DNA from: Cyanidioschyzon merolae
Taxonomy: Eukaryota
Assembly (NCBI GenBank): GCA_000091205.1
Contig: AP006502.2
Direction: 5' to 3' (one strand)
Length of the DNA: 64,000 nt
In this document: piece by piece, positions 1 through 64,000 of the stretch
Position numbering within the stretch: the stretch's first letter is position 1
How the letters are laid out: the number at the start of each line of letters is the position of its first letter
Notes under the pieces: generated by a model
The model's input: only the letters and a program-made list of their open reading frames with translations
The model's database searches: none
Told to the model about the DNA's origin: nothing
Made by a program: the position numbers and the translations under genes

Positions 1-1683
1 CGTGCTATGGTGTGATTCCAAAAGGCGTTCATGTGCGCTGGGGCACGCTCCGCACTGAGCACTGAATGTGTCGAACGGCAGCCGATGATGACCCGCGCTT
101 CCGGAGCGTCCAGCTGATTTGTATGGCGCGAATGTTCAAGCGAATCGTTTCATAGCTCGTGTAGGCACTGTGGAAAATGCGGAGCACGGTCGAGAGCGTA
201 AAATTAGGGTGCCGGAGAGAAGGCACTGGATTCTCGCCTGGATCCAGGCAGTCGTGTAGACCGGTTCAGCAATCCATCAAGGCTGGGTCATCTTGTTTAG
301 AGATAAACCAGGGCGGATTTCCCTTTGGGAGACTGGTGAAACATCAAGGGATACGATTCCTCGATATTGGTGGGTATTCTGGCAGGATCCCGCTGAGCGT
401 CGAGCGCATGACGGCTTCTTTGAGGGTGTTTCCGCTTCGTTGTTCGCGTCATTGCTGCCCCGGCAAGTTCACTTAACCTTGCGCCACTGCACACCAGATA
501 GCAGTCGGTGCCCCGTTGGAAGCGATGTGCGTGGTGCGTAAAACACAGAAGCCTCAGCTCCTGGACCCAGAAACGCTCACTAATGCGTAATAGAGGCCAG
601 AGAAGCGACTAGCACTTCATCGCGCTCAACGCTTTTCTCTTTTCAAGATATCGATAAGGTGTTTCACGCAAACCAGTCGGAATGACATGCTACCCAGTGG
701 GGAGAAGTGGCAATTGATGCTCGACACGGCTCCCGAACGCCACCTGGATCCGGTGATGTGAAACCAAGTGCCGGAGCGCGTCCTGATAGAAGTTGCATCA
801 CATACCGATTGCGTTTCAGTTCAACGTATAGACGCACCTTGATAGCTCGTATCAGAATTCGTTCCATTCTAAAACGATGGCGTTACAGGTCGATGTATAA
901 ACGCACCCTGATACCTCATATCGGTATACGCTCTTATCATGTAATCGTTGCACCATGGCTTCCCTTGTTGTCTCATTCTGGTTGCTTATGGTGCTCATGC
1001 TCATGTCTAGCGTCGCCAACCGACTTTAAAGTGCTCCAGTCTCGCCGACAAAAGTGTCACGGACTGAGGCGAGCATCAGACTCGGCGTAACCACGCTGCA
1101 AGACGTACCGAGTCGCGGAAACTCCATGGACCATTTCTCGTTCAACAGTGATGACAAGACGGTGACTCAGGCACCTCATGCGCGTGCTTTGCTCATGATG
1201 CCGCCCAAGCGTTCCGCAACGTTATCGGCGAACATCTAGGCAGTGCGGCCACTGGACCCAGCGCTGGCACCTTCCCCGCCGACCCCTGTCTCTGTACGAA
1301 ATGCATAGAAGTGCGGTTCGCTGGAAAGTATGCCATACACACACAAACGCCCCTTTACCGAAGCAGCAGTCGCCAACACGACTCGATACCTCGTGAAGCA
1401 CACATCCAAGTCTCGAAACGTCCGCACGAGGTTCGCAGTAAGCCGGTGTCCGTGTCCGGCACAGAGCCCGAAGTCTCGGCCACTGGAGCGTCAGGGGAAG
1501 CAGCCGCATCGACGTTGCGACCATGAAACCATCGGTGGTATGTGGACCTCCAAGCGACCTCCAGCATCGCGTCACGACGACGAGATGAGGTGAAACGAGC
1601 GCTGCAATCATGTGTATTTCGGAGACAAGAAAAATGGAAATGCGAGACGCGTTCGCAGCACTCCAGTTACCCCGTTTCCCGCT

Positions 1684-3207
1684 TTACCGTCGTTTTTTCT
1701 TACTTGGTTTGCGTTTGGATTTCGTGGATGGATCTTCGGTATCCACAGCATCCCCGTTGGTCTCGCTGGTCCGCGGCGTGAATCCCATGGCCTCCGGGTT
1801 GAGGCGTTCGTCGACAGCACCGTCGAGGGTGCGCGGGGCGCCCACTCGTTCGGGCTGCTTCGATGCCAGGTAACGCTTGATGCCAATAGTTTGGATTGTA
1901 GAGACGATATTATTGGTGACCCAGTACAATCCCAGGCCGCTGGGCACGTTCAGAGAGAACCATCCTACCATGAACGGGAGGAAGCGCAGAATCGCATTCG
2001 CTTGTTGCTGCTGCGGATCCTGAACCGGTGGCTGCAGAATCTTCTGACTGATGGACTGTGAAACCACCAAGAGGCACGGAAGGACCAGATACGCGATTGC
2101 ATCATGCCAGCCTATAGGCGGTGCACCGTTCTGGAACGGAAAGAGCCAGCTGGAAAGCCCCTGGCCCTGACGCACGGGGCCCTCGAGACTCGGCAACCAG
2201 AAGAATCCCTGATCCAACCGATTATCAGCGGCGAGGTTCATGAGCGCTCGATAGAGGGCTATCCAGACTGGCAACTGCACAAAGACTGGTAGACAACCAG
2301 TCAGCGGGTTCACTTTGGCCTCCTGGTACAGACGGGCCGTCTCGAGGTTCAGCAACTGTGGGTTGTCCCGATACCGCGCCTGAAGTTCACGCACTTTCGG
2401 CGCCAGCGCCTGCATCGCCATCGTGCTTTTCATCTGCTTATAGTTGAGCGGAAAAGTGATCGCCTTGACAATAATGGTCAGAAAAATGATAGCGAATCCA
2501 TAAGAGCCAGGAACACCGAGCGCTGCCAGGGTATCGCCGGTGCCCGTGATGATCGTCTCAATCAGGTGCACGAAACCGTTCCAGAGGCCTGCTTTCTGGG
2601 CCCCAGCTGCCGCAGTCGCTGCAGCAGCTGCACTCGTCGAGCCGTCAGCAGCATCGACCAGCAGAAGTGATGCACTAGCCAGCGCAAACGTAACCGTATG
2701 CCAGCTGTCCTGCAGCGCAGCTAGCGATTGACTCGGGTCGACGAACTGTAAACGAAGGGACTGCACACCAACCGAACGCCGGCGCGGCGACATCAAGCCT
2801 ACACGTCGTCGGTTTGGTTCACCACCAGGCCGCAGCCTGCAGCGCCGCCACGCACCCCCGAGGCCGCACCCGGCTGCCGTGTACCCGCACTGCCGCGAAG
2901 CGGTTGCAAGGGAACGCACTGACCCTGTGCCTGACGCATAAAGTCCAGCAACAAAGCCTATTTTACACCCGCAACTTCCAGCAGTCGGTCCAGTCGCAAG
3001 CACTGGAACAAAACGAAACAAAAGCCGCTGCTCGCTACGAGCAATGCTGTTTGTATCGTTCGCCTCCGCCTCCGTGTCCAGCTTTCGCCCAGACACCTCC
3101 AGCAAACGACCGCATATCCGCTGCGTTGACAGGATCTGCAACGCTCCCATACCTGATCCCAGTAATTCGACCTGAAAACGGTCGCAGGTACTACGCAGCA
3201 ACGGCAA
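1684..3207 (-). CDS. YidC/Oxa1/Alb3-family membrane-protein insertase (probably plastid ALBINO3-like)
   Basis: 507-aa uninterrupted ORF. The translation carries the insertase core 'NPLTGCLPVFVQLPVWIALYRALMN...GFFWLPSLEGP...GLGLYWVTNNIVSTIQ' and a Lys/Arg-rich C-terminal tail. The family call is by motif recall, not a database search. The N-terminal extension could be a transit peptide. Confidence 0.75.
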   Translation of the reverse strand: MPLLRSTCDRFQVELLGSGMGALQILSTQRICGRLLEVSGRKLDTEAEANDTNSIARSEQRLLFRFVPVLATGPTAGSCGCKIGFVAGLYASGTGSVRSLATASRQCGYTAAGCGLGGAWRRCRLRPGGEPNRRRVGLMSPRRRSVGVQSLRLQFVDPSQSLAALQDSWHTVTFALASASLLLVDAADGSTSAAAAATAAAGAQKAGLWNGFVHLIETIITGTGDTLAALGVPGSYGFAIIFLTIIVKAITFPLNYKQMKSTMAMQALAPKVRELQARYRDNPQLLNLETARLYQEAKVNPLTGCLPVFVQLPVWIALYRALMNLAADNRLDQGFFWLPSLEGPVRQGQGLSSWLFPFQNGAPPIGWHDAIAYLVLPCLLVVSQSISQKILQPPVQDPQQQQANAILRFLPFMVGWFSLNVPSGLGLYWVTNNIVSTIQTIGIKRYLASKQPERVGAPRTLDGAVDERLNPEAMGFTPRTSETNGDAVDTEDPSTKSKRKPSKKKRR

Positions 3208-4304
3208 TAGGTGTGAGAATAGCGGGCGGTGTCGACGAGCGAACTCCGTCCAGCGCTTCAGCAGGCCACTGTGTGAAGGGCGATGACGTCGACGGCGGCG
3301 GTGACAGAATCGATCGCGGCAGTACGATCGTCTCTGGTGCGGCGGAGGCGATGGCGGATATGCTGCGGCGCTTTACATGTCGACAGATTCCCAGGATTTC
3401 AAAGACCCGGAAGGCAACACGTTCAAAGTTCGTTGCTATGAAGCATGAGCTTTGGAAAGCGGGTTACGAAAGGTAACTCGCGTCGGGCATACCGTTCCCT
3501 TGCGGGCGAAGCGCACGTCGGCAGCGGGCGACAGCCCCGCATGCTGCACAGCGCCGAGCCCCTGCCTGAAAGAGCGTCCGCTGCGCTCGGGCGTCGCTAC
3601 CCAGCAGTAAGTTCGCAGAGTAGGCCTGCACGTGCTGCATAGTGACCGGAGCCCGTTTCCAGCAATACTTTGCGCGACTCGCAGACCATGGTTCACCGAC
3701 TTGAGGTAGGCTTGCATCAGCGGTCTTCCCGTTCGCAGGCGAAACTGCACTGAGCTGCTCGTTCACCTTGAAAGGTCGCGATTGGCAAGCACGGTACAAT
3801 GCAGAACATTGAGGGGGAACGGTACCGCATGTGCAAAGTGCTCACATCGATCGGCGTGCGGAACGATATGTACATCCATTTTCACGCGATACATATCAAC
3901 CATCATCATGGTTTGGCTTCTGGTGCCTCCAGACCAAACCCCGTGCTCAGAGGATCGCGCTTCTTTCGACGCATGCTGGTGCACTCGCCCGAGGACAGCG
4001 GGAACAGCAAACGCATGTCGCCGCAGTGCATATACGCTGGATGGACGACCACTCGCTTTCGAGCAGTCGACGCTCGCGAGTATTCAGCAAACGTCTTCAT
4101 CATGACGATGTCGCAGTTCCGAGGAATACGCTGTGACACAGCGGCCGGTGTCGCGTTCCTGGCATCCCGCTCCCTTGTTGGCGCTCGTGCGTCCGCATGT
4201 GCACCGAAGGACGCACCAGTGCGCGTCTACGCATTCGGGGTACCAGCTGCGTTGCGACGCCACCGAAAACTCGCGAGTACGCGAAGCTTTGCTGGACGCA
4301 CACC

Positions 4305-4931
4305 CTAGTATTGCTCAAAACGAGCACCAAGTAGAGCAGCACCTGCCCATGGAGTTGGTACGACAACAATGTCGTGCGTGGTAACCGAGCATTCAGGTGC
4401 TGAAGCGCGCAAACCCGTCACAACCGAAAATACCACCGTCATCGCGAGCGTCTCGCAGACAGTGCAGGAGGCGACGCGTACAACCAGGTCGCCTTGTAGG
4501 AGGCCTCCCTGGGCCGCTGGTGACCCAGCCTCTACCTGCACCACCTTTGCGAACGGTCTCAGGTTCGACTGACCCAGACTCGTCTCAGTCCAGTCTAAGC
4601 TTTGTGCTGGCTGGTTGTCTCCGGGGCGGTGTTCCCGGCTCGAGGCAGCCCGCACCGCTGGTGCGCTCTCCACGACTCGTGACGCAGACGCTGTAGACGG
4701 TGCGGTTTGCGTGTGTGCTGGCCCGCTTGGAAGCATCTCCGGAAGCAGCCTTCCAGTTTCTTTCATTATCAGATAATAGTCGGTTTGCAGGCGCACGAGA
4801 CGTTGACGATACTGGCGGATCTGGTGTACATCGCAGTCCGAACGGGGGAAGCCGTCCTCGTGAACGAGTGGATCTCGCACCCCGGCAGGCGTGGCTTCTA
4901 AGCAGGATACCAAGTGTTCAATGTCACGCAC
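4305..4931 (-). CDS. 26S proteasome non-ATPase regulatory subunit 9 (PSMD9/Nas2/p27)-like PDZ chaperone
   Basis: 208-aa ORF. C-terminal PDZ-like block 'FAKVVQVEAGSPAAQGGLLQGDLVV' and terminal 'VVVPTPWAGAALLG' resemble the conserved W-x-G-x-GLLGC end of Nas2/PSMD9. The N-terminal region is helical. The match is moderate. Confidence 0.5.
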   Translation of the reverse strand: MRDIEHLVSCLEATPAGVRDPLVHEDGFPRSDCDVHQIRQYRQRLVRLQTDYYLIMKETGRLLPEMLPSGPAHTQTAPSTASASRVVESAPAVRAASSREHRPGDNQPAQSLDWTETSLGQSNLRPFAKVVQVEAGSPAAQGGLLQGDLVVRVASCTVCETLAMTVVFSVVTGLRASAPECSVTTHDIVVVPTPWAGAALLGARFEQY

Positions 4932-5769
4932 GAATTCTTCTTACTGTAGGGCTAGCGCTAGTAGGCGCTGTACGCTGTCGGAGGTCATTTGTTCGACGTC
5001 TCAGACAGGCGAACGACGGCGCGTAGCTCCAGGCGTTGCCCCGGGAACCTTTACGGACGAGGTCGTTTACGAGGCTCAGCGTCCGAAGACCATAAAACGA
5101 AAGTATCATCGGAACTTGGCTCGAAAGGAATCTGGGCAGAGTGCTGACGCTGTATACGATTTTTGAATGACGACAACAACAGCGACAACCGGCCTCATGG
5201 CATGGTCAGAAATCGGGACTGTCGAGCAGTGGGGCGCACGAAAACCGCACAATTCAAACCAGTTTCTCATTCCAGCGTCTGTGCAGAATGGACTGCAAGA
5301 AACGGGAATAAACGTGTATCCGTAGTCGGGAAGACTGCGGCGCATAGTTTGTTTATGATCAATAAAACGAACGAAATTCCTGTTGAGTAGGGTGATGCAT
5401 ACCTCGCCCGCACAAGCGTAAGATACTACAATGGCTACGCTTTTGATAGAGGCGTCGAGGGGTATCGTGCCAGGCCCCTGCATCCCCTTGTCTGTCGGGG
5501 CGGTACTGCGATGGGCAGTAGCGTCGGCACCAGCGACAGAACCTATAGCAAGAGTTCATTCTACGTGAGTTTCCGATGTACAATACGTTGTTTTGGCTGC
5601 AGTGCACCGGTGAGAGCACGCATGTGCCAATGCGGGGTGTCGGACACGTGTCCTTCATCGATCGGTGCAGCGTCTCGCGCGGTGCACGCATCGCGCTCAG
5701 TGCGCGCACCTAGGAGATCAGGCAGGCGTGAGACACGACGCGCATGCCGCCGTTGAAGGGAAACGTAAT

Positions 5770-8260
5770 CGTGATCAGCAGCGTCTAGCTCTCGTGTTAA
5801 AGTTGTATTTTCGTTGACTTTATGGGCAAGTATAGTTTTCAGTTCAATTGTGTTTGAAAACTCAAACAAGTGTATTCTAGTGTTTTGTCGCAGTATATAA
5901 GAGGAGCGTTCAAAGAGGGTTCTTTTTCAAAAAAAAAAACTAAACAAGGAAAGTTATGAAAAAGCAAGTCGACGATCCTGGAGGCCCAGTGTCGCCGGCT
6001 GCCAGAAAGAAAACAAAACACAGTGCCGAGTCCAGAAGAAGAGGAGAAGAAAAAGAAGCAAAAGGAGGAGGCTCTACGTCGAGGGATGCAAGAAAGACGA
6101 CTGTACGACGAGAAGGTGGTGAAAGCTGGTCTTCTTGGACATATCAAGGATCCCTACAGGGAAAATTTGCGAGACGCTATCAGAAACCGTGTCGACTCGT
6201 ACTCCAAGAGTATTGTCAAAGCGTCGTCAGGACTGATGCACTCGGCGAGGGAGATGTATCGCGACGTGACGCACATGCAAACAGTCGAGGTCCCAGACGA
6301 GTTGTTCGATACGACCTCTATTCGATACTTGATGCTCGGTACAGGGGAAACGCGGACGGAAAATGAGCGAGTGCATGCCCTCCACGAAAAACATCCCTTC
6401 TACAGCTTCGAGGGTACTCGATACAGGGTTGACTCGTGTATTTACGAATACGGAGCGATAAAGTACCCCACGAGCCTGAATAAACATTTGACCGTGAACC
6501 TCGAACGTTTCATGATACGCGCCGTGTTTGCACTCTACCCGGGCATCTCTCGCAAAGCGATATGGATCATCATCGATAGCATCAAAAACGATAGTAAGAA
6601 TGAACAGGAGATCGAACTTGTTCACGAGAAGACATCATGCAGGAAAACGAATGAAGCTTCTGTAATCCGTGCGGCTATACAAGAGCACCGTGCAGCACTG
6701 GGGCTGGCGAGTCCAGCAGAAAAGATATCAGAGTTGAAAAAAGATAAGAAAAGATACGATCGCCCTGTCCTGCGCTATTCCATATTCCTGAACGGAGAAC
6801 TGGCACGCAGGGCCGATATGGAGCAGGGTGTGGAAGCAAATGCAGTGCCGGAGAAACGGGAAGCTGCGCTTCTGGCGAGGCATTTCAACGTCGTTCGGTT
6901 ACGCGAGATCAAGTCCCATTTGTGACGATCGACTCCACAGTCTTTCAGGACATCATGAAGGAGATCTGTCCGGATTTCGATGTCAGCAGGGAGGTGTTCT
7001 CCGGCGAAAACCGGGAGACGTTTGAAATCGAAGATATTCTGCTTCGATTTCAAACGCCTCAAAGTGAGCAAGCAAAAGCTATCCGCGGGGATGATCGAAA
7101 CCGATGGCGTAGCCATGTGAGTTGACTATCGGCGGTTGAAAAGCGATCGTCCTGGCCCGTGTTCGATATTGCCCGTGACGAAGCATGAAGATGAGAAGGA
7201 GGCGGGTCCTGCGACGCAGGAGGTGGAGGATAACGGCTTTATCGTTGGCGCGGTGAAGCATGATGAAAACAAGAAGGCGGATCTTGCCACACAGAAAGTG
7301 CAGGATAACGACTTTGTCGTTGGCGCGGACCCTGGGAACACGAATATCATAGCCATCGCAGTACCGAAACGTGCGGAATATGGTCACGACGGTAACTTGC
7401 GCCAGAAGGACATGGGTCTGTCGAGATTCTCGACAGCGAGATACTATCGAGAATCCGGTATAATGAATGCGAGGAAGAAAATCGAGACATGGAATGCAGG
7501 AATGAAGGAGCACCTGGAAGCCTTGAGCGAGTTGACTAGCCGAGGAGCGGACTTTGAAGCTTTTCGGAATTTCATGGAAGTTCGTGTTGCGCATTGGGAT
7601 GCACTGTGGGAGGAGTATACAAAGCCCTGGTGGGATCGTCTACGTATTAATCTATACTGTCGGAAGCAAGCTGCATTCAAGAAAATTTTCGATGAGTTCA
7701 GCGCCTTGGAGGAGGATGAAAGTCAGAGGCTCGCATTAGCGAACGGAGCAGGGCGCTGGGCTCCGAAAAAAGGGTGTACACCAGCTCCAACTACACGAAC
7801 ATACAAGGAGTGCGCAAGGCGTTTCGCTACGATACCTGCAGATGAGTTCCGAACATCGTATACATACCATGGACTCGGGTGCACATTTCAAAAGGTCGAG
7901 ATGGGAAAGTGTTAACGGAGCCCTGAAGATATAAAAAAGTACGGACCGCTGACAGAAGAGCAACTGGAAAGAAAAGCGAAGGCTTGAGGGCTACTCGCAT
8001 TAGTAAGTACAACCAATGGCAAGAAACTTATGGGATTCCTGTATCGCGACTTTGAGGCCGCTATCAATATAAGGGCATGTGCGGTGCTGGAGCATAGACC
8101 TCCAGAGTTGACACGAGAGAATTTTATGGGGCAACCTGTCAAAGTGGGACTATATGAGAAAACTATGAAACCAGTAGCAGGTGGCCGGTCGAGAGAAACT
8201 GGGAGGCGTCTGCAGCTCAGCTGGCGACTTCGTGTCTAGGGCGCGGGTCACGCGCCACTA
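5770..8260 (+). mobile_element. AT-rich island carrying a disrupted TnpB/Fanzor-like (IS605 OrfB-family RuvC nuclease) gene, copy A
   Basis: Composition drops sharply relative to the flanks (A-runs, 'tataagag', a(10) near 5930-5945). It contains a roughly 2.2-kb reading frame broken by stops and frameshifts (see the pseudogene entry). The island ends just 5' of the ABC transporter ORF. Confidence 0.45.
6023..8239 (+). pseudogene. TnpB/Fanzor-like RuvC nuclease, frame-disrupted (ORF pieces 6023-6925, 6922-7125, 7136-7915, 8030-8239)
   Basis: Pieces 6023-6925, 7136-7915 and 8030-8239 share one frame (position mod 3 = 2). In-frame stops were read at 6923, 6956, 7118, 7913 and 7985, and piece 6922-7125 bridges the first gap in a +1 frame. 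Motifs: RuvC-I-like 'DFVVGADPGNTNIIAIAV', 'EFRTSYTYHGLGC' (the TSxxC position of TnpB), and after the stops 'FLYRDFEAAINIRA', which is the RDxNAAxNI RuvC-III signature of TnpB/Fanzor/Cas12. The ORF 7136 'start' is TTG, so the track uses non-ATG starts. Confidence 0.5.
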
Positions 8261-8385
8261 CTATACTTCCGACCGCAGCAACGTTTGGTGGGTGAAGGCA
8301 GCACGCCTCATTTCGAGTGCTGTGCTCGAGTTTATACCCCAGCTGCGGGAACTTTTGCGGATAGCCATTTCTCGCCAAGTGTCTC

Positions 8386-10536
8386 GTGTGTTCGCAGGTA
8401 CCTATGGCTCGTCGATGGAAACTAAAGCTTCCAGAGTTGCGTTTCCTCAACTGGCGGCGCTGGGAAGCCTACACGGACAGTTGGGAGACGTCCTCTTCCA
8501 CGGACGTGGAAAAGCTCGTCGAACCAGCACACCGTGAAACGCTGTCGCTTCCAGACACCAGCGAGGTGCGTCGTCTACTTGCGAGTCTTGCACCGTTCGA
8601 ACTAGAGCGTCTGCAGTCAGTTCAAGCTGTATTCTGGCTGCTGAAGCCGTTCCTGTGGCCGCGGGAGTGGCGCATCCGGTTCTACGTGGCGCTCACCTTC
8701 GTGCTCACTGTTGCGGGCAAGGTGCTGACGGTGCTCGCACCGGTAGCGCTGAAACGCGTCATTGACGCGCTCGCGTCAGCACCCGTTGGCTCGTCCACCG
8801 CTGCTGTTCGCAAGGCAGTCACCTACACCGTACTATATGCAGCGTCACGCTTTGGTATGCAGCTGCTGAACGACGGCCAACGCTATGCATGGCTAACTGT
8901 CTCGCAGACGGCAACTCGTGCCATAGCCTTGACGACTTTTGCGCATCTGCACTCGCTCTCCATCGATTTTCACTGGCAGAGACGCACTGGAGAAGTCATT
9001 CGCGTTATGGACCGGGGCGTCGCATCCCTCGGTGAAGTACTCTCGGTTTTCGTATTCACCGTATTCCCAACCGCGATTGAGCTCTTGCTAGTGCTCTGGG
9101 TTTTTTTCGCCATGGGAAGCTTCTGGATTGCCATCACGGTACTCGTGTCGGTCCTGGTATACGGTGTGTACAGCAAGCAGCTTACCGAATGGCGAACGTC
9201 GTACCGCAAACTGTACAATGAGCGCGATAACGCCGCGGAGGCGCGTATGGTTGATAGCCTCCTCAACTCGGAAACGGTGAAATTGTTTACAGCAGAGGCG
9301 CGAGAAGTCAACCGCTACACGGAAGCCTATGTAGCGCTGCAGGAGAGCGAACGCACCCTGATAGCTACGCTGGGGCTGTTAAACTCTGGACAGTCGGTGA
9401 TCATTAGTTTGGGTGTTGGTATCTCGATGGTTATGGCAACGAGGCGCGTGGCACGCGGCGAAGCGAGCGCCGGCGACCTCGTCATGGTGAACGCCTACAT
9501 CCTGCAGCTGTATCAGCCGTTGCGGTGGCTCGGTTCTGCATACCGGCAGATTATGAGGGCACTTACCGATCTGGACAAGCTCTCAAGACTTCTTGCCCTG
9601 GAACCAACCGTCCGAGACTTGCCTGGTGCGCCAGCGCTGCGCCGTCGACACGGACAAGTGGAGTTCCACCAGGTGACCTTTCACTACGATGTCCTGTGGA
9701 GCGGCACGGAACCGGGTGCAGCGACGCGGGCCCAGATGCCCAGTACCGCCACTGACACTGCCACTGCTACTAGTAGTAGTAGTGGTGGTGGTGGTGGTGC
9801 TGGTGGTGCTGGTGGTGTTCACAACCTGAGTTTTACCATTCCGCCCCAACGGGTCGTTGCGGTTGTCGGTCCGTCTGGAGCCGGAAAGAGCACCATCGTG
9901 CGTCTGCTGCTTCGTCTGATTGACCCGCAACAAGGTGCCGTCTACATCGACGGTCAGAATATTGCACATGTATCCCAGCAGAGTGTTCGGCATGCGATTG
10001 GCGTCGTCGCTCAGGATCCTGTCCTCTTCAATGAGACCATTGCATACAACATTGCATATGGTGTCGATGCCGCTGCCACACCGGCTTGTATAGAGGCAGC
10101 GGCACGAGCCGCCCATATCCATGACTTTATCACCAAGCTCCCTGACGGTTATCAGACGGTCGTTGGCGAACGCGGCGTGCGACTTAGCGGCGGCGAGAAA
10201 CAACGCGTCGCCATCGCTCGAGCGATTCTGAAGAATCCCTCCATTCTGGTGCTGGATGAGGCCACCTCGGCGCTCGATACCGCAACGGAACGGGCGATTC
10301 AAGCCAACCTAATGGAGATGCGGACGGGACGCACGACACTCGTGGTGGCACATCGCCTCTCCACTGTCATCGACGCAGATGAAATCCTCGTTCTGAACGG
10401 GAACGGTGAGATTGTCGAGCGTGGTGCGCACGCCGAACTGGTGTCGCGACCTCAGGGCGCTTACCGCGCCATGTGGGAAGCCCAGGCACGCGCCCAAGTC
10501 ACCACATCGGATAGCGTGCCAAGTACGACGGCATGA
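8386..10536 (+). CDS. ABC transporter, B-family half-transporter (TMD+NBD), ATM1/HMT1-like
   Basis: 716-aa ORF with a six-helix transmembrane domain followed by an NBD. Motifs: Walker A 'VGPSGAGKST', ABC signature 'LSGGEKQRVAIARA', Walker B 'ILVLDEATSALD', H-loop 'VVAHRLST'. A low-complexity insert 'TATDTATATSSSSGGGGGAGGAGG' is encoded by triplet repeats near 9745-9830. Confidence 0.85.
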   Translation: MCSQVPMARRWKLKLPELRFLNWRRWEAYTDSWETSSSTDVEKLVEPAHRETLSLPDTSEVRRLLASLAPFELERLQSVQAVFWLLKPFLWPREWRIRFYVALTFVLTVAGKVLTVLAPVALKRVIDALASAPVGSSTAAVRKAVTYTVLYAASRFGMQLLNDGQRYAWLTVSQTATRAIALTTFAHLHSLSIDFHWQRRTGEVIRVMDRGVASLGEVLSVFVFTVFPTAIELLLVLWVFFAMGSFWIAITVLVSVLVYGVYSKQLTEWRTSYRKLYNERDNAAEARMVDSLLNSETVKLFTAEAREVNRYTEAYVALQESERTLIATLGLLNSGQSVIISLGVGISMVMATRRVARGEASAGDLVMVNAYILQLYQPLRWLGSAYRQIMRALTDLDKLSRLLALEPTVRDLPGAPALRRRHGQVEFHQVTFHYDVLWSGTEPGAATRAQMPSTATDTATATSSSSGGGGGAGGAGGVHNLSFTIPPQRVVAVVGPSGAGKSTIVRLLLRLIDPQQGAVYIDGQNIAHVSQQSVRHAIGVVAQDPVLFNETIAYNIAYGVDAAATPACIEAAARAAHIHDFITKLPDGYQTVVGERGVRLSGGEKQRVAIARAILKNPSILVLDEATSALDTATERAIQANLMEMRTGRTTLVVAHRLSTVIDADEILVLNGNGEIVERGAHAELVSRPQGAYRAMWEAQARAQVTTSDSVPSTTA

Positions 10537-10828
10537 GCAGTTGCACTTGGTCTCGCGTTCCGTCTAGTCAGGTATAGGAATTGCAACGGGCGCTGAAGCA
10601 GGTCGCATTCGAGGCGCGTGTGTGGCAGCGTCGCTTGGATAAGTGTGTTCATCCGACGTTGCCGCCATGCAGCATATTGCAGCAGCGTATAGCACAGCGC
10701 AGTGAAGCAAAACTCGATCAACACGAAGCACAAACAAGTTGCCGTCAGTGTCATGGTCCGATGTAGCTGCGTCATTTGAGTGTGCTGCTGTTGCTGCTGT
10801 TGGCGAGACGCTCGTCCGACAAGCCGAG

Positions 10829-13486
10829 CTAGCTCAGCGAGCGTTCAAAATCCGGCTCTGTGGAGATGAACAGATCCATGAGGTTGCTGCCGCCAACGCC
10901 ACCGCTGCTGCTGTTGCCACAGATAGCTCTATCCCGAGTATGGTCCAGGAGAAGGCTCTCAACAGCCAGATCCTGAAGCAAGGGCGGCGACGGGCTTCGA
11001 GTGAGCGCTCCTCCGCTAACACAAGCCAACATACCACTAAAGCTACCGTCAAGCTCGTAATCTAAATGAAGCCCAGCGCCAACAGCACCTCGTCGAAATG
11101 GCGAGAAGCGTTGCACGCCGTCGATGAGCGGCGACGCGTACGGTGATGATGCTCGCCGAAGTTTAAGCGTCCCGCCCGGAGACACCGTTCCCGGGTGCAG
11201 CGTTTCTCCGCGTTCCTGTTGACGTCGAAGATTCAGCACTTCGCCATGAAAATCATCGACAGCATCCTCGCCAACGGCATGCAGGTGCTTGTACCTCGGA
11301 GGCGTAGTGTGGCCCTCTGGATCCGGAGCCCCGTACGCAACGTGCTCGGGTCGTGTCCGGTCGTCGACGTCGTCGCCCACGAAACGCGTCCGCAACGCCA
11401 CTGGTGATGCATCACGCCGCTCTGTGTTAAGTCGGGCAATACGCACGCCATGCTGACATGGAGCCGCGGACGACGCAGCGCCGGCAACTGCTGCCGATGC
11501 GACGGCGCTTGCGCTGCCGTTGCTGCGCTTTCCTGGGCCTCCCTGGCGAGCATTCGCAGCTGCTGTGTACATGAATGCTGCACTGGATTGCTCAATGGTA
11601 ACCGTCGTCGCGATGCTAGTGGCACTGCTTGCGTCAAGCGATGTCCTGATTCCTGGTTCCCGACAAACACTTCGCATGGGGAACGGTCGAATGCCGTCAT
11701 GTCCGGCCGAAGGCATCGTTGCCAACCCGCCGCCAGCCGTTGCCGCGAAGGACAAACGTGTCGGTGAGCTGCCGCTCGGTGCCATACATCGCAACGGCGA
11801 CGCCAGTTCGACAATACCATCCACCGCTTCGAGCGTGCGGCTGCTCCCGGTCGGCGATGCTGGAATGCTGAGCGGGGCTCCCGAGCCCCACGACGCGTAC
11901 GACTGCGCGGGTGCTTCGAACTCCTCGATGTCGGCACGCAGGGCCGCTTCATCGAAAGCAGAGGCCTCCACATCTGCATTGCAATCACGATTGTTCGCTA
12001 GTTGCGTATCAAACGTCAGGGCGGCTATTGGATTATGGCCCCGATCAGGCAATGCCGCCTGCAGACTGTTGTAAATCGCTGCTTCCGCTCCAAGTTTCTG
12101 TGGCGCAGCAGCCCGCCACGGGGCTGCATTTGCATCTGGCGGCACTCGGGGGTCTTTTTTGTGTGCCCGCCTGCGCAGCGCTGGTACCCAGGAGCCGTCA
12201 GCGACGTCCATGCCGTTGCGCTCTGCAACGGGCGCGCGTTCATTGCAAATCCGAGCCCGATCCGGTCCATTGCTTTGCAAAGAAAGATTCGATGTGAGCG
12301 CTGCACCTGCATGTCGTCGATGCTCTCCACCAATGCCGGCACTGAGCAGGTAACACTCGATCGCACCACCGCTCGAACGCACATGCAACTGGTAAACGAC
12401 CGCCTTGGAGGCTCGGTTTCTTGCTTTGGGATCGTCTCCCCAGAGTAACTCGGTTCCTGGGGGCGCTTGCACTGCGATAACCATGTGTTTCTGAAAAATC
12501 GACAAAGACAGAATATCTTCATCAGTCAGATAAGCATAGCGCATGACTTTCTCGGACGTACTCAAACGACGTAGATCGTCGCGCAGGATGCGAATCTGTT
12601 CATCAAGTAGACGGTCCGACTTCTCCAACTCGAGAATCTCCTCGCGCAGACGAAGGATCTCCTGGTCTGCAGCCAAGTCGACACCGCAGACAACGGCGTT
12701 TCCGTCGGTAGTGAGCCCTGCACGTTGGACGGTCGCTGTTTCGGTCTTGGCAGGTGCCTCCCCGGACGCGTCACGATTCACAGCAGCTAGTGCGGTCTTG
12801 CGGGTGCCGGGGTTCCCAGCAGCGGATTCTCCCATTCCTTTCCATCGGATGTGGTTCTTGCCTTGTTTCTCGATGATCCCGACGCCCTCAAGCACATTGG
12901 TAATGTCATATATCCGTCGCTTCTTCACACCCAAGCGTTCCGCTACTGCGTTCAAATCCAGTAAACCGTCGTCCGTTTTAAAGACTAGATCGAGAAACCG
13001 GCGCGTCAGCTTGAAGAGCGAGCAATCCTGACGACAACCGCTGCGCCGTTTCGCGACCTTGGCCCCCGACGCTCCTCCGCTGCTGGTACGCGGCGTGCGC
13101 CCCAGGTCCAGCTCGTCCTCCTGAAAACGATCGTCTGGCGAGCTACTGAGTCCATCGTTCGGGGAACGAGCCTGCAACGGAGCGTCCGCACCGCCAAGCA
13201 AGGCCGACGTTACGGGCGACGTCAAACAGGTCTCACTATCGAGCAGCGGGCGACCCAGCCAACGCTTGACGGGAGTCGTCGCCGACTCACTCAGCTCCAA
13301 GGTGCCATGACGACCAGAGCCTCCGTCGGTTTTCGAAGTAGACCGCGACTGCCGGCCGCGCGGCCTCGCCGTACTCGCGCTCGGAAGCGCATCGTCGAGG
13401 ACGGGCGAGAACTCCACACTCCCCCGAGGATAGAGCGTCGATCGCCGGCTGCGCGCCTCGGGCGTAGCGGCAGCAGATTCGCTCAT
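10829..13486 (-). CDS. E2F-family transcription factor
   Basis: 885-aa ORF. Winged-helix DNA-binding domain 'SLFKLTRRFLDLVFKTDDGLLDLNAVAERLGVKKRRIYDITNVLEGVGIIEKQGKNHIRWKG' (E2F_TDP signature RRIYDITNVLEG), followed by a leucine-zipper/coiled-coil 'LRLREEILELEKSDRLLDEQIRILRDDLRRL'. The flanks are long and low-complexity. Confidence 0.8.
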   Translation of the reverse strand: MSESAAATPEARSRRSTLYPRGSVEFSPVLDDALPSASTARPRGRQSRSTSKTDGGSGRHGTLELSESATTPVKRWLGRPLLDSETCLTSPVTSALLGGADAPLQARSPNDGLSSSPDDRFQEDELDLGRTPRTSSGGASGAKVAKRRSGCRQDCSLFKLTRRFLDLVFKTDDGLLDLNAVAERLGVKKRRIYDITNVLEGVGIIEKQGKNHIRWKGMGESAAGNPGTRKTALAAVNRDASGEAPAKTETATVQRAGLTTDGNAVVCGVDLAADQEILRLREEILELEKSDRLLDEQIRILRDDLRRLSTSEKVMRYAYLTDEDILSLSIFQKHMVIAVQAPPGTELLWGDDPKARNRASKAVVYQLHVRSSGGAIECYLLSAGIGGEHRRHAGAALTSNLSLQSNGPDRARICNERAPVAERNGMDVADGSWVPALRRRAHKKDPRVPPDANAAPWRAAAPQKLGAEAAIYNSLQAALPDRGHNPIAALTFDTQLANNRDCNADVEASAFDEAALRADIEEFEAPAQSYASWGSGAPLSIPASPTGSSRTLEAVDGIVELASPLRCMAPSGSSPTRLSFAATAGGGLATMPSAGHDGIRPFPMRSVCREPGIRTSLDASSATSIATTVTIEQSSAAFMYTAAANARQGGPGKRSNGSASAVASAAVAGAASSAAPCQHGVRIARLNTERRDASPVALRTRFVGDDVDDRTRPEHVAYGAPDPEGHTTPPRYKHLHAVGEDAVDDFHGEVLNLRRQQERGETLHPGTVSPGGTLKLRRASSPYASPLIDGVQRFSPFRRGAVGAGLHLDYELDGSFSGMLACVSGGALTRSPSPPLLQDLAVESLLLDHTRDRAICGNSSSGGVGGSNLMDLFISTEPDFERSLS

Positions 13487-13566
13487 GTGTTCCGGTTAAC
13501 GAGCAACAGCCCGGTAAACAGTTAGCGTCTAGGTTGTGCACCTGCACAATAAGCGACTCAATCGTG

Positions 13567-13595
13567 CACACACACACACACACGCAAACACACCG
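13567..13595. repeat. (CA)n microsatellite
   Basis: Directly visible run 'cacacacacacacacacgcaaacacac' in the intergenic region between the two E2F genes. Confidence 0.8.
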
Positions 13596-13797
13596 CGCAC
13601 CAGGGCACTGTATCGCAGGCAGACCCTCCGTGGAGCACGCAAAATGTAACGGCCTTGCGGGAGCACGTCACACACGTGCTGCCGCCAGATGTGTACCGAG
13701 GCGGCGCTCCGACGAACGCCGCGCGCAGATCATCCGCCACCGAAGGCGGCAACGGCGATGCAGCGTATCGACGCTTCGATGCACGCATCGCCGCCAA

Positions 13798-13926
13798 TTT
13801 CCCGCGCTTTCGCTACGTGGCGCCGCGCGTCACGAGTTTCGTTACTGCAGCGGGCGAGCGGGCGCGCGTGCGCCTGCCCTACAGCGTGTGTCCGTGCTCT
13901 GGGAAGGATCGATGGCGGTTTCCCGC
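13798..13926. promoter_or_regulatory. Two TTTCCCGC motifs (E2F consensus TTTSSCGC) upstream of the E2F gene at 13486
   Basis: 'tttcccgc' occurs at 13798-13805 and 13919-13926, which is 312 and 433 bp upstream of the minus-strand E2F start codon. A third copy at 1675-1682 is not in a promoter context. An 8-mer in GC-rich DNA is only weakly significant. Confidence 0.2.
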
Positions 13927-14187
13927 TTGCTTTACGCTCGGATCATGGGATGCACGATCGCGTCGATCTTGACCGTTGATACGCGAGCAGTGCATGAACG
14001 GACACGTGTCCGCTGTATGGAGCGCTACAGAGGCACGGCGTCGATACCGATGCATGCACACTGGAATCGCGTGCGTGTGCGTGCCACCTGGCGCTGCATG
14101 CAGCGGACACGTGTTCGTTTGGGCATATCCCTACGTCATCGCCTTGGCGTTCGGCGCTGCGAGCATTCGCCCGTCGAAGGCGATGAC

Positions 14188-15972
14188 TCAGCGGTATCGC
14201 TGACGCTTCACCGGACGCATGTCCGCGAGGCAACGGTTTGGATCCAGGCTCTGGAGAGGCCCGTCACGGCGATAGGATGCCTTGCGTACCGACGCTACAG
14301 ATACCGGTGTGGTGGCCTCAATAGCGGGGACCGGGATGAGTTGCGCGGCTGCCGGTACACGGAGACGGCATTGCAGAGCAGCGCTATCACCAGTGCCGAT
14401 GTGCCTCTCTGCGCTCAGCGGCGGGTGCGAGCTCGCCCAGAATCCCGTCAAGCCACTGTTATCGCACGGGCGTAGTAGGAACCAGCGCTTCTTCGATGTC
14501 GCATGCTGATGTCCGCGTTCGTCGAGCTCCGAAGCCACAACCGTGGCCGTCTCCAGGGCGCATGTCACGGTGCTTCCGGGGCGGTAGAGAAGCTGGCGGA
14601 GGAGGTCTCGTAGTCGACAACGCAGGTTATGCAAATCATCGTCTAATTCAGAGCTGATGTTTGCAAGATCTTCCAGTTGTCTTTCGAGATGCGCGCGCTG
14701 CGCACGAGCGCCTGTCGCTGCGCTCAGCAGTCGGCTCGGGGTCAGACTTCGTAAACGAATGCGCATCGAGGGTGTTTTGTAGTTACCGCCGCGCGCTTCT
14801 CGCTCGAGAATGCCGATCGCCTCGAGCACGCTGATGACGTCGTAGATTCGACGAGGAGCTACCTTCAACGCTGTCGCTAAGCTCGAGCACGTCTGGTGCT
14901 CGGCGTACGATGCTTTTCCTTCGGCCTGCGGAGCAAACAGTCCCAGCAAATGCGCCGTCAGAAATCCAATGCTCCGCGCATAGCGACCCGAGGTACGTGG
15001 CGAGTCTGGGTGGCAATCCTCACCGGTCGCAGGACCTGATCCATGCAAATGCTGGTCATGCGGTCGCGGGTGGTACGGGTGGAAATGCTTCAGCAGAAAC
15101 GATGGATTGGTCATAAGGATTCCGATATCTATATCGGGGTGTGCAGCGTACGGGCTCGACGGCGTGTCTGCCGCCGCGGCGCTCGGCGATGCCTGTTCCG
15201 CCACGGATGCTGCAATGCACTGCCGCACCGTGAGTTGCTCGGATGCGACGTTCCTGCGGCCGAGCGTCTGCTTTTCTCGGGCCCCTGAAGCTTCGTACAA
15301 CGCATCCATCAGAGAGCGGGGTTGCAGCGGTTGGTGCTCTGTTCCACGGATTGGGCGGCGAGGTTGTGGTCGTCGTCCTGGCGATCCAGCGCTCGGCGCG
15401 TTCAGAACTGTATCGCCTCTGTCCGCAGCGAGTCGATCAATCTGCTCGGTGCACCAGCCCGGCCACTCTTTGTCGGGTGCCTGCCCCAGGCACGCTCTCA
15501 GCGTCGGTGAAAATGCCGATACGCCGAGCGGCGAACTCGACACGCCCTGCGACATACGCCGATAAGACACCGGCGTCTTCGGAATATCTGGGCTCACATA
15601 CCACAGAAAACTCTCAATGCCCCCGAATGAACACGGACTCTGGGGAACAGCCGTTGCTTGCGTCACTGGTCGGGCCGGTGCGACCGCACTGCCGCTGTCT
15701 GTGGCCTCGACAGCTCGAAAGCGACTATTCCTCGACCAGGGTATGAGGTCATGTGGTGACCACTCTGAAAGCGGCAGCCACGGCGGTGCTCCTCTGGAGG
15801 TCGGCTCGGGTGAGGCGGCCCGCGTCCGCCCAGCGGCTCCGTCAGCAAGTGCTTGGCTTGGTGTATCGGGGTGTTCCTTGGCGACGCGTTGCGCGTTGCC
15901 CGCGCTAGCCACGCGCTCGGGGAAAGCGGCCACCTCATCGCATAAGAGCGCTTTCCAGTCGATGTCGTCCAT
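14188..15972 (-). CDS. E2F-like winged-helix transcription factor (second, divergent paralogue)
   Basis: 594-aa ORF. 'RYARSIGFLTAHLLGLFAPQ...SLATALKVAPRRIYDVISVLEAIGILERE' follows the E2F DNA-binding pattern (R.DtSLG.LT..F..L....RRIYD...VLE.IGLI). A coiled-coil 'LERQLEDLANISSELDDDLHNLRCRLRDLLRQ' lies downstream. It is on the same strand as, and adjacent to, the E2F gene at 10829-13486. Confidence 0.65.
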   Translation of the reverse strand: MDDIDWKALLCDEVAAFPERVASAGNAQRVAKEHPDTPSQALADGAAGRTRAASPEPTSRGAPPWLPLSEWSPHDLIPWSRNSRFRAVEATDSGSAVAPARPVTQATAVPQSPCSFGGIESFLWYVSPDIPKTPVSYRRMSQGVSSSPLGVSAFSPTLRACLGQAPDKEWPGWCTEQIDRLAADRGDTVLNAPSAGSPGRRPQPRRPIRGTEHQPLQPRSLMDALYEASGAREKQTLGRRNVASEQLTVRQCIAASVAEQASPSAAAADTPSSPYAAHPDIDIGILMTNPSFLLKHFHPYHPRPHDQHLHGSGPATGEDCHPDSPRTSGRYARSIGFLTAHLLGLFAPQAEGKASYAEHQTCSSLATALKVAPRRIYDVISVLEAIGILEREARGGNYKTPSMRIRLRSLTPSRLLSAATGARAQRAHLERQLEDLANISSELDDDLHNLRCRLRDLLRQLLYRPGSTVTCALETATVVASELDERGHQHATSKKRWFLLRPCDNSGLTGFWASSHPPLSAERHIGTGDSAALQCRLRVPAAAQLIPVPAIEATTPVSVASVRKASYRRDGPLQSLDPNRCLADMRPVKRQRYR

Positions 15973-17427
15973 TATGAGAGCATAAACTCGAGATCAGGTG
16001 CCCAATCACATCTAGTCTCTTTAGAGCTGACCCAGTATACTCGTTGAGTGCAGCACGTGCAAGAATTGAAACCTGGTGGCGGGAAAAATGTCGAGTTGGC
16101 GAGTGGCGCCGAGTGCGGCGTACCACGTGCTGCCGGTCGAAGCGATGGCATCTTGAGTTGTCCTTTAGGTTCACGTTTGAGCAAAAACTACTCGATGCCA
16201 TCCGCAGGCCCTTCGCCAGCTGCAGCTCAGCGTTGGCATCCTGCGTTTCATACGAGCAGTAGGATCCTGCTATGGCTGGGGCTCAGCGTCGGGGAATTAG
16301 CGGATGTTTTGTCGAGCAAGGCTCTCTGGTACGTAGCAGCGACCTGTAAGCGGTGCTATGACGGGTTGCTCGTGCCAGGAGCGGCCGTGATCGGTTCGTA
16401 CTCCCGAAATAAAATGCCGTGTCAGATTACTACAGAATAGGAGCTTCTCGCAAAGTTCTTACCTTTCGATACTGCTTGAACATTTGTTGAGATTTAGTAC
16501 TTCGACAACCCAGGTATAGCTATAAGGGCTTATAGATTCGTGAGTCGTTTCGGGATTATCGGTTGGGGTGTCGGCGTGGCGCCTTTAGCGATTTGCAGCT
16601 GGAGTTCCTTAGGTTATTGGAAACAAGATGATTCGCGATGCCTGCGAACACGCGCACTTACAATAACCGATGTCATTGACCAGTGCACTCGTGCAAGTTT
16701 TCATGCTTTCCCTTTGGATACCGTGGAGCAGGCGCACATCACGCAATCCTCGGTTTTCCCGATCTTTGTTTCTTGAGGGAGCTCGTGCGCGCAGCAACTT
16801 GCACAGCTGGACTGGCGATGAACAATATTCGACGGTGTCATTTGTCGACTTGTTGACAAGTTCATGCCGAAACACCACTGAAATTTTCACGTCAAATAAT
16901 CCGTTTTGTTCAAAAGACGAGTCCTGCTCTCTTTCTAGCCATCGACGTAACCGCATTCGATACCACCAGCAGCAGCAGCAGCATGATACCTGTCAGGGGA
17001 TGTGCTCCCAGATGCGTCCATTTCATCTCTTTCCATGGAAAAGAATATTTGACTCGGCATTCTGTCATTGCGACGATGGCCTAGTTTCGACAGATTGTCA
17101 TCACTTTGCACGAGGTGAGCGTAGATGGATCGAAATTTTTCGACTTGTTCCCAAGCATAGATCATACTTCCCATGCTTGGCGCATGATGATAAACATCGC
17201 TTGCCACAAATCCTTTATCGAATCGTGCAGCGTGCGCCTCTACGTGTCGCAAGCAGCATATTCGCCACGGACGTTGCCCGGAAGAGGCCCGTAATTGTAG
17301 CGTATGGCACCGGGCGTAGAAACTGAGCAGGGCTTGCACGGGAGCCCTCAGAATCCGTCAAGGGCATGAACGGAACGTTAACGAAATTCTTTCCTCGCGA
17401 CAGGAGTCCTTCGAATGAGAGATTGTA

Positions 17428-17670
17428 GTGGATCCCTACGTAAACATGACCAGCGACAAGCGTCAACACTGCGACGGGCGCACCAGCGCTGTATTCAGAT
17501 GGGATGCACATCGTAAGCGACGTGTAGATCGCAACTATCGCCTGTGCATGAAATGCGTCGACCAGCGCCAGGATCAGCAAAATCGGGATTTGAACGCAAC
17601 CATCAACATCTTTCGACAACTAGCAACGAAGCTGTACGAGTACGAGAGACCGGCGCATTCAAAGCCATAG
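17428..17670 (+). pseudogene. TnpB/Fanzor-like C-terminal remnant (copy B) inside an AT-richer island (about 16400-18180)
   Basis: 80-aa ORF ending 'TSAVFRW...NYRLCMKCVDQRQDQQNRDLNATINIFRQLATKLYEYERPAH'. This is a CxxC zinc-finger remnant plus the RDxNAxINI RuvC-III motif, closely similar to copies C and D. No intact upstream RuvC-I/II region was identified. Confidence 0.4.
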
Positions 17671-18455
17671 ATAACAGAGTGGACTATGAAGCACTCGCCG
17701 AAGCAAGGCCCAAATCCTGGTTTTCATACCATGGCGATTTACCCAGACTATAGTATGTACGCCCGGGCTGGTTAAATGGACCGGTTCCTCTTTGCCCTAA
17801 AGTACGCAGAGAACACAGACACGCTGAGCGATTCTGAGCAGCACTGGAGTGACTTCTCGGAAAGTGGAACCGTCGTTGGATCCCCGAACTCCATGTCCAT
17901 ACGTTTCCCTTAGATTTCATATTTCTTCAGATGAACGCAATTCGTACATATCTGTTATAATCCGCGAGAAAGCATTTGATTACATGCATCTCGAACTGGA
18001 ACCCAATTCAGCCGAAAAACTGGAAATGGGCATACGAGATCGCCCGTGCGTCCGCAATCCTAACGACCGCATCGACGAAGGTGATCCAACAATGGACAAA
18101 AGATATCTTGCACATCGCCTCGCACACGTCGCATGCTAAATACTCAATCATAGTCATTTAGGCATATTTATATCCTAAAAGTACACAGTGTTTCCGATCG
18201 CCCCCAAGCTGATGCGCACTGCCCGCGTCCCCGCAGACACGCGAAAGAGCGCGCGCGCGCGCGGCTGAAGGCTCGCGATCTCCGCATACCCGCAGTAGCG
18301 CCCCATGGGCGGTGGCGGCAGCGCTCCTTGGCGCCAACGCTGATCCCGCGCATGCATGCGAGCGCACGCACTGTAGCGCGTCACGCTGTGACCTGTAGAC
18401 GCCATAGCATTTCGGGTCCTGAGGCAGTGGAGCAACACGCTCAACATCGACTGAA

Positions 18456-20282
18456 ATGCGTTCAAGTCCAATGTTCATTCTTCAGCGTTCAAGCTTCGTC
18501 ACTTCGGATGGCAGCCTATTTGGCAAGGTCCAGGGACAGCGACAAGCTCGCAAGTGGCGTGGCGGCGCTGTACGGCAGCTGCAGGCGTCAATGGAAGCGG
18601 GGAACGTGGCTCGGCGGCGCTGGGCGTTCCAGCAGGCGAAACGGCAGGCAGAGGAAACTATTCGTAAAGTGCAAGAAGCTCGCAGGAAGCAAGAAGAGTT
18701 GATGCAAGCCCTCGATATGCCGGTTAGAGCGCCCCCGCCGCCTCCAACGTCCGTGGTTCGGGATACCTCCCACTTGGAGGCTGTGCGGCGAGAAATCGAG
18801 GCCAATCGACAAGCCGCCCAACGCGCCGCCGAGCTGGCAAGAGAAGAAAGCAAGGCGACAGGGCGTGCGGCTGGAGCAGCGACAAGCACTGCAACCTCTT
18901 CAGGGGTGACGGCGGGAAGCGGCCGGGACTCGACGGCGGGGCGGAGTGCTGCTGCGGCCGCTGGCTCGGTTTCAGCACCTAGCACCGCCGCTTCTAAGGA
19001 TGCGAAGGGCGCGGCGGGCTCTGGAGATGCGGGTACCGCTGCCCCAAAAGCAGCAGGCAGCGCTAGTACCCCTACATCGCCATCTGCATCAGCCGGCGCC
19101 ACAGCGACGAATCGAGCGAGCGGCAGCATGCCTGCTACAGGGTCAGCAGCATCGACCAAGTCGAGTCCAGCACCGCCAGCGAGTGAGACAAGCGGTGGTC
19201 GCACTAGCCAACCGCCGAAAACAAGCGCATCAGCGAGCGAGCCGGGATCTGGCGGTGCTGATGGCCCTACGAAGACCGACCGTCAGGGCAAGCAACCAAG
19301 CATGCTTGCGTCGACAACAACGACGACGACGACGACAAGTCCCTCATCGTCTCCGAACGAGCTGGGAAGGCACCGCTTGAGTGAGCGCGAGCTGCGACCG
19401 AGCTTTACAACACCAGGCGAATCGGATCGAGAACTTGAAAGCTTGCGACGCGCACGTGATGAAGCATTGCCACAAACGAAACGGGGCGTCTCTTTCGGTG
19501 ATGATTCTACACGAGACGACTCGGGGTCGGCACAGCCGTTCGTCCCCGAATGGACATCGCCGGGGAACGCATCTGCACCATCGTCTGGTCCGAACAGGGC
19601 GCCGTTGGGGTCCCGCGTTCAGCCGTCCGACGGGGCTGTAACCTACTCCGCGCCACGTGACGCTACGTACATCGCCTCAGAGACGGAATCAATAACTGCC
19701 CCTAGAAGTACCACAGCGTCTGTGACTCCGTCATCCGCTGGTTCGGAAAGAAACGCCCAGGATCGGGACACAGGCCTACGGAACGGAACGCGTTCCGAAA
19801 TGGACATGCCTTCCAACGACAGGGATGCCAGCAGAAGCGCTGCACCCAAGGGTTTTGGGATGTATATTCGCCGGGCCGGCCGCGAAAACAAACAAACCCA
19901 ACATGGTGATTCGCCGGCAGATGGGTTACCGATGCCTCAAGGCTCCCTCGGAGACGAGTCTTCAACCCGCGATGCCTCCCGGAACCCAGGTGGCGAGTCA
20001 CCGGTGCCAAATGCTCGAATTCATGGAAGCCGCGCACCAGTGACGACAACGAATGGTGTCGCAGGGAGCCCGGCTACCTCGTCCCGAAACACCCCGAATG
20101 TGGCGGCAGACCTGGAACACAAAGTGATCGATCATCTGCGTTCGGGGACGCTGACCACCTTGACGGTACCACAATTGCGCTCGTTTCTGCAGCAGCAGAA
20201 ATTGCCAACCACGGGTAAGAAGAAAGACCTTGTCGAGCAGGTGGAGCGCTGGTGGCAAGCAGCGCATCACCAAATTCGCTGA
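18456..20282 (+). CDS. Low-complexity nuclear protein with C-terminal SAP motif
   Basis: 608-aa ORF. It has an N-terminal coiled-coil, then long Ala/Ser/Thr/Gly/Pro-rich sequence including poly-Thr encoded by (acg/aca)n near 19315-19345. The C-terminal 'LTTLTVPQLRSFLQQQKLPTTGKKKDLVEQVERWW' fits the SAP helix-extension-helix motif. Confidence 0.55.
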   Translation: MRSSPMFILQRSSFVTSDGSLFGKVQGQRQARKWRGGAVRQLQASMEAGNVARRRWAFQQAKRQAEETIRKVQEARRKQEELMQALDMPVRAPPPPPTSVVRDTSHLEAVRREIEANRQAAQRAAELAREESKATGRAAGAATSTATSSGVTAGSGRDSTAGRSAAAAAGSVSAPSTAASKDAKGAAGSGDAGTAAPKAAGSASTPTSPSASAGATATNRASGSMPATGSAASTKSSPAPPASETSGGRTSQPPKTSASASEPGSGGADGPTKTDRQGKQPSMLASTTTTTTTTSPSSSPNELGRHRLSERELRPSFTTPGESDRELESLRRARDEALPQTKRGVSFGDDSTRDDSGSAQPFVPEWTSPGNASAPSSGPNRAPLGSRVQPSDGAVTYSAPRDATYIASETESITAPRSTTASVTPSSAGSERNAQDRDTGLRNGTRSEMDMPSNDRDASRSAAPKGFGMYIRRAGRENKQTQHGDSPADGLPMPQGSLGDESSTRDASRNPGGESPVPNARIHGSRAPVTTTNGVAGSPATSSRNTPNVAADLEHKVIDHLRSGTLTTLTVPQLRSFLQQQKLPTTGKKKDLVEQVERWWQAAHHQIR

Positions 20283-21222
20283 ATGAACACCAGCAGCAAC
20301 AGCAGCAGCAGCAGCATCAAGGCGAAGTGCACCTGACTGGGGCGATGCGCTGCGACCCCGAGCACCGCATCGTCGGTGACTGGGTCCTTGACGCAGAGCG
20401 ACGCAAGCATACGAACTGTTAGCATCCGGGGAGGGAGCGCTCTGTTTGTCAATACGTGGGCGCAAGTATGTTGTTCCGTTGCAAATGGACAGGGAACGGG
20501 TTAAGGGCACACAATAGAAACACAGCTAAAGGGCTCGAACCATTTGTGTGGTTCCTTGGCAACGCCAGGGACTCGAGGTTCAGCACAAGTGACGCTTGCG
20601 CTCGTTGCCAATCAGTTCACCGACCGGGACTGGGTATCTCGGGGGACCCTCAAAGCGCCCCAGTAACCGGCAGACTCGACGCGACGTATCGGGATCGTAA
20701 AAGACTCGCAACCGGGAACGCGTATACAGTACACTCGCCCGAACCGCTGGACGTTGATTCCGATCTTTTTTTCACCCGTACGCCAACATAGTTCCGCGCA
20801 AGTTTCTACAGCGTTTCTCATGGCACCAAAGTTTTCAAAGCACGGCTCCTGGCGAGGTTTCCGCAAAACACAACTGCAGGCCGTCGAAAGGTGGCAGGGC
20901 GACAGAGACCTGTTGCCTTTCGGGTGCCAGCATACCGTGCTTCATATACCTGCCATGAAACCTGTAGAGCCTCTTGGTCAGATACGGGTCCCATACGCCC
21001 GTCCAGCTCCGCATGTAACAATAATCAGAACACGAATCGTGTATCTGTTTAGCGAACGCAGAAAAGCAATGCAAAAACGCATCGCATCGCTGCCGCTGCC
21101 AAGCCAAATCTCCAACAGTACCGCCCGGGTACGGAGTTCAGGTCGCTGTACTCGAGGCAACACTGCCGAGCGGGTCTGCGCTCTCTACGAAAACCAACAA
21201 CCCATTCATCCGCTACGCGAAT

Positions 21223-23031
21223 GTGCTGAACCAGTACGCGTTAGAGATAACGTGTTTCATGCGGCCTTTCGGTTCCGTTCGTCTTTGGCGAGGAGCTGCT
21301 GCGTTCCCGCTAGCCGCGTGGTTGCCAGCGTTCGCTACACGGCGGCTAGCTTCGTCACAGTCGCGAAACCTTGCCGAGCCTCCCAAACAACCCGTTAACG
21401 CTAACCAGGTCTTACAGAATGAATATGAACGTTTAATGGTACTGGCAGAGCAAGGAGGCGGACCCAGTGCCCGCAAGCGTCACCAGGCACGGGGCAAGCT
21501 ACTGGTGCGGGAGCGCCTCGCTGCGCTGCTCGACCCGGGCTCGCCGTTCCTCGAGCTGAGCGCTCTCGCTGGAGCTGGCGACTACGTGTATGCAGGTGCC
21601 CCGGATGACGACAGCGAGACGAAAATGCCGCCAGGAGCAGGACTCTTAACCGGTATAGGTCTCGTAGCCGAACGCTGGTGCATGATCATTGCGAACGACG
21701 CAACGGTTAAAGGCGGTACCTACTTTCCGCTGACGGTGAAGAAGCACCTTCGTGCACAAGAAATCGCTGCGGAAAATCGTTTGCCCTGTATCTATCTAGC
21801 AGACTCGGGTGGTGCCTATCTCCCGTTGCAGCATCGAGTTTTCCCCGATCGTGATCACTTTGGTCGAATCTTTTACAATCAAGCTCGAATGAGTCGGGAT
21901 GGCATCCTGCAGATCGCAGCAGTGCTCGGCAGCTGCACTGCTGGCGGTGCATACGTTCCAGCCATGTCCGATGAGGCGATCATGGTGCACGGCACGGGGA
22001 CGATTTTCCTGGGAGGACCTCCGCTCGTGAAGGCGGCTATCGGCGAGGACGTGTCCGCGGAGGAACTCGGTGGAGCGCTGGTACACACCCAGCAGAGCGG
22101 TGTCGCCGATCATCTCGTGGAGAACGACGCTGAGGCGCTGCTGCGAGTGCGAGCAGCGGTGAAGCGGCGAGCGCTGCCAGCGCGCCAGGCCTCTACCAGC
22201 CCCCTGATGGAGTCCTTTCCGGCACCGCGAGCGTCGATAGGGGATCTAGAGCGTACCCTCGTTGGGGAAAACCCTCGAGCTGACGAATCAAGCGCCCGTC
22301 TTATCGGTGGAGCTGGTGCTGGTGGTCTGGATATGTATCAACTGATCGCATGCCTGGTGGACGGCTCCGTCTTTGATGAATTCAAGGCGCAATACGGAAC
22401 AACGCTGGTAACTGGCTTTGCGAGCATCTATGGTCAACAGGTGGGCCTTGTCGGGAATCAGGGGGTGCTCGTGAGTGATGCGGCGAAGAAAGGGACGCAT
22501 TTCATCCAGTTATGCGAGCAGCAGGGTATCCCGCTTGTATTTCTACAAAACATCAGCGGTTTCATGGTTGGAAAGCAGGCCGAGTGGGGCGGTATCGCCA
22601 AGGACGGCGCCAAAATGGTCAATGCCGTAGCGTGTGTTCGCGTTCCGAAGATCACCGTCATTGTTGGTTCCAGCTACGGAGCCGGCAATTACGGTATGTG
22701 TGGGCGTGCGTATGGGCCTCGTTTCCTTTTCACTTGGCCCAGTGCCCGAATTGGAGTCATGGGCAGCGAGCAGGCCGCTAACGTTCTCCGTCAGGTGCAG
22801 GGGGGGCGTTCCGATCCGGCGGCGGAGGCAGGTATCAACGCCCTAACCAAGCGCTACGCGTTCGAGAACAGTGCCTGGTTTGCAACAGCGAACCTCTGGG
22901 ACGACGGTGTCGTTTTACCACGCGACACACGGCAGGTCCTGGGCATTGCACTGCGAGTCGTGGAGTCGGCATCTGAAACGGAAACCTCAGTAACTGCACA
23001 ACGGGGTCGCTACGGCGTCTTCCGCATGTAA
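21223..23031 (+). CDS. MCCC2: 3-methylcrotonyl-CoA carboxylase beta subunit (carboxyltransferase)
   Basis: 602-aa ORF, near-colinear with MCCC2 as recalled: '[22 protein letters not shown]', '[49 protein letters not shown]', '[18 protein letters not shown]', '[16 protein letters not shown]', '[22 protein letters not shown]'. The N-terminus '[17 protein letters not shown]...ATRRLASS' is Arg-rich, consistent with a mitochondrial presequence. Confidence 0.9.
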
Positions 23032-23860
23032 ACCCTTGGCCTCGTAGTGGCACGAATCCTGTCCCCGGAGGCGCCTTGTCGCGTCGTGGGTCAGCGCCCA
23101 TCCGCTGCTCTCCATGGCATAGAATCGATGCTGAGAGCCGGATTATCGCCGAGTTCGCGAACGCTGCTGGTTATCGAGGCACCCATCGCAAGAGTCTTCC
23201 GGGAAGGCTACTGCATTCCACCGCCTCCAGTGCAGTGTTTTCGCATAGAAGCGAACTTGCATCGATCATCCCCGTGACCCTCTTACGCCAACGAGAAAGC
23301 GCACATGCATATGAATGCGGATGTGCCTACGGGGAGCATCGGCAACATCCAGCTAGCCGATACCTCTCTTCGAGTCATTTGCTTGATGATCGTCGACCAA
23401 GGAGCGGGGAAACCACCACCATGATGTGGTATGCGGGAGACGCTCACGCGAATCCAGTGCCCCGGAGAGCGTTTGCCAACTATTGCGGTGCACCAGCAGT
23501 GATTGCCACCCGGAAATAGCGCTTCGCTCTGTGACTTGCGTGCAGTGCGCGAACCTAAGCTCTTCGTTTCTGAATCATGAGCACTACTTTTCGCACCAGT
23601 CGTTACAGCGCGCTTGCAGACGACAGCACCGCATTCGAAGCATCACTTTACCGGGTTTTTCGTCGAAAGCATGCATCCAGCAGTTGTCGTATCTCGCGAG
23701 AAGATTCACCAGGGCGCCTCGCACATATCAGGGTACGATACCACGGCAGTTTTTCACGCTTTACATTCGCATATATTCGAGGTTTTATCTGGCCGGTGTC
23801 AAGTCTGGTTATCGCCGGTCCACTTGGGAGACGTCCAGCGCATTCGTGCTTGCGCTCTGC

Positions 23861-25762
23861 TCACTTGGTTGCATGCGATGCCTCGTAGAGTTCACGCCCG
23901 ATCAATATCCGGCGAATCTCGCTCGTCCCTGCCCCGATTTCATAGAGTTTCGCATCTCGCAACAGCCGACCCGTTGGGTAATCCGAGATGTACCCGTTTC
24001 CACCGAGCGCTTGGATAGCTTGCAATGCACACTGCGTTGCACGCTCCGCATTCTGGAGAATCACAGAAGCGCAGTCCTTGCGAAAGCGACGCAGCTGGGG
24101 ATTCAGGCCGCCGTGCTTGCTGCTCGCAGGAGGCGTAGGCTCGCCTATTTGCCTCGTGAGTTTGTCCACCGATGCCGCAACGCCAAAGGTATGCGCCCGA
24201 CTCGCTGCTAATGCCCCGTACATATCCGCAAGCTTTGCTTGCATCAATGGAAAGGTGCCAATGGGGCTACCGAATTGTTGACGTTCACGAACGTACGGCA
24301 AAACGACATCCAAACAGGCCTGCATAATACCGAGCGGTCCTGCGCTCAGCACCAACCGCTCTGCATCCAAACCGGCCATGAGAACAGTGGTGCCAAGGCC
24401 GGGCTCACCAAGGACCGCGTCATCCGGCACCCAGACGTCATCGAAGACGAGTTCGCAGGTATTACTCCCGCGCATACCCAACTTGTCTAGTTTCTGTGCA
24501 ACGCGATATCGCGGACCCAGCTGCGCCGTCTCCAGCACAAACGCCGTGAGTTTCGGCTTGCTCTGCTTGGGTAGCGACGAACTCGAAGCGCTCTCCACCG
24601 CCGCCAGTGTCGATGTCGATGCGGAGTGCGACTCCAGCTCCGGGGTTCGCGCATACACCACGACTACATCGGCATCGGGGCCGTTCGTAATCCACATTTT
24701 CGTTCCCCGAATACTCCATCCTGAACGCAACTCTCCGGCGGCAGTAGTACGCTTGCGCTGATAAGCGCTCGTTCGCATGGAGCCAAGGACATCAGAGCCA
24801 GCGCCTGTTTCGCTCATGGCTAGCGCACCGACCCAGACGCCGCTGCACAGAGGCGGCAAAAGTCGCTCCTTCTGAGCAGCGCTACCATGTCGCTCTATCT
24901 GCATCATACAGAGATTCGAATGCGCTCCATAGGAGAGCCCGATACTCGGTGATGCTCGACTTAGCTCTTCCATGACGAGACAATGCTCGACGAGGCCTAA
25001 ACCGAGTCCGCCATAGGCGTTTGCAGTCGCCACACCGAGCACACCAAGGTTGCCCAGTTCTGTCCAGAGTTGCTCACGTGGAAAGCGGTTTGCTTCGTCG
25101 ATAGCGGCAGCGTAGGGTGCAATGTACTCGTGCGCGAAAGCACGAACGGTGTTCCGTAGTCCCGAGCGATCCGAGTCCAGCACGGTGCCGAGGAGAACCT
25201 CGTCGGCATGCGTATGCCGCCCGTCGTAGTAAGTGGGTCCAGGGGCGGTCCACCAAGCGCTGGTGGACGGTGCGCTCGCCGAGTGTGCCGAAGCGGGTCC
25301 CGCTGACGCGACAGTGCTTTGCGGCGGTAGCGACGATGATGATGATGAGGATGATGATGAGGATGATACCTCGCGTCGAAAGCGCTTCCCTGGCGACAAG
25401 ACCCCCGTTCGTTCACGGTTCCGCTGCAGCCCAGACGGCAACGGCACCTCGAGTCGCGTCACTGAAGCAACTGCACCCACTTGTTCACGTTTTAGCGCAT
25501 GCTCCACCGTACAATACCCGTGCTGGCGAGAGAAAACGCGCAGCGGTGTCCGCGCGTCCGGGCACACCTCAGTGTAGCGTTCGCGAGACTCAAAGCGCCA
25601 CTCGCTCCCCGTCCTATGGTCTGCAATGCAGCCGCAGACACAGTCACCGGGATACCACTTGCGTGCGTGGTGGTAGCAGCACCGCCACCAGAGCCGCGAA
25701 AGCACGTCACTGTGCTTGGGGGCTTCACGAAAGCCAAACGCTCGGCCAAGCCAAAGCATCAC
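23861..25762 (-). CDS. IVD: Isovaleryl-CoA dehydrogenase (acyl-CoA dehydrogenase family) with a long N-terminal extension
   Basis: 633-aa ORF. From about residue 190 it is colinear with IVD: 'QLWTELGNLGVLGV', 'LVMEELSRASPSIGLSYGAHSNLC', 'GALAMSETGAGSDV', 'MWITNGPDADVVVVYA', 'LDKLGMRGSNTCELVFDD', 'RLLRDAKLYEIGAGTSEIRR'. Two low-complexity inserts are visible, including poly-Ser. The roughly 190-aa N-terminal extension contains a run 'SSSSSSSSSSSS'. Confidence 0.9.
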   Translation of the reverse strand: MMLWLGRAFGFREAPKHSDVLSRLWWRCCYHHARKWYPGDCVCGCIADHRTGSEWRFESRERYTEVCPDARTPLRVFSRQHGYCTVEHALKREQVGAVASVTRLEVPLPSGLQRNRERTGVLSPGKRFRREVSSSSSSSSSSSSLPPQSTVASAGPASAHSASAPSTSAWWTAPGPTYYDGRHTHADEVLLGTVLDSDRSGLRNTVRAFAHEYIAPYAAAIDEANRFPREQLWTELGNLGVLGVATANAYGGLGLGLVEHCLVMEELSRASPSIGLSYGAHSNLCMMQIERHGSAAQKERLLPPLCSGVWVGALAMSETGAGSDVLGSMRTSAYQRKRTTAAGELRSGWSIRGTKMWITNGPDADVVVVYARTPELESHSASTSTLAAVESASSSSLPKQSKPKLTAFVLETAQLGPRYRVAQKLDKLGMRGSNTCELVFDDVWVPDDAVLGEPGLGTTVLMAGLDAERLVLSAGPLGIMQACLDVVLPYVRERQQFGSPIGTFPLMQAKLADMYGALAASRAHTFGVAASVDKLTRQIGEPTPPASSKHGGLNPQLRRFRKDCASVILQNAERATQCALQAIQALGGNGYISDYPTGRLLRDAKLYEIGAGTSEIRRILIGRELYEASHATK

Positions 25763-26166
25763 AAAGCCAAAAGCCTTTCCACGTCACAAGCCCGCAAACC
25801 TGTACACACGAAACACCTGTTCAGTCACACACTGGGAGTCAACGACGCTTCCAGGGCACTGCACACGAACACACACCCTAGACGAGCAGGCGGGTACGGG
25901 TGCTTGCGGTTGTCCAGGGCGTCGCTGGGCGCTGAACGTGCCAGCGCAGGCAAGGCCGTTTCTGCCAGGCCAGATACAGGAAATCGCGGCATCGATCTCC
26001 CGCGTATGCCCCGTCGAATCGACAGGCAGGAGAAAGCACGCCTTGTTCGACAAGCGAGGTCCCTTAGGCGTGTACCGACACGCGCACACTGGATACGTAC
26101 TCGTAAAGGCCTTGGAGTGGTCGTGTTTGAAAGCTCCTGGAGCGGGGAACCACAAGTCGGCGTGGT
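25763..26166. promoter_or_regulatory. Roughly 400-bp divergent intergenic region between IVD (minus) and MCCA (plus); putative shared bidirectional promoter
   Basis: The start codons of the two ORFs face away from each other across 404 bp. The promoter call is an inference from gene arrangement only. Confidence 0.3.
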
Positions 26167-28920
26167 ATGAACTCGGCAGCAATAGCACTTGACGCTGTTT
26201 TTATAGCGAACCGAGGCGATGCCGCACTCCGAGTCATTCGTACGGCGAAACGACTTGGACTCGTGACAGCGGTAGCTTGCACTCGCGCTGAACTCGTGCG
26301 ACCCACAGCAGCGGTCGACGCTGCCGACTACGCTGTGGAACTCGACGGGGCACTGCCCGCCGCTGGTCCAGCCACAGCGCCCTACGTCGACGTGGAACGC
26401 GTCGTACTGGCAGCGGAACGCTTCCGAGAGCGACTCCTGGAACGTAAACCTGATGCTCGCAAGTCGGTATCCGCTCTGCAGGTGGCGGTGCATCCAGGCT
26501 GGGGGTTTCTTTCGGAGCGCTCCGACTTTGCGAACGCTGTGCTGGAGCGCGGCTTCCGGTGGTGCGGGCCGTCGGCACACGCCATGCAGGCCATGGGCGA
26601 GAAGGTGTCTGCGCGGGAGACCATGTCCAAGGCGGCGGTACCTGTGGTGCCCGGCCTGCGTCTCGCTCAGGTAGCGTCGCAGTCAACGGAGGTGCAACGC
26701 CTCGGAGAGATGCTCGTAAGCCAGGTCGGCTTTCCGCTCATCCTCAAACCTGTTTACGGCGGCGGTGGCAAAGGCATGCGCGTTGTACGACATCCCAGCG
26801 AGCTGCCGCGTGCGCTGCAGGCCGCTCGCCGCGAAGCACGTATCGCATGTGGCGATGATACGCTCCTGGCGGAGCGATACCTCGAATCTGTTCGCCACAT
26901 TGAATTTCAGATATTCGGAGGCTATCGGGATGGAGCCTACGAAGCCGTGCATCTTTACGAACGCGACTGCTCTGTGCAGCGACGTCATCAGAAGATCGTG
27001 GAGGAGTCACCGGCCCCTGGTCTGCCGGTCGCTACCCGCGAAAAAATGGCCCAGTGTGCGGTGCGAGCCGCCCGGGCCGTCGCCTACGAGGGCGCTGGCA
27101 CCGTCGAGTTCCTCTATGATCCCGTCCGGGAGGATTTCTTCTTCATGGAGATGAATACGCGCCTGCAGGTAGAGCATCCGGTCACCGAGATGATCGTGCG
27201 CACCAGGCCCCTGAACGTCGGCACGCTCCAGAACAGCAGAAGGACGCTGGACGGGAGCCCCGGAGACCGGTCGGAGGCCGCCCCAGTGGACCTTGTCGAG
27301 TGGCAGTTTCGCGTTGCTGCTGGCGAGCCGCTCCCAGTTGCCAGTCAGGATGCGCTCTCGATTCGTGAACCAGCACATGCGATGGAGTTGCGTGTGTACG
27401 CTGAAACACCCGATGAACAGGGCAACTGGCTGCCCCAGCAAGGCCGTCTGGAGCGGTTCGCGATCGACGGTCTCGATATCGAACAGCACATGCCAACGGA
27501 TACGCTTCGTGTTGATGCAGGTATCCGCACCGGGGACGAAGTCTCTATCGAGTTCGATCCGATGATTGCGAAAATCATTGTGTGTGAACCGGAACGCCCC
27601 CAGAGCATTTCAGCGTTGCAACGGCTGCTCGAATCGAGTCAAATATGGGGTGTTTCGACGAATGTTCCTTTTTTGCAGGCTTTACTCGCCGACGAAGAGT
27701 TCCTGCATGGAGTAGGTGGACGTGGTCACGGTGTTCCGGTTACCTGGTTGGAGCACCGCTTGCCGTTGCTGCTATCGCGTACCGTCTCCGCGGGTGCAGT
27801 GCGGTCGGAAACCGCACCGCCGGGGACGCGATCGGTGTTGGAAACATCCAGCACGCTGCAAGGCGCCTCTTTGGAGACATATGCATCTGCACGAGAGACG
27901 CAGAAGCGTCCCGATGAACAGGGATGTCCTCTGGACCTCGAGAGTCGTGGCGACGGGAGCGATGTCGCCCGACTTGCCTCGTCTGCAGTGCCGGTGTGGA
28001 GAGCGCTGGCGGCAACCGCCTGGGCTGCTACCGAGCCCTACTGGCTGCTGAGTCGACCTTTCGGCGGCTTTCGTAATGATGGACGCGGCAATCGATTCGA
28101 ATGGTACCTGGAGTACCCGGTGCTGCAGCAGATGCAGCAGCGAGCACCATTGCAGCGACCTACAAACGAGTCGATGCTTCCGTCGTTCTACCGAGCGCTG
28201 CTTCGACTGGGGCGTGCACCCGCTACCGTTTGTTTCTTTCCGAGCGCTGCGGATGCTGCGCCCCGAACCGGCCTGGAAAATCACCCCGAGCGCGATGATC
28301 TTCTCGACTGGGTAGTGGAAATACAACAGGTCTGGCCGGCTGCCTCAGAGTCAGCTGTTGTGCCTTTGACGCTCTATCCGGATGAACGACTCGCGATCGA
28401 CGGTGTGGTCGCTCCGGTTGACGCGTATTGTGTGGAGGCGCCTTTGGAAGCGACCGATCATGAAGAGCTAGCCCCGCAGTGGTGCTTTCGCCTCGCGGAC
28501 GGGACAATTGTTCGCGTCCATACACCGCTCTCTTTCGCGCTGTGGCGTCTCGGGAGGCGGGAACTTACCAGCACCAGCACCAGCACCAGCGCCAGCACCA
28601 GAGTAGCACAAGCGGAGACCGGGTTGCATCGCCGTCCGGCAGGCAAAGCCGCTGTCGAGTCGCTCCCGGGTCAGGTGCTGAGTCCCATGCCCGGTCGACT
28701 CCTGGAACTCCTCGTGCAGAAGGGCCAAATGGTGCATCACGGGGAGCCACTCGCTATTCTCGAAGCCATGAAAATGGAGCATACGGTTCGAGCACCCATG
28801 GATGGCGTCGTGACTCGTGTCACAGAGCTTCCGTGTGGTGCTTATATGCCCGCTGGTACGTTTCTCTGCATGCTGCGGGATCTGCGGAAGGAGCCTTCTG
28901 AACAAGCAGACAAGGTTTGA
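26167..28920 (+). CDS. MCCC1: 3-methylcrotonyl-CoA carboxylase alpha subunit (biotin carboxylase plus biotin-carboxyl-carrier domain)
   Basis: 917-aa ORF. Biotin-carboxylase hallmarks: 'IANRGDAALRVIRTAKRLG', 'LILKPVYGGGGKGMRVV', 'HLYERDCSVQRRHQKIVEESPAPG', 'EMNTRLQVEHPVTEM', 'DPMIAKIIV'. A C-terminal biotinyl-lysine motif 'ILEAMKMEHTV' is present. Inserts relative to MCCC1 include 'RTRPLNVGTLQNSRRTLDGSPGDRSEAAP' and a 'TSTSTSASTR' tract. Confidence 0.9.
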   Translation: MNSAAIALDAVFIANRGDAALRVIRTAKRLGLVTAVACTRAELVRPTAAVDAADYAVELDGALPAAGPATAPYVDVERVVLAAERFRERLLERKPDARKSVSALQVAVHPGWGFLSERSDFANAVLERGFRWCGPSAHAMQAMGEKVSARETMSKAAVPVVPGLRLAQVASQSTEVQRLGEMLVSQVGFPLILKPVYGGGGKGMRVVRHPSELPRALQAARREARIACGDDTLLAERYLESVRHIEFQIFGGYRDGAYEAVHLYERDCSVQRRHQKIVEESPAPGLPVATREKMAQCAVRAARAVAYEGAGTVEFLYDPVREDFFFMEMNTRLQVEHPVTEMIVRTRPLNVGTLQNSRRTLDGSPGDRSEAAPVDLVEWQFRVAAGEPLPVASQDALSIREPAHAMELRVYAETPDEQGNWLPQQGRLERFAIDGLDIEQHMPTDTLRVDAGIRTGDEVSIEFDPMIAKIIVCEPERPQSISALQRLLESSQIWGVSTNVPFLQALLADEEFLHGVGGRGHGVPVTWLEHRLPLLLSRTVSAGAVRSETAPPGTRSVLETSSTLQGASLETYASARETQKRPDEQGCPLDLESRGDGSDVARLASSAVPVWRALAATAWAATEPYWLLSRPFGGFRNDGRGNRFEWYLEYPVLQQMQQRAPLQRPTNESMLPSFYRALLRLGRAPATVCFFPSAADAAPRTGLENHPERDDLLDWVVEIQQVWPAASESAVVPLTLYPDERLAIDGVVAPVDAYCVEAPLEATDHEELAPQWCFRLADGTIVRVHTPLSFALWRLGRRELTSTSTSTSASTRVAQAETGLHRRPAGKAAVESLPGQVLSPMPGRLLELLVQKGQMVHHGEPLAILEAMKMEHTVRAPMDGVVTRVTELPCGAYMPAGTFLCMLRDLRKEPSEQADKV

Positions 28921-29089
28921 ATCATCTCTTGCGGAGCACTGGACCTATTTTGGTAGCGATAGCGCGACGTGAACTTGTGCTTTGGCTGCTTGCTGCAGCT
29001 GCATTCGTTACGGGCTGTGCACAGCGGCAGATGCCTTCGAGAAACGTATGGCGCACGGTAATGAAACCTGAGCGCACTGCAACATACCC

Positions 29090-29975
29090 GGAGCTGCTTG
29101 TAGAGCGTACAGCCACTGCAGCAGCTGGTTGATCCGGAGAAAACAGTTTCCAGTTGCATTGCGGATTGCAGGGCGCTGCATCCATCGCAGGGAAGAGTGA
29201 AATGGGGTTCCCTCGGCTGACTCGGGGACACACGTATTCGTAAGGTTAGGGTCTTTTTCACTAGCCATTAGACTGAGCCTACACGCGCTTTTTCTTCAGT
29301 GACTGCTCCCTTTTCCTCTCTGTTTTGAATCAGGATTTACGCGTGCCGGTCTCCGATGTCCATCAAGGTCCGTTGTCAGCCGTAGAACGGTATTCACGGG
29401 AGTGTTCGGGTCCCGGTAGCGCCGCTTTCGGCTGTTGTCGACGCATTTCACTCACAGGAGGTAGTTGCCATCTAGGCTACGCTTGCCATGTTCACCTTTT
29501 TTATGGACAGCCTCGGGGCGCGCTTCGCACCCGTGACACTTGTGCATGCTCGGGTTGGCGCTTACGTTCATAAGACCCCTCGCTTCCAAGGGCCGTTCCG
29601 TGAAGTGCGAGCGCTTCCCTCGCCACGCTTTCATGGTCCTTGACGAGTGCAGAACATTCCGCTCCATACTCTGTATTGTTCCCGCGCCTGATGCCGTACC
29701 CTACCGTCACGGGCTTCTTCTTGGCGTTGTCGTCTGCATGGGGGCTCTCCGCTGGATTGCCCGCACACGCTGTACAGTTCGATAGAAGATCTGTTGAACG
29801 CGAGCGTGTTCATCATAGAACGAGTATCCCAAGGAACATCCAGACAGGAGCCCAAGTCGATAAATTCCAAATTGTCTACACTTCTTTCATGCAAAGCGAT
29901 GATGAACGCTCGACTCGAGGTTATCGCTGCGATGACTACATTCCGATTCAACGATCCCTTTCCATGCAGATACAA
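29090..29975 (-). pseudogene. Decayed TnpB/Fanzor-like remnant (copy R29), internally deleted
   Basis: Minus-strand ORF 29631-29975 translates to 'SLNRNVVIAAITSSRAFIIALHERSVDN...SSIELYSVCG'. This aligns with copy A's N-terminal region 'SLNKHLTVNLERFMIRAVFALYPGIS...EIELVHEKTSC'. At nucleotide level it is about 70 percent identical, in inverted orientation, to 49400-49580 (copy D). ORF 29008-29268 (minus) holds a possible degenerate 'IRNATGNCF' relic of the NATINIF motif. It lies in an AT-richer island between MCCA and AUH. Confidence 0.35.
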
Positions 29976-30485
29976 CAGAATAGACGAAAGCTTTAGCGAG
30001 CATGTCCCGTGCCGCGATCCACCATGTCGTCAAAGATCGTTTCTTCGATGACCATAAAGAGAAGAGTAAGAGTGTCCCACACGTAATATATTATTTGACG
30101 TGAAACGTTTCTTATGGTCTCTGCTTCAGCTTGTGAACGAGTCGACAACGGACCAGGTCGACTTACTTTTCCGATCCAAGCTCCGGGCGCGTAACGCTTC
30201 GCCCCGCGAGTCGCCTTGAAACAGAAAGACAAAAAACCTGACGCATGCGTGATATGGGTATGCTGTAGGCGAGTACGGAAGGCGGGAGCCTAGAGGCTCG
30301 AACGTTTGAATTTGAAAACGATGCTGGTTATTTCACCAGCCATTGGTCGAGGGCACCGCGACTCACGTTGATTCTGTTACTTGATGAATCCCAGCAGCAA
30401 AGAGTCTACGGAGCCAGCCCCGAAAACATGACCAAGTATCCTGAAATGACGTTTGAGTCCGTAATCTCCTGATGCTGCACTTGGA

Positions 30486-31529
30486 ATGTCGAGCTTGTCA
30501 TTCTGTAAACAAAAGTTTCGAAGAAAAATCTCAGGATTCGACCAAAACGCGTATCTCGTAATTCCGTGGCAATCTGCCACGTCAAGAAGGTGCCTCGTTT
30601 CACTGGACTCCGCAGGAAGCGGTTGCTTTCAACCGCGCCCTAGCAACGGGATGCGACCTCTCACTCGTTTGGCTCGGTTTTGGCACAGAGGCTTCTGCGA
30701 GAAACGAACCTCACTGGTGCTTTGGAATGAACCCATAGAGCGTACCGTTGTCTTGACCCTGAACCGGCCGGAACGAGCAAACGCGCTTAGCGCCGAACTT
30801 GTCGAAGAGCTCAGAACGCACCTGCACCGCGTGCTCGAGCTGGCCTCTGCTCGTCCGGTGCGGTGTGTGATGCTTATTCTGGCATCAGCGCATGAACGCA
30901 TATTCTCTGCTGGTGCGGACTTGAAGCAACGAGCAGCCCAGAGCCCTGACCAGCAGCGCGACTTTACGCGAAGACTGCGCGAAACGCTGCAAAGCCTCGC
31001 AAAGTTGCCGTGCTTCACTGCTGCAGCGCTCCGTGGTGGTGCCTACGGAGGTGGACTCGAACTTGCCCTCGCGTGCGACTTTCGAATCGTTCAGGAGGGC
31101 GCGATCCTGGCACTTCCAGAAACTGGACTAGGAATTTTACCGGGAGCGGGCGGCACCCAACGACTTCCGCGACTCATAGGCGTTTCTCGGGCGAAGGAAG
31201 TCATCCTTCTGGGCCGTCGACTTGACGCCCGACAGGCACACCACTACGGACTCGTTAATGTGGTCGTTCCAGATGCCGATGCGGGAACAGCGGCAACGGA
31301 CAACACCCTGGAGGAAGCGCTGCAACTGGCTGCTTCTCTGCGGGAGCGCAGTCCGATGGCGCTCCAGTTGGCGAAACGAGCGATCGATGAGGGTATAGAT
31401 GCGAGTTCACTCGCCCGCGGTCTAGCGATCGAGGACAGCTGTTATGCGGAGACGTTTGGAACCAAGGATCGAGCAGAGGGTCTGCAAGCGTTTGTTGAAA
31501 AACGATCTCCGCGGTTTACCGGTGAATAA
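30486..31529 (+). CDS. AUH: Methylglutaconyl-CoA hydratase (enoyl-CoA hydratase/crotonase family, AUH-like)
   Basis: 347-aa ORF. The crotonase fold is colinear with AUH: 'IFSAGADLKQRA', 'AAALRGGAYGGGLELALACDFRI', 'ETGLGILPGAGGTQRLPRLIG', and C-terminal 'KDRAEGLQAFVEKRSPRFTGE' (AUH ends ...[21 protein letters not shown]). An N-terminal extension of about 80 aa is present. Confidence 0.85.
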   Translation: MSSLSFCKQKFRRKISGFDQNAYLVIPWQSATSRRCLVSLDSAGSGCFQPRPSNGMRPLTRLARFWHRGFCEKRTSLVLWNEPIERTVVLTLNRPERANALSAELVEELRTHLHRVLELASARPVRCVMLILASAHERIFSAGADLKQRAAQSPDQQRDFTRRLRETLQSLAKLPCFTAAALRGGAYGGGLELALACDFRIVQEGAILALPETGLGILPGAGGTQRLPRLIGVSRAKEVILLGRRLDARQAHHYGLVNVVVPDADAGTAATDNTLEEALQLAASLRERSPMALQLAKRAIDEGIDASSLARGLAIEDSCYAETFGTKDRAEGLQAFVEKRSPRFTGE

Positions 31530-32319
31530 GGGATGAGCTGGGATAACCAGAGGGGTTTTCTTCTCCGGTTGTAGCAGCGCACGTGCATGGCGACGCATGC
31601 GAATGCCCTGGTTCTTGTCTGGGAAGCGTACACGTCGGGCGCCCAGCGCTGCACTCGGTAGATTCGCAAGTCGTTTGGGCAACTTTTCATCCATTGGGGG
31701 CGTACCACTCCAGAATTCCTTCGTTTACGGTCGTCGCGGGTGCGTCTAGGAACGTGGTGTGTGATAGCGTGGCCCACATATCCGCATCTGAACGCGAACC
31801 CTCTTGTGTGGCTGTTGGGGAGCGCTCCCGTTCTCGGTGGCGTGCGCGCTTCTTCGCAGCATCAGAGGCTGTCGATGTATTTGCGTCGCGGGCTGGGAAC
31901 GACTGCTCCTTACATCCGAAGCGCGTAGGCGTGGCATCTTTAGAGGAGCACTCACAGGTTTTCAACTGCGAGTCCTAGTCTCGAGAAGAGACGCGATAGC
32001 CGTCCAGAGAGGCTACGCTTCAGCGATCCCCGGTGATCATGTGTCCGTTGCTCTCTCTCTATTTGCGGTTTCGCATTGATGTGCGTTTGTGTGTATGTGT
32101 ATCCCAATCGATCTTGTTCGGATGGTACGGCAGCAATACCACCATCATCATCGCCATCACCGCCAGCCGCAACAACAGCAGCAACGTTCCGCGACGCTTC
32201 CTCGCAGCAGCGTCCTATGCAGAGCCATCCCCGCGAAACAAAGCACCGACCGTTGTGATCCCGAGCTTACCACAGCCGACTACGGAAGCGCAAACAACAA
32301 GACGTGTCCAGCGCTATAC

Positions 32320-33831
32320 CTATTGGGAGCTGCTCAATTTCACCTGAAGCTTCACTAGGTTGCGTGGATCGTTTCCCCGAATGACCTCCAGAGTCACAAC
32401 CTGGCCCGGTTTCTTCTCCTCGAGGACGCGGAACAGGTCTGCTTCGTTTCGGATCCGCTCACCGTCAAGACCGACAATAATATCACCGAGCTCCAACTGA
32501 CCAAACGTGGAGCGACGCGTACCCTGGAGACCCGCTTTTGCGGCTTCGCTCCCTTGAGGAACGTCGAGAACAAGAACGCCCTCATTAATACCTAGAATCT
32601 GCGCTTGGCTGCTCTCCAGGTACGAGATGCCTATCATCGGACGCGTTACCTTGCCGTATTTAATCAGGGTGTCTACCACTGTCTTCAGGGTATCGATGGG
32701 AATGGCGAATCCCACACCAGCACTTGCGCCGCTCGGTGAGTAGATGGCTGTGGTCATGCCGATGACACGTCCTTGCGAGTCGAGAAGCGGTCCACCCGAA
32801 TTACCCGGATTGATGGCGCTGTCGGTCTGTAGCACGTTCGTGATCGGTCGCCCAGTGGGTGAACGTATTTCCCGCCCCAGACCACTTATGATGCCTTGCG
32901 TCATTGTCTCATTGAGTCCAAAAGGATTCCCGATTGCGTACGCTCGCTGACCTACATGTAATCCCGCCGAAGAGCCCAGGGTAACCGGACGAAGCGTCTC
33001 CGTTGGAGCGTCTATCTTGAGAACGGCCACGTCCTTGTCGGCATCGTAGCCCACCAGACGAGCCGGGTAGGTTTTCCCGTCGGCCATGGTCACCCGCGCA
33101 GCCTCCGCTTGGCGCACAACGTGAAAGTTGGTCACCACGTGACCGTCTTTGTCCCAGATAAAGCCTGAGCCGTTCCCAGACGGGACCTCCATGATATTCA
33201 AGGAGGAAAAGTCGCGTCGCTCGATCAACGTGGTGACCAGTACCACCGAGTCCCGGTTCCTTTCGAAAAGCGCAACTGTGGCTTTTTCCTCAGGACTCAG
33301 GTCGCTTTCCGTATACGTCGCTGACTGCGTTGCCGCGACCGCCTCAGTCACTGGAAGCACATAGTTCGGGGCACTGGGCAGCGAGAGCGCCGACACTGCA
33401 CTGTGATCGCCAGGTGCAACGCACCATAGGGCAGCACCAAGGAGACTCGCAAAAGTCCGACCCAAGCCTCGGCTCAGACAAGTTGAGCTCAAAGCGCGCA
33501 GGTGCTTCTGACTCGCTCTTAGTTTCCGAATCCCGGGCACTGTATCAGCAGTAGCAGTAGCAGTAGCACCAGCCGCAGCAGCACTCGTACCTGTCCGACC
33601 AGCTACACTCCCGCAGCGCAGCCTCGACATGAGGAAGCGACGAGGCAAAGCTCGCAGCTGCCACTGCTCCCGCACCACCGGCAACAGAAACCCCACGTTA
33701 AAAGCGTTGCTCGGGTTTCCTGAAGGTAACGTCTCGCGCTCCATAATACGCTGGGGTACGTCCGTATGCCAAGTGCAGGCACCGGATCGCCATGCAGTCA
33801 TCCATTCATCCATCTTGATCCCGATGCGCAT
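32320..33831 (-). CDS. HtrA/DegP-family serine protease (trypsin domain plus PDZ; plastid Deg1-like)
   Basis: 503-aa ORF. 'SPEEKATVALFERNRDSVVLV' matches the Deg N-terminal motif. The catalytic His is in 'GHVVTNFHVV' and the catalytic Ser in 'GNSGGPLLDSQGRVIGMTTAIYS'. A PDZ-like C-terminus 'KPGQVVTLEVIRGN' is present. The N-terminus is long, Ala-rich and targeting-like. Confidence 0.85.
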   Translation of the reverse strand: MRIGIKMDEWMTAWRSGACTWHTDVPQRIMERETLPSGNPSNAFNVGFLLPVVREQWQLRALPRRFLMSRLRCGSVAGRTGTSAAAAGATATATADTVPGIRKLRASQKHLRALSSTCLSRGLGRTFASLLGAALWCVAPGDHSAVSALSLPSAPNYVLPVTEAVAATQSATYTESDLSPEEKATVALFERNRDSVVLVTTLIERRDFSSLNIMEVPSGNGSGFIWDKDGHVVTNFHVVRQAEAARVTMADGKTYPARLVGYDADKDVAVLKIDAPTETLRPVTLGSSAGLHVGQRAYAIGNPFGLNETMTQGIISGLGREIRSPTGRPITNVLQTDSAINPGNSGGPLLDSQGRVIGMTTAIYSPSGASAGVGFAIPIDTLKTVVDTLIKYGKVTRPMIGISYLESSQAQILGINEGVLVLDVPQGSEAAKAGLQGTRRSTFGQLELGDIIVGLDGERIRNEADLFRVLEEKKPGQVVTLEVIRGNDPRNLVKLQVKLSSSQ

Positions 33832-34180
33832 TCAGATTCCGGGCGCGTTCGACGGCCCTCTGCTCGAGCGCGCGCAGAGGCACCTACTTCAGAAGCGGGG
33901 CCTGCGTCTAGGCGTCGCTTCGACCCGATGATTCCTTTGTGTTGAATGGGATTTTATATGGACCAGGGATCCCAGATTACGGGATGGGTATTGGCATTCG
34001 GGAAAGCGTCCATCACGCCCCAGCACACTGTCACGTTGCATCAACAAAGACGCCGACTGCTTCGTTTCGGAGCTAGATACAGGATGCATCGGCATCGACG
34101 GGTGATCATCGACATCCGTGAGCGCGTCCTGTGCGCTGCACTGTGCGTTGAAGATCCGCGACCACCAATGACGATAACGA

Positions 34181-35329
34181 ATGTTTGCGCTCGTAGACTC
34201 ATGCGGTGTGTGCGTACGTGTAGGTGTGTGTGTGTGTGTATGTGTGTGTGGGTGTACGCAGATGCATCACCAGCCGAGACTCGGTGGTAAACGAATCGGC
34301 ACTGGGAGCGTTTCCGGATCCCGCGCCTCCAAGTGCACCAGCACGCCGATCAGGGGCCAGTCCAACGGACTCGAGTCTCTGGTGGAGCACCGTGGTCGTT
34401 TCCGTAACTACCGATCGCCATCGCCAATATTCAGGAGATATCGATTTGATCCATGGATTGCATCAAATGCGTTTCGCGAGTCCACGGCGGGTGTGGATAC
34501 GGGGCAGTGCTGTGGCAGCGCGAGGGCGGCGACGCTGGCTGCCCGAGGATCCCCAATCATCGCTTCAGCGTTCGCTGCGCGTAAACGATGGATGGATGAA
34601 CAATGCTGTCAGATTCGTTGCTGTTGGTGTTCTTGGGTACTCATGCAACGTTTGCAGGCAAGGGAAATGATGGCAATCGAGCGTTCAGGTTGTAGCCGCG
34701 AACACACAGCGTTTGTACCAACTTTCTTGAAACCGAATTTCTCAACCTGCGTGCGTTCCAGAACGTGGAGTCTCACAGCTGAACGCGTGACTCGACAGGC
34801 ACGTTGCCCGGCCGGTGTACTTCCCGTCAAAAAACTGGGGCTTCGCTGTACACTGACAAAGTTCGAGCCCTTCACAGTCCGACCGAGTCTGAAGTTGCCG
34901 GTTACGGTTTTGGGGATTGCGGGTGTGCTCGCTGGGGCCGGTGGAGGTGCCGGCAAGGTTTTCGCTGTCCCTGTCGGCCTTCTTGGTGTTTTCCTTGTCG
35001 TGAACGCCGGCTTTCTGCTGAGGTTCCGTTTTGGGCCCGATGCGATAGAGGTCTGGAAACGGGGTGCAGCCGACTCCGTACAACCAACGGCTGGTGACGA
35101 TGCCGCGCTTCGGGGCTATCGTTACGTCCGCGGCTGGCACTACGACCGCATCGAATACTGGAAACTGTGGTGGCCGCGCTTTCCGGTATTGTTTTATTTT
35201 CGAGAATCGGAAAGTTACGATGGACGCGGGAGCATTCATTTTCTACCGGTCGTTTTCGACGCCCAACAGTGGTTGCGGGGCTTCTCGGAGCGCACGCAAC
35301 GAAAAGACTCGGGGCGTTTTCGGTACTGA
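34181..35329 (+). CDS. Membrane protein resembling the cyanobacterial/plastid DUF3119 family; true start probably the ATG at 34667
   Basis: The C-terminal half has two hydrophobic helices 'LPVTVLGIAGVLAGAGG...VPVGLLGVFLVVNAGFLL', then 'IEVWKRG...YWKLWWPRFPVLFYFRESESYDGRGSIHFLPVVFDAQQWL'. This matches my recollection of the DUF3119 signature (W..FPILVYFKE....G..HFFPiifD..QL). The 5' part of the track ORF overlaps a (GT)n microsatellite and is probably not coding. Confidence 0.45.
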   Translation: MFALVDSCGVCVRVGVCVCVCVCGCTQMHHQPRLGGKRIGTGSVSGSRASKCTSTPIRGQSNGLESLVEHRGRFRNYRSPSPIFRRYRFDPWIASNAFRESTAGVDTGQCCGSARAATLAARGSPIIASAFAARKRWMDEQCCQIRCCWCSWVLMQRLQAREMMAIERSGCSREHTAFVPTFLKPNFSTCVRSRTWSLTAERVTRQARCPAGVLPVKKLGLRCTLTKFEPFTVRPSLKLPVTVLGIAGVLAGAGGGAGKVFAVPVGLLGVFLVVNAGFLLRFRFGPDAIEVWKRGAADSVQPTAGDDAALRGYRYVRGWHYDRIEYWKLWWPRFPVLFYFRESESYDGRGSIHFLPVVFDAQQWLRGFSERTQRKDSGRFRY

Positions 35330-36377
35330 GCATGCGGTATACATGGAGTCGTGCCGCCAACGCGTCTGCGCCTCGTTGTCATGCTTGCACATATGCATCA
35401 GGTTGAGGGCTGGTCGTCCGCGCTAGTGCAGTGCGAACAGCGCGAACCGGCACGCTGCTCACTGTACACGAAGTGATAGCATCGATGGGTGCTCTGCAGA
35501 TGCATCAGCGGTGCATTTGCCCAGGCGTCGGGATACGTTGCGCTCAGCATCGCTGGTGTCGAAGATCACCCAAGCGTCTCCCCGAAAGCAGTGTTTCATC
35601 TGCGGACTTTTTGTTTGGAGTGCCGTTGCTTCTCAACGCTTGTCAAGGTGAGTTGTATAAAGATCACGGGAATCACGTGTTCTGATTGTAAACAGATCCA
35701 GAATAACAAACGCAGACTTATCACTAGCGCTATAGACGTCCTGTGCACGCCTGAGCGTACGAAGCGCACGCGATTCGTAGAAGCAGCGTCCGTGCTTTGC
35801 AACGCTAGGGCATCCTGAGCGCGTGTACACCCATAGAGGCATGCCTCTATGCAATTGTACACAGCATACATACATACACGAACGTCGCTTTGCGCTGTCG
35901 ACGCGAACGATGCATTGTGACGTACGCCGAAGTGTATGTGTGTGTCTAAACGTCTGTATATGTATGTATGTTTGTACGAGAATTGCGTGCACTTGATAAA
36001 CAGCGCGGTACAGGCGGATGTGTTGCATCCGCTGGCATCAGCTGAGGAGGTCACCGCCCCAGCACGTGATCTACCCATGGACGCCGCGTGGAAAGGCCCG
36101 TGCAATGCTAGTGCAACCTGAGCGTTCTCTTACAGGGGCACAGCATATACACCACCCGGGGTCCGCCAGATACGCATCCAGCGTTCCTGGAAGAGGGCGC
36201 ATGCGCGTTGCGCGAAGACCTTATCGAGACGGGGTTTTCCCTTTTGTGCCAGTCGGAAAATCCGAGAGTCGTTGACCAAAAAACATCTCCTGGCGACAGC
36301 AGCGGATACGTCAGGCATATCCAGCGTACGCTTCACCCGTCAGCGATATCAAGTGCTGCACCAGGTATACCGCAGCG

Positions 36378-37985
36378 TTGGCACCTCTGCAGCCGCCTTT
36401 CAGGCGATACATAGAACGCGTCCCTGTGGCAAGGCGCCGGAGCGCGATACGCGAAGCGATATTGCATTTCCAGGCTTATCCGGAGATCGACTTTGGAGCA
36501 CGCGGGACTGCGGATCAGTTGACTGGTTGGGTTTTGGGGCTGGTTGTTGGATTCCATTCTCCACGGCGTTGTGCCCAGGGTGCAGTGCACGTGCTGGCGG
36601 TAGCGCCCAGGCGTTCCCTGCTTGGTCCGACGTGGCAGGCGTCGCACTCGCTGCACCGCTGCCTGCGAGAACGCACGGACGTGTCGCTCCCGAACATGGG
36701 ACAGTGCCTGAGCTGCACCCGAGCTAGGGGTCACCGCCGTGCTAACTTTGCCCCGACGGTAGCGGCAGACGGTACATCGACCGGCACGGGGGAGCAGGAG
36801 GAACCAGAGGAGGAGGAAGAGGCCGAGTCGCTCCTTTTCCCTCGCTTCAGTCGGGCAAAGGTGGACACTGAGAGCGTTGCACGCTTGCTTGATGACTCCA
36901 AGGCGGACGCAAAGGCTCGTATGGAACAGAGCCTGAAAACAGAGAGCAAGCGCGAGCGTTCCTCTACCCACAGCTCGTACACAGACGCGCAAGAAGAGTC
37001 GCAGGGGTCGTTTCGTCTCTCGAGAAGCACAAGCCGCTCCTTTTCGACGTCATCCGAAGTTGATGCCCTCAAGAGCACGCTCGCTGACCTGGAGGAACAG
37101 GTGAGCGTGGTCGAGTCTGAGGACGATGCCATTGAACTGCTCTGTCATATGGCGGATCTGCGACGAGAGATGCAGATCGTCGCAGCGCTCCGACACCCGC
37201 ATCGCGCCCAGAAGATTCACAGTTTGCTCATTCGTCTGGAATCCTTGATTCATCGCTTGCAGGCGTACGTGCTGCGGAGTCCTTCTCCTGATGGCTTTCG
37301 TCGAGTCCGTGAAAGCAGCCGAGGCGTCCTCTTCCAGCGCGGTGCTGCAGCTCGAGTGCGGCCAGTCACAGAAAGGGAACGTCACGCTTTACCCCATCGG
37401 TATCTGAGTTTCAACAGCGCCACTTTTTACGATTCGGGGGCCGTTCTTAAGAGGGAATCAACGGTGCGAGACCAGTCGGGGCAGCTGCGTATCGATCCAA
37501 CGCGTGGTGACGGCCGTTGCCTCTTCCGTTCGGTAGTACGGGGTCTTGCATTCTACGCAGGCCTCTACCCCGGGTCGAAATGGTCGGAACGACGTGAACG
37601 GCGCGAAGCAGATATCTTGCGATATCTCTGCGTACGAGAGATGCGAAAGCATCGAGACCTGTTTCTGAGAGACCAGGTCGTTGAAGAAGACTTTGATGAA
37701 CATCTGCGACGCCTCGTGCACAGTGATGAGTTCGCTGGCGAACCCGAGTTGCTCATTCTGGGACCGCTCTTACAGACACCAATCTGTGTCTATATGAGCA
37801 CGGGAGATCAAGCGGACGCCAATGCTGCTAGAAGCTCGTCCAATGAACGGACCAAGTCGAGTGATCTATTTCTGGTTGCCGTCTATGGTCGCAGTTTCAT
37901 CGCTGAACCTGTGAGTTTGCGGTATCAATCGATGCATTATGATCTGCTGCTTCCGCGAAGCGATCATGAACTCGGGAAAACTTAG
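36378..37985 (+). CDS. OTU-domain cysteine protease (deubiquitinase-like); probable true start at 36697 (MGQCLSC)
   Basis: The C-terminal region 'IDPTRGDGRCLFRSVVRGLAF' carries the OTU catalytic Cys motif (DGNCLFRA), and 'SMHYDLL' is the OTU His motif. An internal in-frame 'MGQCLSC' at 36697 is a classic Gly2 myristoylation / Cys palmitoylation start. The acidic tract 'EEPEEEEEAE' and a coiled-coil lie between. Confidence 0.65.
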   Translation: MAPLQPPFRRYIERVPVARRRSAIREAILHFQAYPEIDFGARGTADQLTGWVLGLVVGFHSPRRCAQGAVHVLAVAPRRSLLGPTWQASHSLHRCLRERTDVSLPNMGQCLSCTRARGHRRANFAPTVAADGTSTGTGEQEEPEEEEEAESLLFPRFSRAKVDTESVARLLDDSKADAKARMEQSLKTESKRERSSTHSSYTDAQEESQGSFRLSRSTSRSFSTSSEVDALKSTLADLEEQVSVVESEDDAIELLCHMADLRREMQIVAALRHPHRAQKIHSLLIRLESLIHRLQAYVLRSPSPDGFRRVRESSRGVLFQRGAAARVRPVTERERHALPHRYLSFNSATFYDSGAVLKRESTVRDQSGQLRIDPTRGDGRCLFRSVVRGLAFYAGLYPGSKWSERRERREADILRYLCVREMRKHRDLFLRDQVVEEDFDEHLRRLVHSDEFAGEPELLILGPLLQTPICVYMSTGDQADANAARSSSNERTKSSDLFLVAVYGRSFIAEPVSLRYQSMHYDLLLPRSDHELGKT

Positions 37986-38295
37986 ACTCGCAAGAGCGCG
38001 ACTGCTGCGCAACGTTCGTGCTTGCAAGGTAGTTGCAGGCGCGGGACGAAGCCGCTAGACTCGTCCGCAAAAGCGCGGCAAAGCGCGGTTTTCATCGGTT
38101 TGTGCGTTGCGCCTTGCACGTTTCGTTGCGAGGGATGCTCAGCGACTTACAGGAAAGGATTTTTCCGAAACCCTGTAAGCAATCAGCAATGAAAAGCGTG
38201 GGGTTTAGGCGCCAGCGTGCATACGTCAGCGCTTTGCGATCAGTGGCACGGCGTTTATCCAAGACACCAGATGAGGTCGGGAAATCAGATTCTCA

Positions 38296-40989
38296 TCAAG
38301 ACATAAGCCACTGGGATACGCATTCCTCAAGCACTCGAGCTGCTCGCTGGATTGCCGCTGCAGTAGCCGCCAGGCCCTGCGAAGCATTTGTCGCCGTCGA
38401 GCCGTACAAGAACGGAAACGCAACCGCGCTGTAGCCCTTGTCGGGATGCGGTGCAACGGCTGTGTGGCGATACCAAGAACGACCAGGAATACCGTCCGAG
38501 TGGATGAGTGCGCGTTCCACGTTCATGAGCGCCTGGTTCAGCGCTGCGTACTTGGCAACGTCCCGGTCCAGGAGGCGACGACTAGCGCGGTCCGAAAGCG
38601 CCGCACGACACTCGCGCAGTGCCCAGCATTGCGCAACCGTGAGCATCCGCTGTGCCGAAAACCTCTGCGCAGCGCCTGCGAATGCATCCATCGCTGGCTG
38701 CAGTTGCTGCTGCACGACACTGAGAAGGTCTGGGCGGCTTGTCTCTAGCAGCCGCAGATGATAGCGCAACCAGTGTGCGTAGTCTGTGACATTCATCGGC
38801 AGCAGAGGCGCATCGACCAGATCCAAGAGCAGCGTGCTCACCAGCTGCGTCGCAACAAGATGCAGTCGGAAATCCGGATCCGTGAAGCCAAGGAAGTACG
38901 CTTCGTCGTCGTAGATTGAGTGGTACACTGGATACGACGGGTGATCAAGCTCATCGAAACCGATGTCGAGGCTGCTGACCCCCGCATGGTGCAGAAAAGC
39001 GGTATGATCGCTACCGCCTCCCAGAAGATCCAGGAGCGGTATCCAGTTCGCAGTCGCTGCCCGATTGTGCAGCGGACCTGGAGGCTCGTCTCGAAAGTCC
39101 GTACCAAGATGGGGCGCCTCGTTCGGCGAGCTTCGCTGAAGCGCTCGCTCCGAATCAATTGCCTGCTGTCGACGAGCTTTCCAGTCCTCTACCAAAGCCT
39201 TCGATGTGATTGGATCCGTGAGACCACGCATAGCCTGCTCAGCAGCCTGCGTGAGCAGCGGAGAACCCGCAAGACCCAGTCGAGCAGTAGAACCGCTCAC
39301 AATCACATCCGCGTTCACGTAGACGAGTGTGCGTCCCCGAATACGACTCTCTAGATTGGTTTCCACGTGTTCCACCGATCCAATGGTGCCCCATTCCTCG
39401 GCATCCCATGAGGCGAAAACTAGAGTTCTGCGTGGTCGCCATCCGCGTCGTAGAAGCGCTCCAAACGCTCGAACGCTTTCCATCTGCACCAGGGTGCCGG
39501 TATGCGGATCTACAGCGCCATAGATCCAGGCATCATGATGATTCCCAAAGACAATCTCTTTGTCACTCTCCAGGTCGCCATGCGCGCCCGGTATCACGCC
39601 AATGACGTTGTAAATCGGTTTCAACGCGTACTCGTGGACAACCTCAAGATCAAGACGCACGTCATCGTTTCCGCTGAGAACGTAGAGCTTCGAATCCAGG
39701 CCGCCGCGGAAGGCCTCCGGTGCCGTCATCAACGATACCAGGGTATCGTTCTTGGAACCGGCCCGCTGCCAAGACTCGTGCATGCGACGGAAGAGGATCT
39801 CAGCACCAGCAGCCGATATTGGTACCGAGGGAATCGAAGGCAGGCAAGACTCGCGCACAGCCGCCTCGTAGGTGCGTCGCGGGGCCGCCTCTGTCGACCC
39901 GTAGCCCGGTGTTGACGGATCCCCGACACAAAGTGCATTAAACTGGACAGAGCCGCGCTGGACGGCCTTTGCTGGCCGCCAGGGTCCGTCGGGATACGTC
40001 GACCCGCGTGCTGCCCCGTCATCCCCGGGGTCCGAGTAAATGAGCACGGCAGCTGCCTGCCGGACTTGTGCGTGGAATACTTTCAAACCGCGGAAGAGTT
40101 GCCCGTAGCGAACGAGTACGACCTTTCCCGAGACGTTGATCCCTCGGCGCTCCAGTTCCGCGTAGTCCTCTGGACGACCATAGTTCACGTAGACAATGGG
40201 CGCTGAGCGAACCTTTCCCGATGCAGCATAGCCGTGGAACGTGGTAGCGTTCGACACTGCCTCGGTCGCAGCGTCTCCGCGGATGCTCGGCTCGGTGAGA
40301 TCCATGATAGAGGTTTCCGGTGCGCTGGGGTCGGTTTCACTCCAGCGAATGACGAGATGAGATGGTTGACTGCCCAGGAGCACCTGAAACGTCTCTATCT
40401 GAGCCGGGATTCCCGCAGCAACCCACTCGTCGCGAATCAGCTCTGCAGTGCGCTTTGCGGCATGTGTTCCGCTCATATGCGGCTCGGACGTCAGCCGATG
40501 CAGCAAGTTTCGCATACGTTTCGGGTCCGGTGCACGCAGGAGCAACGCATGCCAGTATGGATGTCCCATGAACTGCGCTTTTTGCGACAACGCATCTGTG
40601 GGGGCGTCGGTCGGTACGCGCTCGCCACTTGAGCTCCAGCGCGATAACAGAAGGAGCACGAGCGACAACGCCAGCGCACCGAGCGCTGTGTACGCCCATA
40701 TTCGCCAGTGGTCTCGAATGCACCAGAAAACCCGGCTCTTTAACGACTCACGGAAGGGGTTCCCGCTCAAGCGACTCCGACGCTTGGGATGACGTACAGC
40801 GACAGCGCCGCGCTCTGTGCTGTCTTCTTCGTTCCGCCGAAAAAACGGGAGTCGATCCTGAACCACTTCCTCGTGCTCCGCGGACTCCACGTCCATAACA
40901 AAGTCATCAATGATCTGCTCATCGTCGCTGAGCTCTCCGAGTGTAGTCTGGAGCCCAGCGCTCTCCGTAGACGCACCCTCGGCAGGCAT
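38296..40989 (-). CDS. Glutamate carboxypeptidase II / transferrin-receptor-like M28 peptidase (type II membrane protein; plant AMP1-like)
   Basis: 897-aa ORF. N-terminal signal-anchor 'IWAYTALGALALSLVLLLLS'. PA-domain region present. M28 metal-binding core 'TLVFASWDAEEWGTIGSVEHV' (cf. GCPII ASWDAEEFGLLGSTEW) and 'GGGSDHTAFLHHAGVSSLDIGF'. A C-terminal TfR-like dimerisation region follows. Confidence 0.8.
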   Translation of the reverse strand: MPAEGASTESAGLQTTLGELSDDEQIIDDFVMDVESAEHEEVVQDRLPFFRRNEEDSTERGAVAVRHPKRRSRLSGNPFRESLKSRVFWCIRDHWRIWAYTALGALALSLVLLLLSRWSSSGERVPTDAPTDALSQKAQFMGHPYWHALLLRAPDPKRMRNLLHRLTSEPHMSGTHAAKRTAELIRDEWVAAGIPAQIETFQVLLGSQPSHLVIRWSETDPSAPETSIMDLTEPSIRGDAATEAVSNATTFHGYAASGKVRSAPIVYVNYGRPEDYAELERRGINVSGKVVLVRYGQLFRGLKVFHAQVRQAAAVLIYSDPGDDGAARGSTYPDGPWRPAKAVQRGSVQFNALCVGDPSTPGYGSTEAAPRRTYEAAVRESCLPSIPSVPISAAGAEILFRRMHESWQRAGSKNDTLVSLMTAPEAFRGGLDSKLYVLSGNDDVRLDLEVVHEYALKPIYNVIGVIPGAHGDLESDKEIVFGNHHDAWIYGAVDPHTGTLVQMESVRAFGALLRRGWRPRRTLVFASWDAEEWGTIGSVEHVETNLESRIRGRTLVYVNADVIVSGSTARLGLAGSPLLTQAAEQAMRGLTDPITSKALVEDWKARRQQAIDSERALQRSSPNEAPHLGTDFRDEPPGPLHNRAATANWIPLLDLLGGGSDHTAFLHHAGVSSLDIGFDELDHPSYPVYHSIYDDEAYFLGFTDPDFRLHLVATQLVSTLLLDLVDAPLLPMNVTDYAHWLRYHLRLLETSRPDLLSVVQQQLQPAMDAFAGAAQRFSAQRMLTVAQCWALRECRAALSDRASRRLLDRDVAKYAALNQALMNVERALIHSDGIPGRSWYRHTAVAPHPDKGYSAVAFPFLYGSTATNASQGLAATAAAIQRAARVLEECVSQWLMS

Positions 40990-41220
40990 GAACCAAGCCT
41001 ACACCAGACCCAACGTCGTACTGCACTCTAGTGGACTGTACTGTATTACACTGTACTGGACTGCCTTTTTAGGCGCTGTTGCGCTCGCCGATCGTGCCGG
41101 AAGAGAAGCAAACGCGGCAAGGGGTGCGCGTACTCACCAGCAGCCTAGCAGCGGATCGAATCGGTGGCACTGCTGGTAGCCGGTATCGTCCTCGATGTCG
41201 CTGCTTGTTACTGGTGTTCA

Positions 41221-41435
41221 GAGACAGGGCGTTTATTCCGTTGTGTTTCATGGCGTCGAGTCTATGCGTCGAGCTAGAGATGCATTGAATACGGGACGGG
41301 TCCTGATGTTCATAAACAGAGCGTTTATTCCGTTGCGTTTCATGGCGTCGAGTCTATGCGTCGAGCTAGAGATGCATTGAATACGGGACGGGTCCTGATG
41401 TTCAGGGATATTGCATTTATTCCGTTCATCCGGTC
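41221..41435. repeat. Tandem repeat, about 92-bp unit x 2.2
   Basis: 'cgtttattccgttg[t/c]gtttcatggcgtcgagtctatgcgtcgagctagagatgcattgaatacgggacgggtcctgatgttca' occurs at 41230-41312 and 41322-41404, with a partial third unit 'catttattccgttcatccgg' at 41415-41434. It lies in the intergenic region upstream of the GCPII-like gene. Confidence 0.9.
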
Positions 41436-42316
41436 ATTCTAGGGGTATCTTGAATCAATTCTAGATCACGGCACCAGACAAGAGAGTCTCCAAGGTGAAA
41501 CTCTTGCGTGATCCCGGGCGTGTAGACGTGTCCGCGCAGCAGCTCCTTCTACAATACCGCATCGAAGGACCAACTCTTCTGTTCGGATTTGTGGTGGTAT
41601 GAGCACACGAGTCACAGCATAAAAGACCGCTTCCGCTGCATAAAAAGATGGGACAGTTATCGTAGAATAAGTCCCGACGCTAGATCTATGTAAAAGTAAA
41701 CCCTGAAAGAGCTTCCGATTTACGTACTGAACTACCCACTTACGGGCTCTCCGACGAACGCACGCAACTTATTACCAACGGGTGCCTGGCCAGTGATTAT
41801 TCGGTCACGAGAGGACCTCTCTGGTGCTCATCTGGGCGTCATGCATATCCGTGAAGAACAGGTGCGTCAGGTTATCCGAGGCTACGAGATCAGTGCGCCT
41901 GAACAGGCGCCCTCGCGAAAACCGAGCGTGCTTATGGTAACACTGGAAGAGGCCAAGGCTCCTGCGCAAATGCTTCTAGGTTCCGAAAATGCAGCCCAAT
42001 CTTTGTCGTTCTAAGAGCGCTCGAGTGATGCAGGGCTCACGGGCACCGAACATGTCATGCGCGTTTGCGGCATATTGTACACCCAAGTCAGGAAAACATA
42101 GAAGAGCTCCACGCACTTACCGTGGACGTATGTATTGAGGTTTGGGCGGCTTAACACGCTTATCAACACCAACTGTTACAGGCTGGTTCTGTGACTGCTT
42201 CTTATTCTCTCTCTCTCTTGTATACAGCTTTGCATTTGCCAGTCTATCGTTTTCCATCAGCATCATTGCAACCAGTCGAGAGATGCTAATGGCAGCTATA
42301 AAGTCAAGATTGCACA

Positions 42317-42469
42317 AAATCTACCCAAGCACTGGACATGGCATGCTCGTAGGAAATACCCATACAGTATCCTTTAGTGCTAAATCTACCCAAGCACTGG
42401 ACAAGGCATGCTCCCTAGCAAAGACCCATACAGTAACCTTTAGTGCAAAATCTACCCAAGCGCAAATCC
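42317..42469. repeat. Tandem repeat, about 65-bp unit x 2.3
   Basis: 'aaatctacccaagcactggaca[t/a]ggcatgctc...cccatacagta[t/a]cctttagtgc' occurs at 42317-42381 and 42382-42447, with a partial third unit at 42448-42469. Confidence 0.9.
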
Positions 42470-42695
42470 GCCTCCATCCACAGGATATGCCCTCAAGAAC
42501 GGTGGCGGATCGAGTGTCTGTGGGGCGCCCCTGCGGGGCTACCTCCATATGCGGAGACGCTGTGCGGATACTGCCGAGCGGAACTCGCTCCGTCGAAACT
42601 TGCCGTTGACCCCAAAATCATAACAGACATTTGGTGCAGGGTGCGTCTCCTTCAGCGACTGCGTACTGGTTTCTAGTTGCTGGACGAACGCGTTC

Positions 42696-45599
42696 ATGCA
42701 GGGCACAGACGTCCTGGTTCTGCTGCGGGTTTGGAACGCTGAACTCGAGCGAAACGCATCGTGGCTCACACAGCCTCAGGGTGCTCCGGCTGTACCCAAG
42801 TCGGAGGGTGAAAGTGTGGCTGCAGCTCACGCAAAGTACGGCTGCCGAGAACCGGGAGTACACGGCGTACAACGTTCGAGTGAAGGTTGTGGAACGCGGC
42901 CTGCGGAATTCCCGCGAAGGACGTGGCGGAACGAGTGCGGCGCGCTCGGTGGTGGTGGACTCGGGTCGGCGCTTACCACGGCAATCACGGAACAGAATGA
43001 ACGTAGTGAATCTGTGGTGTTTCAGCAAATCAATTCACAACGCCAGTCCGAGGGCTTGGCTCGGGTAAAAGCGGACTCGGGAACGCGTACGCGACCGGGG
43101 AAAGCTGCTACTGTTGCTGCAGCGACCAGTGGACGTCGCACGCCGCGTGCAGAGACTGAGCGTCTGACAGCGTACCAAGAGCTGAAGACTGAAAGCTATA
43201 CTTCCCCGAGCGCTACGCGAGTACCACTCTCCAGACAAATTTTGAGTGCATTGCGTAGCCATGTGAAAGCGATCCCGATGTCTGACGTTCATCGATCCCA
43301 TCGCATGAGATTTCTGCGCCTCTCCAGGGTGCCGCCATGCCCATTAAAGTGCAAGACAGAGGATCTACCGTGGAATATGGGCATCGAGAGAGCGCTTTGC
43401 ACGACCGAGTCCGGTTTGGTGATGCCGCCCGTGGAACCACGCGACAGGGAAGCATTGGGCAGCCCGGAACAGCGCTGGAACTCCAGCGAATCGTATCCTC
43501 CCTTGACATATCGCACGGTACGGGATCCCCAGGTACAAGAGCGATCCAGTTCTGTTGCTGATGCTCGTCGTCGAGTGGTACCGCCGCGGGCAGACTCTGC
43601 GGCGGAGTCGCCCGAGGGCCTCTGCGGTCACAGTGCGCCGCTTCTTGCGGATGATTCGAAGCCGTCTCGACGGGAGATTGCACCGGAGTCCTCGCATTTC
43701 CAGAGAGAGCGGATAGATTTCATCCACGAGTATAATGGTGCGCATGGTGTAGATGGAGCATGTGTCGGTGGCTGCCTTGGGCTAGAAAGAGCACGCGGCC
43801 ACGTGACTGTTACTGGAAGAGAGCATCCGGGGATTGCGCCTCGACCAATTCCTGGAGAGAACAACCCGTGCAAACGCCGCCGCATGGCGGATGACCTTGC
43901 GCAATCCAAATGTCACCGACTCGGAGACATGCTCGGTAATCGTTACCTCTTTATGGATGCCATGGACGCAGAATTGCCGCGGTACATCCTGCTGCTTCCC
44001 CTTTTGGCCCGAGTGTTGGCCGTATCGTGCCCCGGTCTCCACTGCGTGGTGCAGTTTCCGCTCAAGTGGCAACTGGATTTGGCCATGATACAGCGTTCGT
44101 GGTCCGTTGGAGAGGGAAACGCCGGTGATCGCTCGGGCACCATCACATCCCAAATCGAAGGAGAGAACCGGCATCGAGCGTGCGTTCCCAAGAGTTGTAC
44201 ACCGGGCATTTGGCGGGCGCCAAGCCAGCATGCAAGGGCACGAGGAGCAGCTGCACCAACCTGCAGTGCAAGACGATCAGCAGTGCCGCAGCCAAACGAT
44301 TCCGAACGCTCGCCGGACACGGCATCATTCCAAGAAGCGCTGATGAATGCTCTACTTTTACGTGGCTGGCAGCTGCTTGTATTGCCAGCCTCAGATTCGG
44401 AATCGCCACAAGCAGACACGGCAACACTCTCCCTCGCTCAGGTTCATCCACATAGCTGGCGGGTATCCAGTCTACAGGATGGCCAGCTGCTTAGCGGTTG
44501 GCGACGAAATGATGGAGCACCATGCGAGCCACCGTCTCGCTTGCCGTCTTCTGTGTGGAGGCGAGTTCAGAAATTACGCACACGAATCGGGGGCTTCGGC
44601 GCGGAGGTCTCGGCTCCGGACGCCGGATGGTCATACGCTTCGCATTCGAAGCACACCGGCATTCTGAGCTGTGATAATGTCGCTCAACATGTAAGGCCCA
44701 GCTGTGCCGACGACTTGAGATTCTACGTCGCGTACGATAACGGCTCGTCGGTAGAGCTGGTGACCTGCGCCGATCCAGTGCTCTACGGTGTGCGCAAATC
44801 CCGTGTGAACGGTTGCCAGCCAGTGCTGGTTTTTTGTTTCAATCAGCATCATGCTAGTATTGAGCTTGCCGATCTCGTGCTCCCGCTGACCGAAAGCGTA
44901 TATGCGCACGCTCCTGCGTGCGTACCACGTGCGACACGTTTGCCATCACAGCCTAGGCGGTTGCCTTCAAAGGGCATGCGTTCCCATGAGAATGTTCTTG
45001 TCGTCGATATTGGTGCACAACCCGTGGATATGCGGATGGCATTCGACGCCCATCGGGAATCGACTGCTTCGACGAAATCTTCCGCAAATTCGACTCCGTC
45101 TGAAGCGTTGATCACGGAAAATCCCGACACAGATACCGAAAGAAAGATGGAAACCGCTGCGGATCGTCAGAGTCCGTGTTTTAACGGCGATATACCATCG
45201 CGTGGAGGCCCCGATCTGCTCGACCCTGCACGTCGAGCGCAGAGCGCAGATCACGGTCCATTATTGGCCGCAGACGAGCGCCTCGACCATGCGCACATGG
45301 AACGTGTTCATTTTGATGGGAATCCCAACGAGGATGTGTCGGCAGTCGCGAGCGGACAAGAGTCCAGGCCTGTGCAGCCGCGCTCCGACCATCACCGCAG
45401 TTCTACGCAAGAGCACGATGCTGCGCTGCAGCGTACCTCTATGGACTCCCAGCGCGCCGTACCCCAGGCTCCAGATGTGCATCGAGCGCAACGAAGCACC
45501 GAGACCCGCTTTGAGCAGTCCACCGGCTGCGTCTACAAACCATCACTGGGCCAGGCGCTGAATGACACATTCACAACGTGCCGAATGCGACGCACCTGA
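42696..45599 (+). CDS. Hypothetical protein (967-aa ORF, largely low-complexity; no recognisable domain)
   Basis: It is the longest ORF in a 3-kb stretch with no competing gene on either strand. No motif was recognised by eye. GC-rich DNA also yields long spurious ORFs, so coding status is uncertain. Confidence 0.25.
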   Translation: MQGTDVLVLLRVWNAELERNASWLTQPQGAPAVPKSEGESVAAAHAKYGCREPGVHGVQRSSEGCGTRPAEFPRRTWRNECGALGGGGLGSALTTAITEQNERSESVVFQQINSQRQSEGLARVKADSGTRTRPGKAATVAAATSGRRTPRAETERLTAYQELKTESYTSPSATRVPLSRQILSALRSHVKAIPMSDVHRSHRMRFLRLSRVPPCPLKCKTEDLPWNMGIERALCTTESGLVMPPVEPRDREALGSPEQRWNSSESYPPLTYRTVRDPQVQERSSSVADARRRVVPPRADSAAESPEGLCGHSAPLLADDSKPSRREIAPESSHFQRERIDFIHEYNGAHGVDGACVGGCLGLERARGHVTVTGREHPGIAPRPIPGENNPCKRRRMADDLAQSKCHRLGDMLGNRYLFMDAMDAELPRYILLLPLLARVLAVSCPGLHCVVQFPLKWQLDLAMIQRSWSVGEGNAGDRSGTITSQIEGENRHRACVPKSCTPGIWRAPSQHARARGAAAPTCSARRSAVPQPNDSERSPDTASFQEALMNALLLRGWQLLVLPASDSESPQADTATLSLAQVHPHSWRVSSLQDGQLLSGWRRNDGAPCEPPSRLPSSVWRRVQKLRTRIGGFGAEVSAPDAGWSYASHSKHTGILSCDNVAQHVRPSCADDLRFYVAYDNGSSVELVTCADPVLYGVRKSRVNGCQPVLVFCFNQHHASIELADLVLPLTESVYAHAPACVPRATRLPSQPRRLPSKGMRSHENVLVVDIGAQPVDMRMAFDAHRESTASTKSSANSTPSEALITENPDTDTERKMETAADRQSPCFNGDIPSRGGPDLLDPARRAQSADHGPLLAADERLDHAHMERVHFDGNPNEDVSAVASGQESRPVQPRSDHHRSSTQEHDAALQRTSMDSQRAVPQAPDVHRAQRSTETRFEQSTGCVYKPSLGQALNDTFTTCRMRRT

Positions 45600-45767
45600 G
45601 CTGAGCGAAACTGCGCCCAGCGTCGTTCCGCTCCACATCATCGTTGTTCGCTGCACCTATCGACGTTATCCACGGTGCACGAAAAACAGTCTCTCTAAAT
45701 AGGGTAATCTGAACGCAGCTCCAACTCAATGACAATGTCGCTTTGGGGGTCGCGCGCATTACCCGAA

Positions 45768-46838
45768 TCATTGTCGTTGACGCTTCTGAGCGAGCGGTGT
45801 CGGTCGGGTGTCCGGTACTCGTACGAGCTTTTGTTTGGTTTGGCGACTGCGACGTCGACGACGCTCAGGTGACCACATTGTAAAGTTGGAGCGTACCGGT
45901 GCACTCGCTGCGAGCACCTGCGTTGTCCGATCCGCCACATAGAGCGGAATCGGGACCCGCGCTCTCGTTTTCAGGTAGATACTGAGAACGCCCCGCCGAA
46001 TACCTCCTGGAATGAACGTTGGCAACTGGTGCAGGACTTGCTCCACGTTCGTCTTGAGTGCCTCCGGCGACATGGAGAGCCTTCCGACTCGGATGGCACA
46101 GCAGGTGCCCGCCGCTAGCCCCGGATACCAAACAGTGCTATCGCGTACGCGTTCACATGCTCGAATCACCCGCTCCGCCACCACGGAAGTACACTGGTCT
46201 AAACCAGAAAAGTTCACAGGCAGAGGGTATTTCTTACGTCGAAAGAACTCTTTTCCGAGAAGATCCGGCAGTAATGGCCACACGCGCGTATCGGCGAGGA
46301 ACAGGTCATGCTTGGCAGCAAGCCGGCGACGTTGCTCAAACTGGAGGTAGTCTCGGCGAAGCTGCCTTACCGACAGCACCTCGGTGACGCGTAAGGATCG
46401 AATGCGCTCACGCCACTGCGCTGGCGGTGACTCGACCAGAAACCGGCGGTACGGTCGCACGGGGTCTGGGCACACCACACACACCGACAGCGACGCGCTC
46501 ACAGCGTCACCTGGCTCCGTCGATCGATAGAGAGGGTTCGGCAACGGTATCAATCGGGGCCGTCGCGGCATATTTTCCGGTATACACTGCAGGGTCAGCA
46601 CCAAAAATACCCAATCCGTTGCACCGTCCGGCTCTGACTCACTACCCGAGTCCGCGTCCAGAAGGTCCCGTGTACGGCGTCGATGCTTCCTGCACCGCTC
46701 TAGAAGAACTTTGATCGCGCTTTCGATGACGGGCGGCCTCTCTTTCGTGTCCCCTTGAGACGCACTTGGATTCGAAACGGATTGCGTTACAAGTTCTGAC
46801 ATTGGCTTTGTTGCCAACAAACGTACCAAGTACCGCAC
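45768..46838 (-). CDS. Ribosomal L1 domain-containing protein (RSL1D1/Cic1/Utp30-like ribosome-biogenesis factor)
   Basis: 356-aa ORF. 'WVFLVLTLQCIP...RPRLIPLPNPLY', 'AKHDLFLADTRVWPLLPDLLGKEFFRRKKYPLPVNF', 'GTCCAIRVGRLSMSPEALKTNVEQV' follow the conserved layout of L1-domain proteins. The C-terminal tail is basic. Confidence 0.65.
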   Translation of the reverse strand: MRYLVRLLATKPMSELVTQSVSNPSASQGDTKERPPVIESAIKVLLERCRKHRRRTRDLLDADSGSESEPDGATDWVFLVLTLQCIPENMPRRPRLIPLPNPLYRSTEPGDAVSASLSVCVVCPDPVRPYRRFLVESPPAQWRERIRSLRVTEVLSVRQLRRDYLQFEQRRRLAAKHDLFLADTRVWPLLPDLLGKEFFRRKKYPLPVNFSGLDQCTSVVAERVIRACERVRDSTVWYPGLAAGTCCAIRVGRLSMSPEALKTNVEQVLHQLPTFIPGGIRRGVLSIYLKTRARVPIPLYVADRTTQVLAASAPVRSNFTMWSPERRRRRSRQTKQKLVRVPDTRPTPLAQKRQRQ

Positions 46839-46983
46839 AAGTATCGATTATATGTGTAGTATGTGTGCCTGGTCGCGGGCGTGCACGCCCGCCGTCGGCG
46901 GTGTCCGGCGAAGGCGCACCCGCGGCTGGCGTCCCCAGCGACTTGTAAGCCAACTCGTTCGCGCTCAGCAGAGGCGAGGCTAG

Positions 46984-47994
46984 TTGCCCGTTGCTTCGGT
47001 TTCCATGGCACCCAGGTACACACCGAAAGTGACTGGTTTTGTCGAAAGCGCGAGCTGGTCGTTGAATGGAGGAAGCAACACGCACCACCTGCTGGTCAGC
47101 GGGCGAGGAGAGGCTGCGGTGCTGGAGGCCCCAGCAAGGAAGTCGCGGTATCAGACGGCCGCTGGCGTGCGTACTCCGACCGTCCGACACGTCGCTGCGG
47201 TGCGACACCTCCGCTGTACCCAGGAGGCGGGCCCTGGCAGTCGTTGGAACGCCTCTTCTGGAGCGTCCCGGCCAGCGGACGATCGTTTCGCTGTGCGTGA
47301 CTCGAATGTGGTCGAGATACCGGGACGCACGCTATCCGTGTCGGAGCTGAAAAGCGAGCTCTTGCGATCCGTGGCTGAACAGAACCGGGGTCTTGCGTCC
47401 ACCAGCTCCAGTCGAAAAGAGACACTTGAGCTGGTACGCGCTCTGGAACGTGAGCAAGCGCAAGGAAGCAGTCCGTCGACGACGATTGCGGCACCATGTA
47501 ACCTCGGCTGGGCGGAGCAAGCGTCCAAAGTATCCGGTGACTGGAAGCTGTTGTTTACAACCGCCCTTGATGTGCTTCTATTGGGATGGAGTGTCTTACC
47601 ATTCACTCCGCAGGTCGGATCGATCTATCAGAATATTCGTGTCGCGCTATCCGCGGATGCGATGGAATTCACGCTCGAGAACGTGGTGCAGTTCGCTGCA
47701 CCAGCTAGTTTCCTGCTAGCCCAGTTTGGTATAGAGGATTCCGACGCTACGCTACGGGTATTTGCACGCGGACAATGCGACCGCAGCCGCCCACAGCGAC
47801 TGTATCTGCGTTTTGAGCGTGCGCGGCTGGAGCCGAATCGCTTTCTGGGACGCCGCATAGACGAGACGCTACCACCGCTGCAGTTGCCGCTTCGAGGAAC
47901 TGCCGTTGGGTGGACAGAACTGACATTCCTGGATGAAGATCTGCGAATCATTCGAACTGCAGTGAATGATGTGTTTGTGCTGTGGCGCGTCTGA
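46984..47994 (+). CDS. Fibrillin / plastid-lipid-associated protein (PAP) family
   Basis: 336-aa ORF. N-terminal fibrillin motif 'ELKSELLRSVAEQNRGLASTSSSRKETLELVRALERE...SGDWKLLFTTALDVLLL'. C-terminal hallmark 'WTELTFLDEDLRIIRTAVNDVFVL' (fibrillins end ...TYLDEDLRISRGDKGNLFVL). An N-terminal extension fits a transit peptide. Confidence 0.75.
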   Translation: MPVASVSMAPRYTPKVTGFVESASWSLNGGSNTHHLLVSGRGEAAVLEAPARKSRYQTAAGVRTPTVRHVAAVRHLRCTQEAGPGSRWNASSGASRPADDRFAVRDSNVVEIPGRTLSVSELKSELLRSVAEQNRGLASTSSSRKETLELVRALEREQAQGSSPSTTIAAPCNLGWAEQASKVSGDWKLLFTTALDVLLLGWSVLPFTPQVGSIYQNIRVALSADAMEFTLENVVQFAAPASFLLAQFGIEDSDATLRVFARGQCDRSRPQRLYLRFERARLEPNRFLGRRIDETLPPLQLPLRGTAVGWTELTFLDEDLRIIRTAVNDVFVLWRV

Positions 47995-49315
47995 GCTGCA
48001 GCGCATGGAATTCGTTCGGGTCCAGGATCGATGGCGCTGATCCAGGGCTTTTGAAGGCCCGCGTGCCGCTGGCAACCGTGTCGAACATAATACCAAGCTT
48101 TCACAAAGGTTTCGATACTCCACAAACTCCATGCAAGCATTCTCGAGCGGCGTGGAGGCTTGATCCAACGCGCCACGATGTGTCGATTCTACCGTGGACG
48201 CCTCTTGCAACACTGGATATGCGCCTGCACAGTTGCCGTGCGCGATGTCTGGGCCTCTTCGCCGTGCCGCTGGGTGTATCCGGTCAAGGCGGCGCTTGCA
48301 ACGAAGGTGTGCTAACCACAACCAGAGCTTTGTTACCAGAACACGGTAATCGTACAGACACTTTTCCAGCTGCCTTATTCCATCGTGATGCGCAGCTACC
48401 CAGAGTAGTGCGTGCCAGCGGCAAACAGAGGCCTTGGATAGGCGGCGCTGCATGCATGCATGCATGCCGCGGGACACGATTTGTGACAGCGAGCGTCACG
48501 TTTCTCTGTGGACGCTCTGCACCAGGCGACACATGCCTCTCGCTGACCTGGTCCGCATGCAAATTGATGCGCACTCGGTATAGCGGCATGCGGCCGGCGG
48601 AGATGATCTCGCCACCCTAGCGTATGAGCTTAGGGTGCCCTACGACACGGCTTCGTTCATGAGAAATACGTTGGGCAGTCACGAATGAACATGATACGTC
48701 GAACGCTAAGCATCGGTCGCAAGAGCTGACAAGCGAATGCTTCTGTGTTTGCCTAGACTCGTGTCCGATGAGCATGGAATACCGCATTGCTGGATCAGCT
48801 CCTGCCTTGCGTTTTTTGGAAGTTTTTTCTGATGTATAGCCTCGACGTTTGAAGTGTAGAAATCAGGGGTTGAAGGGTTCATTCGCAGTTTTAGGATCCT
48901 CGGTTGGATGCTTTGCAGTGGATGCGTTCACGCGTTGCCGCTGGAACTCGTTGCATCATCGTGATGAAGGTGATGATTCTCGACGCCATCGAAGGGGAGT
49001 TCGTAAAATATTCGACATTCATACCCGATGCATATATACACGCCTCGACTTGTCTTCGTTCCATAGGTGTAACATGCTCAGATCACGCATGCTACAAGTT
49101 TTTGATTTTTCTGTTTTAATGCAACTCGAGGGTGCATAAATTTGCACCACTGGATTGACGACGAAAACGAAAATCGATGTCGTATCTTGACAGTTTGTGT
49201 ATAAGCTCATGCCAGAACTTCACTGAACCTGTCTCGGTAAACAGTCAATGCCGTTCGTCGTACGAATATTCCTCGCTTTGTCGTCATCGACGAAGCAGCA
49301 TTCGACGGCACCGCT

Positions 49316-49960
49316 ATGACAAGGCTCATGCGATGCGCTTCCAGATGCTCCTGTCTCTTCTGTTTACATACAAAAGGATCTTGGACAGGGACTAGAGTTC
49401 GTGCAGCGACCGCTTCCAGTGGGGCGTGCGTCATTGCTTTGTACGAAGGAAGCGTAGACAATTCGAAGTTGCTCGACTTGATCTCCAGCCTTGAATTACC
49501 TTTTGGTACCTGCTCCGTCATGGACAAGATCGCGTTCCACAAATCCTCCATCGAATGGAACAGCGTGCAGCGGGCAGCGTACTCGTCGAGGGCCTCGCCC
49601 TAGAAGAAGCTCGGCATCACAGAGAACAGTACCGGTCGTGGAAATGGAAGCGTACATCCAGGGGCGCTTTCTGCATCTGGTACGGGCATATACCGAGCAG
49701 TGAAACACGCCTTCATGCGCGGCAGGGTGGCACTCAGATCGGGAGGTATCGTAGACATGCTGGAATACCTGACCGCATCCAGTTGTCAGTAGTGCGAAGG
49801 ACGCGCCGAGGCTACATACAACGGAGATGACAATGGGAAGCGAAGCTTGGATTGCAACTTCCGCCTGTGCATCGAATGCTTAGAAACAAAGCCGGAAGGT
49901 GCAAAGTCAGGACCTCTACGCCGCCATCAACATCTGTCAACTGTATCCAATGGAGCTTGA
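49316..49960 (+). pseudogene. Decayed, internally deleted TnpB/Fanzor-like remnant (copy D)
   Basis: ORF 49316-49603 has 'GACVIALYEGSVDNSKLLDLISSL...SSIEWNSV', homologous to copy A's N-terminal region and to R29. In one frame at about 49847-49875, 'NFRLCIECLETKPEGAK' (CxxC) appears. After a frameshift, 'QDLYAAINICQLYPMELEGKERRAH' (RDxNAAINI-type) appears at about 49905. Compare B 'YRLCMKCV...NRDLNATINIF' and C 'FRVCMKP...KELHAAINIF'. It lies in an AT-richer, gene-less stretch (about 48.6-50.5 kb). Confidence 0.4.
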
Positions 49961-51665
49961 GGGAAAGGAGAGACGGGCGCATATCAATCCGGAGATAGGA
50001 GAGAAGCACAGGAATCAGTTGCAGAGAAATCGCGCAGTGGCTACTGTTGGCGACAATAAGAAGGCTACCCAACTTTCATGTATACGCCCGAGTCAAGGTA
50101 CCCGTTCCATTTTATTCCGTCTTGGATGTCTCGCAATGTCGAAATGTTTGCGCAGGGCATCGTCCGAATCGCGGTACTTTTGAAACCTTTATCTCATTAG
50201 AGCGCGCTGCTTGATTAAGATAAAACCTAGTCGACGTATCTTCCTATCGCATCTGACGAATTGCTGTATTGTTGCAGCCTCTCGCCCATAACAGCGCGAT
50301 TCTCGAGCGAAATAGACCGAGAACGCGCCGCCAGGAGAGCTGCGCTTTTTGCCCTGCGTACCAGAAACCGACTTTTCTTTCTACATTCTCCGACGATTCG
50401 CTGGATGGATCTGCCACCCATCGCATAGGCATGGATGGCGCTGCGAAGTATGGAATATAGAAGCATGTCCAAAAAAACTGCGGTTGCTTTCCTTCTGATC
50501 CTCGGAAGCGTTCACGCTCCCGTACAGTTCAAACGGCACATTTCAATCGCGTTGCGCTGAGCAGCGCGAGTCTGACACAGCGGCAGGCGCCGGTTTGCTC
50601 ACGAGTTTGTACAGAGCACGACGAAGAGCACGCTAGTGCAACTTTAACAGTCGCGAGGCAAAAACCGGGGTATGCGTATGCGCTGAAAAACACGGCTGGA
50701 GAAGTGTGAGCTGAACGGCCAAACAGCACGGCGAACAGGCCGCAGGGCTCGCTGGAGCCCCTGAACTACGCTACGCACTGGGGTCTCTTCCGTGCTCGCT
50801 GGCTACTTGGAGCGTACTTCCGATCGCTTTCAAGTCGTCGTTCAACCATCACTTACGCCCTACACGCTTAACTGGTGGTGCAGGCACCGGCGCGGCGCGT
50901 ACTGACCTCCGCAACGCGTACTGACCTCCGCAACGCGTGCGCTTATCGGCCTCGCCTCTGACGTGCGCTGCGTTCGGAGACATCGGAAAAAGCTTATCAC
51001 ACGCCGAGCTGATGCAGAGCTCCAACGAACCCGACGGCGCTGCGCTTCGAGCTCCGCGACCGCACTTTACGGCTCAGATTCTGTACAGTGTCCGACTGAC
51101 TACAGCAGGTCATGACGACGACGACGACGACGTCCCGACGCCACCAAAAAGTGACCAGATACGCGAAGCGCTTTCCCGAGTCGATGCCTTGCTGTCGCAG
51201 AAACCAACAACAAACGATACTGCACGGACTCGGTCAACGGAAACGTTTTCAACGCAACTGAACCAGGACAGGGTGACCCCCGAATACCTTGCTCAGCAAC
51301 GTAGGCGTCCTGCACAAGCATATGAGGAGGGTGCACCATGTCAGCGTGCTGAAAGCGTTGCTAGAGCGACACTCGCATCACCGTCGCCAAGCGCGACGGA
51401 TGCAGAAGGGCGGCGCGTCACGGCAGACCATGCGATGCTTTCGGCGTATGCGGCGTGGCGTGCACGAGAGCTTGCCCGCAAAGCTCGCGACGAGGCAGAG
51501 AGAGCCCATTTCCGACGACAACCGTAGCGCGTTTCCTCGTTTGCGTTGTTGCTGGTGGAGCGTCTCGCATGCTACAATGAAGGCATGTGCGGAGCGGTAC
51601 ACATGTTGGATCGCATGCAACGGCACTGGATGGTATGCTCGAACGCGGCGCACGCCCGGTGCCTC

Positions 51666-53003
51666 TCAAAGGAATAGTTGACGCACTTGGGCGTAAACTT
51701 CATCCACAGAGCGTTCTGCTGGGATGCGATGCACGCGCATGCGGCGTTCTAGAAACTCTATGACTGGCATGGTCGTCTCTATAAAAGTGCGAAAGCGCTT
51801 GCGAATAGATTCAGGATTATCATCGGTACGGCCGCTGCTGCGACTGCGCTGCAGGAGGCGGCGCTCCATTTCGGCTTCGGAACACTCGAAGAAAAGGCAA
51901 AAATCAGCGCGGCGGAGTAGACACTCAAAATCTATGGCTTGATCCAATGCACGAGGGAACCCATCGATCAACACACCAGGCACTGCGAGGGTGCTACCCG
52001 CATCAACTAGTTTCTTCCGTAAAAGTTCCAACGTGATATGACCGGGCACAATGGCGCCTTGGCGAATCATCTCGTCAATCAGCTGGCCCTGTTCGGACTG
52101 AGTCTGGATCTCAGCGCGCAGCAGATCACCTGCTGAAACATGCCAAAAACCAAACTCGGCGACGAGTCGGGCGCACTGGGTACCCTTGCCGGCGCCTGGG
52201 CCGCCGAGTACGAAAACCAACCGAGGCGGCAGACGCGCATGACCCTGCAACGAGGCAGCTTCCTGGAGGTACGCACCAAGCCACTCCAAGGGCTGCGCTG
52301 GCTGCGCCATACAAAGTCGGGATAATGCGGTCGTAAGCGTCTCTAGTACGGTGGAGCTCAAGTACGACTTTGCAGCGGAGCCTCCACCGGCCACTTGCTC
52401 GCCGACGACGCGCACTCGTTCGTATATGCGCTCCACTTCTGTTGCATCGTGGAAGCATTTCGCAAGATCACTCGTAATTTGCGTTACATCCCGACTGGTC
52501 CAGACCCCACAGTGCGCCTTATCCACGCCGAAAAGCGCACGAAGGCTTCGGGGCGCCAGGGCGCGGGCTTCAGCGGGGTCTACGGGTCCGCACAACTCGA
52601 GCCACCGTTTCCAGTCTGTCGCCGAAGTCTGCTCCAGAGGCGTTGCCTCTTCGTTCGACAGGAACACCATCTCGACAGGCGGAGTCGCTCTGCGAAGCAC
52701 GACGATCTCAGAACGCCCTTCACACAGCGCAGCGACGTGTTGTTCGTTGTGCACCTCATCGTCTGGGGCAGGCGTCGTGGTCTCGGCGGGCTCAGGTGAA
52801 AGCAGCGCACGCGCTCGTTCGGGCGTCCAGACGACGGTCTGCCGCGCAACCTCGGTCCAACCGTCTGTCTTTCGTGCGTACGCCAGAATCGGATCTTTTC
52901 GATAAAAAGCTTCCGGCTGAATAACGAGCAGCACAAAACCCGGCCAAGTCGTTCGTTGCGTCATATGCAGTGCAGCTTTGTGGCTGGAGCAGAAATACGG
53001 CAA
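51666..53003 (-). CDS. NME5-like nucleoside-diphosphate-kinase domain + Dpy-30 motif + adenylate/UMP-CMP kinase domain (flagellar-type multidomain nucleotide kinase)
   Basis: 445-aa ORF. The N-terminal region follows the NDK fold pattern: 'GFVLLVIQPEAF', 'WLELCGPVDPAEARALAPRSLRALFGVDKAHCG' (cf. LLGPTDP..A....SLRA.FG.D..NAVHGSDS). Then 'VLETLTTALSRLCMAQPAQPLEWLGAYLQE', a Dpy-30-like motif. Then a complete P-loop kinase: 'VFVLGGPGAGKGTQCARLVAEFGFWHVSAGDLLRAE', 'GAIVPGHITLELLRKKL', 'LIDGFPRALDQAIDFE'. Confidence 0.7.
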   Translation of the reverse strand: MPYFCSSHKAALHMTQRTTWPGFVLLVIQPEAFYRKDPILAYARKTDGWTEVARQTVVWTPERARALLSPEPAETTTPAPDDEVHNEQHVAALCEGRSEIVVLRRATPPVEMVFLSNEEATPLEQTSATDWKRWLELCGPVDPAEARALAPRSLRALFGVDKAHCGVWTSRDVTQITSDLAKCFHDATEVERIYERVRVVGEQVAGGGSAAKSYLSSTVLETLTTALSRLCMAQPAQPLEWLGAYLQEAASLQGHARLPPRLVFVLGGPGAGKGTQCARLVAEFGFWHVSAGDLLRAEIQTQSEQGQLIDEMIRQGAIVPGHITLELLRKKLVDAGSTLAVPGVLIDGFPRALDQAIDFECLLRRADFCLFFECSEAEMERRLLQRSRSSGRTDDNPESIRKRFRTFIETTMPVIEFLERRMRVHRIPAERSVDEVYAQVRQLFL

Positions 53004-53101
53004 GTGCTGTAGGCGTCGCTGTGTTGCCTAGTTGCTCGTTTGAAGTCAGTAGCGCATGCGACGCGCGTCATTCGAGCGACTCGCATCGATGGACACGGGA
53101 C

Positions 53102-53270
53102 AGCTATATCCCGTTTTGTACTGTATCGCATTCGCGCATCCCCGCATGCGCAGCGTGCATCCCCGGCATGTTGAGTTGATTCCTGAGATAGCTATATCCC
53201 GTTTTGTACTGTATCGCATTCGCGCATCCCTGCATGCGCAGCGTGCATCCCCGGCATGTTGAGTTGATTC
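53102..53270. repeat. Tandem repeat, about 88-bp period x 2
   Basis: 'agctatatcccgttttgtactgtatcgcattcgcgcatccc[c/t]gcatgcgcagcgtgcatccccggcatgttgagttgattc' occurs at 53102-53182 and 53190-53270. It lies in the divergent intergenic region between the NDK-AK gene and the LysM gene. Confidence 0.9.
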
Positions 53271-54634
53271 TTGGATCGTGCGCGGCACCCGGTTCATCCG
53301 TATGTTCTCGAATGGTTCATTCTACGTAGACGTCAGCGTGGGCGCACAGACGCTGGATCGCAGAGACGTGCATCGCATCGCTGTCGTGGAGGTGTCGACG
53401 TTTCACCAGCACCTCTGCAATGCTTTGCTTGGAAACAGGCACTCGATTCCCCGAAGCGCCGGGTCGCGCGTAGCAGCTTCATGCAACGCCGTTCATCGCG
53501 CATAAAGATGAAGTCAGCATTCGATGACGAGTGTGCGTATGCAGGTTCTGTCGAGAGGGTAGCATCCCCGGAGTCACGACTCGTACACAGCGACATGGTG
53601 ATCGGGGCGTCCATCATTGATCGCTGAGCGTACTCGTAGAGGTGATTAGGTCACGATGACTCGCTCAGTGGAGCGAGCATGAGAGGCGCGGCGCTTCCAG
53701 GACCTTTACGACAGAAAGGGACCGGGACGGAATGTGCCTCAGCGCCTCGTCAACAAATTCGCTGGGTCCCCATATAGCATCCATCCGGGGTCGTTCGTGT
53801 CATTGCGAAATGCACGCCTCCAGTCCCAGTGTGACTGCTCAATCGCAGCATGGCGCATCTGGTTCGAGCAAACGCTGTCCAACGGTGCGAATGGGATGTA
53901 AGACATCACGCCGGATTCGGGTTTTGCTGTTGTCGTGTGATCCGCCGTGTCGTTTCACGTCACATGCATGATCTGACACATGCGGATGAAATGGCCAGTA
54001 AACAACCGGAAAGCGTTCACTTTCTCCGGGTTTCTCATGCCAGCAAAGCTCTTGTTCTTCAGTGACAGGGAACTCCGCATGTGTACCACCCGCAAGCTTC
54101 GAGACGCCAAACTCCGCGCCTCATTTCGTCATCGCGCACCATTGCAGGCTCACAGCGGCACTGCAGCTGTCGCCTGCCCAGCATGGTAAGCAGCGAGGCG
54201 TCCGTGCGTCGCAGCACGTCGCTCTAAGCGGACGCATAGCGCCAACATACGGAGCCTGTGCGCGCCACCGCTACAATGCACGCCGCGCTCGTCCATTGAC
54301 CATGCGCGATGCACTAGACACACGCACGAGGCTACGAAACGACACCACTGCGGCGCGCCACGTAGACACGTGGCGCTCGTGCAGGCTCGCGCAGATGCGC
54401 CAGCGCATGCGATCCGTTGCGTCCGTGATGTTCCACATTATTCCTATTTAGTACATTCATGAAATAAATGGACAATGCACAAAGAACACAGCGCTGGGGT
54501 GGCATGGCGCGCAATTTGGCGCGAAGTCAGCGATGGCGCGCAAACTGGTTGAATACCCGCAACAGCTTCAAGCGCGTTAGGACTCGCCACCACGTATACG
54601 ATACTGTGGTTGCGTCAGTGTTCGTACTCGCGAC

Positions 54635-57010
54635 ATGTGGGTGGTCTTTGTGAATCAAGTAAGGCGCACGCATGATGGAATTGATGTATCGAGCCGTGGA
54701 CGCTGGTACTTAAATGCGAACAAGCTCCGGTGCAAGCGGGCTCGGTCGCTTGCGTATATGACTGTTGTTCGCAGCTTGCCACGGCCACCGGGCTTCTACG
54801 TGACGACGCAGGATGGTGACACGCTTGCGAGTATCGCGTCACGCTATGGCATTGACGCGAAACGTGTTTGGGAGCTGAATAACCGCGCTTCGCGTTTAGA
54901 GTTTAAGCGTGGCAAGTTCCCATTTCTCCCTGGTTTGAAACAGCACGAGGTTTCGAGGCAAGCGCCTTCAGGTGGCGTATCCCTAGAGGAGGCGCTGGAG
55001 CGGCCACTATGTTCTGGGCAACGCATCTTTGTACCGAATGAAACAGTTGCACAGACTGCAAAAGGCGGTAACCTCCATGGGGCTTCCTTGCGCCAAACGG
55101 CACCTCCAAAAACAGTCGAAGCACCTCCGGTTACCCGGACGTTTGTTCCTCCCAAGGCACAGACCACTCCGCAACAGAAATCTTCAGCAGCGATGGGTGC
55201 TCCATCCGCGCCACCGGCCAAGGGTGTCCCGGTTGTAGAGCAGCAGGCACTGCCGCCGTCACCACCATTACAGGGTACGCTCGTTGGCTCGGTTGGGACA
55301 ACGGATTTCTTCCTGGGCGTCTTCGCGGTGCTCGTTGGATTTTATTCGGCGAAGATGATGCTGCCGCGGTCGAATACCGAACCCGGAACGCAGCCAAAGA
55401 CCTCACTCCTAAAGGCCTTGTATAAGAGGCTCGTGGGCTTTCTACAGGCCATGATTACTGTTGCTGTTTTGATTGGGCTCGCGGCAGGCGCGCTAGGCGC
55501 TCGCCTCCGAGCGGCGCTGCTGTTCATCTTTAACGCCTGCACGATACTCTTACGTGGCGTATCGCAGATGATCGTCCTCTTCGGCCAGTTCATGTGCGGC
55601 ATGCTCGGTGTCGTGGCGCTTGCGGTTCAGGGTGTCGTTCAACTGTTCCAACGGCTTGCGCAGGCGGCATTCTTGCTGATCGCGTCGATTTTTTTGGTTA
55701 CGTGGCAGAGCGCGGTACGTCTCTGGTCGGCAGCCTCTACGCGTTCGAGCGCAGTACTAGAGAACATCACCCAGCGCGGGCTGTCACCATCGCTGCCCTC
55801 GGCGGAAACAGGATTGTGGTCTGTACCAGATGAGCGCTCTTCCTCCGTCGACCAGACGGCATCCGAGTCGTTCTTTGGGCTCATTCGGCAATTTTTCTCG
55901 CGGGATTCGGGAAGCGATCTCATTCGCTGCGTTCTTCGTGAACGCACCCAGATCTCGGACGCCTTCGTTCGAATGCGATTCGATCTTCCGGGACCCGACG
56001 ACCAGCTAGTTCTCCAGATGGGTCAACGCATCGAAGTGCATGTTCAGAAAAGCCGCCAAAGTCTCTGGAGTGACGTTCAGCCCCTTGATCAAGCGGAATC
56101 TTCTTGTGGGCTTGGAGCAATCAGGCCGCACCTGCTAGCGGTCGCCAGTGATCGCCATCAGCCTGGTAGCTTCGAGATCATAGTGCCCGTGTCGCACGCA
56201 CTGCAGCAAGTGCTTTGGGAAGCGAGCGACGCAGATAATGCGACGCATTCGGCTGCCGCTGCTCCAATGGACGCCGAGTACGATGGTGCTTTCAGTACAG
56301 GAAGCGATGTCCAGGTCCTGGAGCGGCCATCTACCTCCGACCACGTATTCTCGGCGACGTGCAGTGCAAACAATGACGAGTTCGACGAGCATTTCCTAAT
56401 CGCGCTTGAATCCCTTGTGGAAGGTGTTGATGCTATCCGCGTTCGACCAGCCCCGAATACGGAGCTCATCTACCGTCGCGCGATGAATCCCTCCGCTGGG
56501 ACCGTTGTGGTGCATAACGTTGTGCTCTTAGCATGCGGTCTGGGCATTGTATCCGCGGTGCGCATCGCCGACGAACTCCTACAAGACTCCGAGTCCGCGG
56601 TGAGCCGCATCACGCTAATCTATTATAACGAGCGCGCCCGAGATTTCATCCTCCTCGACGACTTGGAGCGCATGAGCAAAGACCATGGTGAGCGATTCCG
56701 CCTCCATTGTGTTTGGAATGAGAACGCTGGCGCGTACCTTGCCAGCACAGGATTCCCCCGAGCTGCAACGGCTTCCGCTGGTGCGGGTACAAGCGCAACC
56801 GTCGCTGCCGCCGCAGCCAGACGCAACGGCTACGGCCGTGAAAGACGCGCGGCACAGCCGGTGCCTGCTACCGTCCGGGTGATATCGGCCATACCAGCGT
56901 GGACGGAAGGTACAATGGCCATTATCAGCGGGAACGAGTCATTCTCCCAAGAAATGTGGTACGCCTTGGGGGACTCGGGTTACCCGGAGGACGCGATCAC
57001 CTTCATATAA
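54635..57010 (+). CDS. Multidomain membrane protein: N-terminal LysM, polytopic TM region, C-terminal FNR-like FAD/NAD(P)-binding oxidoreductase domain
   Basis: 791-aa ORF. LysM: 'YVTTQDGDTLASIASRYGIDAKRVWELNN'. About four hydrophobic helices lie between residues 230 and 370. C-terminal NAD-binding-like 'TVVVHNVVLLACGLGIVSAVRIADELLQDSE..RITLIYYNERARDFILLDDLERMSKDHGERFRL' (cf. cyt-b5-reductase MIAGGTGITPM...LLFANQTE.DILLR.ELE) and end 'MAIISGNESFSQEMWYALGDSGYPEDAITFI'. No His pairs typical of ferric-reductase heme domains were seen. The FNR call is moderate. Confidence 0.55.
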   Translation: MWVVFVNQVRRTHDGIDVSSRGRWYLNANKLRCKRARSLAYMTVVRSLPRPPGFYVTTQDGDTLASIASRYGIDAKRVWELNNRASRLEFKRGKFPFLPGLKQHEVSRQAPSGGVSLEEALERPLCSGQRIFVPNETVAQTAKGGNLHGASLRQTAPPKTVEAPPVTRTFVPPKAQTTPQQKSSAAMGAPSAPPAKGVPVVEQQALPPSPPLQGTLVGSVGTTDFFLGVFAVLVGFYSAKMMLPRSNTEPGTQPKTSLLKALYKRLVGFLQAMITVAVLIGLAAGALGARLRAALLFIFNACTILLRGVSQMIVLFGQFMCGMLGVVALAVQGVVQLFQRLAQAAFLLIASIFLVTWQSAVRLWSAASTRSSAVLENITQRGLSPSLPSAETGLWSVPDERSSSVDQTASESFFGLIRQFFSRDSGSDLIRCVLRERTQISDAFVRMRFDLPGPDDQLVLQMGQRIEVHVQKSRQSLWSDVQPLDQAESSCGLGAIRPHLLAVASDRHQPGSFEIIVPVSHALQQVLWEASDADNATHSAAAAPMDAEYDGAFSTGSDVQVLERPSTSDHVFSATCSANNDEFDEHFLIALESLVEGVDAIRVRPAPNTELIYRRAMNPSAGTVVVHNVVLLACGLGIVSAVRIADELLQDSESAVSRITLIYYNERARDFILLDDLERMSKDHGERFRLHCVWNENAGAYLASTGFPRAATASAGAGTSATVAAAAARRNGYGRERRAAQPVPATVRVISAIPAWTEGTMAIISGNESFSQEMWYALGDSGYPEDAITFI

Positions 57011-57344
57011 ATCCAGCGTCTGCAACGGCGACGCCGTACGCAGCGGTTTTCGCCCTAACGCGACACATTGATTGGGGGTTTGTCCATTATATGCATGGCT
57101 GATTATTCCATTTAAATACAAGTCATTCCGCGTGCTCGTTTTCGCCTCCGGGTTGCGCTGCCCGAATCGTTTGCGTTGCCCGCATCAAGCGTCCTTCAAT
57201 GCCTCGTTCTGTCGTCATCCGGAGTTGCAAGACAGTCCAACAGAACGCTTCTATCTGGATCTCGAATTCCGCGATCGACAGGCAAGTAGACTACAGAGAG
57301 AGCGCTTTTGCGTACGCTGCTCACTTGTAGCCGTATTCAGGATC

Positions 57345-57415
57345 ACGACGGACACGCATGCAGACACGCATACATGCAGACACGCATGCATGCAGACACG
57401 CATACACGCATACAT
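57345..57415. repeat. Imperfect (ACGCATRCAG)n microsatellite
   Basis: 'gacacgcatgcagacacgcatacatgcagacacgcatgcatgcagacacgcatacacgcatacatg' in the convergent intergenic region at 57.0-57.6 kb. Confidence 0.8.
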
Positions 57416-57577
57416 GTTTGAACACGTGTCCTCTGATGCTGTCCAACAAGTCCACCTTCGTTCCACGCGACGCAGTGCGCCCTGTTCCAGGCCAGCTTCC
57501 CACCGGACCCAGTGATCCAGGACGCCACGGACCAAGACAATAACGAAACCACAGGTGCCACGCGCGTTGCTTTATCT

Positions 57578-60500
57578 CTAGGAATGCGTTCGAGTGGGCG
57601 GCATCGCTGCCCCATTGTTGCCGCGCGGCGGAGAAGAAGCCATCTGCTCGAGCGCTTCAAGCTCCGCTACGGTGTTCACGCCCTCTAGACGCCAGAGAAG
57701 ACCGCTTTCTTCACGAACACAATAAACATCGACGTCATAGCCACAGTCCACTGCCATCTGAACGAGATCAGTGGCGTAGTATTCGAAGCGCTCAGGTACA
57801 GGACTCGAACTGCGCACCCGCTGGTTGCCTTTGTCGACTCGATGCGGTAGCGACGCTGCAAGGAGCTGCATCGAAAGCGCACGATCCACCACCATGATGC
57901 CGGAGTAGAATTCTCGAATGGCCAGGATCTGGGCGCCGTCTGGTCGCTGCAGGGCCTCGCGATACTCCACAATGGCGCGCAGGGCGCCGCTCTGGGCGTC
58001 GCGAACAACGCGTCCATAGGCGCCCGCGTCTCTGGACGTATAGCATCCGCTCAAAATGACGCCGAACGTCTGCGATGGCCCGTTTGGATGGGCCGCTGCC
58101 TCACGCTGACGGCTTCGTTGATCTAGCAGTGGTTCCAGAATCGCAGAATCTACCCCTGGATTATCGCCGTAGAGCACGAGTATGTCACCGGAGAACGTCG
58201 AAAGCGTCGAGCACAGGGCCGCATAGAGGGCGTGGCCGGTCCCGAGCGGCTGGCTCTGGCGAACCAGGAGGTACGGGAGCGCGTCAAGCGCTGTTCGGAT
58301 AGCGCCTTCGACAGACTCGTTGCCGACCACGACAGTCGGTATTCCCATGGTGTGGAGCGTCTCCACCACATGTCGAAGCATGGGTTTGCCACAGAACGAA
58401 TGCACGACCTTGGGGTACGCAGCGCGGAACCGAGTACCTCGTCCCGCGGCGAGCACGATACCGACCACAGCAGCACTTTGGAGTTGCGCTTGCCAGGCGG
58501 ATGCTGGCCCCAACTCGCCAGCGTCTGCCTCAGCCAAAAGCGCACCAGCTACTTCCAAATCGCCCAATCTCGAGGTTTCCGCCAGGCGAATGCCGAATGA
58601 ACCACTTTCAAGGTGTCGGAGTTCATTCTCTGACAGCGACGTGGCCACCTGCTCCAAGATTTGTCGAAGCCGCGACCGCAGCAGCCTTTCTAGCCGACGG
58701 GCGAGCGTTTTGGCGACCTCACCCTCCAGGGCGGTTGAACTGACTTCCACGCGTATCCGCCAGAACGGCTGTGTGCGCGACGGACGTACCAGCACGCTCA
58801 CAGCGTCCTCAATCGACACATCTGGAAATTCCAGCTGAATCCGTTGTAGTTGCTCATCGATGAGGGCCGTTTGCACCCATTCCGGATCTAAGACGCGAGT
58901 TTCGTCTGCAGTGTAGCGCCAGTTTGCTGCGGCGTAGCGACTCGCCTGGCGCAGAAGCGGTGTTTCCATGTCATGCTCTGTGAGCTGCGCGTTCACCACT
59001 TCGCTGTGTCCAGCCGAAGCAAACACCTCTAAACGTTCTAATAAATGCGTGACTGGCTCCGTACGAAGCAGCGCCTCCATCGTAAGTAAGGTGGCAACGC
59101 CGTCGCTGCCCGCGGGGTTCGCCAATCGCGCCAACGATACGATGCATTCAGCAGCGTACCGCGCTTCCCGCGTCAGGGGCGTGCTCACGTCCCGCAACAA
59201 CAACTCGTAGAGCTGACGCTGCACCAGAGGTGCCACGTAACAACCAACATGTCCATTCGGCTCGGCATAGACGGCGAGATTAAAGCAGCGCTCGACGATA
59301 TCGCGGCCGTACTGAGCGCCTGTGGGCACCAGCACCAGGTTGCCATCGCAGAGCGCACGGATTCGCTCGCGATACACACGTCTGCAGTAAGCTGTTAGCG
59401 CACAGCCGAACGATAGTCGGGGCAGTACTTGTATGGGTGTAGTTGTTGTTTCCGGGGCCGCCACGAGCAACTGGACGCAGCGGCGCAGGAATGCAACCAA
59501 ACAGAGCGCTATCCAGTCACCGTCGTAGACTACGATGGATGAAATCGATGATGCCTCTTTCGTTCGACCCGCTGAACGCTGCTCGGATGATGCGTAGTAG
59601 ACCAGGCGATCCGCATCGCCGTCCAGAGCCGCCATGCGGTCGCCCGACACGAGACAACGGAAGTCATCGCCGTGTCCAGCGTGCTGGTGGATGTACTCAG
59701 CCCCGCAGCGCTCGTTCACGGCCTGCGACTCCTCATGTCGATGCGTCGTGCTCAGCGGAAACGATAATAGCGATGATACCTCCGCAAGCACCACCGAAGC
59801 TGATCCATATGCGCAATCAACTCGAAGTCTCGTCGTCGAGTCGACTGCGCCCGATCCAGTCACCTCGGGATCCCGTTGCAGCGCTCGACAAAGCGCATGG
59901 TACCCTTTGACGAGCCGTTCGTGGACATAGGCATCAAAGGTACTCAATCGTCCATTTTGCGATGCCCAGACTGCGTACTGCGTGAATGGTGTGGTGGTGA
60001 GGCCCAGATTTCGCACCCCCGAGCACTGCGTCGCTCGTAGCAAGACTTCTAAAGCTACCTGTGCGAGACGAGCGGAACTCGGACGATTGTCGTAGCCGAG
60101 GATGACGACACCACCGCGCCCGGACTTGTCGTCGATGCTTGAGCCTGCCGCTCCCGGGAGAGTCGCGGTTTTCTCGGCGGCGGCCGGTTCCCTGCCATGA
60201 AGCATTCGATGCGCTAGGCGGTGGAACAGGGAACCAAGAGCCACAGCCCTCGGTGCATGAATCGGTACCGTCAGCGTTTCCACGTTCATTCCGTCGAAAG
60301 AGTCGTTATTCGCGGAATCTGTTGGTGGTGCCAGCGTCTCCTGCAGCAGGTCTGCGAAGAACTCTCCCAGCAAGGGGTGCGGCGTATCCTGGAGGTGCGC
60401 TTGCAACAGACCCCCGTCGCTGCGCACAACCTTGACGCCGTTCTCACTTGACGGGTTGTGGGAAGCAGTTATCATCAGGCCCAGTACACACTTTCGAAAA

Positions 60501-61372
60501 GAAGCGACCAGCGCGACGACAGCTGCGGCTCGGGCGACAACAGCGTCCAAAGCGGGTCCGTCGCGTACGCGGACGCCTGCACCGGTATAACGCACGGCTT
60601 CTGTGAGCGGGTATCGATTGGAAAGCCAGTTTGCGAGCTCGTGAAAGGGATAGGGAGAAGCATCGGTCGTGTTTAGACATTGACCGGCTTCGGAACGTTC
60701 CCCTAACGAGCAGAGCGTGGCACGTCCGACACCGCCAGCGAGCTTGCAGGGTCGCAACCGCACGCTGCGAGGCGGTGCGCGACCACGGAGCCTAGTTTGG
60801 TGCCTCGTTATAGGACGAAGCTGAGGCGAAACCGTTCGTCGACTTGCAACCAGGGCCAAGTCAGGGACCAGGCCGCTTGCCCCGAACATGAAGTGTACTC
60901 GGTGCGAAAAATCGATGGCGAGCGTCATCGCCTGTGCGCACAAGCTCACTGGCGATGTTCGCTTAGGACCCGTCCCGTTCCGAATAACTTCCTGTTGGGT
61001 TCCGCATGAAAGATTTCCTGCTGGACGCTGTGATCTTCGTTGTGTCGAGAGGGTTCCGTGGGAGCTTGGACTTTGGGTGCAGTTATGGAATACGGAGACC
61101 AGTGGGGCTATGCATAGACCCCTGCAAACAAGTGCTGAGCATTTCCAGGAGGAATCGTATGCGCGCGCAGTCTGTTGCAGGTTCGGTGGACGCCCATTCG
61201 TGGTCAGCGCTTTCTCGGGTATGAGTAGCGTCGCATGCTGCCCGTTCGCCCTTGTTGAAGAGCCGGAACTCGACACGCGAGGAAGCGTCGACTCAACGAT
61301 GGATCCGATTGTTCTGAAAACGTACATATATGTACAATGGACAGATCGCTGTACTGTAATGCGTGCGCGCAC
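57578..61372 (-). CDS. Fusion protein: phosphoacetylglucosamine mutase (AGM1/PGM3-type) + GlmU-type N-acetylglucosamine-1-phosphate uridylyltransferase domain (no acetyltransferase LbH domain)
   Basis: 1264-codon uninterrupted ORF. AGM1 part (about residues 240-900): 'RYTGAGVRVRDG', phospho-Ser loop 'GLMITASHNPSSENGVKVV', 'ERCGAEYIHQ', 'ALDGDADRLVYY', 'YDGDWIALCLVAF', 'AVYAEPNGHVG', 'SVLVRPSRTQP'. C-terminal part (about 935-1230): 'VGIVLAAGRGTRFRAAYPKVVHSFCGKPMLRHVVETL', 'RQSQPLGTGHALYAAL', 'GDILVLYGDNPGVD', 'DAGAYGRVVRD', 'EYYATDLVQMAV', 'LEGVNTVAELEALEQM', which is the GlmU N-terminal nucleotidyltransferase fold. The first 150-240 residues of the track ORF may be 5' read-through; alternative starts are near 60928. 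Confidence 0.8.
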   Translation of the reverse strand: MRARITVQRSVHCTYMYVFRTIGSIVESTLPRVSSSGSSTRANGQHATLLIPEKALTTNGRPPNLQQTARAYDSSWKCSALVCRGLCIAPLVSVFHNCTQSPSSHGTLSTQRRSQRPAGNLSCGTQQEVIRNGTGPKRTSPVSLCAQAMTLAIDFSHRVHFMFGASGLVPDLALVASRRTVSPQLRPITRHQTRLRGRAPPRSVRLRPCKLAGGVGRATLCSLGERSEAGQCLNTTDASPYPFHELANWLSNRYPLTEAVRYTGAGVRVRDGPALDAVVARAAAVVALVASFRKCVLGLMITASHNPSSENGVKVVRSDGGLLQAHLQDTPHPLLGEFFADLLQETLAPPTDSANNDSFDGMNVETLTVPIHAPRAVALGSLFHRLAHRMLHGREPAAAEKTATLPGAAGSSIDDKSGRGGVVILGYDNRPSSARLAQVALEVLLRATQCSGVRNLGLTTTPFTQYAVWASQNGRLSTFDAYVHERLVKGYHALCRALQRDPEVTGSGAVDSTTRLRVDCAYGSASVVLAEVSSLLSFPLSTTHRHEESQAVNERCGAEYIHQHAGHGDDFRCLVSGDRMAALDGDADRLVYYASSEQRSAGRTKEASSISSIVVYDGDWIALCLVAFLRRCVQLLVAAPETTTTPIQVLPRLSFGCALTAYCRRVYRERIRALCDGNLVLVPTGAQYGRDIVERCFNLAVYAEPNGHVGCYVAPLVQRQLYELLLRDVSTPLTREARYAAECIVSLARLANPAGSDGVATLLTMEALLRTEPVTHLLERLEVFASAGHSEVVNAQLTEHDMETPLLRQASRYAAANWRYTADETRVLDPEWVQTALIDEQLQRIQLEFPDVSIEDAVSVLVRPSRTQPFWRIRVEVSSTALEGEVAKTLARRLERLLRSRLRQILEQVATSLSENELRHLESGSFGIRLAETSRLGDLEVAGALLAEADAGELGPASAWQAQLQSAAVVGIVLAAGRGTRFRAAYPKVVHSFCGKPMLRHVVETLHTMGIPTVVVGNESVEGAIRTALDALPYLLVRQSQPLGTGHALYAALCSTLSTFSGDILVLYGDNPGVDSAILEPLLDQRSRQREAAAHPNGPSQTFGVILSGCYTSRDAGAYGRVVRDAQSGALRAIVEYREALQRPDGAQILAIREFYSGIMVVDRALSMQLLAASLPHRVDKGNQRVRSSSPVPERFEYYATDLVQMAVDCGYDVDVYCVREESGLLWRLEGVNTVAELEALEQMASSPPRGNNGAAMPPTRTHS

Positions 61373-62713
61373 GGAAGCAGTGCACGCTTCGACCGAGTCT
61401 TCGGTGCGTTCGATTCTTCGCGAAAAATAAAGATATTTATCATTTACAATTCACTGGACTGCACGCGTGCACAAGGGCGCAGCATCGACAGCGCGCCGTT
61501 CAAATCGCCGGGTCAAGCGCCGAGCGCTCCGGGTCGCCCGCTTCAGCAGCGCGTTTTTCTCACTGTTCGCCGTTGCCGCAGCGCTGCCTCCAAATGGGCG
61601 AGACAGGGCGCTCCGAAATGTACCGACTGCTTGCGTTCGAAATGAGTAGACTCAAACTGACTATGGAACGGTTGGGTGAGACTCTGGACCGTACCGATGC
61701 AACGACAGCGGCAGCGATAGGTTTTGTGTTGTTGGGCACGCAACTGAGCGTGGGCGCGCGCTGTGCTCTCCAGACAGCCCCAGCGCAACGATCCGTCGAG
61801 TCCACGTCACAGGACGCCTCTGAGCTGGCAACTGAGGAGTAAACGCGTTGTGTGCGCGCGATTACGACTTAAAAAAGTGCCATGAACGCGTTGCATCCCG
61901 CAGAGGATATGCATCGGAGTGTAGGCGGGTCGAATGGGCGGTGCTTCCGGCTTGTTTGTAAGCGGGGGCGCACCACTGCGCCGCCCAGCTCTGAACAAAG
62001 TGCCAAGATCGTGCGGACACCTGCCGCTGTTATTGGAGGTGCAGAATCGGGCGACTCGCTGCAGCCGCACCGGGCCGGCATTCCCCGGAAGAAAGCTCCG
62101 CCAGCGCATCCACCAAAGCGAGGTCGCGTGGCGTGCGAGCTCCGCGCCCCAAGCCACAGAGGTTTGAAAATCCTTCATGGTCTCGTCAAGCGTGCTGCTC
62201 TCTGGTGAAAGCCGGTCGGCATGTACGCAGTCCACCTCCGTGTTGTTCTTCAAATCGCGCCTGATAACATCCATAGTTTACGGTGACGAGGTGCCTTTGC
62301 CAGAGTCGGAACGCTGGCGCACTGCCAGAATGTTTCCCTGGGCCATGCATTGCTTAAGAGCAGTCATCCTAGAATAAATCCAAGACCCAGACTTTGAGCC
62401 TCGCTTCACAATGAATCAAATGCAAGTATCGTCTCCAGAGCATCTTGCAGCGCTCGATTCGCGGGAGCTTGTTTCCGCTGACGGACGTTTTCGGTCGACC
62501 GACAACAAGTGACGCAGCATAGTCTCTGTTCCAGCGACTTTGTGCGATACGAACGGGCTTAACAAACGAGCACCTCATCGTCGAACCTGATGCGGTGTTA
62601 CCAGAACTGTCTCTGAGGCAGTCCGGCGTCTCTATGTAAAACACGCGCCTCCACTTCGCTCATTGGCAGTGTGAAAAGTCTACGAGCAGCGCTCGGTTTT
62701 CACGTCGCTTTCG

Positions 62714-63370
62714 ATGACAGCGAACCTGGCGGCAACCGACGACTGGGGTGAGCTCCTCGACGTCCTGGACCCGGGGGATCCAACCGGCTCCCGGGTGATA
62801 GCACGCTACGATCGGTTACGCGTTCACCGCGAAGGGCTGCTTCACCGTTCGGTGCACGTGTGCGTGGTACGCTCCGTGCCCGACTGGCCCGCCCAGGTGC
62901 ACGGTCTGCGCAATACCAACTACAAGCTTCTGCTTCAGCGACGGAGCGAGTCCAAGGCGATTGCTCCCGGCTGTTGGGACCTATCCTGCGCAGAGCACTT
63001 GCGCGCCGGCGAGTCCTTCGAAGGAGCTGCTGTGCGGGGCCTGCAGGAAGAGCTCGGTCTAGCGCTTGCACCGGACCAGCAGACGACGCCAATACATGCC
63101 CTTGACGACGGAGAGCCGGCCTTGCAGCTCTACGACTATCCGAGCGTCGGCTTAACGGACTATGAATGGAATCGAATTTACGTAGTGTTCGTTACGGACC
63201 AGGCTGATGAGGCCCTGGCCAAACTCAAACTCGATTCCGCGGAAGTTGCTCAAGTTCGGTGGATTACCCGCGAGTCGCTCCAAATGGAACTTGCAGAGAA
63301 TCCATCGCATTTCACTCCGTGGTTTCGAGATCAGGCTCGAAAGCATCTCTTACCCAGTGCGTACAACTGA
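62714..63370 (+). CDS. Nudix-superfamily protein resembling type-1 isopentenyl-diphosphate isomerase (IDI)
   Basis: 218-aa ORF. 'EGLLHRSVHVCVV' (IDI GLLHRAFSVFLFN), 'KLLLQRRSESKAIAPGCWDLSCAEHL' (IDI [25 protein letters not shown]), Nudix-box-like 'AGESFEGAAVRGLQEELGL', and C-terminal 'FTPWFRD' (IDI ...TPWFK). The IDI versus generic Nudix hydrolase call is not verified. Confidence 0.55.
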   Translation: MTANLAATDDWGELLDVLDPGDPTGSRVIARYDRLRVHREGLLHRSVHVCVVRSVPDWPAQVHGLRNTNYKLLLQRRSESKAIAPGCWDLSCAEHLRAGESFEGAAVRGLQEELGLALAPDQQTTPIHALDDGEPALQLYDYPSVGLTDYEWNRIYVVFVTDQADEALAKLKLDSAEVAQVRWITRESLQMELAENPSHFTPWFRDQARKHLLPSAYN

Positions 63371-63571
63371 GCATGGTTCGTGAGCGACTTGTTGCTATCA
63401 CACATGCTGCGGATCGTCGGGTTATACCCGTGTCAGAATAAAGTGGAAAGGGTCCATTTCGCTGATACAGGCGCAAACGCTCAGGTTGGGGTCTGTTCCC
63501 GTTGCCGTCAATAACGGCCTTTGCTGGCTTTTTCTGTGCATGTTTTCTTTTCCTCTGTCTGAACGCAAGCT

Positions 63572-63859
63572 TTACATGGACCGGTGTCTCGCTTCTCCCT
63601 GTAGGTCCGTTGTCAGCGGGTAAAAGATATTGATGGCAGCATGAAGTTCCTTATCGACGTGCTGCTGGCTGTTGTGGATGGGTTTCATGCACACGCGGAA
63701 GTTGTCATCTAAGCGTCGTAGGCCGTTTTCACCCTCTTTGGACACAGCGCCCAATAGCCCGTTGCAGGTTGACGCTTCACTGCGATTGGATGCTCGCATA
63801 TATCCGCTAGAGCTCCTACTCCGAAAGCTGTCCTGGAGCGTGCAAAACGATTGCTTCAT
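63572..63859 (-). pseudogene. TnpB/Fanzor-like C-terminal remnant (copy C), catalytic Asp lost
   Basis: 95-aa ORF ending 'DDNFRVCMKPIHNSQQHVDKELHAAINIFYPLTTDLQGEARHR'. This aligns with copy B 'YRLCMKCVDQRQDQQNRDLNATINIF' but has KELH in place of RDLN. Any upstream part would run off the window end. Confidence 0.4.
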
Positions 63860-64000
63860 CGCCGTCGAGAGGTGCCGTCGAAGAGTGCAACAAAAGCTCC
63901 AGTCGATGCCGTCCTCGATTTCCGTACCTGGTGTCGTACTCTATGATTCCAGGCTTGTTCTGGGAGATTTTCTAAGCGAGTGCTCTGTTTGGTGCACACG

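Follow-up and report, generated by a model that had tools for sequence, protein, structure and literature searches.

Positions ~5247/5688 to 8305 (+) of the window, the 64,000-nt stretch of DNA analysed here, are almost certainly occupied by a fixed, pseudogenised copy of a Cyanidioschyzon merolae Fanzor1 transposable-element family, most probably CMe-1A. The window belongs to chromosome 20 of C. merolae 10D, five of its ORFs being identical to BAM83086-83089 and BAM83092. The element is already known, the Fanzor1 content of a C. merolae transposon family having been published in 2013, and this locus, as one decayed copy of a known family, matters little in itself. For annotators, the element is to be masked and its ORF fragments are not to be called genes. 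Its features are listed below (A4 being the 76-sequence protein alignment described in the next section).

5247-5687, + strand: subfamily-specific, non-coding 5' module, 74-80% identical to 6-7 other copies only
5688-8305, + strand: Fanzor1 element core (CMe-1A-type) common to all copies, from BLAST and column conservation
~5894-5939, + strand: TATA-like motif GTATATAAG, then an A(11) run, just 5' of the ancestral ATG, from the sequence and the same arrangement in copy L001
5956-8239, + strand: Fanzor1 pseudogene that begins with the ancestral ATG (MKKQVDDPGG...) and closes with the natural stop (TAG, 8237-8239), by homology and comparison with copies
6003-6012, + strand: lesion 1, a purine run longer by one base, from comparison with other copies (as are lesions 2 to 6)
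6917-6921, + strand: lesion 2, 1-bp deletion (CCCA-TTT against CACATTT in other copies) leading into the +1 frame
7015-7060, + strand: lesion 3, net +7 bp, leading back to the main frame
7118-7120, + strand: lesion 4, TGA against TGT (Cys) in other copies
7180-7328, + strand: two tandem 75-bp (25-aa) repeats directly 5' of RuvC-I (TRF: period 75, 2.0 copies, 81% matches)
7322-7339, + strand: RuvC-I motif GADPGN, catalytic Asp kept (D484 invariant in A4)
7835-7882, + strand: PADEFRTSYTYHGLGC, Fanzor-type alternative catalytic Glu, then the TS motif (E656 invariant in A4)
7913-7915, + strand: lesion 5, TAA against CAA/CAG (Gln) in other copies
7985-7987, + strand: lesion 6, TGA against CGA (Arg) in other copies
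8042-8077, + strand: RuvC-III motif YRDFEAAINIRA, catalytic Asp kept (A4 alignment)
8163-8305, + strand: decayed remnant of a structured 3' end (candidate omegaRNA scaffold), from folding compared with copies L027, L012 and L005

Repeat family and encoded protein

BLASTN against hot-spring metagenomes revealed more than 80 other loci to which the window copy is 74-82% identical and whose flanks are unrelated to those of the window, and at least 419 related stretches were found across hot-spring metagenomes. The Fanzor element is a member of a multicopy transposable-element family, a dispersed repeat with a unit of ~2.6-3.1 kb that is represented here by one copy; in Cyanidioschyzon populations of natural hot springs, the family is abundant. 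The unit proved larger than the interval 5770-8260 assigned to it in the preliminary description: core homology by BLAST begins at 5688-5720 and stops at 8262-8287, column conservation among copies drops to background at ~8305-8310, and the common core is preceded by the subfamily module. This module is shared with L012, L024, L043, L085, L076, L041 and the chimeric L009, starting at 5247, 5269 or 5455, and is short by ~125 bp in the window compared to fuller copies, those of group A extending ~125 bp further upstream (L012:1183). Different 5' modules are carried by other copies, yielding mosaic 5' ends. L009, the left flank of which is 99% identical to that of the window, was considered as an orthologous copy and rejected; since it switches to the sequence of a different copy further in and is devoid of the window's lesions, it was left out of lesion dating.

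The description of the locus as a compositionally distinct island agrees with a GC content of 0.44-0.54 over 5751-8250 versus 0.55-0.62 in the flanks. The A run and TATA-like run reported near 5.8-5.95 kb were also located, GTATATAAG lying at about 5894 and the A(11) run at 5929-5939; their sequence and position make it probable that they served as promoter and leader of the element itself.

The proposal that the locus harbors a frame-disrupted gene for a TnpB/Fanzor-like RuvC nuclease was borne out by homology, by the profile search and by the fold. The joined window translation is 59% identical, over 95% of the length, to the 752-aa protein P0001 of a near-intact relative (E 3.4e-291). The suggested Pfam and profile searches gave a split outcome, Pfam hmmscan of the joined translation returning only a chance-level DUF6359 match, whereas profile A4 (P0001 plus 75 distant relatives), searched against PDB sequences, retrieved the Fanzor1 chains 9cf0 (PpFz1, E 3e-20), 8gkh (SpuFz1, E 7.8e-12) and 9cer (GtFz1, E 3.3e-6). 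Nothing relevant was returned by phmmer with the joined translation against PDB sequences, nor did a profile of 20 close relatives match any PDB entry, and AF2 run on this shallow alignment yielded an unusable model (pLDDT 33). Both the profile matches and a good AF2 model were obtained only after distant relatives from a search of 1.84 billion proteins had been added. The resulting model, which is that of P0001 and not of the broken window ORF, reached a pLDDT of 81.7 and a pTM of 0.80 and displays the Fanzor/TnpB fold (WED-REC-RuvC-TNB). Its best seven PDB matches in Foldseek were all Fanzor1 structures (SpuFz, PpFz and GtFz; E 4.5e-17 to 8e-14), with target-normalised TM-scores of up to 0.71; Cas12 enzymes ranked after them (E >= 1e-2). 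In Pfam searches with relatives, Cas12f1-like_TNB (PF07282) matched below threshold (E 0.002-0.23), and a literature search for PF26935 (= DUF8286), a weak precomputed match, returned nothing.

The RuvC-I-like and RuvC-III motifs claimed for the window are present, DFVVGADPGNTNIIAIAV at 7310-7363 and YRDFEAAINIRA further downstream, and A4 varies hardly at all at residues R724, D725, N727, A729, N731 and I732. RuvC-II is rearranged: A4 shows no variation at E656 (in DEFRTS) or at G623 (in AYGAG), the window reading ANGAGRW at 7730-7759 and ADEFRTS within 7835-7882. In Fanzors, the canonical RuvC-II Glu is replaced by Gly or Pro and an alternative conserved Glu is found downstream, before the TS motif (PMC10530073); on the HMM alignment, G623 would correspond to the canonical Glu position. 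Of the TS-x-x-C position described earlier, the TS motif stands, but the spacing is not literal, the first Cys being located 7 residues past TS. The zinc-ribbon region that follows is degenerate in the window (TSYTYHGLGCTFQKVEMGKC), and relatives read TSYTHHELGC...EKC, with two Cys and one or two His rather than CxxC...CxxC; the A4 consensus keeps only one Cys in this region. The C4 zinc finger that belongs to the original Fanzor/TnpB signature cannot be recognised in this clade, which has only His-His...Cys...Cys; the 2013 report nevertheless counts the CMe Fanzor1 in the Fanzor family, the signature of which includes a C4 zinc finger (PMC3627910). The number of 75-bp repeats preceding RuvC-I varies in the family, L001 harboring two units (150 bp) more than the window, and the repeat region is disordered in the P0001 model (pLDDT <50, residues 384-469).

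The structured 3' end and its surroundings

The terminal 145-147 nt of the better-preserved copies L027, L012 and L005 fold at -69 to -72 kcal/mol (z -4.1 to -6.6) into a two-domain structure that stops at the element boundary. In the window segment, the fold is lost (z +0.19), both the long-range helix (~8172-8187 with 8254-8266) and the terminal hairpin (~8275-8305) having decayed. In 29/56 copies, the terminus forms a hairpin whose stem runs unbroken for 6-19 bp, with differing stem sequences. Pair-by-pair covariation on 46 copies was no better than in shuffled controls, though 86% of the positions of the helices were paired, such that the RNA structure is not proven. RNAalifold predicted no pairs on the raw 46-copy 3'-end alignment, and Rfam yielded no match for the 3' region. 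Nucleotide conservation, flat at 0.85-0.93 along the element and without a 3'-end peak, cannot locate the omegaRNA either. Characterised Fanzors take their guide RNA from the 3' region beside the right end (PMC10530073, PMC10432273), and by analogy the 3' fold of the better-preserved copies is a plausible omegaRNA scaffold. The guide RNA predicted at ~8.15-8.40 kb has a rough counterpart in the family's structured region, but one which ends at the boundary (~8305), short of 8.40 kb, and is lost from the window copy.

It is possible, if on balance doubtful, that this ~145-nt fold represents the natural omegaRNA scaffold of a thermoacidophile Fanzor1, with hairpin-ended (IS200/IS605-like) mobility in the nuclear genome of a eukaryote. 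The fold consists of a helix joining the ORF tail to a conserved CCACTACTGTAC box and then a terminal hairpin of 14-19 bp. The growth range of C. merolae is about 40-55 degrees C, at low pH. Were this reading true, the consensus-resurrected protein together with the 3' RNA would form a working, heat-tolerant RNA-guided nuclease, the window copy still being dead, and the hairpins at both core ends would be marks of hairpin-ended mobility.

The same hairpins may belong not to a guide RNA but to the DNA, as signals for a HUH transposase acting in trans, in a hairpin-ended transposon of the single-strand type (IS200/IS605-like or Helitron-like), which we consider unlikely. The terminal inverted repeats that had been suggested as a check on the element were found at neither boundary, in line with the CMe-1A description (PMC3627910); the 14-19 bp hairpin at the 3' boundary keeps its pairing with differing sequences across subfamilies, the core has at its 5' boundary a short hairpin of the form GCGCTC-NNN-GAGCGC, with variants, and Helitrons carry Fanzor1 genes in other species (PMC10530073). 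However, an unsystematic look at the loci examined revealed a HUH or Rep-helicase gene in none of them, Helitron-type termini (5' TC, 3' CTRR) or AT target sites are not established, and the hairpin suits the 3' stem of an omegaRNA equally well. One role does not preclude the other, since right-end DNA and omegaRNA overlap in IS200/IS605.

The 3' end of the Fanzor1 remnant lies ~100 bp upstream of the ATG (8404) of an ABCB6-type transporter gene. Co-option of this end as promoter or 5'-UTR sequence for the transporter gene would explain the retention of the element in related strains, and contigs of two further assemblies, from ENA and Logan, have the 3' end of the element adjoining this gene in nearly identical sequence, which makes the junction common to these strains. 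Yet shared presence is expected of any old, fixed insertion, the ENA and Logan contigs simply break within the repeat, and decay has proceeded at neutral-looking rates along the length of the element, all of which renders co-option improbable. An empty site was sought through two contigs carrying homologues of the ABC transporter and none was found; because both break inside the 3' end of the element and share the insertion, a target-site duplication could not be read.

Decay of the reading frame

C. merolae is generally known to be intron-poor, its genome totalling only a few dozen introns, which speaks against splicing as the origin of the disruptions in the Fanzor1 ORF. As initially described, ORF pieces 6023-6925, 7136-7915 and 8030-8239 are present and lie in one frame. 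ATG 5956 is in frame with the ORF body in copies L005, L008, L031 and L085, and the position of the natural stop is common across copies. In the window, lesion 1 places this ATG out of frame with the ORF body. The frameshift near 6003-6012 had been overlooked in the preliminary description. The +1-frame piece proposed to bridge the first gap is homologous coding sequence from 6922 to ~7030; the second half of this 67-aa ORF is not real protein, as the net 7-bp insertion restores the main frame at ~7037. At this insertion, a near-perfect 19-nt inverted repeat (7015-7033/7042-7060) is found in place of an imperfect one, and the lesion looks like a template-switch (quasi-palindrome) mutation.

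In total, the window copy has accumulated three frameshifts and three nonsense codons. Decay and small introns had both been offered as explanations; with nonsense codons at the positions of Cys, Gln and Arg codons in relatives and indels of +1, -1 and +7 bp, the first holds and the second does not, and the window copy is a pseudogene, decayed rather than intron-split. That the gene might be functional, its stops and frame changes being spliced out as small introns or bypassed by recoding, has next to no likelihood: many Fanzor genes of other eukaryotes have introns (PMC10530073) and the three catalytic motifs are still legible in the window, but each stop is a single-base change within colinear, coding sequence, the indels leave no extra sequence for splicing, and near-intact relatives read gap-free through the same positions.

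None of the 40 full-length metagenome copies was fully intact (0/40). In the RuvC half, conservation among copies is 0.84 at third codon positions versus 0.92 and 0.93 at first and second positions, a pattern that shows what reads as the signature of past selection on the protein. Given this signature, the abundance of the family and the structured 3' end of its best copies, a Fanzor1/guide-RNA pair could be reconstructed.

The ancestral element would have comprised a TATA-like leader of its own and a single ORF without introns, ~750-790 aa long, encoding Fanzor1, a putative TnpB-like RuvC nuclease whose catalytic residues are the Asp of DPG, the alternative Glu of DEFRTS and the Asp of RD-x-x-AA-x-NI, and which has a predicted disordered linker of 25-aa repeats, variable in number, directly before RuvC-I. 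The 3' end of the element, ~145 nt and presumably strongly structured, would have included the final ~75 nt of the ORF and ended at the element boundary. On the analogy of characterised Fanzor/TnpB systems, this region may have been transcribed as omegaRNA scaffold with the adjoining flank as guide, and the ribonucleoprotein may have cut matching DNA and thereby favored retention or spread of the element. With three frameshifts, three nonsense codons and its 3' RNA fold lost, the window copy cannot work and is a molecular fossil, the only plausible current effect of which would be passive, as upstream sequence for the neighboring transporter gene.

Comparison with known systems

The closest known system is CMe-1A of C. 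merolae, described as a family of ~150 copies, ~80% identical to their consensus, ~3 kb in length and devoid of terminal inverted repeats, with an alternative 5' part and with 635 bp at the 5' end in common with TE-N2_CMe (Bao & Jurka 2013, Mobile DNA 4:12, PMC3627910). The window element most probably belongs to this family, to which it was matched by published description, on the basis of organism, copy number, divergence, length, lack of terminal inverted repeats and Fanzor1 homology. The two have in common a C. merolae host, multiple copies of ~80% identity and ~3 kb, the lack of inverted repeats and a single Fanzor1 ORF; the alternative, shared 5' part of CMe-1A fits the mosaic 5' modules of the window family; and nothing contradicts the match, the window copy being a 5'-truncated, dead one. 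In the passages of the 2013 description used for this comparison, the structured 3' end and variable 25-aa repeats of the window family go unmentioned for CMe-1A.

Among characterised proteins, the P0001 model superposes over its whole length with the Fanzor1 structures of SpuFz1 (8GKH, 9CEU-9CEZ), PpFz1 (9CF0-9CF3) and GtFz1 (9CER-9CET). These enzymes and the window family both display a DPG-type RuvC-I, the alternative Glu in DEF-x-TS and RD-x-x-AA in RuvC-III, and the guide RNA of the three solved systems is derived from the element's 3' end. Sequence identity, in contrast, is only 13-15%, and the zinc-ribbon cysteines (CxxC...CxxC) of PpFz1 and SpuFz1 are not conserved in the window clade. 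Compared to the solved Fanzor1 proteins, the window family further differs by the disordered tandem-repeat insert before RuvC-I and by its thermoacidophilic red algal host.

More distantly, the window family differs from TnpB in its rearranged catalytic Glu, its eukaryotic nuclear host and the absence of a TnpA partner at the loci seen, and its relation to TnpB and Cas12f is one of distant fold kinship only, as reflected in the Foldseek E-values for Cas12 and the sub-threshold Cas12f1-like_TNB matches reported above. Nonetheless, TnpB (IS200/IS605, IS607; OMEGA) and Cas12f have the same RuvC nuclease architecture as the window family, and TnpB systems encode their omegaRNA at the 3' end of the gene, at the right end of elements with hairpin-containing ends and no terminal inverted repeats.

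Position of the element and its membership of a dispersed repeat

The element lies on nuclear chromosome 20 of the hot-spring red alga C. merolae strain 10D, and five long open reading frames (ORFs) of the window match annotated 10D proteins exactly. All the ORFs, motifs and the low-GC island reported in the preliminary description were found when reading frames, motif positions and the GC profile were checked, the GC fraction being 0.44-0.54 over 5751-8250 versus 0.55-0.62 in both flanks. Upstream of an ATG at position 5956 lie a GTATATAAG motif and an A(11) run.

Features of the window copy and proteins matched by the window ORFs
6023-6925, + strand: ORF piece 1, in the same frame as pieces 2 and 3
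7136-7915, + strand: ORF piece 2, in the same frame as pieces 1 and 3
8030-8239, + strand: ORF piece 3, in the same frame as pieces 1 and 2
7310-7363, + strand: motif DFVVGADPGNTNIIAIAV, read from the window sequence
7835-7882, + strand: motif PADEFRTSYTYHGLGC, read from the window sequence
8042-8077, + strand: motif YRDFEAAINIRA, read from the window sequence
Start at 8404: ABCB6-type transporter, exact match to BAM83086
Window ORF: E2F, exact match to BAM83087
Window ORF: CMT068C, exact match to BAM83088
Window ORF: CMT069C, exact match to BAM83089
Window ORF: fifth matched protein, exact match to BAM83092

The translation obtained by joining the ORF pieces has 36 close relatives (50-75% identity), the best of which is the 752-residue protein P0001 (E 3.4e-291). 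The contig encoding P0001 aligns with window positions 5688-8266 at 78-81% nucleotide identity, its flanks being unrelated. Metagenome contigs contained at least 419 related stretches when scanned, and 80 loci were retrieved for comparison. BLASTN alignments of the window with these loci showed 74-82% identity, most copies starting at 5688-5720 and ending at 8262-8287, while per-column conservation across 40 full-length copies reached background at ~8305-8310. Upstream of 5688 the copies split into several groups with differing 5' modules; that of the window (5247-5687) is shared with loci L012, L024, L043, L085, L076 and L041, and is ~125 bp shorter than in these. No terminal inverted repeats were found flanking the repeat unit. 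These alignments identify the window locus as a single copy within a dispersed repeat family.

The 5' boundary of the core is marked by a short hairpin (GCGCTC-GGT-GAGCGC, 5688-5712), whose pairing is kept with other bases in other subfamilies (GTGCG...CGCAC, GCTA...TAGC). In some metagenome loci a further copy, partial or inverted, lies less than 3 kb from the first (L007:4-1396, minus strand; L081:2-605), which suggests nested or clustered insertions. On another metagenome contig a reverse-transcriptase (RVT_1) ORF lies directly upstream of a Fanzor1 copy (L004/L005:814-2710), and another class of mobile element thus adjoins the family in these genomes. Compared with window 3019-8260, locus L009 (Ga0078972_1003310) shows 99% identity over the left flank and into the element, changes between ~6030 and ~6900 to a sequence only ~83% identical and devoid of the window's lesions, and has a right flank other than the ABC transporter; this switch reflects either recombination among copies or a chimeric metagenome assembly spanning the repeat.

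The transporter start codon lies ~100 bp from the 3' end of the element (8305-8404), so that its promoter must be very near or within the remnant. This junction between element and transporter is also present in two independent assemblies of related strains, indicating that the insertion is old and shared; both contigs end inside the repeat, and neither an empty site nor a target-site duplication was recovered from them.

Decay of the window copy and age of the family

Lesions were defined by comparing the window copy with other family copies.

Lesions of the window copy
~6003-6012: +1 base in a purine run, placing the ancestral ATG (5956) out of frame with the body
~6919: 1-bp deletion
7015-7060: net 7-bp insertion, turning an imperfect palindrome into a 19-nt near-perfect inverted repeat
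7118: TGA, where other copies have TGT (Cys)
7913: TAA, where other copies have CAA/CAG (Gln)
7985: TGA, where other copies have CGA (Arg)
Near 8014: in-frame 3-bp deletion

The ancestral start encodes MKKQVDDPGG... and is in frame in L005, L008, L031 and L085. At the third frameshift, the window carries GAGACGTTTGAAATCGAAG and CTTCGATTTCAAACGCCTC (19 nt, 95% complementary, 8-nt spacer), where the palindrome of other copies is imperfect and just 7 nt long (GAGACGT...ACGTCTC); the change looks like a quasi-palindrome template-switch mutation with a net gain of 7 bp. The disruptions had been ascribed beforehand to either decay or small introns. Introns were rejected, since the sequence on either side of each stop is colinear with the coding sequence of relatives, and decay stands. 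The window gene is dead, with its catalytic motifs still readable, and the locus is a pseudogenised copy of a Fanzor1 transposon.

The family as a whole is old. In none of the 40 full-length metagenome copies does the ORF stay open all the way from the ancestral ATG to the natural stop. In the RuvC half, conservation among copies is lower at third codon positions (0.84) than at first (0.92) and second (0.93) positions, and part of the diversification therefore took place under selection for the protein, in agreement with a remark by Bao & Jurka (PMC3627910) on long-lasting coding capacity.

Identity of the encoded protein

Single-sequence and shallow-profile searches failed to place the protein. 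An exhaustive HMM search yielded 1,459 relatives, 75 of which (26-40% identity) were aligned with P0001 to give alignment A4. D484 (DPG), G623 and E656 (DEFRTS) are invariant in A4, and R724-D725-x-N-x-A-x-N-I nearly so. The only PDB sequences matched by the A4 profile were solved Fanzor1 chains, from Parasitella (9cf0, E 3e-20), Spizellomyces (8gkh, E 7.8e-12) and Guillardia (9cer, E 3.3e-6). The AlphaFold2 model built from A4 was confident (pLDDT 81.7, pTM 0.80), and a Foldseek comparison of it with the PDB ranked the same three proteins first, aligned along their full length (target-normalised TM-score up to 0.71; E 4.5e-17 to 8e-14), with Cas12 enzymes far behind. The initial assignment to a TnpB/Fanzor-like nuclease was thus correct. 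Fanzors have a 'rearranged catalytic site' (PMC10530073), matched here by the invariant Gly at AYGAG and the invariant Glu directly before the TS motif. No C4 zinc ribbon of the kind in the original Fanzor signature could be recognised in this clade, and the Pfam Cas12f1-like_TNB model gave sub-threshold scores only.

Directly before the RuvC-I strand (window 7180-7328) lies a 75-bp tandem repeat (25 residues, KHE-E-KKEA-PATQ-VQDND-VV-A), predicted to be disordered, whose last unit provides the residues leading into the catalytic DPG. Its number differs among family members (L025, L044, L003; residues 384-469 of P0001), the window having two copies and L001, which encodes P0001, two units (150 bp) more.

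A candidate guide RNA and comparison with known Fanzor systems

The guide RNA of characterised Fanzors derives from the 3' non-coding region beside the right end of the transposon and frequently overlaps the ORF end (PMC10530073; PMC10432273). Here, the stop codon (8237-8239) is followed by ~65 nt of conserved sequence comprising, in order, a short hairpin (GGCG...CGCC), a nearly invariant CCACTACTGTAC box and a terminal hairpin, whose stem runs for 6-19 bp without interruption in 29 of 56 copies. The same terminal stem is built from subfamily-specific sequences (for example CGTTCGA/TCGAACG versus GTTTTTC/GAAAGAC), and the outer stems also differ. The last 145-147 nt of L027, L012 and L005, better-preserved copies from different subfamilies, adopt one common predicted two-domain fold, in which a long-range helix pairs CAGUAGUGGGUGG of the ORF tail with CCGCCACUACUG of the UTR ahead of the terminal hairpin (-69 to -72 kcal/mol, z -4.1 to -6.6, equalled by none of 200 shuffles); the corresponding segment of the window copy shows no more folding stability than expected at random (z +0.19). 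RNAalifold found no structure on the raw 3' alignment, pair counts on the fold showed no excess over shuffled controls, nucleotide conservation had no 3' peak, and Rfam returned no match. The 3' hairpins could, instead or in addition, act at the DNA level as signals of a transposon with hairpin ends; a short hairpin is likewise present at the core 5' boundary. The best candidate for the omegaRNA scaffold of the family is this 145-147-nt structure, the evidence being purely thermodynamic; in that case the flank directly beyond ~8305 would serve as the guide.

As a pseudogenised copy of a known family, the locus holds little interest; anyone seeking a Fanzor together with its guide RNA from a thermoacidophilic eukaryote would find a modest lead in the structured 3' end that better-preserved members carry. 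The genome is well studied, the Fanzor1 transposon family has already been described, and the locus is an ordinary one. According to Bao & Jurka (2013, PMC3627910), C. merolae harbors a single Fanzor1 family, CMe-1A, of ~150 copies, each ~80% identical to a consensus of ~3 kb, for which no TIRs were found and TSDs could not be determined, and whose 5' 635 bp are shared with another repeat, TE-N2_CMe. Every property reported there (copies, identity, length, TIRs, 5' sharing) fits the window element, and this published description, rather than an alignment to the consensus, strongly argues that the element is CMe-1A.

Follow-up and report, generated by a model that had tools for sequence, protein, structure and literature searches.

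In bacteria, the breakdown of leucine and isovalerate is encoded by liu- or yng-type operons (e.g. Pseudomonas liuRABCDE), where the genes for isovaleryl-CoA dehydrogenase (IVD), the alpha and beta subunits of 3-methylcrotonyl-CoA carboxylase (MCCA and MCCB) and methylglutaconyl-CoA hydratase (AUH) lie side by side. A leucine cluster is also found in the fungus Aspergillus nidulans, where it is reportedly inducible and co-regulated. The fungal cluster, which is the subject of Rodriguez et al. 2004 (ref. 94 in PMC4117967), contains mccB (AN4687), ivdA (AN4688) and mccA (AN4690); a literature search for AN4689 gave no result. Outside fungi and plants, primary-metabolism gene clusters are uncommon in eukaryotes, and their cause is debated, with co-regulation, linkage of co-adapted alleles and avoidance of toxic intermediates all under consideration. 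Among algae, the nitrate-assimilation clusters of Cyanidioschyzon merolae and Galdieria likewise unite the genes of one primary-metabolism pathway in a compact nuclear genome; such clusters thus exist in the organism considered here.

The window analysed is a 64-kb stretch of chromosome 20 in the nuclear genome of C. merolae 10D. Four of its genes, annotated consecutively as CMT071C (MCC beta), CMT072C (IVD), CMT073C (MCC alpha) and CMT074C (AUH-type methylglutaconyl-CoA hydratase), encode non-homologous proteins of four different folds that cover three consecutive reactions of leucine breakdown. A preliminary description of the window had recognized four long open reading frames with the corresponding domains, adjacent and with no other intact gene among them, and both points were borne out: the protein accessions run in series (BAM83090 for MCCB, BAM83092 for MCCA, BAM83093 for AUH), no gene is interleaved, and the spacers measure 0.4-1.7 kb. 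The genes were also said to be eukaryotic and to sit on alternating strands. Their setting is indeed eukaryotic, the cluster being flanked by E2F/DP, SAP and OTU genes, but the strands of MCCB, IVD, MCCA and AUH are +,-,+,+. If C. merolae is taken to have 4775 genes, the figure we assume here, the chance of four named genes being consecutive is about 2.2e-10, and it remains far below 1e-5 even when corrected generously for how many pathways there are. The gene neighbourhood is therefore real and far beyond chance. Since the genes and their functions had been annotated beforehand, the finding is an incremental one; within the main texts that are searchable, the leucine cluster is absent, and the main text that names CMT072C and CMT074C is silent on their linkage.

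The parallel that the preliminary description drew with the A. nidulans cluster proved apt. In both organisms IVD and both MCC genes are nuclear, eukaryotic and separately transcribed, and they follow the same unoriented order, MCCB-IVD-MCCA. The algal cluster differs in having a fourth gene, that of the AUH-type hydratase, and in residing in a photosynthetic red alga; moreover, inducibility and co-regulation are reported for the fungal system and would be candidate features of the algal one. The differences from the liu operons are greater, since the algal genes are not co-directional, are separated by spacers of 0.4-1.7 kb and are accompanied by neither an HMG-CoA lyase nor a regulator gene, while their products are targeted to the mitochondrion (as published for MCCA, MCCB and IVD). 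Unlike the nitrate clusters, which are assimilatory, widespread, well studied and nitrogen-regulated, the leucine cluster is catabolic.

The carboxylase is encoded by the first and third genes. CMT071C (21259-23031, plus strand) specifies a beta (carboxyltransferase) subunit of 590 aa (Pfam Carboxyl_trans, E=9e-133), and the protein shares 99% identity with the representative of a 90%-identity cluster to which both it and BAM83090.1 belong. In comparisons with PDB sequences it scores 579 bits against human MCC beta, 389 against the geranyl-CoA carboxylase (GCC) beta subunit and about 243 against the propionyl-CoA carboxylase (PCC) beta subunit. CMT073C (26167-28920, plus strand; 917 aa, an exact match to BAM83092.1) has the architecture of the alpha subunit, with a biotin carboxylase and a biotin carboxyl carrier portion (Biotin_carb_N, CPSase_L_D2, Biotin_carb_C and Biotin_lipoyl). 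Its best matches are MCC alpha sequences (357 bits to human MCC alpha versus 316 to PCC alpha), it carries the EAMKM biotinylation motif, and it contains long lineage-specific inserts, among them the TSTSTS run noted earlier. With the AMKM biotinyl-lysine present in alpha, and beta matching MCC more closely than either PCC or GCC, CMT071C and CMT073C are predicted to form 3-methylcrotonyl-CoA carboxylase (EC 6.4.1.4). Arg-rich N-terminal presequences had been ascribed to the cluster proteins; MCCB does possess one, but MCCA does not, as its biotin-carboxylase domain starts from residue ~8, an in-frame stop lies 12 codons upstream in C. merolae, and the protein begins at the same residues in Cyanidiococcus, Cyanidium and the assembly GCA_041825655.1. 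Published localisation places GFP fusions of MCCB, MCCA and IVD in the mitochondrion.

CMT072C (23861-25759, minus strand; 632 aa as annotated) encodes an acyl-CoA dehydrogenase (ACAD; Pfam Acyl-CoA_dh N/M/C) with a long N-terminal extension that includes the previously noted poly-Ser run, the ACAD core starting from about residue 195. For both this gene and MCCB the open reading frames had been delimited correctly, but not their starts, which are annotated at ATG codons (25759 for IVD, 21259 for MCCB) and not at the upstream GTGs. The protein scores 435 bits to IVD versus 210 to short-chain ACAD (SCAD) in the PDB. When it is aligned to 1ivh_A, the motif LDAERLV puts a Glu on E254, and YEIGAGTSE supplies G374 and A375. 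In human IVD (mature numbering, 1IVH), helix G bears the catalytic base Glu254, and Gly374/Ala375 occupy the site where MCAD has its catalytic Glu. The IVD-specific active site is thus conserved, and CMT072C is assigned on these grounds as isovaleryl-CoA dehydrogenase (EC 1.3.8.4).

The fourth gene, CMT074C (30486-31529, plus strand), encodes an enoyl-CoA hydratase-type protein of 347 aa as annotated (Pfam ECH_1, E=3.5e-57; exact match to BAM83093.1). NCBIfam returned generic enoyl-CoA hydratase models only, all below cut-off. The score against human AUH is 195 bits versus about 130 for ECHS1, both catalytic Glu motifs (GGGLE and PETG) are present, and among the close homologues many carry the name methylglutaconyl-CoA hydratase in their source records. 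Having the crotonase fold and both glutamates, and being nearer to AUH/MGCH than to ECHS1, CMT074C is predicted to be a 3-methylglutaconyl-CoA hydratase (EC 4.2.1.18). Similarity to orthologues begins at residue 63-74, and translation probably begins at Met56 (30651), for a protein of 292 aa. With its annotated N-terminus, CMT074C has been reported as plastid-targeted; such a location, if real, would set it apart from the other three enzymes.

On the strength of the PDB scores and of the active-site and biotinylation motifs, all four enzyme assignments were upheld. The genome additionally encodes PCC as a distinct enzyme (CMN243C/CMM132C) and another hydratase (CMK139C), so that the cluster enzymes are not the cell's generic ones; the idea that they had been mistaken for what is really PCC or a generic enoyl-CoA hydratase was rejected on the scores of MCCB and AUH together with the distinct PCC. 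As the preliminary description had stated, HMG-CoA lyase, BCKDH and BCAT are not in the window: none of these domains occurs in any open reading frame of at least 200 aa. The same set included no equivalent of liuE or liuR, and a tRNA scan and an Rfam search at the cluster produced no match.

Synteny proved to be conserved in some of the lineages compared. Gene order and orientation are identical in the related hot-spring algae Cyanidiococcus and Cyanidium and in GCA_041825655.1. Between Cyanidium and C. merolae the flanks have been rearranged, yet SAP-MCCB-IVD-MCCA-AUH stays together as a block. In Galdieria and Balamuthia, by contrast, none of MCCB, MCCA and AUH lies within 10 kb of IVD. Collinearity extends to about 86% of genes across Cyanidium, Cyanidiococcus and Cyanidioschyzon anyway, and for this reason the conservation of the cluster in the three genera says little about selection.

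Taken with the descent of the individual genes (see below), this distribution is probably best explained by a catabolic neighbourhood of eukaryotic ancestry that was gathered by rearrangement in a common ancestor and retained in collinear genomes. CMT071C-CMT074C would be four separate single-gene units, most likely inherited in the ordinary eukaryotic way as genes of mitochondrial type, and in the mitochondrion their products would jointly turn isovaleryl-CoA into HMG-CoA. The rearrangement most likely took place in the ancestor that Cyanidium, Cyanidiococcus and Cyanidioschyzon share, and the very collinear genomes of these algae would have kept the cluster since; alternatively, an older cluster may have been dispersed in Galdieria. 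Clustering may serve coordinated expression, with IVD and MCCA driven from a joint divergent promoter and the genes lying in one chromatin domain, or it may reflect the linkage of a pathway with harmful acyl-CoA intermediates.

A more specific version, which we put forward tentatively and would not call probable, is that of a selected, co-regulated cluster, newly built in the Cyanidium/Cyanidioschyzon ancestor from vertically inherited mitochondrial-type genes. Control would then come from the spacer common to IVD and MCCA (25760-26166, 407 bp), a presumed bidirectional promoter. Each of the four cyanidiophyte loci retains the divergent arrangement around it; at the sequence level, conservation of the spacer is poor (47% column identity). 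MCCB and IVD, for their part, converge on an 829-bp 3' spacer (23032-23860). Further control might possibly reside in two exact 10-mers, ACTCGAGGTT and ACGTTGATTC, which occur upstream of both MCCB (at 20571 and 20751, within the promoter-side spacer 20283-21258) and AUH (at 29913 and 30365). This pair, all that k-mer sharing over 11 promoter regions and a repeat search gave for shared motifs, is a weak, post-hoc candidate for a shared promoter element. Judged from the layout of the genes, co-regulation of the four is plausible. If both newly built and selected, the cluster would mean that genes of leucine catabolism have come together independently for a third time, bacteria and fungi being the other two cases, and it would be the first of its kind for amino-acid catabolism to be described in an alga. 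The species that shows this renewed clustering is genetically tractable, nearly intron-free and capable of homologous recombination, so that the genes could be separated by experiment, and its relative Galdieria, with the genes unclustered, provides a clean natural comparison.

The agreement with A. nidulans, whose locus numbers give the unoriented order mccB, ivdA, mccA found in the window, might instead reflect an arrangement of ancient eukaryotic or endosymbiont origin, lost in most lineages and surviving as a relic in cyanidiophytes and some fungi. We consider this unlikely. A three-gene order agrees by chance one time in three, and the linkage is missing from several lineages: besides Galdieria and Balamuthia, another cyanidiophyte-like contig has an IF-2B family gene and not MCCA as the 5' neighbour of IVD, Ustilago has MCCB without partner genes beside it, and in Arabidopsis the three genes are on chromosomes 3, 1 and 4, according to their locus IDs. 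Quite unlikely, in turn, is a neutral rearrangement that has no functional consequence and persists just because these genomes rarely rearrange. The high collinearity of the three genera, the unconserved promoter sequences and the lack of a strong shared motif in the promoter regions would all suit it, but the improbability of four specified pathway genes being consecutive (~2e-10) and the independent clustering of the same enzymes in bacteria and fungi speak against it.

Finally, the preliminary description had raised the possibility of a domesticated bacterial liu locus. Phylogenetic analysis of IVD, AUH and MCCB did not reveal a common donor. IVD falls into one clade with all sampled eukaryotic sequences (bootstrap 68), including those of Balamuthia and of Galdieria, where IVD is unclustered, and AUH groups weakly with land-plant sequences (bootstrap 32-76). 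For MCCB, the 50%-identity representatives were mostly fused or fragmentary, and named fungal and animal sequences were added; in the resulting neighbour-joining tree the Cyanidiales group with eukaryotes at a bootstrap of 44, which falls to 8 with broader sampling. Which bacteria are the closest relatives varies with the gene, these being Chloroflexota, Streptomyces and Burkholderiales for MCCB, Proteobacteria for IVD and Bacillota for AUH. Eighty bacterial loci, those whose MCCB is closest to the algal protein, were compared: in 77 of them the MCCB gene is followed by a co-directional MCCA, the neighbouring ACADs are just 29-34% identical to the algal IVD, an AUH-like gene occurs once, and the algal layout was not encountered. 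Codon composition is native, GC3 of the four genes being 0.598 versus 0.603 +/- 0.024 in neighbouring genes. Hence, while the same enzymes are operon-encoded in bacteria, the best-scoring MCCB matches after Cyanidiales are bacterial (57-61% identity) and Cyanidiophyceae are known from the literature to carry ~1% horizontally acquired genes, it is very unlikely that a liu-type operon moved as a block into the cyanidiophyte ancestor, gained eukaryotic promoters and targeting signals and had one gene inverted, given the eukaryotic IVD, the plant-leaning AUH, the discordant bacterial relatives and locus layouts, the mixed strands, the native GC3 and the lack of an HMGL-like domain or a liuE/liuR equivalent in open reading frames of at least 200 aa across the 64 kb. 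In keeping with this, the main text of the Cyanidiales horizontal gene transfer survey makes no mention of methylcrotonyl, isovaleryl, enoyl-CoA, carboxyl transferase or acyl-CoA dehydrogenase.

The intergenic spacer between MCCA and AUH (28921-30485) had been described as containing a decayed TnpB relic. This could not be substantiated: a six-frame Pfam scan at E<=10 detected no TnpB/OrfB, its sole hit being a meaningless one to coronavirus spike (E=0.64), and Rfam and tRNA scans of the spacer found no RNA gene and no tRNA. Comparison with the same spacer in the other cyanidiophyte loci (tblastn, blastn) disclosed neither protein nor DNA similarity. The spacer is thus unconserved in sequence, and in Cyanidium it measures just 286 bp.

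The ORF scan of the window recovered four long ORFs without introns, and Pfam, PDB scores and family-specific residues bear out the enzymes previously assigned to them: the beta subunit of 3-methylcrotonyl-CoA carboxylase (MCC; MCCB, CMT071C; 21259-23031, plus strand; carboxyltransferase, 590 aa), isovaleryl-CoA dehydrogenase (IVD, CMT072C; 23861-25759, minus strand; all three acyl-CoA dehydrogenase domains, 632 aa), MCC alpha (MCCA, CMT073C; 26167-28920, plus strand; biotin carboxylase with a C-terminal biotinyl domain, 917 aa) and a putative, AUH-type methylglutaconyl-CoA hydratase (AUH, CMT074C; 30486-31529, plus strand; crotonase-fold hydratase, 347 aa, listed as ECH; all lengths from Mori et al. 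2016). The starts first proposed for MCCB (21223) and IVD (25762) give way to the annotated ones, ATG 21259 and ATG 25759. As judged by comparison with solved structures, all four genes are told apart from the nearest paralogous enzymes. MCCB scores 579 bits against human and 568 against Pseudomonas MCC beta, versus 389 for geranyl-CoA carboxylase beta and ~243 for propionyl-CoA carboxylase (PCC) beta, ruling out a PCC carboxyltransferase. IVD scores 391-435 bits against IVD structures and 210 against short-chain acyl-CoA dehydrogenase (ACAD), while MCCA reaches 357 (human), 348 (kinetoplastid) and 343 bits (Pseudomonas) against MCC alpha and 316 against PCC alpha. For the hydratase, an uncharacterised Bacillus hydratase gives 209 bits and human AUH 195, versus ~130 for ECHS1, so that a generic ECH is likewise ruled out. 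In an alignment with human IVD (1ivh), the catalytic Glu254 (LDAERLV) is conserved in the algal IVD, as is the Gly374/Ala375 pair standing in for the catalytic Glu of MCAD; MCCA carries the EAMKM biotinylation motif, and the GGGLE and PETG motifs of the hydratase hold its catalytic glutamates. MCCA and AUH exactly match BAM83092.1 and BAM83093.1, and MCCB falls in a 90%-identity cluster with BAM83090.1, the representative of which shares 99% identity with the window protein. The identities were already public, since Mori et al. (2016) list locus tags and products, together with a PCC distinct from these genes (CMN243C/CMM132C) and a further enoyl-CoA hydratase, which is mitochondrial (CMK139C). 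The linkage of the four genes is not discussed there, and we found no other paper naming CMT071C-074C in its main text.

The flanking genes (Oxa1, an ABC transporter, E2F, DP, a SAP-domain protein, DegP, OTU and others) place the cluster in a eukaryotic nuclear genome and, as described earlier, include no HMG-CoA lyase, BCKDH or BCAT. The TnpB relic reported between MCCA and AUH left no trace: a six-frame Pfam scan of this spacer at E<=10 returned nothing for TnpB, comparison with the equivalent spacers of related algae gave no protein or DNA similarity, and neither an Rfam family nor a tRNA was found. Spacers of 1.5-1.7 kb are ordinary in the window, and the MCCA-AUH spacer of Cyanidium is only 286 bp long. 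The E2F gene (winged-helix and CC-MB domains; 10829-13486, minus strand) and a DP-like gene (E2F_TDP domain only; 14188-15972, minus strand) are adjacent here and in Cyanidiococcus, Cyanidium and GCA_041825655.1; their products would be heterodimer partners. A 1264-aa ORF (57578-61372, minus strand) combines phosphoglucomutase/phosphoacetylglucosamine-mutase domains with a MobA-like nucleotidyltransferase domain, possibly joining consecutive steps of nucleotide-sugar synthesis in one protein.

The clustering of the four leucine-catabolism genes is real and statistically non-random. Given ~4775 genes, which we take to be the gene number of C. merolae, four named genes would be consecutive with P = 2.2e-10, and chance adjacency is negligible with thousands of possible pathway segments allowed for. 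Synteny comparison upheld the arrangement MCCB(+) IVD(-) MCCA(+) AUH(+) in Cyanidiococcus yangmingshanensis, in Cyanidium caldarium and, as far as the contig extends, in GCA_041825655.1, but not around IVD in Galdieria yellowstonensis or Balamuthia, where MCCB, MCCA and AUH are all absent within 10 kb. Relative to the E2F/DP pair, the SAP-MCCB-IVD-MCCA-AUH block is inverted between Cyanidium and C. merolae; the breakpoint falls at the AUH edge and the block itself is unbroken. As 86% of genes are collinear among Cyanidium, Cyanidiococcus and Cyanidioschyzon, with little synteny to Galdieria (Cho et al. 2023), conservation in three genera is the default expectation and no evidence of selection. 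On a Logan contig carrying an IVD sister to that of Cyanidiales, the 5' neighbour of IVD is an IF-2B family gene, not MCCA; partner genes were not found beside the MCCB of Ustilago, and the Arabidopsis orthologues of IVD, MCCA and MCCB lie, according to their locus IDs, on chromosomes 3, 1 and 4.

The closest analogue is the mccB, ivdA, mccA cluster of Aspergillus nidulans, a likeness already proposed and one that extends to the unoriented order MCCB-IVD-MCCA. As far as could be established, the fungal cluster lacks a hydratase, whereas the algal one has AUH as a fourth member. Bacterial liu-type operons contain the same enzymes but are co-directional and include the lyase and a regulator, in contrast to the strands +,-,+,+ seen here. 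Pathway clustering has precedent in this genome, because nitrate-assimilation clusters are already known in C. merolae and Galdieria. The leucine cluster, apparently undescribed as such though its genes were already annotated, is best filed with eukaryotic primary-metabolism gene clusters, a known class, and is chiefly valuable for testing, in a tractable case, why clusters of this kind arise.

The preliminary description raised the possibility of an ancestral transfer of a bacterial liu locus that was later domesticated, and asked whether the four genes share one unusual donor. In a bootstrapped NJ tree, however, the IVD of Cyanidiales falls within the clade of all eukaryotic or eukaryote-length sequences (bootstrap 68); its best matches outside Cyanidiales come from two Galdieria species, and next are Proteobacteria, with Balamuthia and another EukProt sequence scattered among them. 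AUH, which matches a mixture of Bacillota and land plants, groups with a clade that contains plants, where support is weak to moderate (bootstrap 32, 50 and 76 along successive nodes). The best 120 MCCB matches outside Cyanidiales are all bacterial, chiefly Chloroflexota, Streptomyces and Burkholderiales; with fungal and animal sequences added, Cyanidiales stand beside eukaryotes (bootstrap 44), a grouping that disappears under wider sampling. Among PDB entries, MCCA matches eukaryotic MCC alpha best, if only narrowly. The nearest bacterial lineages thus differ from gene to gene, a pattern not expected of a single operon transfer. Nor does the algal layout occur in any of the 80 bacterial loci whose MCCB is most similar: in 77 of them MCCA lies 3' of MCCB and shares its strand, only one has an AUH-like gene, and the neighbouring ACADs show just 29-34% identity to the algal IVD, compared with the 55-59% reached by true bacterial IVDs. 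The GC3 of the four genes (0.598) agrees with that of neighbouring genes (0.603 +/- 0.024), and the enzyme names looked for are absent from the main text of a survey of horizontally acquired Cyanidiales genes. En-bloc bacterial transfer is therefore unlikely; most likely the cluster came together from genes inherited vertically.

The four genes would be separate transcription units. In C. merolae, 407 bp separate the divergent IVD and MCCA. All four species keep this arrangement but not the spacer sequence, and a bidirectional promoter would be the simplest way to coordinate expression of the first two steps. A k-mer survey retrieved two exact 10-mers, ACTCGAGGTT and ACGTTGATTC, each occurring just twice in the 64-kb window, upstream of MCCB (20571, 20751) and upstream of AUH (29913, 30365). 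Further sites lie at 18509-18536 and 14475 in the Cyanidiococcus locus and at 9426 in that of GCA_041825655.1; in Cyanidiococcus the two 10-mers adjoin each other 110-128 bp upstream of the AUH start, and two other cluster promoters contain one-mismatch copies. A shuffle test yielded about 4%. The finding is post hoc and the pair is absent from the Cyanidium locus, for which reasons we take this possible shared cis-element as a lead only. The 8-mer GCCAGATA/TATCTGGC occupies matching places in the divergent IVD-MCCA and convergent MCCB-IVD spacers of three species (window 25969, 23786; Cyanidiococcus locus 14413, 11650, 9462; GCA_041825655.1 locus 14739, 12339).

MCCA lacks the N-terminal presequence once attributed to it: the biotin-carboxylase fold begins at residue ~8, an in-frame stop lies just before it in C. 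merolae, and in the other three cyanidiophytes the start falls at the same residues (extension absent in 4/4). GFP fusions of MCCA, MCCB and IVD are mitochondrial, and the first 45 residues of MCCA, belonging to the mature biotin-carboxylase N-terminus itself, were enough for import (Mori et al. 2016). Neither Cyanidiococcus nor Cyanidium conserves the first 55 codons annotated for CMT074C (30486-30650). Cyanidiococcus AUH has an in-frame stop 22 codons 5' of its ATG, which stands a few residues ahead of where similarity to C. merolae begins (~residue 63, just 3' of Met56). Given this missing conservation and the upstream stop, the true start may be Met56 (30651), and the reported plastid targeting of CMT074C, tested with residues 1-98 of the long model (Mori et al. 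2016), may be an artefact. Evolution is much faster in MCC alpha than in its partner: between C. merolae (26167-28920) and Cyanidium (locus positions 13689-16187) its identity is 43%, compared with 63% in MCC beta and 64% in IVD. Inserts between the BC and BCCP domains also make MCC alpha ~200-250 residues longer than its human or bacterial counterparts. In the Cyanidiococcus assembly (GCA_013995675.1), MCCB (locus positions 9555-11353; two gene models instead of one) and IVD (12511-13867) each align as two pieces in different frames, likely reflecting assembly frameshifts rather than pseudogenes.

Follow-up and report, generated by a model that had tools for sequence, protein, structure and literature searches.

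Dead copies of a 1.4-kb mariner-type element joining a truncated transposase to the tail of a Fanzor (TnpB-like) gene

Introduction

Mariner/Tc1 elements may carry a Fanzor1 gene, as was described for PGv-1, PUl-1, PUl-2 and PUl-4, all with TA target-site duplications (TSDs) (Bao & Jurka 2013, PMC3627910), and an association of 'Fanzor1c' with Mariner/Tc1 was also reported (Jiang et al. 2023, PMC10530073). The short repeat family described here resembles the PGv-1/PUl elements in its terminal inverted repeats (TIRs, 24-33 bp in those elements), in its TA target duplication and in the order of a mariner-like transposase followed by Fanzor1, and elements in which one gene was lost and the ends were kept are known there too (PUl-4). 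It differs from them in holding only fragments of both genes within 1.38 kb (vs 3.4-3.8 kb), in being many-copy and fully decayed, and in its host, a cyanidialean red-alga-like genome. For that host a single Fanzor1 family was listed (PMC3627910), namely CMe-1A, with ~80% DNA identity to its consensus, a length of about 3.17 kb and no TIRs (Bao & Jurka 2013, PMC3627910). No mariner family in Cyanidioschyzon was found described in our literature searches.

The window in this paper is the whole stretch of 64,000 nucleotides (64 kb) that was analysed. Positions 49316-49960 and several further segments in it had been predicted to be decayed copies of one Fanzor gene, together with a longer relic, copy A.

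Copies and extent of the repeat family

What is repeated in these segments is a defunct mariner-type element of 1.4 kb, whose remaining gene content is a shortened transposase and the last part of a Fanzor (TnpB-like) gene; positions 49316-49960 are the inner part of one such element of 1,373 bp (48756-50128, copy D). The window holds five copies of this ~1,381-bp family: three are complete, the window end truncates a fourth, and the fifth is a fragment. They were located by nhmmer with an element HMM built from 19 copies (HMM positions in brackets).

48756..50128, + strand: copy D, complete non-autonomous mariner-type element (positions 2-1381, E=0)
16414..17808, + strand: copy B, complete element of the short mariner-type family (positions 4-1374, E=0)
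29179..30585, - strand: copy R29, complete element of the short mariner-type family (positions 4-1381, E=0)
63425..64000, - strand: copy C, 3' 570 bp of the element, interrupted by the window end (positions 813-1380, E=4.5e-97)
42080..42315, - strand: fragment F42, last 233 bp, RuvC-III motif through 3' TIR, flanked by TA (positions 1149-1381, E=1.3e-34)

The 19 copies comprised three from the window and 16 from related metagenome contigs; these contigs (812 kb) gave 45-46 more family matches, 22 of them near full length and with identical limits. Copy D was 76.5% identical to the 19-copy consensus, and the window copies were collinear across about 1.38 kb.

In a self-BLASTN of the window, 49403-49576 matched 29930-29758 at 72.4% over 174 nt (E=1e-19), close to the figure of about 70% in inverted orientation that had been estimated for the 29.6-kb and 49.4-kb blocks; copy D matched copy B (E=3e-7 and 1e-6) and copy C matched R29 (E=1e-5). 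The query 49316-49960 found its true matches at E=1e-21, 4e-8, 1e-7 and 8e-4, while among six decoys of 64 kb, namely the window reversed and five locally shuffled versions, the best value was E=2.5, and the family HMM gave only E>=2.4 on them. The segments at 17.4-17.7, 29.6-30.0, 49.3-49.96 and 63.6-63.9 kb are thus mutually homologous, as the original prediction had stated. Fragment F42, the C-terminal relic of R29 (29454-29415) and the inverted repeats at the ends had been overlooked.

Copy R29 occupies most of the spacer between a carboxylase gene (end 28920) and a hydratase gene. The elements have a GC content of 0.45-0.52 vs 0.571 for the window, in line with the AT-richness noted before. 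The picture of one old, dispersed and decayed family in AT-richer intergenic islands holds for copies B, D, R29 and C, and fails for copy A, which belongs to CMe-1A (below). Scans of the window with Rfam and for tRNA genes gave no matches.

Termini and target site

The family has TIRs and a TA target-site duplication. The TIRs are 25 bp long, and 23 of the 25 positions are complementary between the two ends in the 19-copy consensus. In copy D they were mapped via the alignment.

48756..48780, + strand: 5' TIR of copy D, consensus CACCCGTGTCAGATTAAAATGGAAC
50104..50128, + strand: 3' TIR of copy D

The 5' flank of copy D ends in gccTA, directly followed by GACTCGTGTCCG, and its 3' end is CCGTCTTGGATG, followed by tc; the 3' end of F42 is CTGACTTGGGTG, followed by ta. 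Column identity rises from ~0.48 to ~0.70 exactly at CACCCGTGTCAG and falls again past CTGACATGGGTG. TA was present at 8 of 25 left flanks and 10 of 23 right flanks against a background of 3.0-3.4% (binomial P<=9e-6 and 2e-8, respectively), and many of the remaining flanks depart from TA by a single base. Copy C has a well-preserved 3' TIR and a TA flank, and a TIR probe allowing up to 3 mismatches matched the window only there (63431-63449), because the remaining ends in the window are too decayed. The search for termini, TSDs and a Tc1/mariner transposase that had been proposed along with the original prediction revealed the ends, a TA TSD and a transposase remnant, and was the decisive test. 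A SIDER-like retroposon or trypanosomatid origin was also considered, and was ruled out by the strand-alternating genes, the TIRs and the TA TSD.

Remnants of two genes

Both parts of the element could be assigned by homology to protein-coding genes, with the following predicted extents.

48832..49613, + strand: copy D, predicted transposase remnant (HTH and DDE_3 core), enclosing the block 49316-49603
49604..50078, + strand: copy D, predicted Fanzor1 C-terminal relic, with one in-frame stop and one frameshift
16492-17291, + strand: copy B, predicted transposase remnant (coordinates via alignment)
17282-17753, + strand: copy B, predicted Fanzor relic, RDLNATINI at 17584

For the 5' part, domain matches identify the remnant of a Tc1/mariner-IS630 DDE transposase. 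The 19-copy consensus matched Pfam DDE_3 (PF13358) at E=1.8e-10 and 41.3 bits (cutoff 28.6) over profile positions 3-113 of 146, together with HTH_Tnp_Tc3_2 (E=1.8e-4) and HTH_33 (E=2.4e-3) in the correct order. This identification depends on the 19-copy consensus: DDE_3 was not found by Pfam in single window ORFs (49316-49600, 29634-29975 and the copy B block), nor significantly in a consensus of the window copies alone. A search of 5.8 billion proteins revealed intact homologues (P0043, P0047 and P0048, E=3e-30 to 6e-17) of 306-317 aa and DD35E type, which cover 100% of the transposase consensus at 29-32% identity. The first two catalytic Asp are kept in the consensus (near 49289 and near 49523 in copy D), neither the third acidic residue nor the C-terminus is left, and the remnant of copy D is truncated at a YSPxxxP motif; in the three homologues the third catalytic residue is that of NPIE, which is missing from the short family. 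Against PDB sequences, profiles of the transposase part and of the Fanzor part gave nothing significant, the best being a chance match to ribosomal protein S18 (E=0.15).

The blocks at 49316-49603 and 29631-29975, formerly read as a Fanzor N-terminus, are therefore assigned to the IS630/Tc1/mariner DDE catalytic core, and no statistical support was found for their supposed match to SLNKHLTVNLERFMIRAVFALYPGIS of copy A. Reading by eye was misled because the relic is a chimera of transposase and nuclease. With a TnpB-like motif beside it, the repeated 'N-terminal' block mimics a deleted Fanzor gene, an annotation trap that is corrected here.

The 3' part is a genuine relic of a TnpB/Fanzor1 gene, covering its last ~157 aa. 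In copy D it starts at the strand just 5' of the VDE-type RuvC-II motif, with the zinc finger CxxC pairs at 49784 and 49868 and the RuvC-III motif RDxNAAxNI at 49908. The 19-copy consensus matched Cas12f1-like_TNB (PF07282) above the gathering score (E=3.2e-7, 30.9 bits, cutoff 26.3), and its Fanzor part aligned with aa 530-637 of an intact 657-aa Fanzor1 (locus L074, below) at 33% identity (BLASTP E=2e-10), in support of the TnpB/Fanzor identity first proposed. The consensus signature ..HLTTAKCHRC...CMKC..NRDLNAAINI matches the published Fanzor1 C-terminal pattern, [TS][TS]-x-x-C4 zinc finger-x(5,50)-RD (Bao & Jurka 2013, PMC3627910). Single window copies and the consensus of the window copies alone reached only E=0.006-0.036 against the TNB domain, including the 80-aa ORF 17428-17670 of copy B (PF07282, E=0.036), and a homologous-protein search with a four-copy consensus of the Fanzor part found none.

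The C-terminal motif (CxxC ... RDxNAAxNI) was read as previously reported in copy B (YRLCMKC..NRDLNATINI), copy D (FRLCIEC../QDLYAAINI, with a frameshift) and copy C (FRVCMKP..KELHAAINI). The loss of the catalytic Asp from copy C has no meaning, because all copies are neutrally decaying pseudogenes. Neither the RuvC-I Asp nor an N-terminal WED/REC-type region is present, the sequence upstream of the junction being transposase. The short copies are fragments of Fanzor genes rather than Fanzor genes.

The transposase remnant ends just before the third catalytic residue and joins the Fanzor1 tail out of frame. About 70 nt at the junction can be read in two ways and in different frames, as 'AYSPRGSP' (transposase) or as 'QRALA...KKPVIVGYG' (Fanzor-like spacing), so the junction could be placed within ~70 nt and a base-exact position is excluded. 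One junction is common to all family members, including 16 full-length copies in other contigs.

Decay of the copies

All copies are neutrally decayed pseudogenes. They were 69-77% identical to the consensus and 58-59% identical to one another, and differences from the consensus were spread evenly across codon positions (P=0.83 and 0.68). The longest sense-strand stretch free of stops in any copy had 219 codons (copy B) and was out of frame for the transposase. Since none of the ~50 family copies is open and even the consensus is cut short and shifts frame, the element is a non-autonomous derivative, and it encodes neither a functional transposase nor a functional nuclease. Classification as a MITE (<~800 bp, non-coding, with TIRs and TSD) was rejected for an element of 1,381 bp in which remnants of two genes are recognisable; internally deleted non-autonomous element is the better description.

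Origin of the short elements

Composite elements with both genes intact exist in relatives, where transposases homologous to the remnant stand directly upstream of Fanzor1 genes encoding 636-657 aa. At locus L074 (ENA ERZ19565769 scaffold_10152), 34-nt inverted repeats (59-92 and 3101-3134) enclose two genes on the same strand, the transposase P0047 (81-1001) and the 657-aa Fanzor1 (1033-3006), with TA flanking the left side only. In the P0048 contig, 92 bp separate the transposase from a downstream gene for a 636-aa protein that matches PF07282. These two are the closest intact relatives found, and they resemble the short family in a transposase 29-32% identical over its full length and in a Fanzor1 on the same strand, 31-92 bp downstream, with a C-terminus 33% identical. 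L074 differs in being intact, ~3.08 kb long, with another TIR sequence and of marine source, so it serves as a model of the parent and is not the parent. The nearest composites share just 29-33% protein identity with the family and come from unrelated marine metagenomes. A tblastn with both consensus proteins matched nothing beyond the short elements already located and gave no autonomous parent in the window or in the 812 kb of related contigs.

We consider it very probable (about 0.85) that 49316-49960 is the middle of a non-autonomous IS630/Tc1/mariner element whose founder arose by internal deletion of a mariner+Fanzor1 composite. The parent, presumably living in this lineage, would have had the order TIR, mariner-like transposase (~307 aa), Fanzor1 (~640 aa), TIR. 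A single internal deletion in the founder would have taken away the rest of the transposase, beginning just ahead of the third catalytic residue, along with the first ~515 residues of Fanzor1, and fused the remnants out of frame. The element still has an inverted repeat of 25 bp at each end, the transposase HTH with the first two catalytic Asp, and the last ~157 Fanzor1 codons with the RuvC-II region, the CxxC...CxxC zinc finger and RDxNAAxNI. One deletion in the founder is proposed because the junction is identical in every member, including the 16 copies elsewhere; copies D and R29, which had been thought to be individually deleted, would accordingly share an ancestral deletion.

The short element was probably mobilised in trans by a full-length relative recognising the same ends, and inserted at TA dinucleotides. 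It probably spread in one old burst and has since decayed neutrally. Insertions were seen between genes only, and those within genes were presumably selected against.

Internally deleted class II elements include Ds, derived from Ac, and deleted copies of P and mariner. The short family would resemble them in keeping both ends, in its internal deletion, in mobilisation in trans and in a derivative outnumbering its parent; it differs in that the deletion spans two genes and yields a chimera of transposase and RNA-guided nuclease. These are ordinary transposon fossils and reveal no new mechanism. They add a fossil mariner+Fanzor1 lineage to a genome for which the literature searched had one Fanzor1 family, CMe-1A, unclassified and TIR-less.

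Possible guide-RNA function of the 3' end

The guide RNAs of TnpB and Fanzor systems come from the 3'-terminal part of the gene and transposon. This placement, also documented in a published study (PMC10530073), raises the question of whether the Fanzor 3' segment was kept for a function. It is very unlikely in our judgement that this end is a putative guide-RNA scaffold and the elements are parasites served by a Fanzor1 protein, e.g. that of CMe-1A, of which some copies keep intact ORFs, and by a mariner transposase; that the segment near the right end stayed a functional fRNA scaffold, making the elements guide-bearing hitch-hikers with Fanzor1 acting in trans, is slightly less probable still.

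The 251 nt at the 3' end of the consensus reach -82 kcal/mol in folding vs -66.6 kcal/mol for shuffled sequences (z=-3.27; 1 of 200 shuffles as good), but this signal is largely a hairpin in which the TIR pairs with its own inverted copy in subterminal position. A second, independent deletion family in the related contigs, combining a nearly complete mariner transposase with ~85 C-terminal aa of a CMe-1-like Fanzor, likewise keeps the Fanzor 3' end; yet any deletion derivative able to transpose must retain both ends, and no extra function is needed. In addition, the level of conservation hardly varies along the element and has its minimum close to the 3' end (0.65), substitutions are neutral, and Rfam offers no match. 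If the guide-RNA reading were true, CMe-1A would descend from a mariner+Fanzor1 composite; the short family and its sibling deletion family give this origin of CMe-1A a testable form.

Copy A and the CMe-1A family

Founder deletion of a composite remains the preferred reading of the short copies, and copy A falls outside it.

5247..8286, + strand: copy A, decayed element assigned to the CMe-1A Fanzor1 family, reading frame broken by frameshifts (near 6920 and 7060) and in-frame stops (7913 and ~7990)

By its sequence matches copy A is a member of the published CMe-1A family of Cyanidioschyzon merolae, distinct from the short mariner-type family. Its stitched translation was 70% identical over 658 aa to the CMe-1 protein (PMC3627910, supplementary file 3), and about 70 related copies shared 78-80% DNA identity with it, with homology running from 5247 or ~5690 to 8262-8286. 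Pfam and NCBIfam searches with pieces of copy A and with the CMe-1-like protein P0001 returned nothing useful, the Pfam set searched being one without the precomputed DUF8286 (PF26935), and phmmer of the stitched translation against PDB did not find a Fanzor match.

All six relics, copy A included, had been read as one Fanzor/TnpB gene family, with Fanzor N-terminal blocks and independent deletions in D and R29. An RDxNAAxNI-type motif does occur in every relic, and the Fanzor parts of CMe-1A and the short family are remote protein relatives: hhalign aligns them collinearly (P=0.0012), BLASTP gives E=0.006, and both are of Fanzor1 type and connected via the L074 Fanzor1, which is homologous over its full length to P0001 (E=8e-42 and 2e-28). 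Membership of the same broad Fanzor1 group is where the likeness between copy A (about 3.0 kb) and the short elements stops. CMe-1A has no TIRs, recognised TSD or transposase, whereas the short family has 25-bp TIRs, a TA TSD and a transposase remnant; the two lack DNA similarity, and the short elements are older (73% vs about 80% identity to consensus).

The asserted similarity of the short copies to copy A could not be recovered. In a tblastx of 5700-8400 against the window no short copy came up at E<1. A profile HMM from 38 homologues of copy A, searched against the six-frame translation with filters off (--max), matched copy A alone and missed the 'N-terminal' blocks; and BLASTN, tblastx and HMM comparisons of copy A or its family with B, D, R29, C and F42 gave no match beyond a 9-residue motif, the only further HMM match being RDxNAAINI in the four-copy consensus (E=0.16). 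With the blocks lying in the DDE_3 core, and one junction in each full-length member leaving no place for independent deletions, the one-family reading is highly improbable.

Other alternatives

The element might also be, or have been, autonomous and encode a compact protein of about 420 aa that fuses HTH, DDE and TnpB parts, given that the remnants abut without spacer on the same strand and that 1.38 kb is a mariner-like size. We give this even less credence: in the 19-copy consensus no single reading frame runs through both parts, the transposase lacks its third catalytic residue, Fanzor lacks the whole RuvC-I part and the N-terminal ~515 residues, 0 of ~50 copies are open, and no such protein was present among 5.8 billion predicted proteins, judged on candidates with words in common with the consensus. 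That the similarity goes back to duplicated segments or to conserved regulatory DNA between genes, with no transposition involved, is suggested by copies that are intergenic and in one case nearly fill the spacer; we regard it as next to impossible, since homology ends sharply at the inverted repeats with flanks unrelated except for TA, copies lie in both orientations beside unrelated genes here and in other contigs, and divergence is star-like and neutral.

The lower GC of the decayed elements creates the 'AT-rich islands'. In this compact genome the AT-richer stretches between genes consist largely of transposon fossils; the short mariner-type family accounts for 7.8% of the window and CMe-1A for a further 4.8%.

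Repeat copies and element ends

The original prediction listed five places in the window as alike, which held for four of them in sensitive self-BLASTN, while copy A (5247-8286, + strand) did not match. The segment 49403-49576 was 72.4% identical to 29930-29758 over 174 nt (E=1e-19), and matches were also observed between 49785-50003 and 17462-17679, between 49067-49568 and 16723-17235, and between 63527-63744 and 29287-29509. The copies were collinear in all frames of tblastx, indicating homology at the DNA level. With 49316-49960 as query, the true matches were at E=1e-21, 4e-8, 1e-7 and 8e-4, versus no match under E=2.5 in six 64-kb decoys, in which the family HMM gave only E>=2.4. The C-terminal motifs were also found where they had been predicted.

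The alignment of the window copies was converted into a four-sequence profile, which revealed one more window fragment (42.1-42.3 kb) and, in a related contig, a full copy. The window members of this decayed mariner-type short-element family are as follows.

48756-50128, + strand, copy D
16414-17808, + strand, copy B
30585-29179, - strand, copy R29
64000-63425, - strand, copy C, cut by the window end
42315-42080, - strand, fragment F42

A sample of related contigs (71 loci, 812 kb), gathered by scanning metagenomes with a CMe-1-like query protein, contained 45-46 further members; 22 were nearly full length, and these all shared the same limits. No open copy was found in the window or among these related-contig members.

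The element consensus was built from 19 non-redundant copies, 3/19 from the window. Its column identity rose from ~0.48 to ~0.70 at CACCCGTGTCAGATTAAAATGGAAC and dropped after GTTCCATTTTATTCTGACATGGGTG. The termini and target site duplication, which the original prediction had proposed to look for, were both recovered: the consensus ends were complementary at 23/25 positions, and TA flanked 8/25 left ends and 10/23 right ends, against a background TA of 3.0-3.4% (P<=9e-6 and 2e-8).

Several further features were observed at the copy ends. In the 3' TIR, the outermost 12 nt recur as an inverted subterminal copy ~35 nt upstream (CGCCCGAGTTAG vs CTGACATGGGTG), and the two form a terminal hairpin (positions 1320-1381 of the consensus; in copy D, window 50070-50128), which may act as a second site for transposase binding or as an RNA element. 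At its truncated 5' end (42315), F42 adjoins a tandem repeat of 66 bp (42315-42461, with 2.2 copies at 90% identity), and a 92-bp tandem repeat (41211-41426) lies in the same AT-richer island. With its 5' end at 30585, R29 covers the initial 33 codons of the enoyl-CoA hydratase-like ORF 30486-31529; this ORF probably starts instead at the Met at 30651, in which case R29 fills ~1.4 kb of a 1.7-kb spacer.

Transposase and Fanzor remnants

An almost open consensus frame of ~260 codons, beginning MYSLDIRSAAIRAY, contained Pfam DDE_3 (E=1.8e-10, above gathering score, profile positions 3-113 of 146) with HTH_Tnp_Tc3_2 and HTH_33 upstream. A second frame, open for 157 codons (KKPVIVGYGTGRGN...VDIWEHLTTAKCHRC...FRLCMKC...NRDLNAAINIL), matched the Fanzor/TnpB C-terminal domain Cas12f1-like TNB (PF07282, E=3.2e-7, above gathering score). 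The junction of these two gene remnants is common to all copies. DDE_3 had no Pfam significance in single window copies or in a window-only consensus, and TNB reached only E=0.006-0.036 in these; the 19-copy consensus was needed for domain identification because the window copies are too decayed. The block 49316-49603, formerly taken as a Fanzor N-terminus, aligned position by position to the core of DDE_3 (copy D 'GSWTGTRVRAATASSGACVIALYEGSVDNSKLLDL...CSVMDKIAFHKSSIEW', consensus 'GSWTRT.VIAAIASNGECVTALHEGSVDGSKFLDL...CFIMDNIAFHKSSIEW') and is therefore transposase.

Decay and life history

Identity of the short-element members was 69-77% against the consensus and 58-59% between members; the divergence is star-like and the short elements are older than CMe-1A. 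In the transposase and Fanzor remnants alike, first, second and third codon positions differed from the consensus equally often (P=0.83 and 0.68), indicating neutral decay since insertion. It is very improbable that the retained 3' end is a functional guide RNA, since conservation is flat, substitutions are neutral and the Rfam scan of the window was empty, the one point in favour being how the final 251 consensus nucleotides fold (z=-3.27 vs shuffles).

By analogy with Tc1/mariner biology, the transposase of a full-length relative would have bound the 25-bp ends, and the short element would have been excised and then pasted into TA sites. Intragenic insertions were presumably removed by selection, so intergenic insertions alone are seen. 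The autonomous parent was absent from the window and the 812 kb of related contigs, and may be extinct.

Probable origin of the short elements

In a search of 5.8 billion proteins, the transposase consensus had intact DDE_3 relatives of 306-317 aa, with full coverage and 29-32% identity (E=3e-30 to 6e-17). The E of YSPxxNPIE lies 35 residues after the second Asp in these relatives; the short-element consensus transposase stops at 'AYSPRGSP'. The composite architecture exists in relatives. A 636-aa PF07282 protein is encoded 92 bp downstream of metagenome protein P0048 on the same strand, and on metagenome contig L074, P0047 (81-1001) is followed by a 657-aa protein (1033-3006), both enclosed by 34-nt inverted repeats (59-92 and 3101-3134). 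The 657-aa protein was homologous over its full length to the CMe-1-like protein P0001 (E=8e-42 and 2e-28) and is a Fanzor1; its residues 530-637 were 33% identical to the short-element 3' consensus (E=2e-10). A single internal deletion within an element of the form TIR-transposase-Fanzor1-TIR, with the shortened copy then amplified, explains this most simply. A transposase-Fanzor fusion protein encoded by the element would join the same two parts, but this fails because their reading frames differ in the consensus, each catalytic site is incomplete, and neither an open copy nor a similar protein was found.

The presence of Fanzor1 genes in Mariner/Tc1 elements that have TIRs of 24-33 bp and TA duplications was reported in 2013 (PMC3627910) and confirmed in 2023 (PMC10530073). 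The short elements differ from these in being doubly truncated and amplified, and no such mariner and Fanzor1 derivative from the cyanidialean lineage was found in the searchable literature.

A second ~1.4-kb family was observed in metagenome contigs outside the window (L013:8605-9519, L058:5948-4641, L010:7093-5960, L030:16435-15535, L046:12740-11948). Its mariner-like transposase is nearly complete (aa ~8-296, YSPWFNPIE included), and its 3' part encodes the C-terminal ~85 aa of a CMe-1-like Fanzor1, 44-51% identical to P0001. A CMe-1-type Fanzor was thus at one time in physical linkage with a mariner transposase, which hints that the unclassified, TIR-less CMe-1A family is of mariner origin.

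Copy A and the CMe-1A family

The original prediction placed copy A and the other relics in one Fanzor family. This fails: no BLASTN or tblastx match joined copy A to the other places, the N-terminal block is transposase, and a copy-A HMM (38 homologues, unfiltered) matched copy A alone in the six-frame window translation. Against the repeat consensus, its sole extra match was the 12-residue RDxNAAINI (E=0.16). The similarity between the Fanzor relic and CMe-1, the CMe-1A protein, was remote (hhalign P=0.0012; BLASTP E=0.006), thus the two families of the window are distinct lineages within Fanzor1-bearing elements.

The translation of copy A, stitched over two frameshifts and two in-frame stops, had homologues 52-74% identical in JGI metagenomes (E down to 1e-295). 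It was 70% identical to the published CMe-1 protein over 658 residues, and window 5247 (or ~5690) to 8262-8286 had 78-80% DNA identity to ~70 copies in related contigs; therefore copy A is a known element. CMe-1A of Cyanidioschyzon merolae is already published, with ~150 copies that each share ~80% identity with a consensus of 3,169 bp, TIRs absent and Fanzor1 ORFs intact in some copies (PMC3627910). The window would thus most likely derive from C. merolae or from a closely related cyanidialean alga.

Copies of CMe-1A started at 5247 or near 5690 (window coordinates), and these two 5' variants agree with the published description of the 5' 635 bp as a separate element, TE-N2_CMe (PMC3627910). 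A short palindrome, CGTTCGACTTTCGAACG, lies near the end of the family consensus. Within the ORF, a 75-bp tandem duplication (7180-7328) encodes the acidic unit '..KHE(D/E)(E/N)KK(E/A)(A/D)..ATQ(E/K)V(E/Q)DN(G/D)F(I/V)VG..', present ~4 times in P0001, more often in metagenome protein P0008 and once in the published consensus, therefore it is a linker of variable copy number just before RuvC-I.

Window setting

The window has a GC of 57% (0.571), and its long ORFs are tightly packed, alternate between strands and show no obvious introns; GC drops to ~50% in several stretches of 1-3 kb. The short-element copies total 4,987 bp (7.8% of the window) with GC of 0.45-0.52 vs 0.571 overall, and the 'AT-rich islands' are the transposon copies themselves. 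Segmental duplication fails to account for the repeats, as their ends are sharp and TIR-bounded and their flanks unrelated. Neither tRNA genes nor Rfam families (at gathering score) were found in scans of the 64-kb window, and three long host ORFs lacked an exact match in the protein-position index. Tandem repeats at 53102-53270 (88 bp x1.9, 98% identity), 50896-50938 (19 bp x2.3) and 57357-57414 (16 bp x3.6) appear unrelated to the transposon families.

Follow-up and report, generated by a model that had tools for sequence, protein, structure and literature searches.

The gene and its three domains

The window, that is, the whole 64,000-nucleotide stretch of DNA that was analysed, comes from the nuclear genome of a unicellular red alga, with a GC content of about 57% and intronless open reading frames. 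Translation confirmed an open reading frame on the minus strand at 51666..53003, and the motifs SLRALFGVDKAHCG, LSRLCMAQPAQPLEWLGAYLQE, GGPGAGKGTQC and LIDGFPR were all found in its translation. The original prediction gave the protein a length of 445 amino acids, a figure that had been counted from an upstream in-frame TTG. The start is instead the ATG at 52964, where the ortholog alignment opens (MTQR/MTAQ), giving a complete and intronless coding sequence at 51666..52964 (minus strand, stop codon at 51666-51668) for a protein of 432 amino acids. The 13-codon in-frame leader from the TTG to the ATG (52965..53003, minus strand) lies outside the annotated protein. A sequence look-up found the 432-residue protein to be an exact match to BAM83101.1 (XP_005539137.1, UniProt M1UXC5), annotated as a "probable uridylate kinase" of Cyanidioschyzon merolae 10D on a 1.62-Mb contig. 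This match rejects a trypanosomatid host, to which the GC content and the lack of introns had first pointed. The ortholog in Cyanidiococcus has the length, start and end of the C. merolae protein, with no indels, and in Cyanidiococcus yangmingshanensis the gene order is mirrored: a PGM/NTP-transferase gene, a LysM protein gene, the kinase gene, a PAP_fibrillin gene and a Ribosomal_L1 gene. In the literature searched, no study specific to C. merolae was found for the gene of BAM83101.1. The gene is an annotated and ordinary one, a lineage-specific variant of a described family.

The protein had been claimed to carry an NDK-like domain, a Dpy-30 motif and an AK-family kinase domain in that order, and Pfam, a PDB search and structural models together show that all three are real. 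In the full-length AlphaFold2 (AF2) model, with a pLDDT of 84.8, they form three separate folded units, and the dips in confidence sit at lineage-specific inserts and linkers. The first unit, residues 1-173 (52446..52964, minus strand), is an NDK-fold pseudo-kinase domain by PDB search, AF2 model, Foldseek and its key residues. Within it lie two lineage-specific inserts, approximately at residues 60-68 and 93-118 and both predicted with low confidence, and the alignments place Trp155 (codon TGG, 52500..52502, minus strand) where NDKs have their catalytic histidine. An extra helix and a Gly-rich linker follow at residues 174-197 (52374..52445, minus strand); they were recognized in the alignments, and the models place the helix at residues 174-192. 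The Dpy-30 helix-loop-helix dimerisation/docking motif occupies residues 198-236 (52257..52373, minus strand) and scores 39.9 bits against PF05186, for which the cut-off is 22 (E=3e-10); in the model it appears as two helices, residues 196-220 and 225-239. After a short low-confidence linker at residues 237-247 (52224..52256, minus strand, pLDDT 64-69) comes a URA6-type UMP-CMP/adenylate kinase domain, residues 248-432 (51669..52223, minus strand), recognized by both PF00406 (137.7 bits against a cut-off of 26.8, E=4e-40) and TIGR01359. Its P-loop, GGPGAGKGT, was located by translation and alignment at 52179..52205 (minus strand).

Assignment of the N-terminal domain needs more comment, as the two kinds of evidence on it differ. 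Pfam did not confirm an NDK domain, since the PF00334 match reached 15.8 bits, below the cut-off of 27 (E=0.013), and was limited to profile positions 81-132, the last third of the profile; the NDK fold itself was upheld by PDB search, orthology and the model. Searched alone against the PDB with phmmer, residues 1-197 matched NDK-family chains in 17 of 18 cases at E<=10, and all ten matches below E=1e-4 were NDKs, led by FAP67/NME7 at E=8e-12. An NDK-fold match for residues 1-200, on which the original prediction had staked this domain, was thus found, and the assignment is well beyond chance. The AF2 model of residues 1-240 has a mean pLDDT of 84.9, and Foldseek matched the N-terminal model best to human, bovine and mouse NME5 and to Chlamydomonas RSP23, all from cryo-EM maps of radial spokes, and then to dozens of NDK crystal structures at a TM score of about 0.8 and an rmsd of 2.5-3 Å, although intact NDK orthologs were part of the AF2 input alignment, which makes this fold evidence partly dependent on them.

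A homology search found 38 collinear three-domain proteins, whose named members are all rhodophytes. The same architecture was seen in Cyanidiococcus (71% identity), Cyanidium caldarium (55%), Gracilariopsis, Gracilaria, Rhodosorus, Purpureofilum and Porphyridium, with Porphyridium purpureum and Galdieria phlegrea added later through cluster look-ups. Identity to the cyanidiophyte proteins is 55-71%, and to most non-cyanidiophyte members, among them the named proteins of florideophytes, Rhodosorus and Porphyridium, 36-46% over 94-95% of the query, while six align over only about 70% of it. The protein is the C. merolae ortholog of the red-algal "Nme5-like" family, which was published by Perina et al. 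(2019, Mar Drugs 18:13; PMC7024210) together with a biochemical characterisation of the Chondrus crispus protein. Those authors, who do not mention C. merolae or the Cyanidiales, argued that the three-domain form is ancestral (PMC7024210). In an exhaustive profile search, in which hosts were named for Vitrella, Porphyridium, Ancoracysta and Galdieria only, we found an intact three-domain protein of 387 amino acids in the flagellate Ancoracysta twista and an NDK-Dpy-30-ADK unit inside a multi-kinase protein of 1536 amino acids in Vitrella brassicaformis (CEM33191.1). The same unit occurs in many marine sequences within multi-kinase proteins of 1200-1700 amino acids. These findings support an NDK-Dpy-30-ADK fusion that would predate the red algae.

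Catalytic residues and constraint in the NDK-like domain

Catalysis by NDK enzymes needs a phospho-histidine intermediate. The nine essential NDK residues, which serve catalysis, nucleotide binding and quaternary structure, were scored together with Ser123 across a 38-sequence alignment, at the positions numbered K14, Y52, F60, R88, T94, R108, N118, H121, S123 and E132 in the reference. The reference pattern at these ten positions is K, Y, F, R, T, R, N, H, S, E; in C. merolae the residues are Q16, L55, H72, L122, V128, R142, C152, W155, S157 and D166. Only one of the nine essential residues, Arg142, is retained, along with Ser157, and most of those that bind the nucleotide are gone; seven of the nine are replaced outright, and the change of the glutamate to Asp166 is an eighth, conservative one. 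Whether the domain keeps its catalytic histidine had been left as a question by the original prediction, and the answer is that it does not: Trp155 stands in place of this residue (His118 in NME1 and, in Chondrus, His121), within the beta4 strand that the model predicts at residues 154-156, and independent pairwise alignments also place W155 on the histidine of NME7/FAP67.

The catalytic histidine is kept in all 33 of the non-cyanidiophyte fusion proteins in the main alignment, and in 32 of these 33 all ten residues are kept wherever the position is present. The single exception, P0088, has changes at Y52, F60 and T94 and retains the histidine. Among the cyanidiophyte orthologs examined, from Cyanidioschyzon to Galdieria, the histidine is absent from six of six, its place being taken by tryptophan in C. 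merolae, Cyanidiococcus and the sequence designated P0003, by valine in P0012, by tyrosine in Cyanidium and by phenylalanine in Galdieria phlegrea. Scores against PF00334 drop in steps, from 152-155 bits in Gracilariopsis and Rhodosorus through P0012 (72), Cyanidium (54) and Cyanidiococcus (19.5) to C. merolae (15.8). With the histidine lost from all six of these orthologs, the loss of catalysis appears to mark the whole class Cyanidiophyceae. As judged from sequence, this class-wide loss of NDK catalytic residues, in a fold that is kept under selection, is the point that is unreported.

That selection is visible in the comparison with the Cyanidiococcus gene, in which 432 codons align without a single gap. 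The NDK-like domain has a pN of 0.25 and a pS of 0.73, and for the kinase domain the values are 0.08 and 0.84; synonymous sites are saturated (pS 0.73-0.88), such that the contrast of pN with pS is usable and omega is not quantifiable. The highest pN of any segment is that of the linker at residues 237-247. Amino acid identity to Cyanidiococcus is 59% in the NDK-like domain, 72% in the Dpy-30 motif and 85% in the kinase domain, and the rate of evolution of the NDK-like domain is about 3.5 times that of the kinase domain (dN 0.31 and 0.086). The dead NDK domain is under purifying selection and is clearly not neutral.

The domain has also gained sequence within the class. On the Cyanidium-Cyanidioschyzon branch, beta3 came to be followed by a loop of about 24 residues and the Dpy-30 motif to be preceded by the extra helix, the helix/linker at residues 174-197 being common to Cyanidium, P0012 and Cyanidiococcus and absent from Galdieria and from other red algae. 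Cyanidioschyzon and Cyanidiococcus share an additional insert of nine residues, and Galdieria lacks all three of these additions.

The C-terminal kinase and the role of the protein

Residues 248-432 score 211.2 bits against TIGR01359, the UMP-CMP kinase family, where the cut-off is 207.6, a margin of only 3.6 bits. The best PDB match is yeast URA6 (1uky) at 190 bits, about 30 bits ahead of the next matches, which are human CMPK1, the Dictyostelium UMP-CMP kinase and AK1 at about 160 bits. The P-loop GGPGAGKGT, SAGDLLR, LIDGFPR and the Arg/Asp cluster of the LID are invariant across the family, the invariant columns being G254-T262, R283, R338, R373, R379, D381, D382 and R390. From these features the domain is, at the level of sequence, an intact short-LID NMP kinase whose nearest relative is yeast URA6. 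URA6 accepts AMP, CMP and UMP as substrates (PMC13397275), and we therefore name the domain a URA6-type UMP/CMP(/AMP) kinase, with any preference between UMP/CMP and AMP a putative one.

We consider it probable that the protein is a cytosolic UMP/CMP(/AMP) kinase, dimerised through its Dpy-30 motif, that carries a pseudo-NDK domain as a scaffold. It would catalyze the reaction ATP + NMP <-> ADP + NDP on UMP and CMP, and possibly on AMP; the cytosolic location is suggested by the lack of an N-terminal extension. Dimerisation would proceed through a Dpy-30 four-helix bundle, and the dead NDK domain would serve for oligomerisation, scaffolding or regulation and not as an enzyme, leaving the NDP to NTP step to a separate NDK. 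The earlier suggestion of a two-step relay, with an NMP kinase and an NDP kinase in one chain, is excluded for the C. merolae protein as far as the canonical NDK mechanism is concerned, since the catalytic histidine is a tryptophan and seven of the nine essential residues are replaced. For orthologs in other red algae, in which all of the key residues are kept, the relay is plausibly a reasonable idea: outside the cyanidiophytes, the Nme5-like NDK may still be active and the two successive steps may be possible. The NDK and Dpy-30 module itself was presumably inherited from an ancestor common with axonemal NME5/RSP23, and would have outlasted the loss of the flagellum because it was fused to a housekeeping kinase.

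How far the N-terminal domain has been reduced, and which nucleotides the C-terminal domain prefers, can be read in other ways. One could suppose that the protein still makes NTPs from NMPs, through some non-canonical route in the NDK domain or an NDP-kinase side activity of the AK domain. Arg142 and Ser157 are, after all, retained, and Perina et al. point out that NDPs can be substrates of AK5 and of several NMP kinases, and leave unresolved which domain is behind the NDPK activity of the Chondrus protein (PMC7024210). The requirement for phospho-histidine counts against this reading, as do the changes of His to Trp, Lys to Gln, Tyr to Leu, Arg88 to Leu, Thr94 to Val and Asn to Cys, and the four different replacements of the histidine in six cyanidiophytes point to loss and not to a new mechanism; we regard it as quite improbable. 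At the other extreme, and about as improbable in our estimation, the N-terminal 200 residues would be a functionless relic in decay, tolerated upstream of an essential kinase. Their faster evolution, disordered inserts and missing catalytic residues are what such a relic would display, but a pN this far under a saturated pS, an exact length without indel or stop between two genera, and a 59% identity where neutral drift would erase similarity all argue otherwise, and the fold is confidently predicted and the domain kept in all cyanidiophyte lineages examined. A better case, still an unlikely one, can be made for a C-terminal domain that works mainly as an adenylate kinase of the AK1/AK5 type (AMP + ATP <-> 2 ADP) and not as a UMP/CMP kinase. 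The fourth residue past the Arg of GFPR (GFPRxxxQ) is Gln, as in URA6 and AK1, where Asn is found in the UMP-CMP kinases of human and Dictyostelium; AK1 scores only about 30 bits under URA6, which itself phosphorylates AMP as well as CMP and UMP (PMC13397275); and the ADK domain of the Chondrus protein was grouped with AK1/AK5 (PMC7024210). Against this, TIGR01359 is above its cut-off while the AK isozyme-1 equivalog (aden_kin_iso1) is far below, at 195.9 against 284.1, the top four PDB matches are all UMP or UMP-CMP kinases, and the domain has SAGDLLR as in UMP kinases, where AK1 has STGDLLR.

The remaining alternative is the one originally predicted, in which the protein is a nucleotide-relay component of the axoneme (radial spoke or central pair), docked by its Dpy-30 motif and implying a ciliated host. 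Its NDK and Dpy-30 domains are indeed collinear with NME5/RSP23, its best fold matches are radial-spoke chains, and related NDK-Dpy-30-ADK units occur in the flagellates Ancoracysta twista and Vitrella brassicaformis. The host, however, is C. merolae 10D, which is non-flagellate and lacks dyneins (PMC2239267), and the gene is conserved across the Rhodophyta, all of them aflagellate; red algae have no cilia at any life stage (PMC7503314). The inference that the host builds cilia or flagella is therefore wrong, and an axonemal role is so improbable that we give it almost no weight. The proposed kinship of the NDK and Dpy-30 domains with axonemal NME5/RSP23 does hold: a profile built on the N-terminal module recognizes human NME5 (positions 3-187, 205 bits) and RSP23 as well. 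Among named proteins beyond the fusion family, the closest relatives are two group II NDKs, NME5 and NME7, whose per-domain scores are similar, the assignment to NME5 being based on its having the Dpy-30 architecture too and on the work of Perina et al. The "flagellar" combination of NDK, Dpy-30 and AK is no proof of cilia, because it is conserved throughout the aflagellate red algae.

Returning to the Dpy-30-dimerised UMP/CMP(/AMP) kinase with a pseudo-NDK domain, a more specific and decidedly tentative version is that, in the Cyanidiophyceae, a former radial-spoke-type NDK, now a pseudoenzyme, acts with the Dpy-30 motif in the assembly or allosteric regulation of the UMP/CMP kinase. If this were so, the pseudo-NDK could be, for example, a nucleotide-sensing or scaffold domain, a ciliary module would have been re-used in core metabolism after the flagellum was lost, and the catalytic loss would be a defining trait of the entire class, Galdieria through Cyanidioschyzon. 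Apart from this version, the published account of the Nme5-like family gains one detail, an NDK half turned pseudo-kinase and still under selection in the extremophilic Cyanidiophyceae, beside the NDK that mesophilic red algae keep active. The orthologs form a natural loss-of-function series, which could help to locate the domain responsible for the NDPK activity in Chondrus and could also show what the NDK fold does besides catalysis. C. merolae is genetically tractable, and such questions about the pseudo-NDK are therefore testable.

Comparison with known systems

The closest characterised system is Nme5-likeCc of Chondrus, an ortholog from the same phylum in which one chain of about 380-430 amino acids likewise runs from NDK through Dpy-30 to ADK. 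That protein conserves the nine essential NDK residues; its NDPK activity was measured at 273 U/mg, its multimer exceeds 250 kDa, and it binds DNA non-specifically (PMC7024210). The C. merolae protein differs from it in retaining only one of the nine residues, in having Trp at the catalytic His position and in carrying three inserts. Florideophyte members such as that of Gracilariopsis are likewise collinear with the C. merolae protein over its full length.

Yeast URA6 (1uky/1ukz) shares the P-loop, SAGDLLR, LIDGFPRxxDQA and SGRxDDN with residues 248-432, but is a single domain of about 200 amino acids with neither an NDK nor a Dpy-30 domain. Axonemal NME5 of human, mouse and bovine and Chlamydomonas RSP23/NDK5 resemble the other end of the protein, with a group II NDK followed directly by Dpy-30; NME5 lacks the C-terminal NMP kinase domain and is located in radial spokes, structures absent from C. 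merolae, and NME5/RSP23, unlike the C. merolae protein, keep the catalytic histidine. In the multi-kinase proteins of flagellate protists and in the Ancoracysta protein a single continuous match, over profile positions 3-378, covers the whole unit. The flagellate protist proteins differ from the C. merolae protein in being mostly 1200-1700 amino acids long, with several NDK and ADK copies, in having intact NDK motifs, and in coming from flagellated hosts.

Domain decay and multi-kinase architectures among the homologues

The NDK half of this architecture is partly decayed, independently, in other lineages as well, represented by two homologues recovered in our searches (residue numbering follows the Chondrus crispus Nme5-like protein). 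P0314 has a tyrosine in place of the catalytic histidine, along with an altered P-loop (GNAGSGKGT). P0088 retains the histidine and has lost Y52, F60 and T94. Complete NDK-(Dpy-30)-ADK units are also enclosed within much larger proteins of 1200-1700 aa (P0250-P0262, P0286/P0394, P0313, P0325 and P0371), which carry up to three NDK and up to five ADK domains. One of these is from Vitrella brassicaformis, and the sequences of the others derive from marine metagenomes and transcriptomes. Presumably all are protist multi-kinase proteins of the flagellum.

Repeats on either side of the kinase gene

The C. merolae kinase gene and the gene for a LysM protein (54635-57010, plus strand, 791 aa) are divergently transcribed, and between them lies a tandem duplication at 53102-53270 (88-bp unit, 1.9 copies, 98% identity). 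This intergenic repeat, some 140 bp upstream of the kinase ATG, may represent the duplication of a promoter element. On its downstream side, at 50896-50938, the kinase gene is flanked by a perfect 19-bp tandem repeat of 2.3 copies, CGCGTACTGACCTCCGCAA.

Neighbouring genes and their counterparts in Cyanidiococcus

The divergently transcribed neighbour carries a LysM motif at its N-terminus and matches FAD_binding_6 weakly, and a LysM-containing protein is found at the syntenic position in Cyanidiococcus yangmingshanensis. Pfam searches with two plus-strand ORFs, of 196 aa (50937-51527) and 967 aa (42696-45599), gave no matches at E<=0.001; the positional counterpart of the 967-aa ORF in Cyanidiococcus, a 952-aa gene, is likewise without a Pfam match.

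On the minus strand, an uninterrupted ORF of 1264 aa (57578-61372) encodes a phosphoglucomutase / phosphoacetylglucosamine-mutase portion, with PGM_PMM_I and AMG1_III domains, followed by a MobA-like NTP-transferase domain at the C-terminus; it may fuse two successive steps in the synthesis of sugar nucleotides. The neighbour called in Cyanidiococcus is just an NTP_transf_3 protein of 533 aa.
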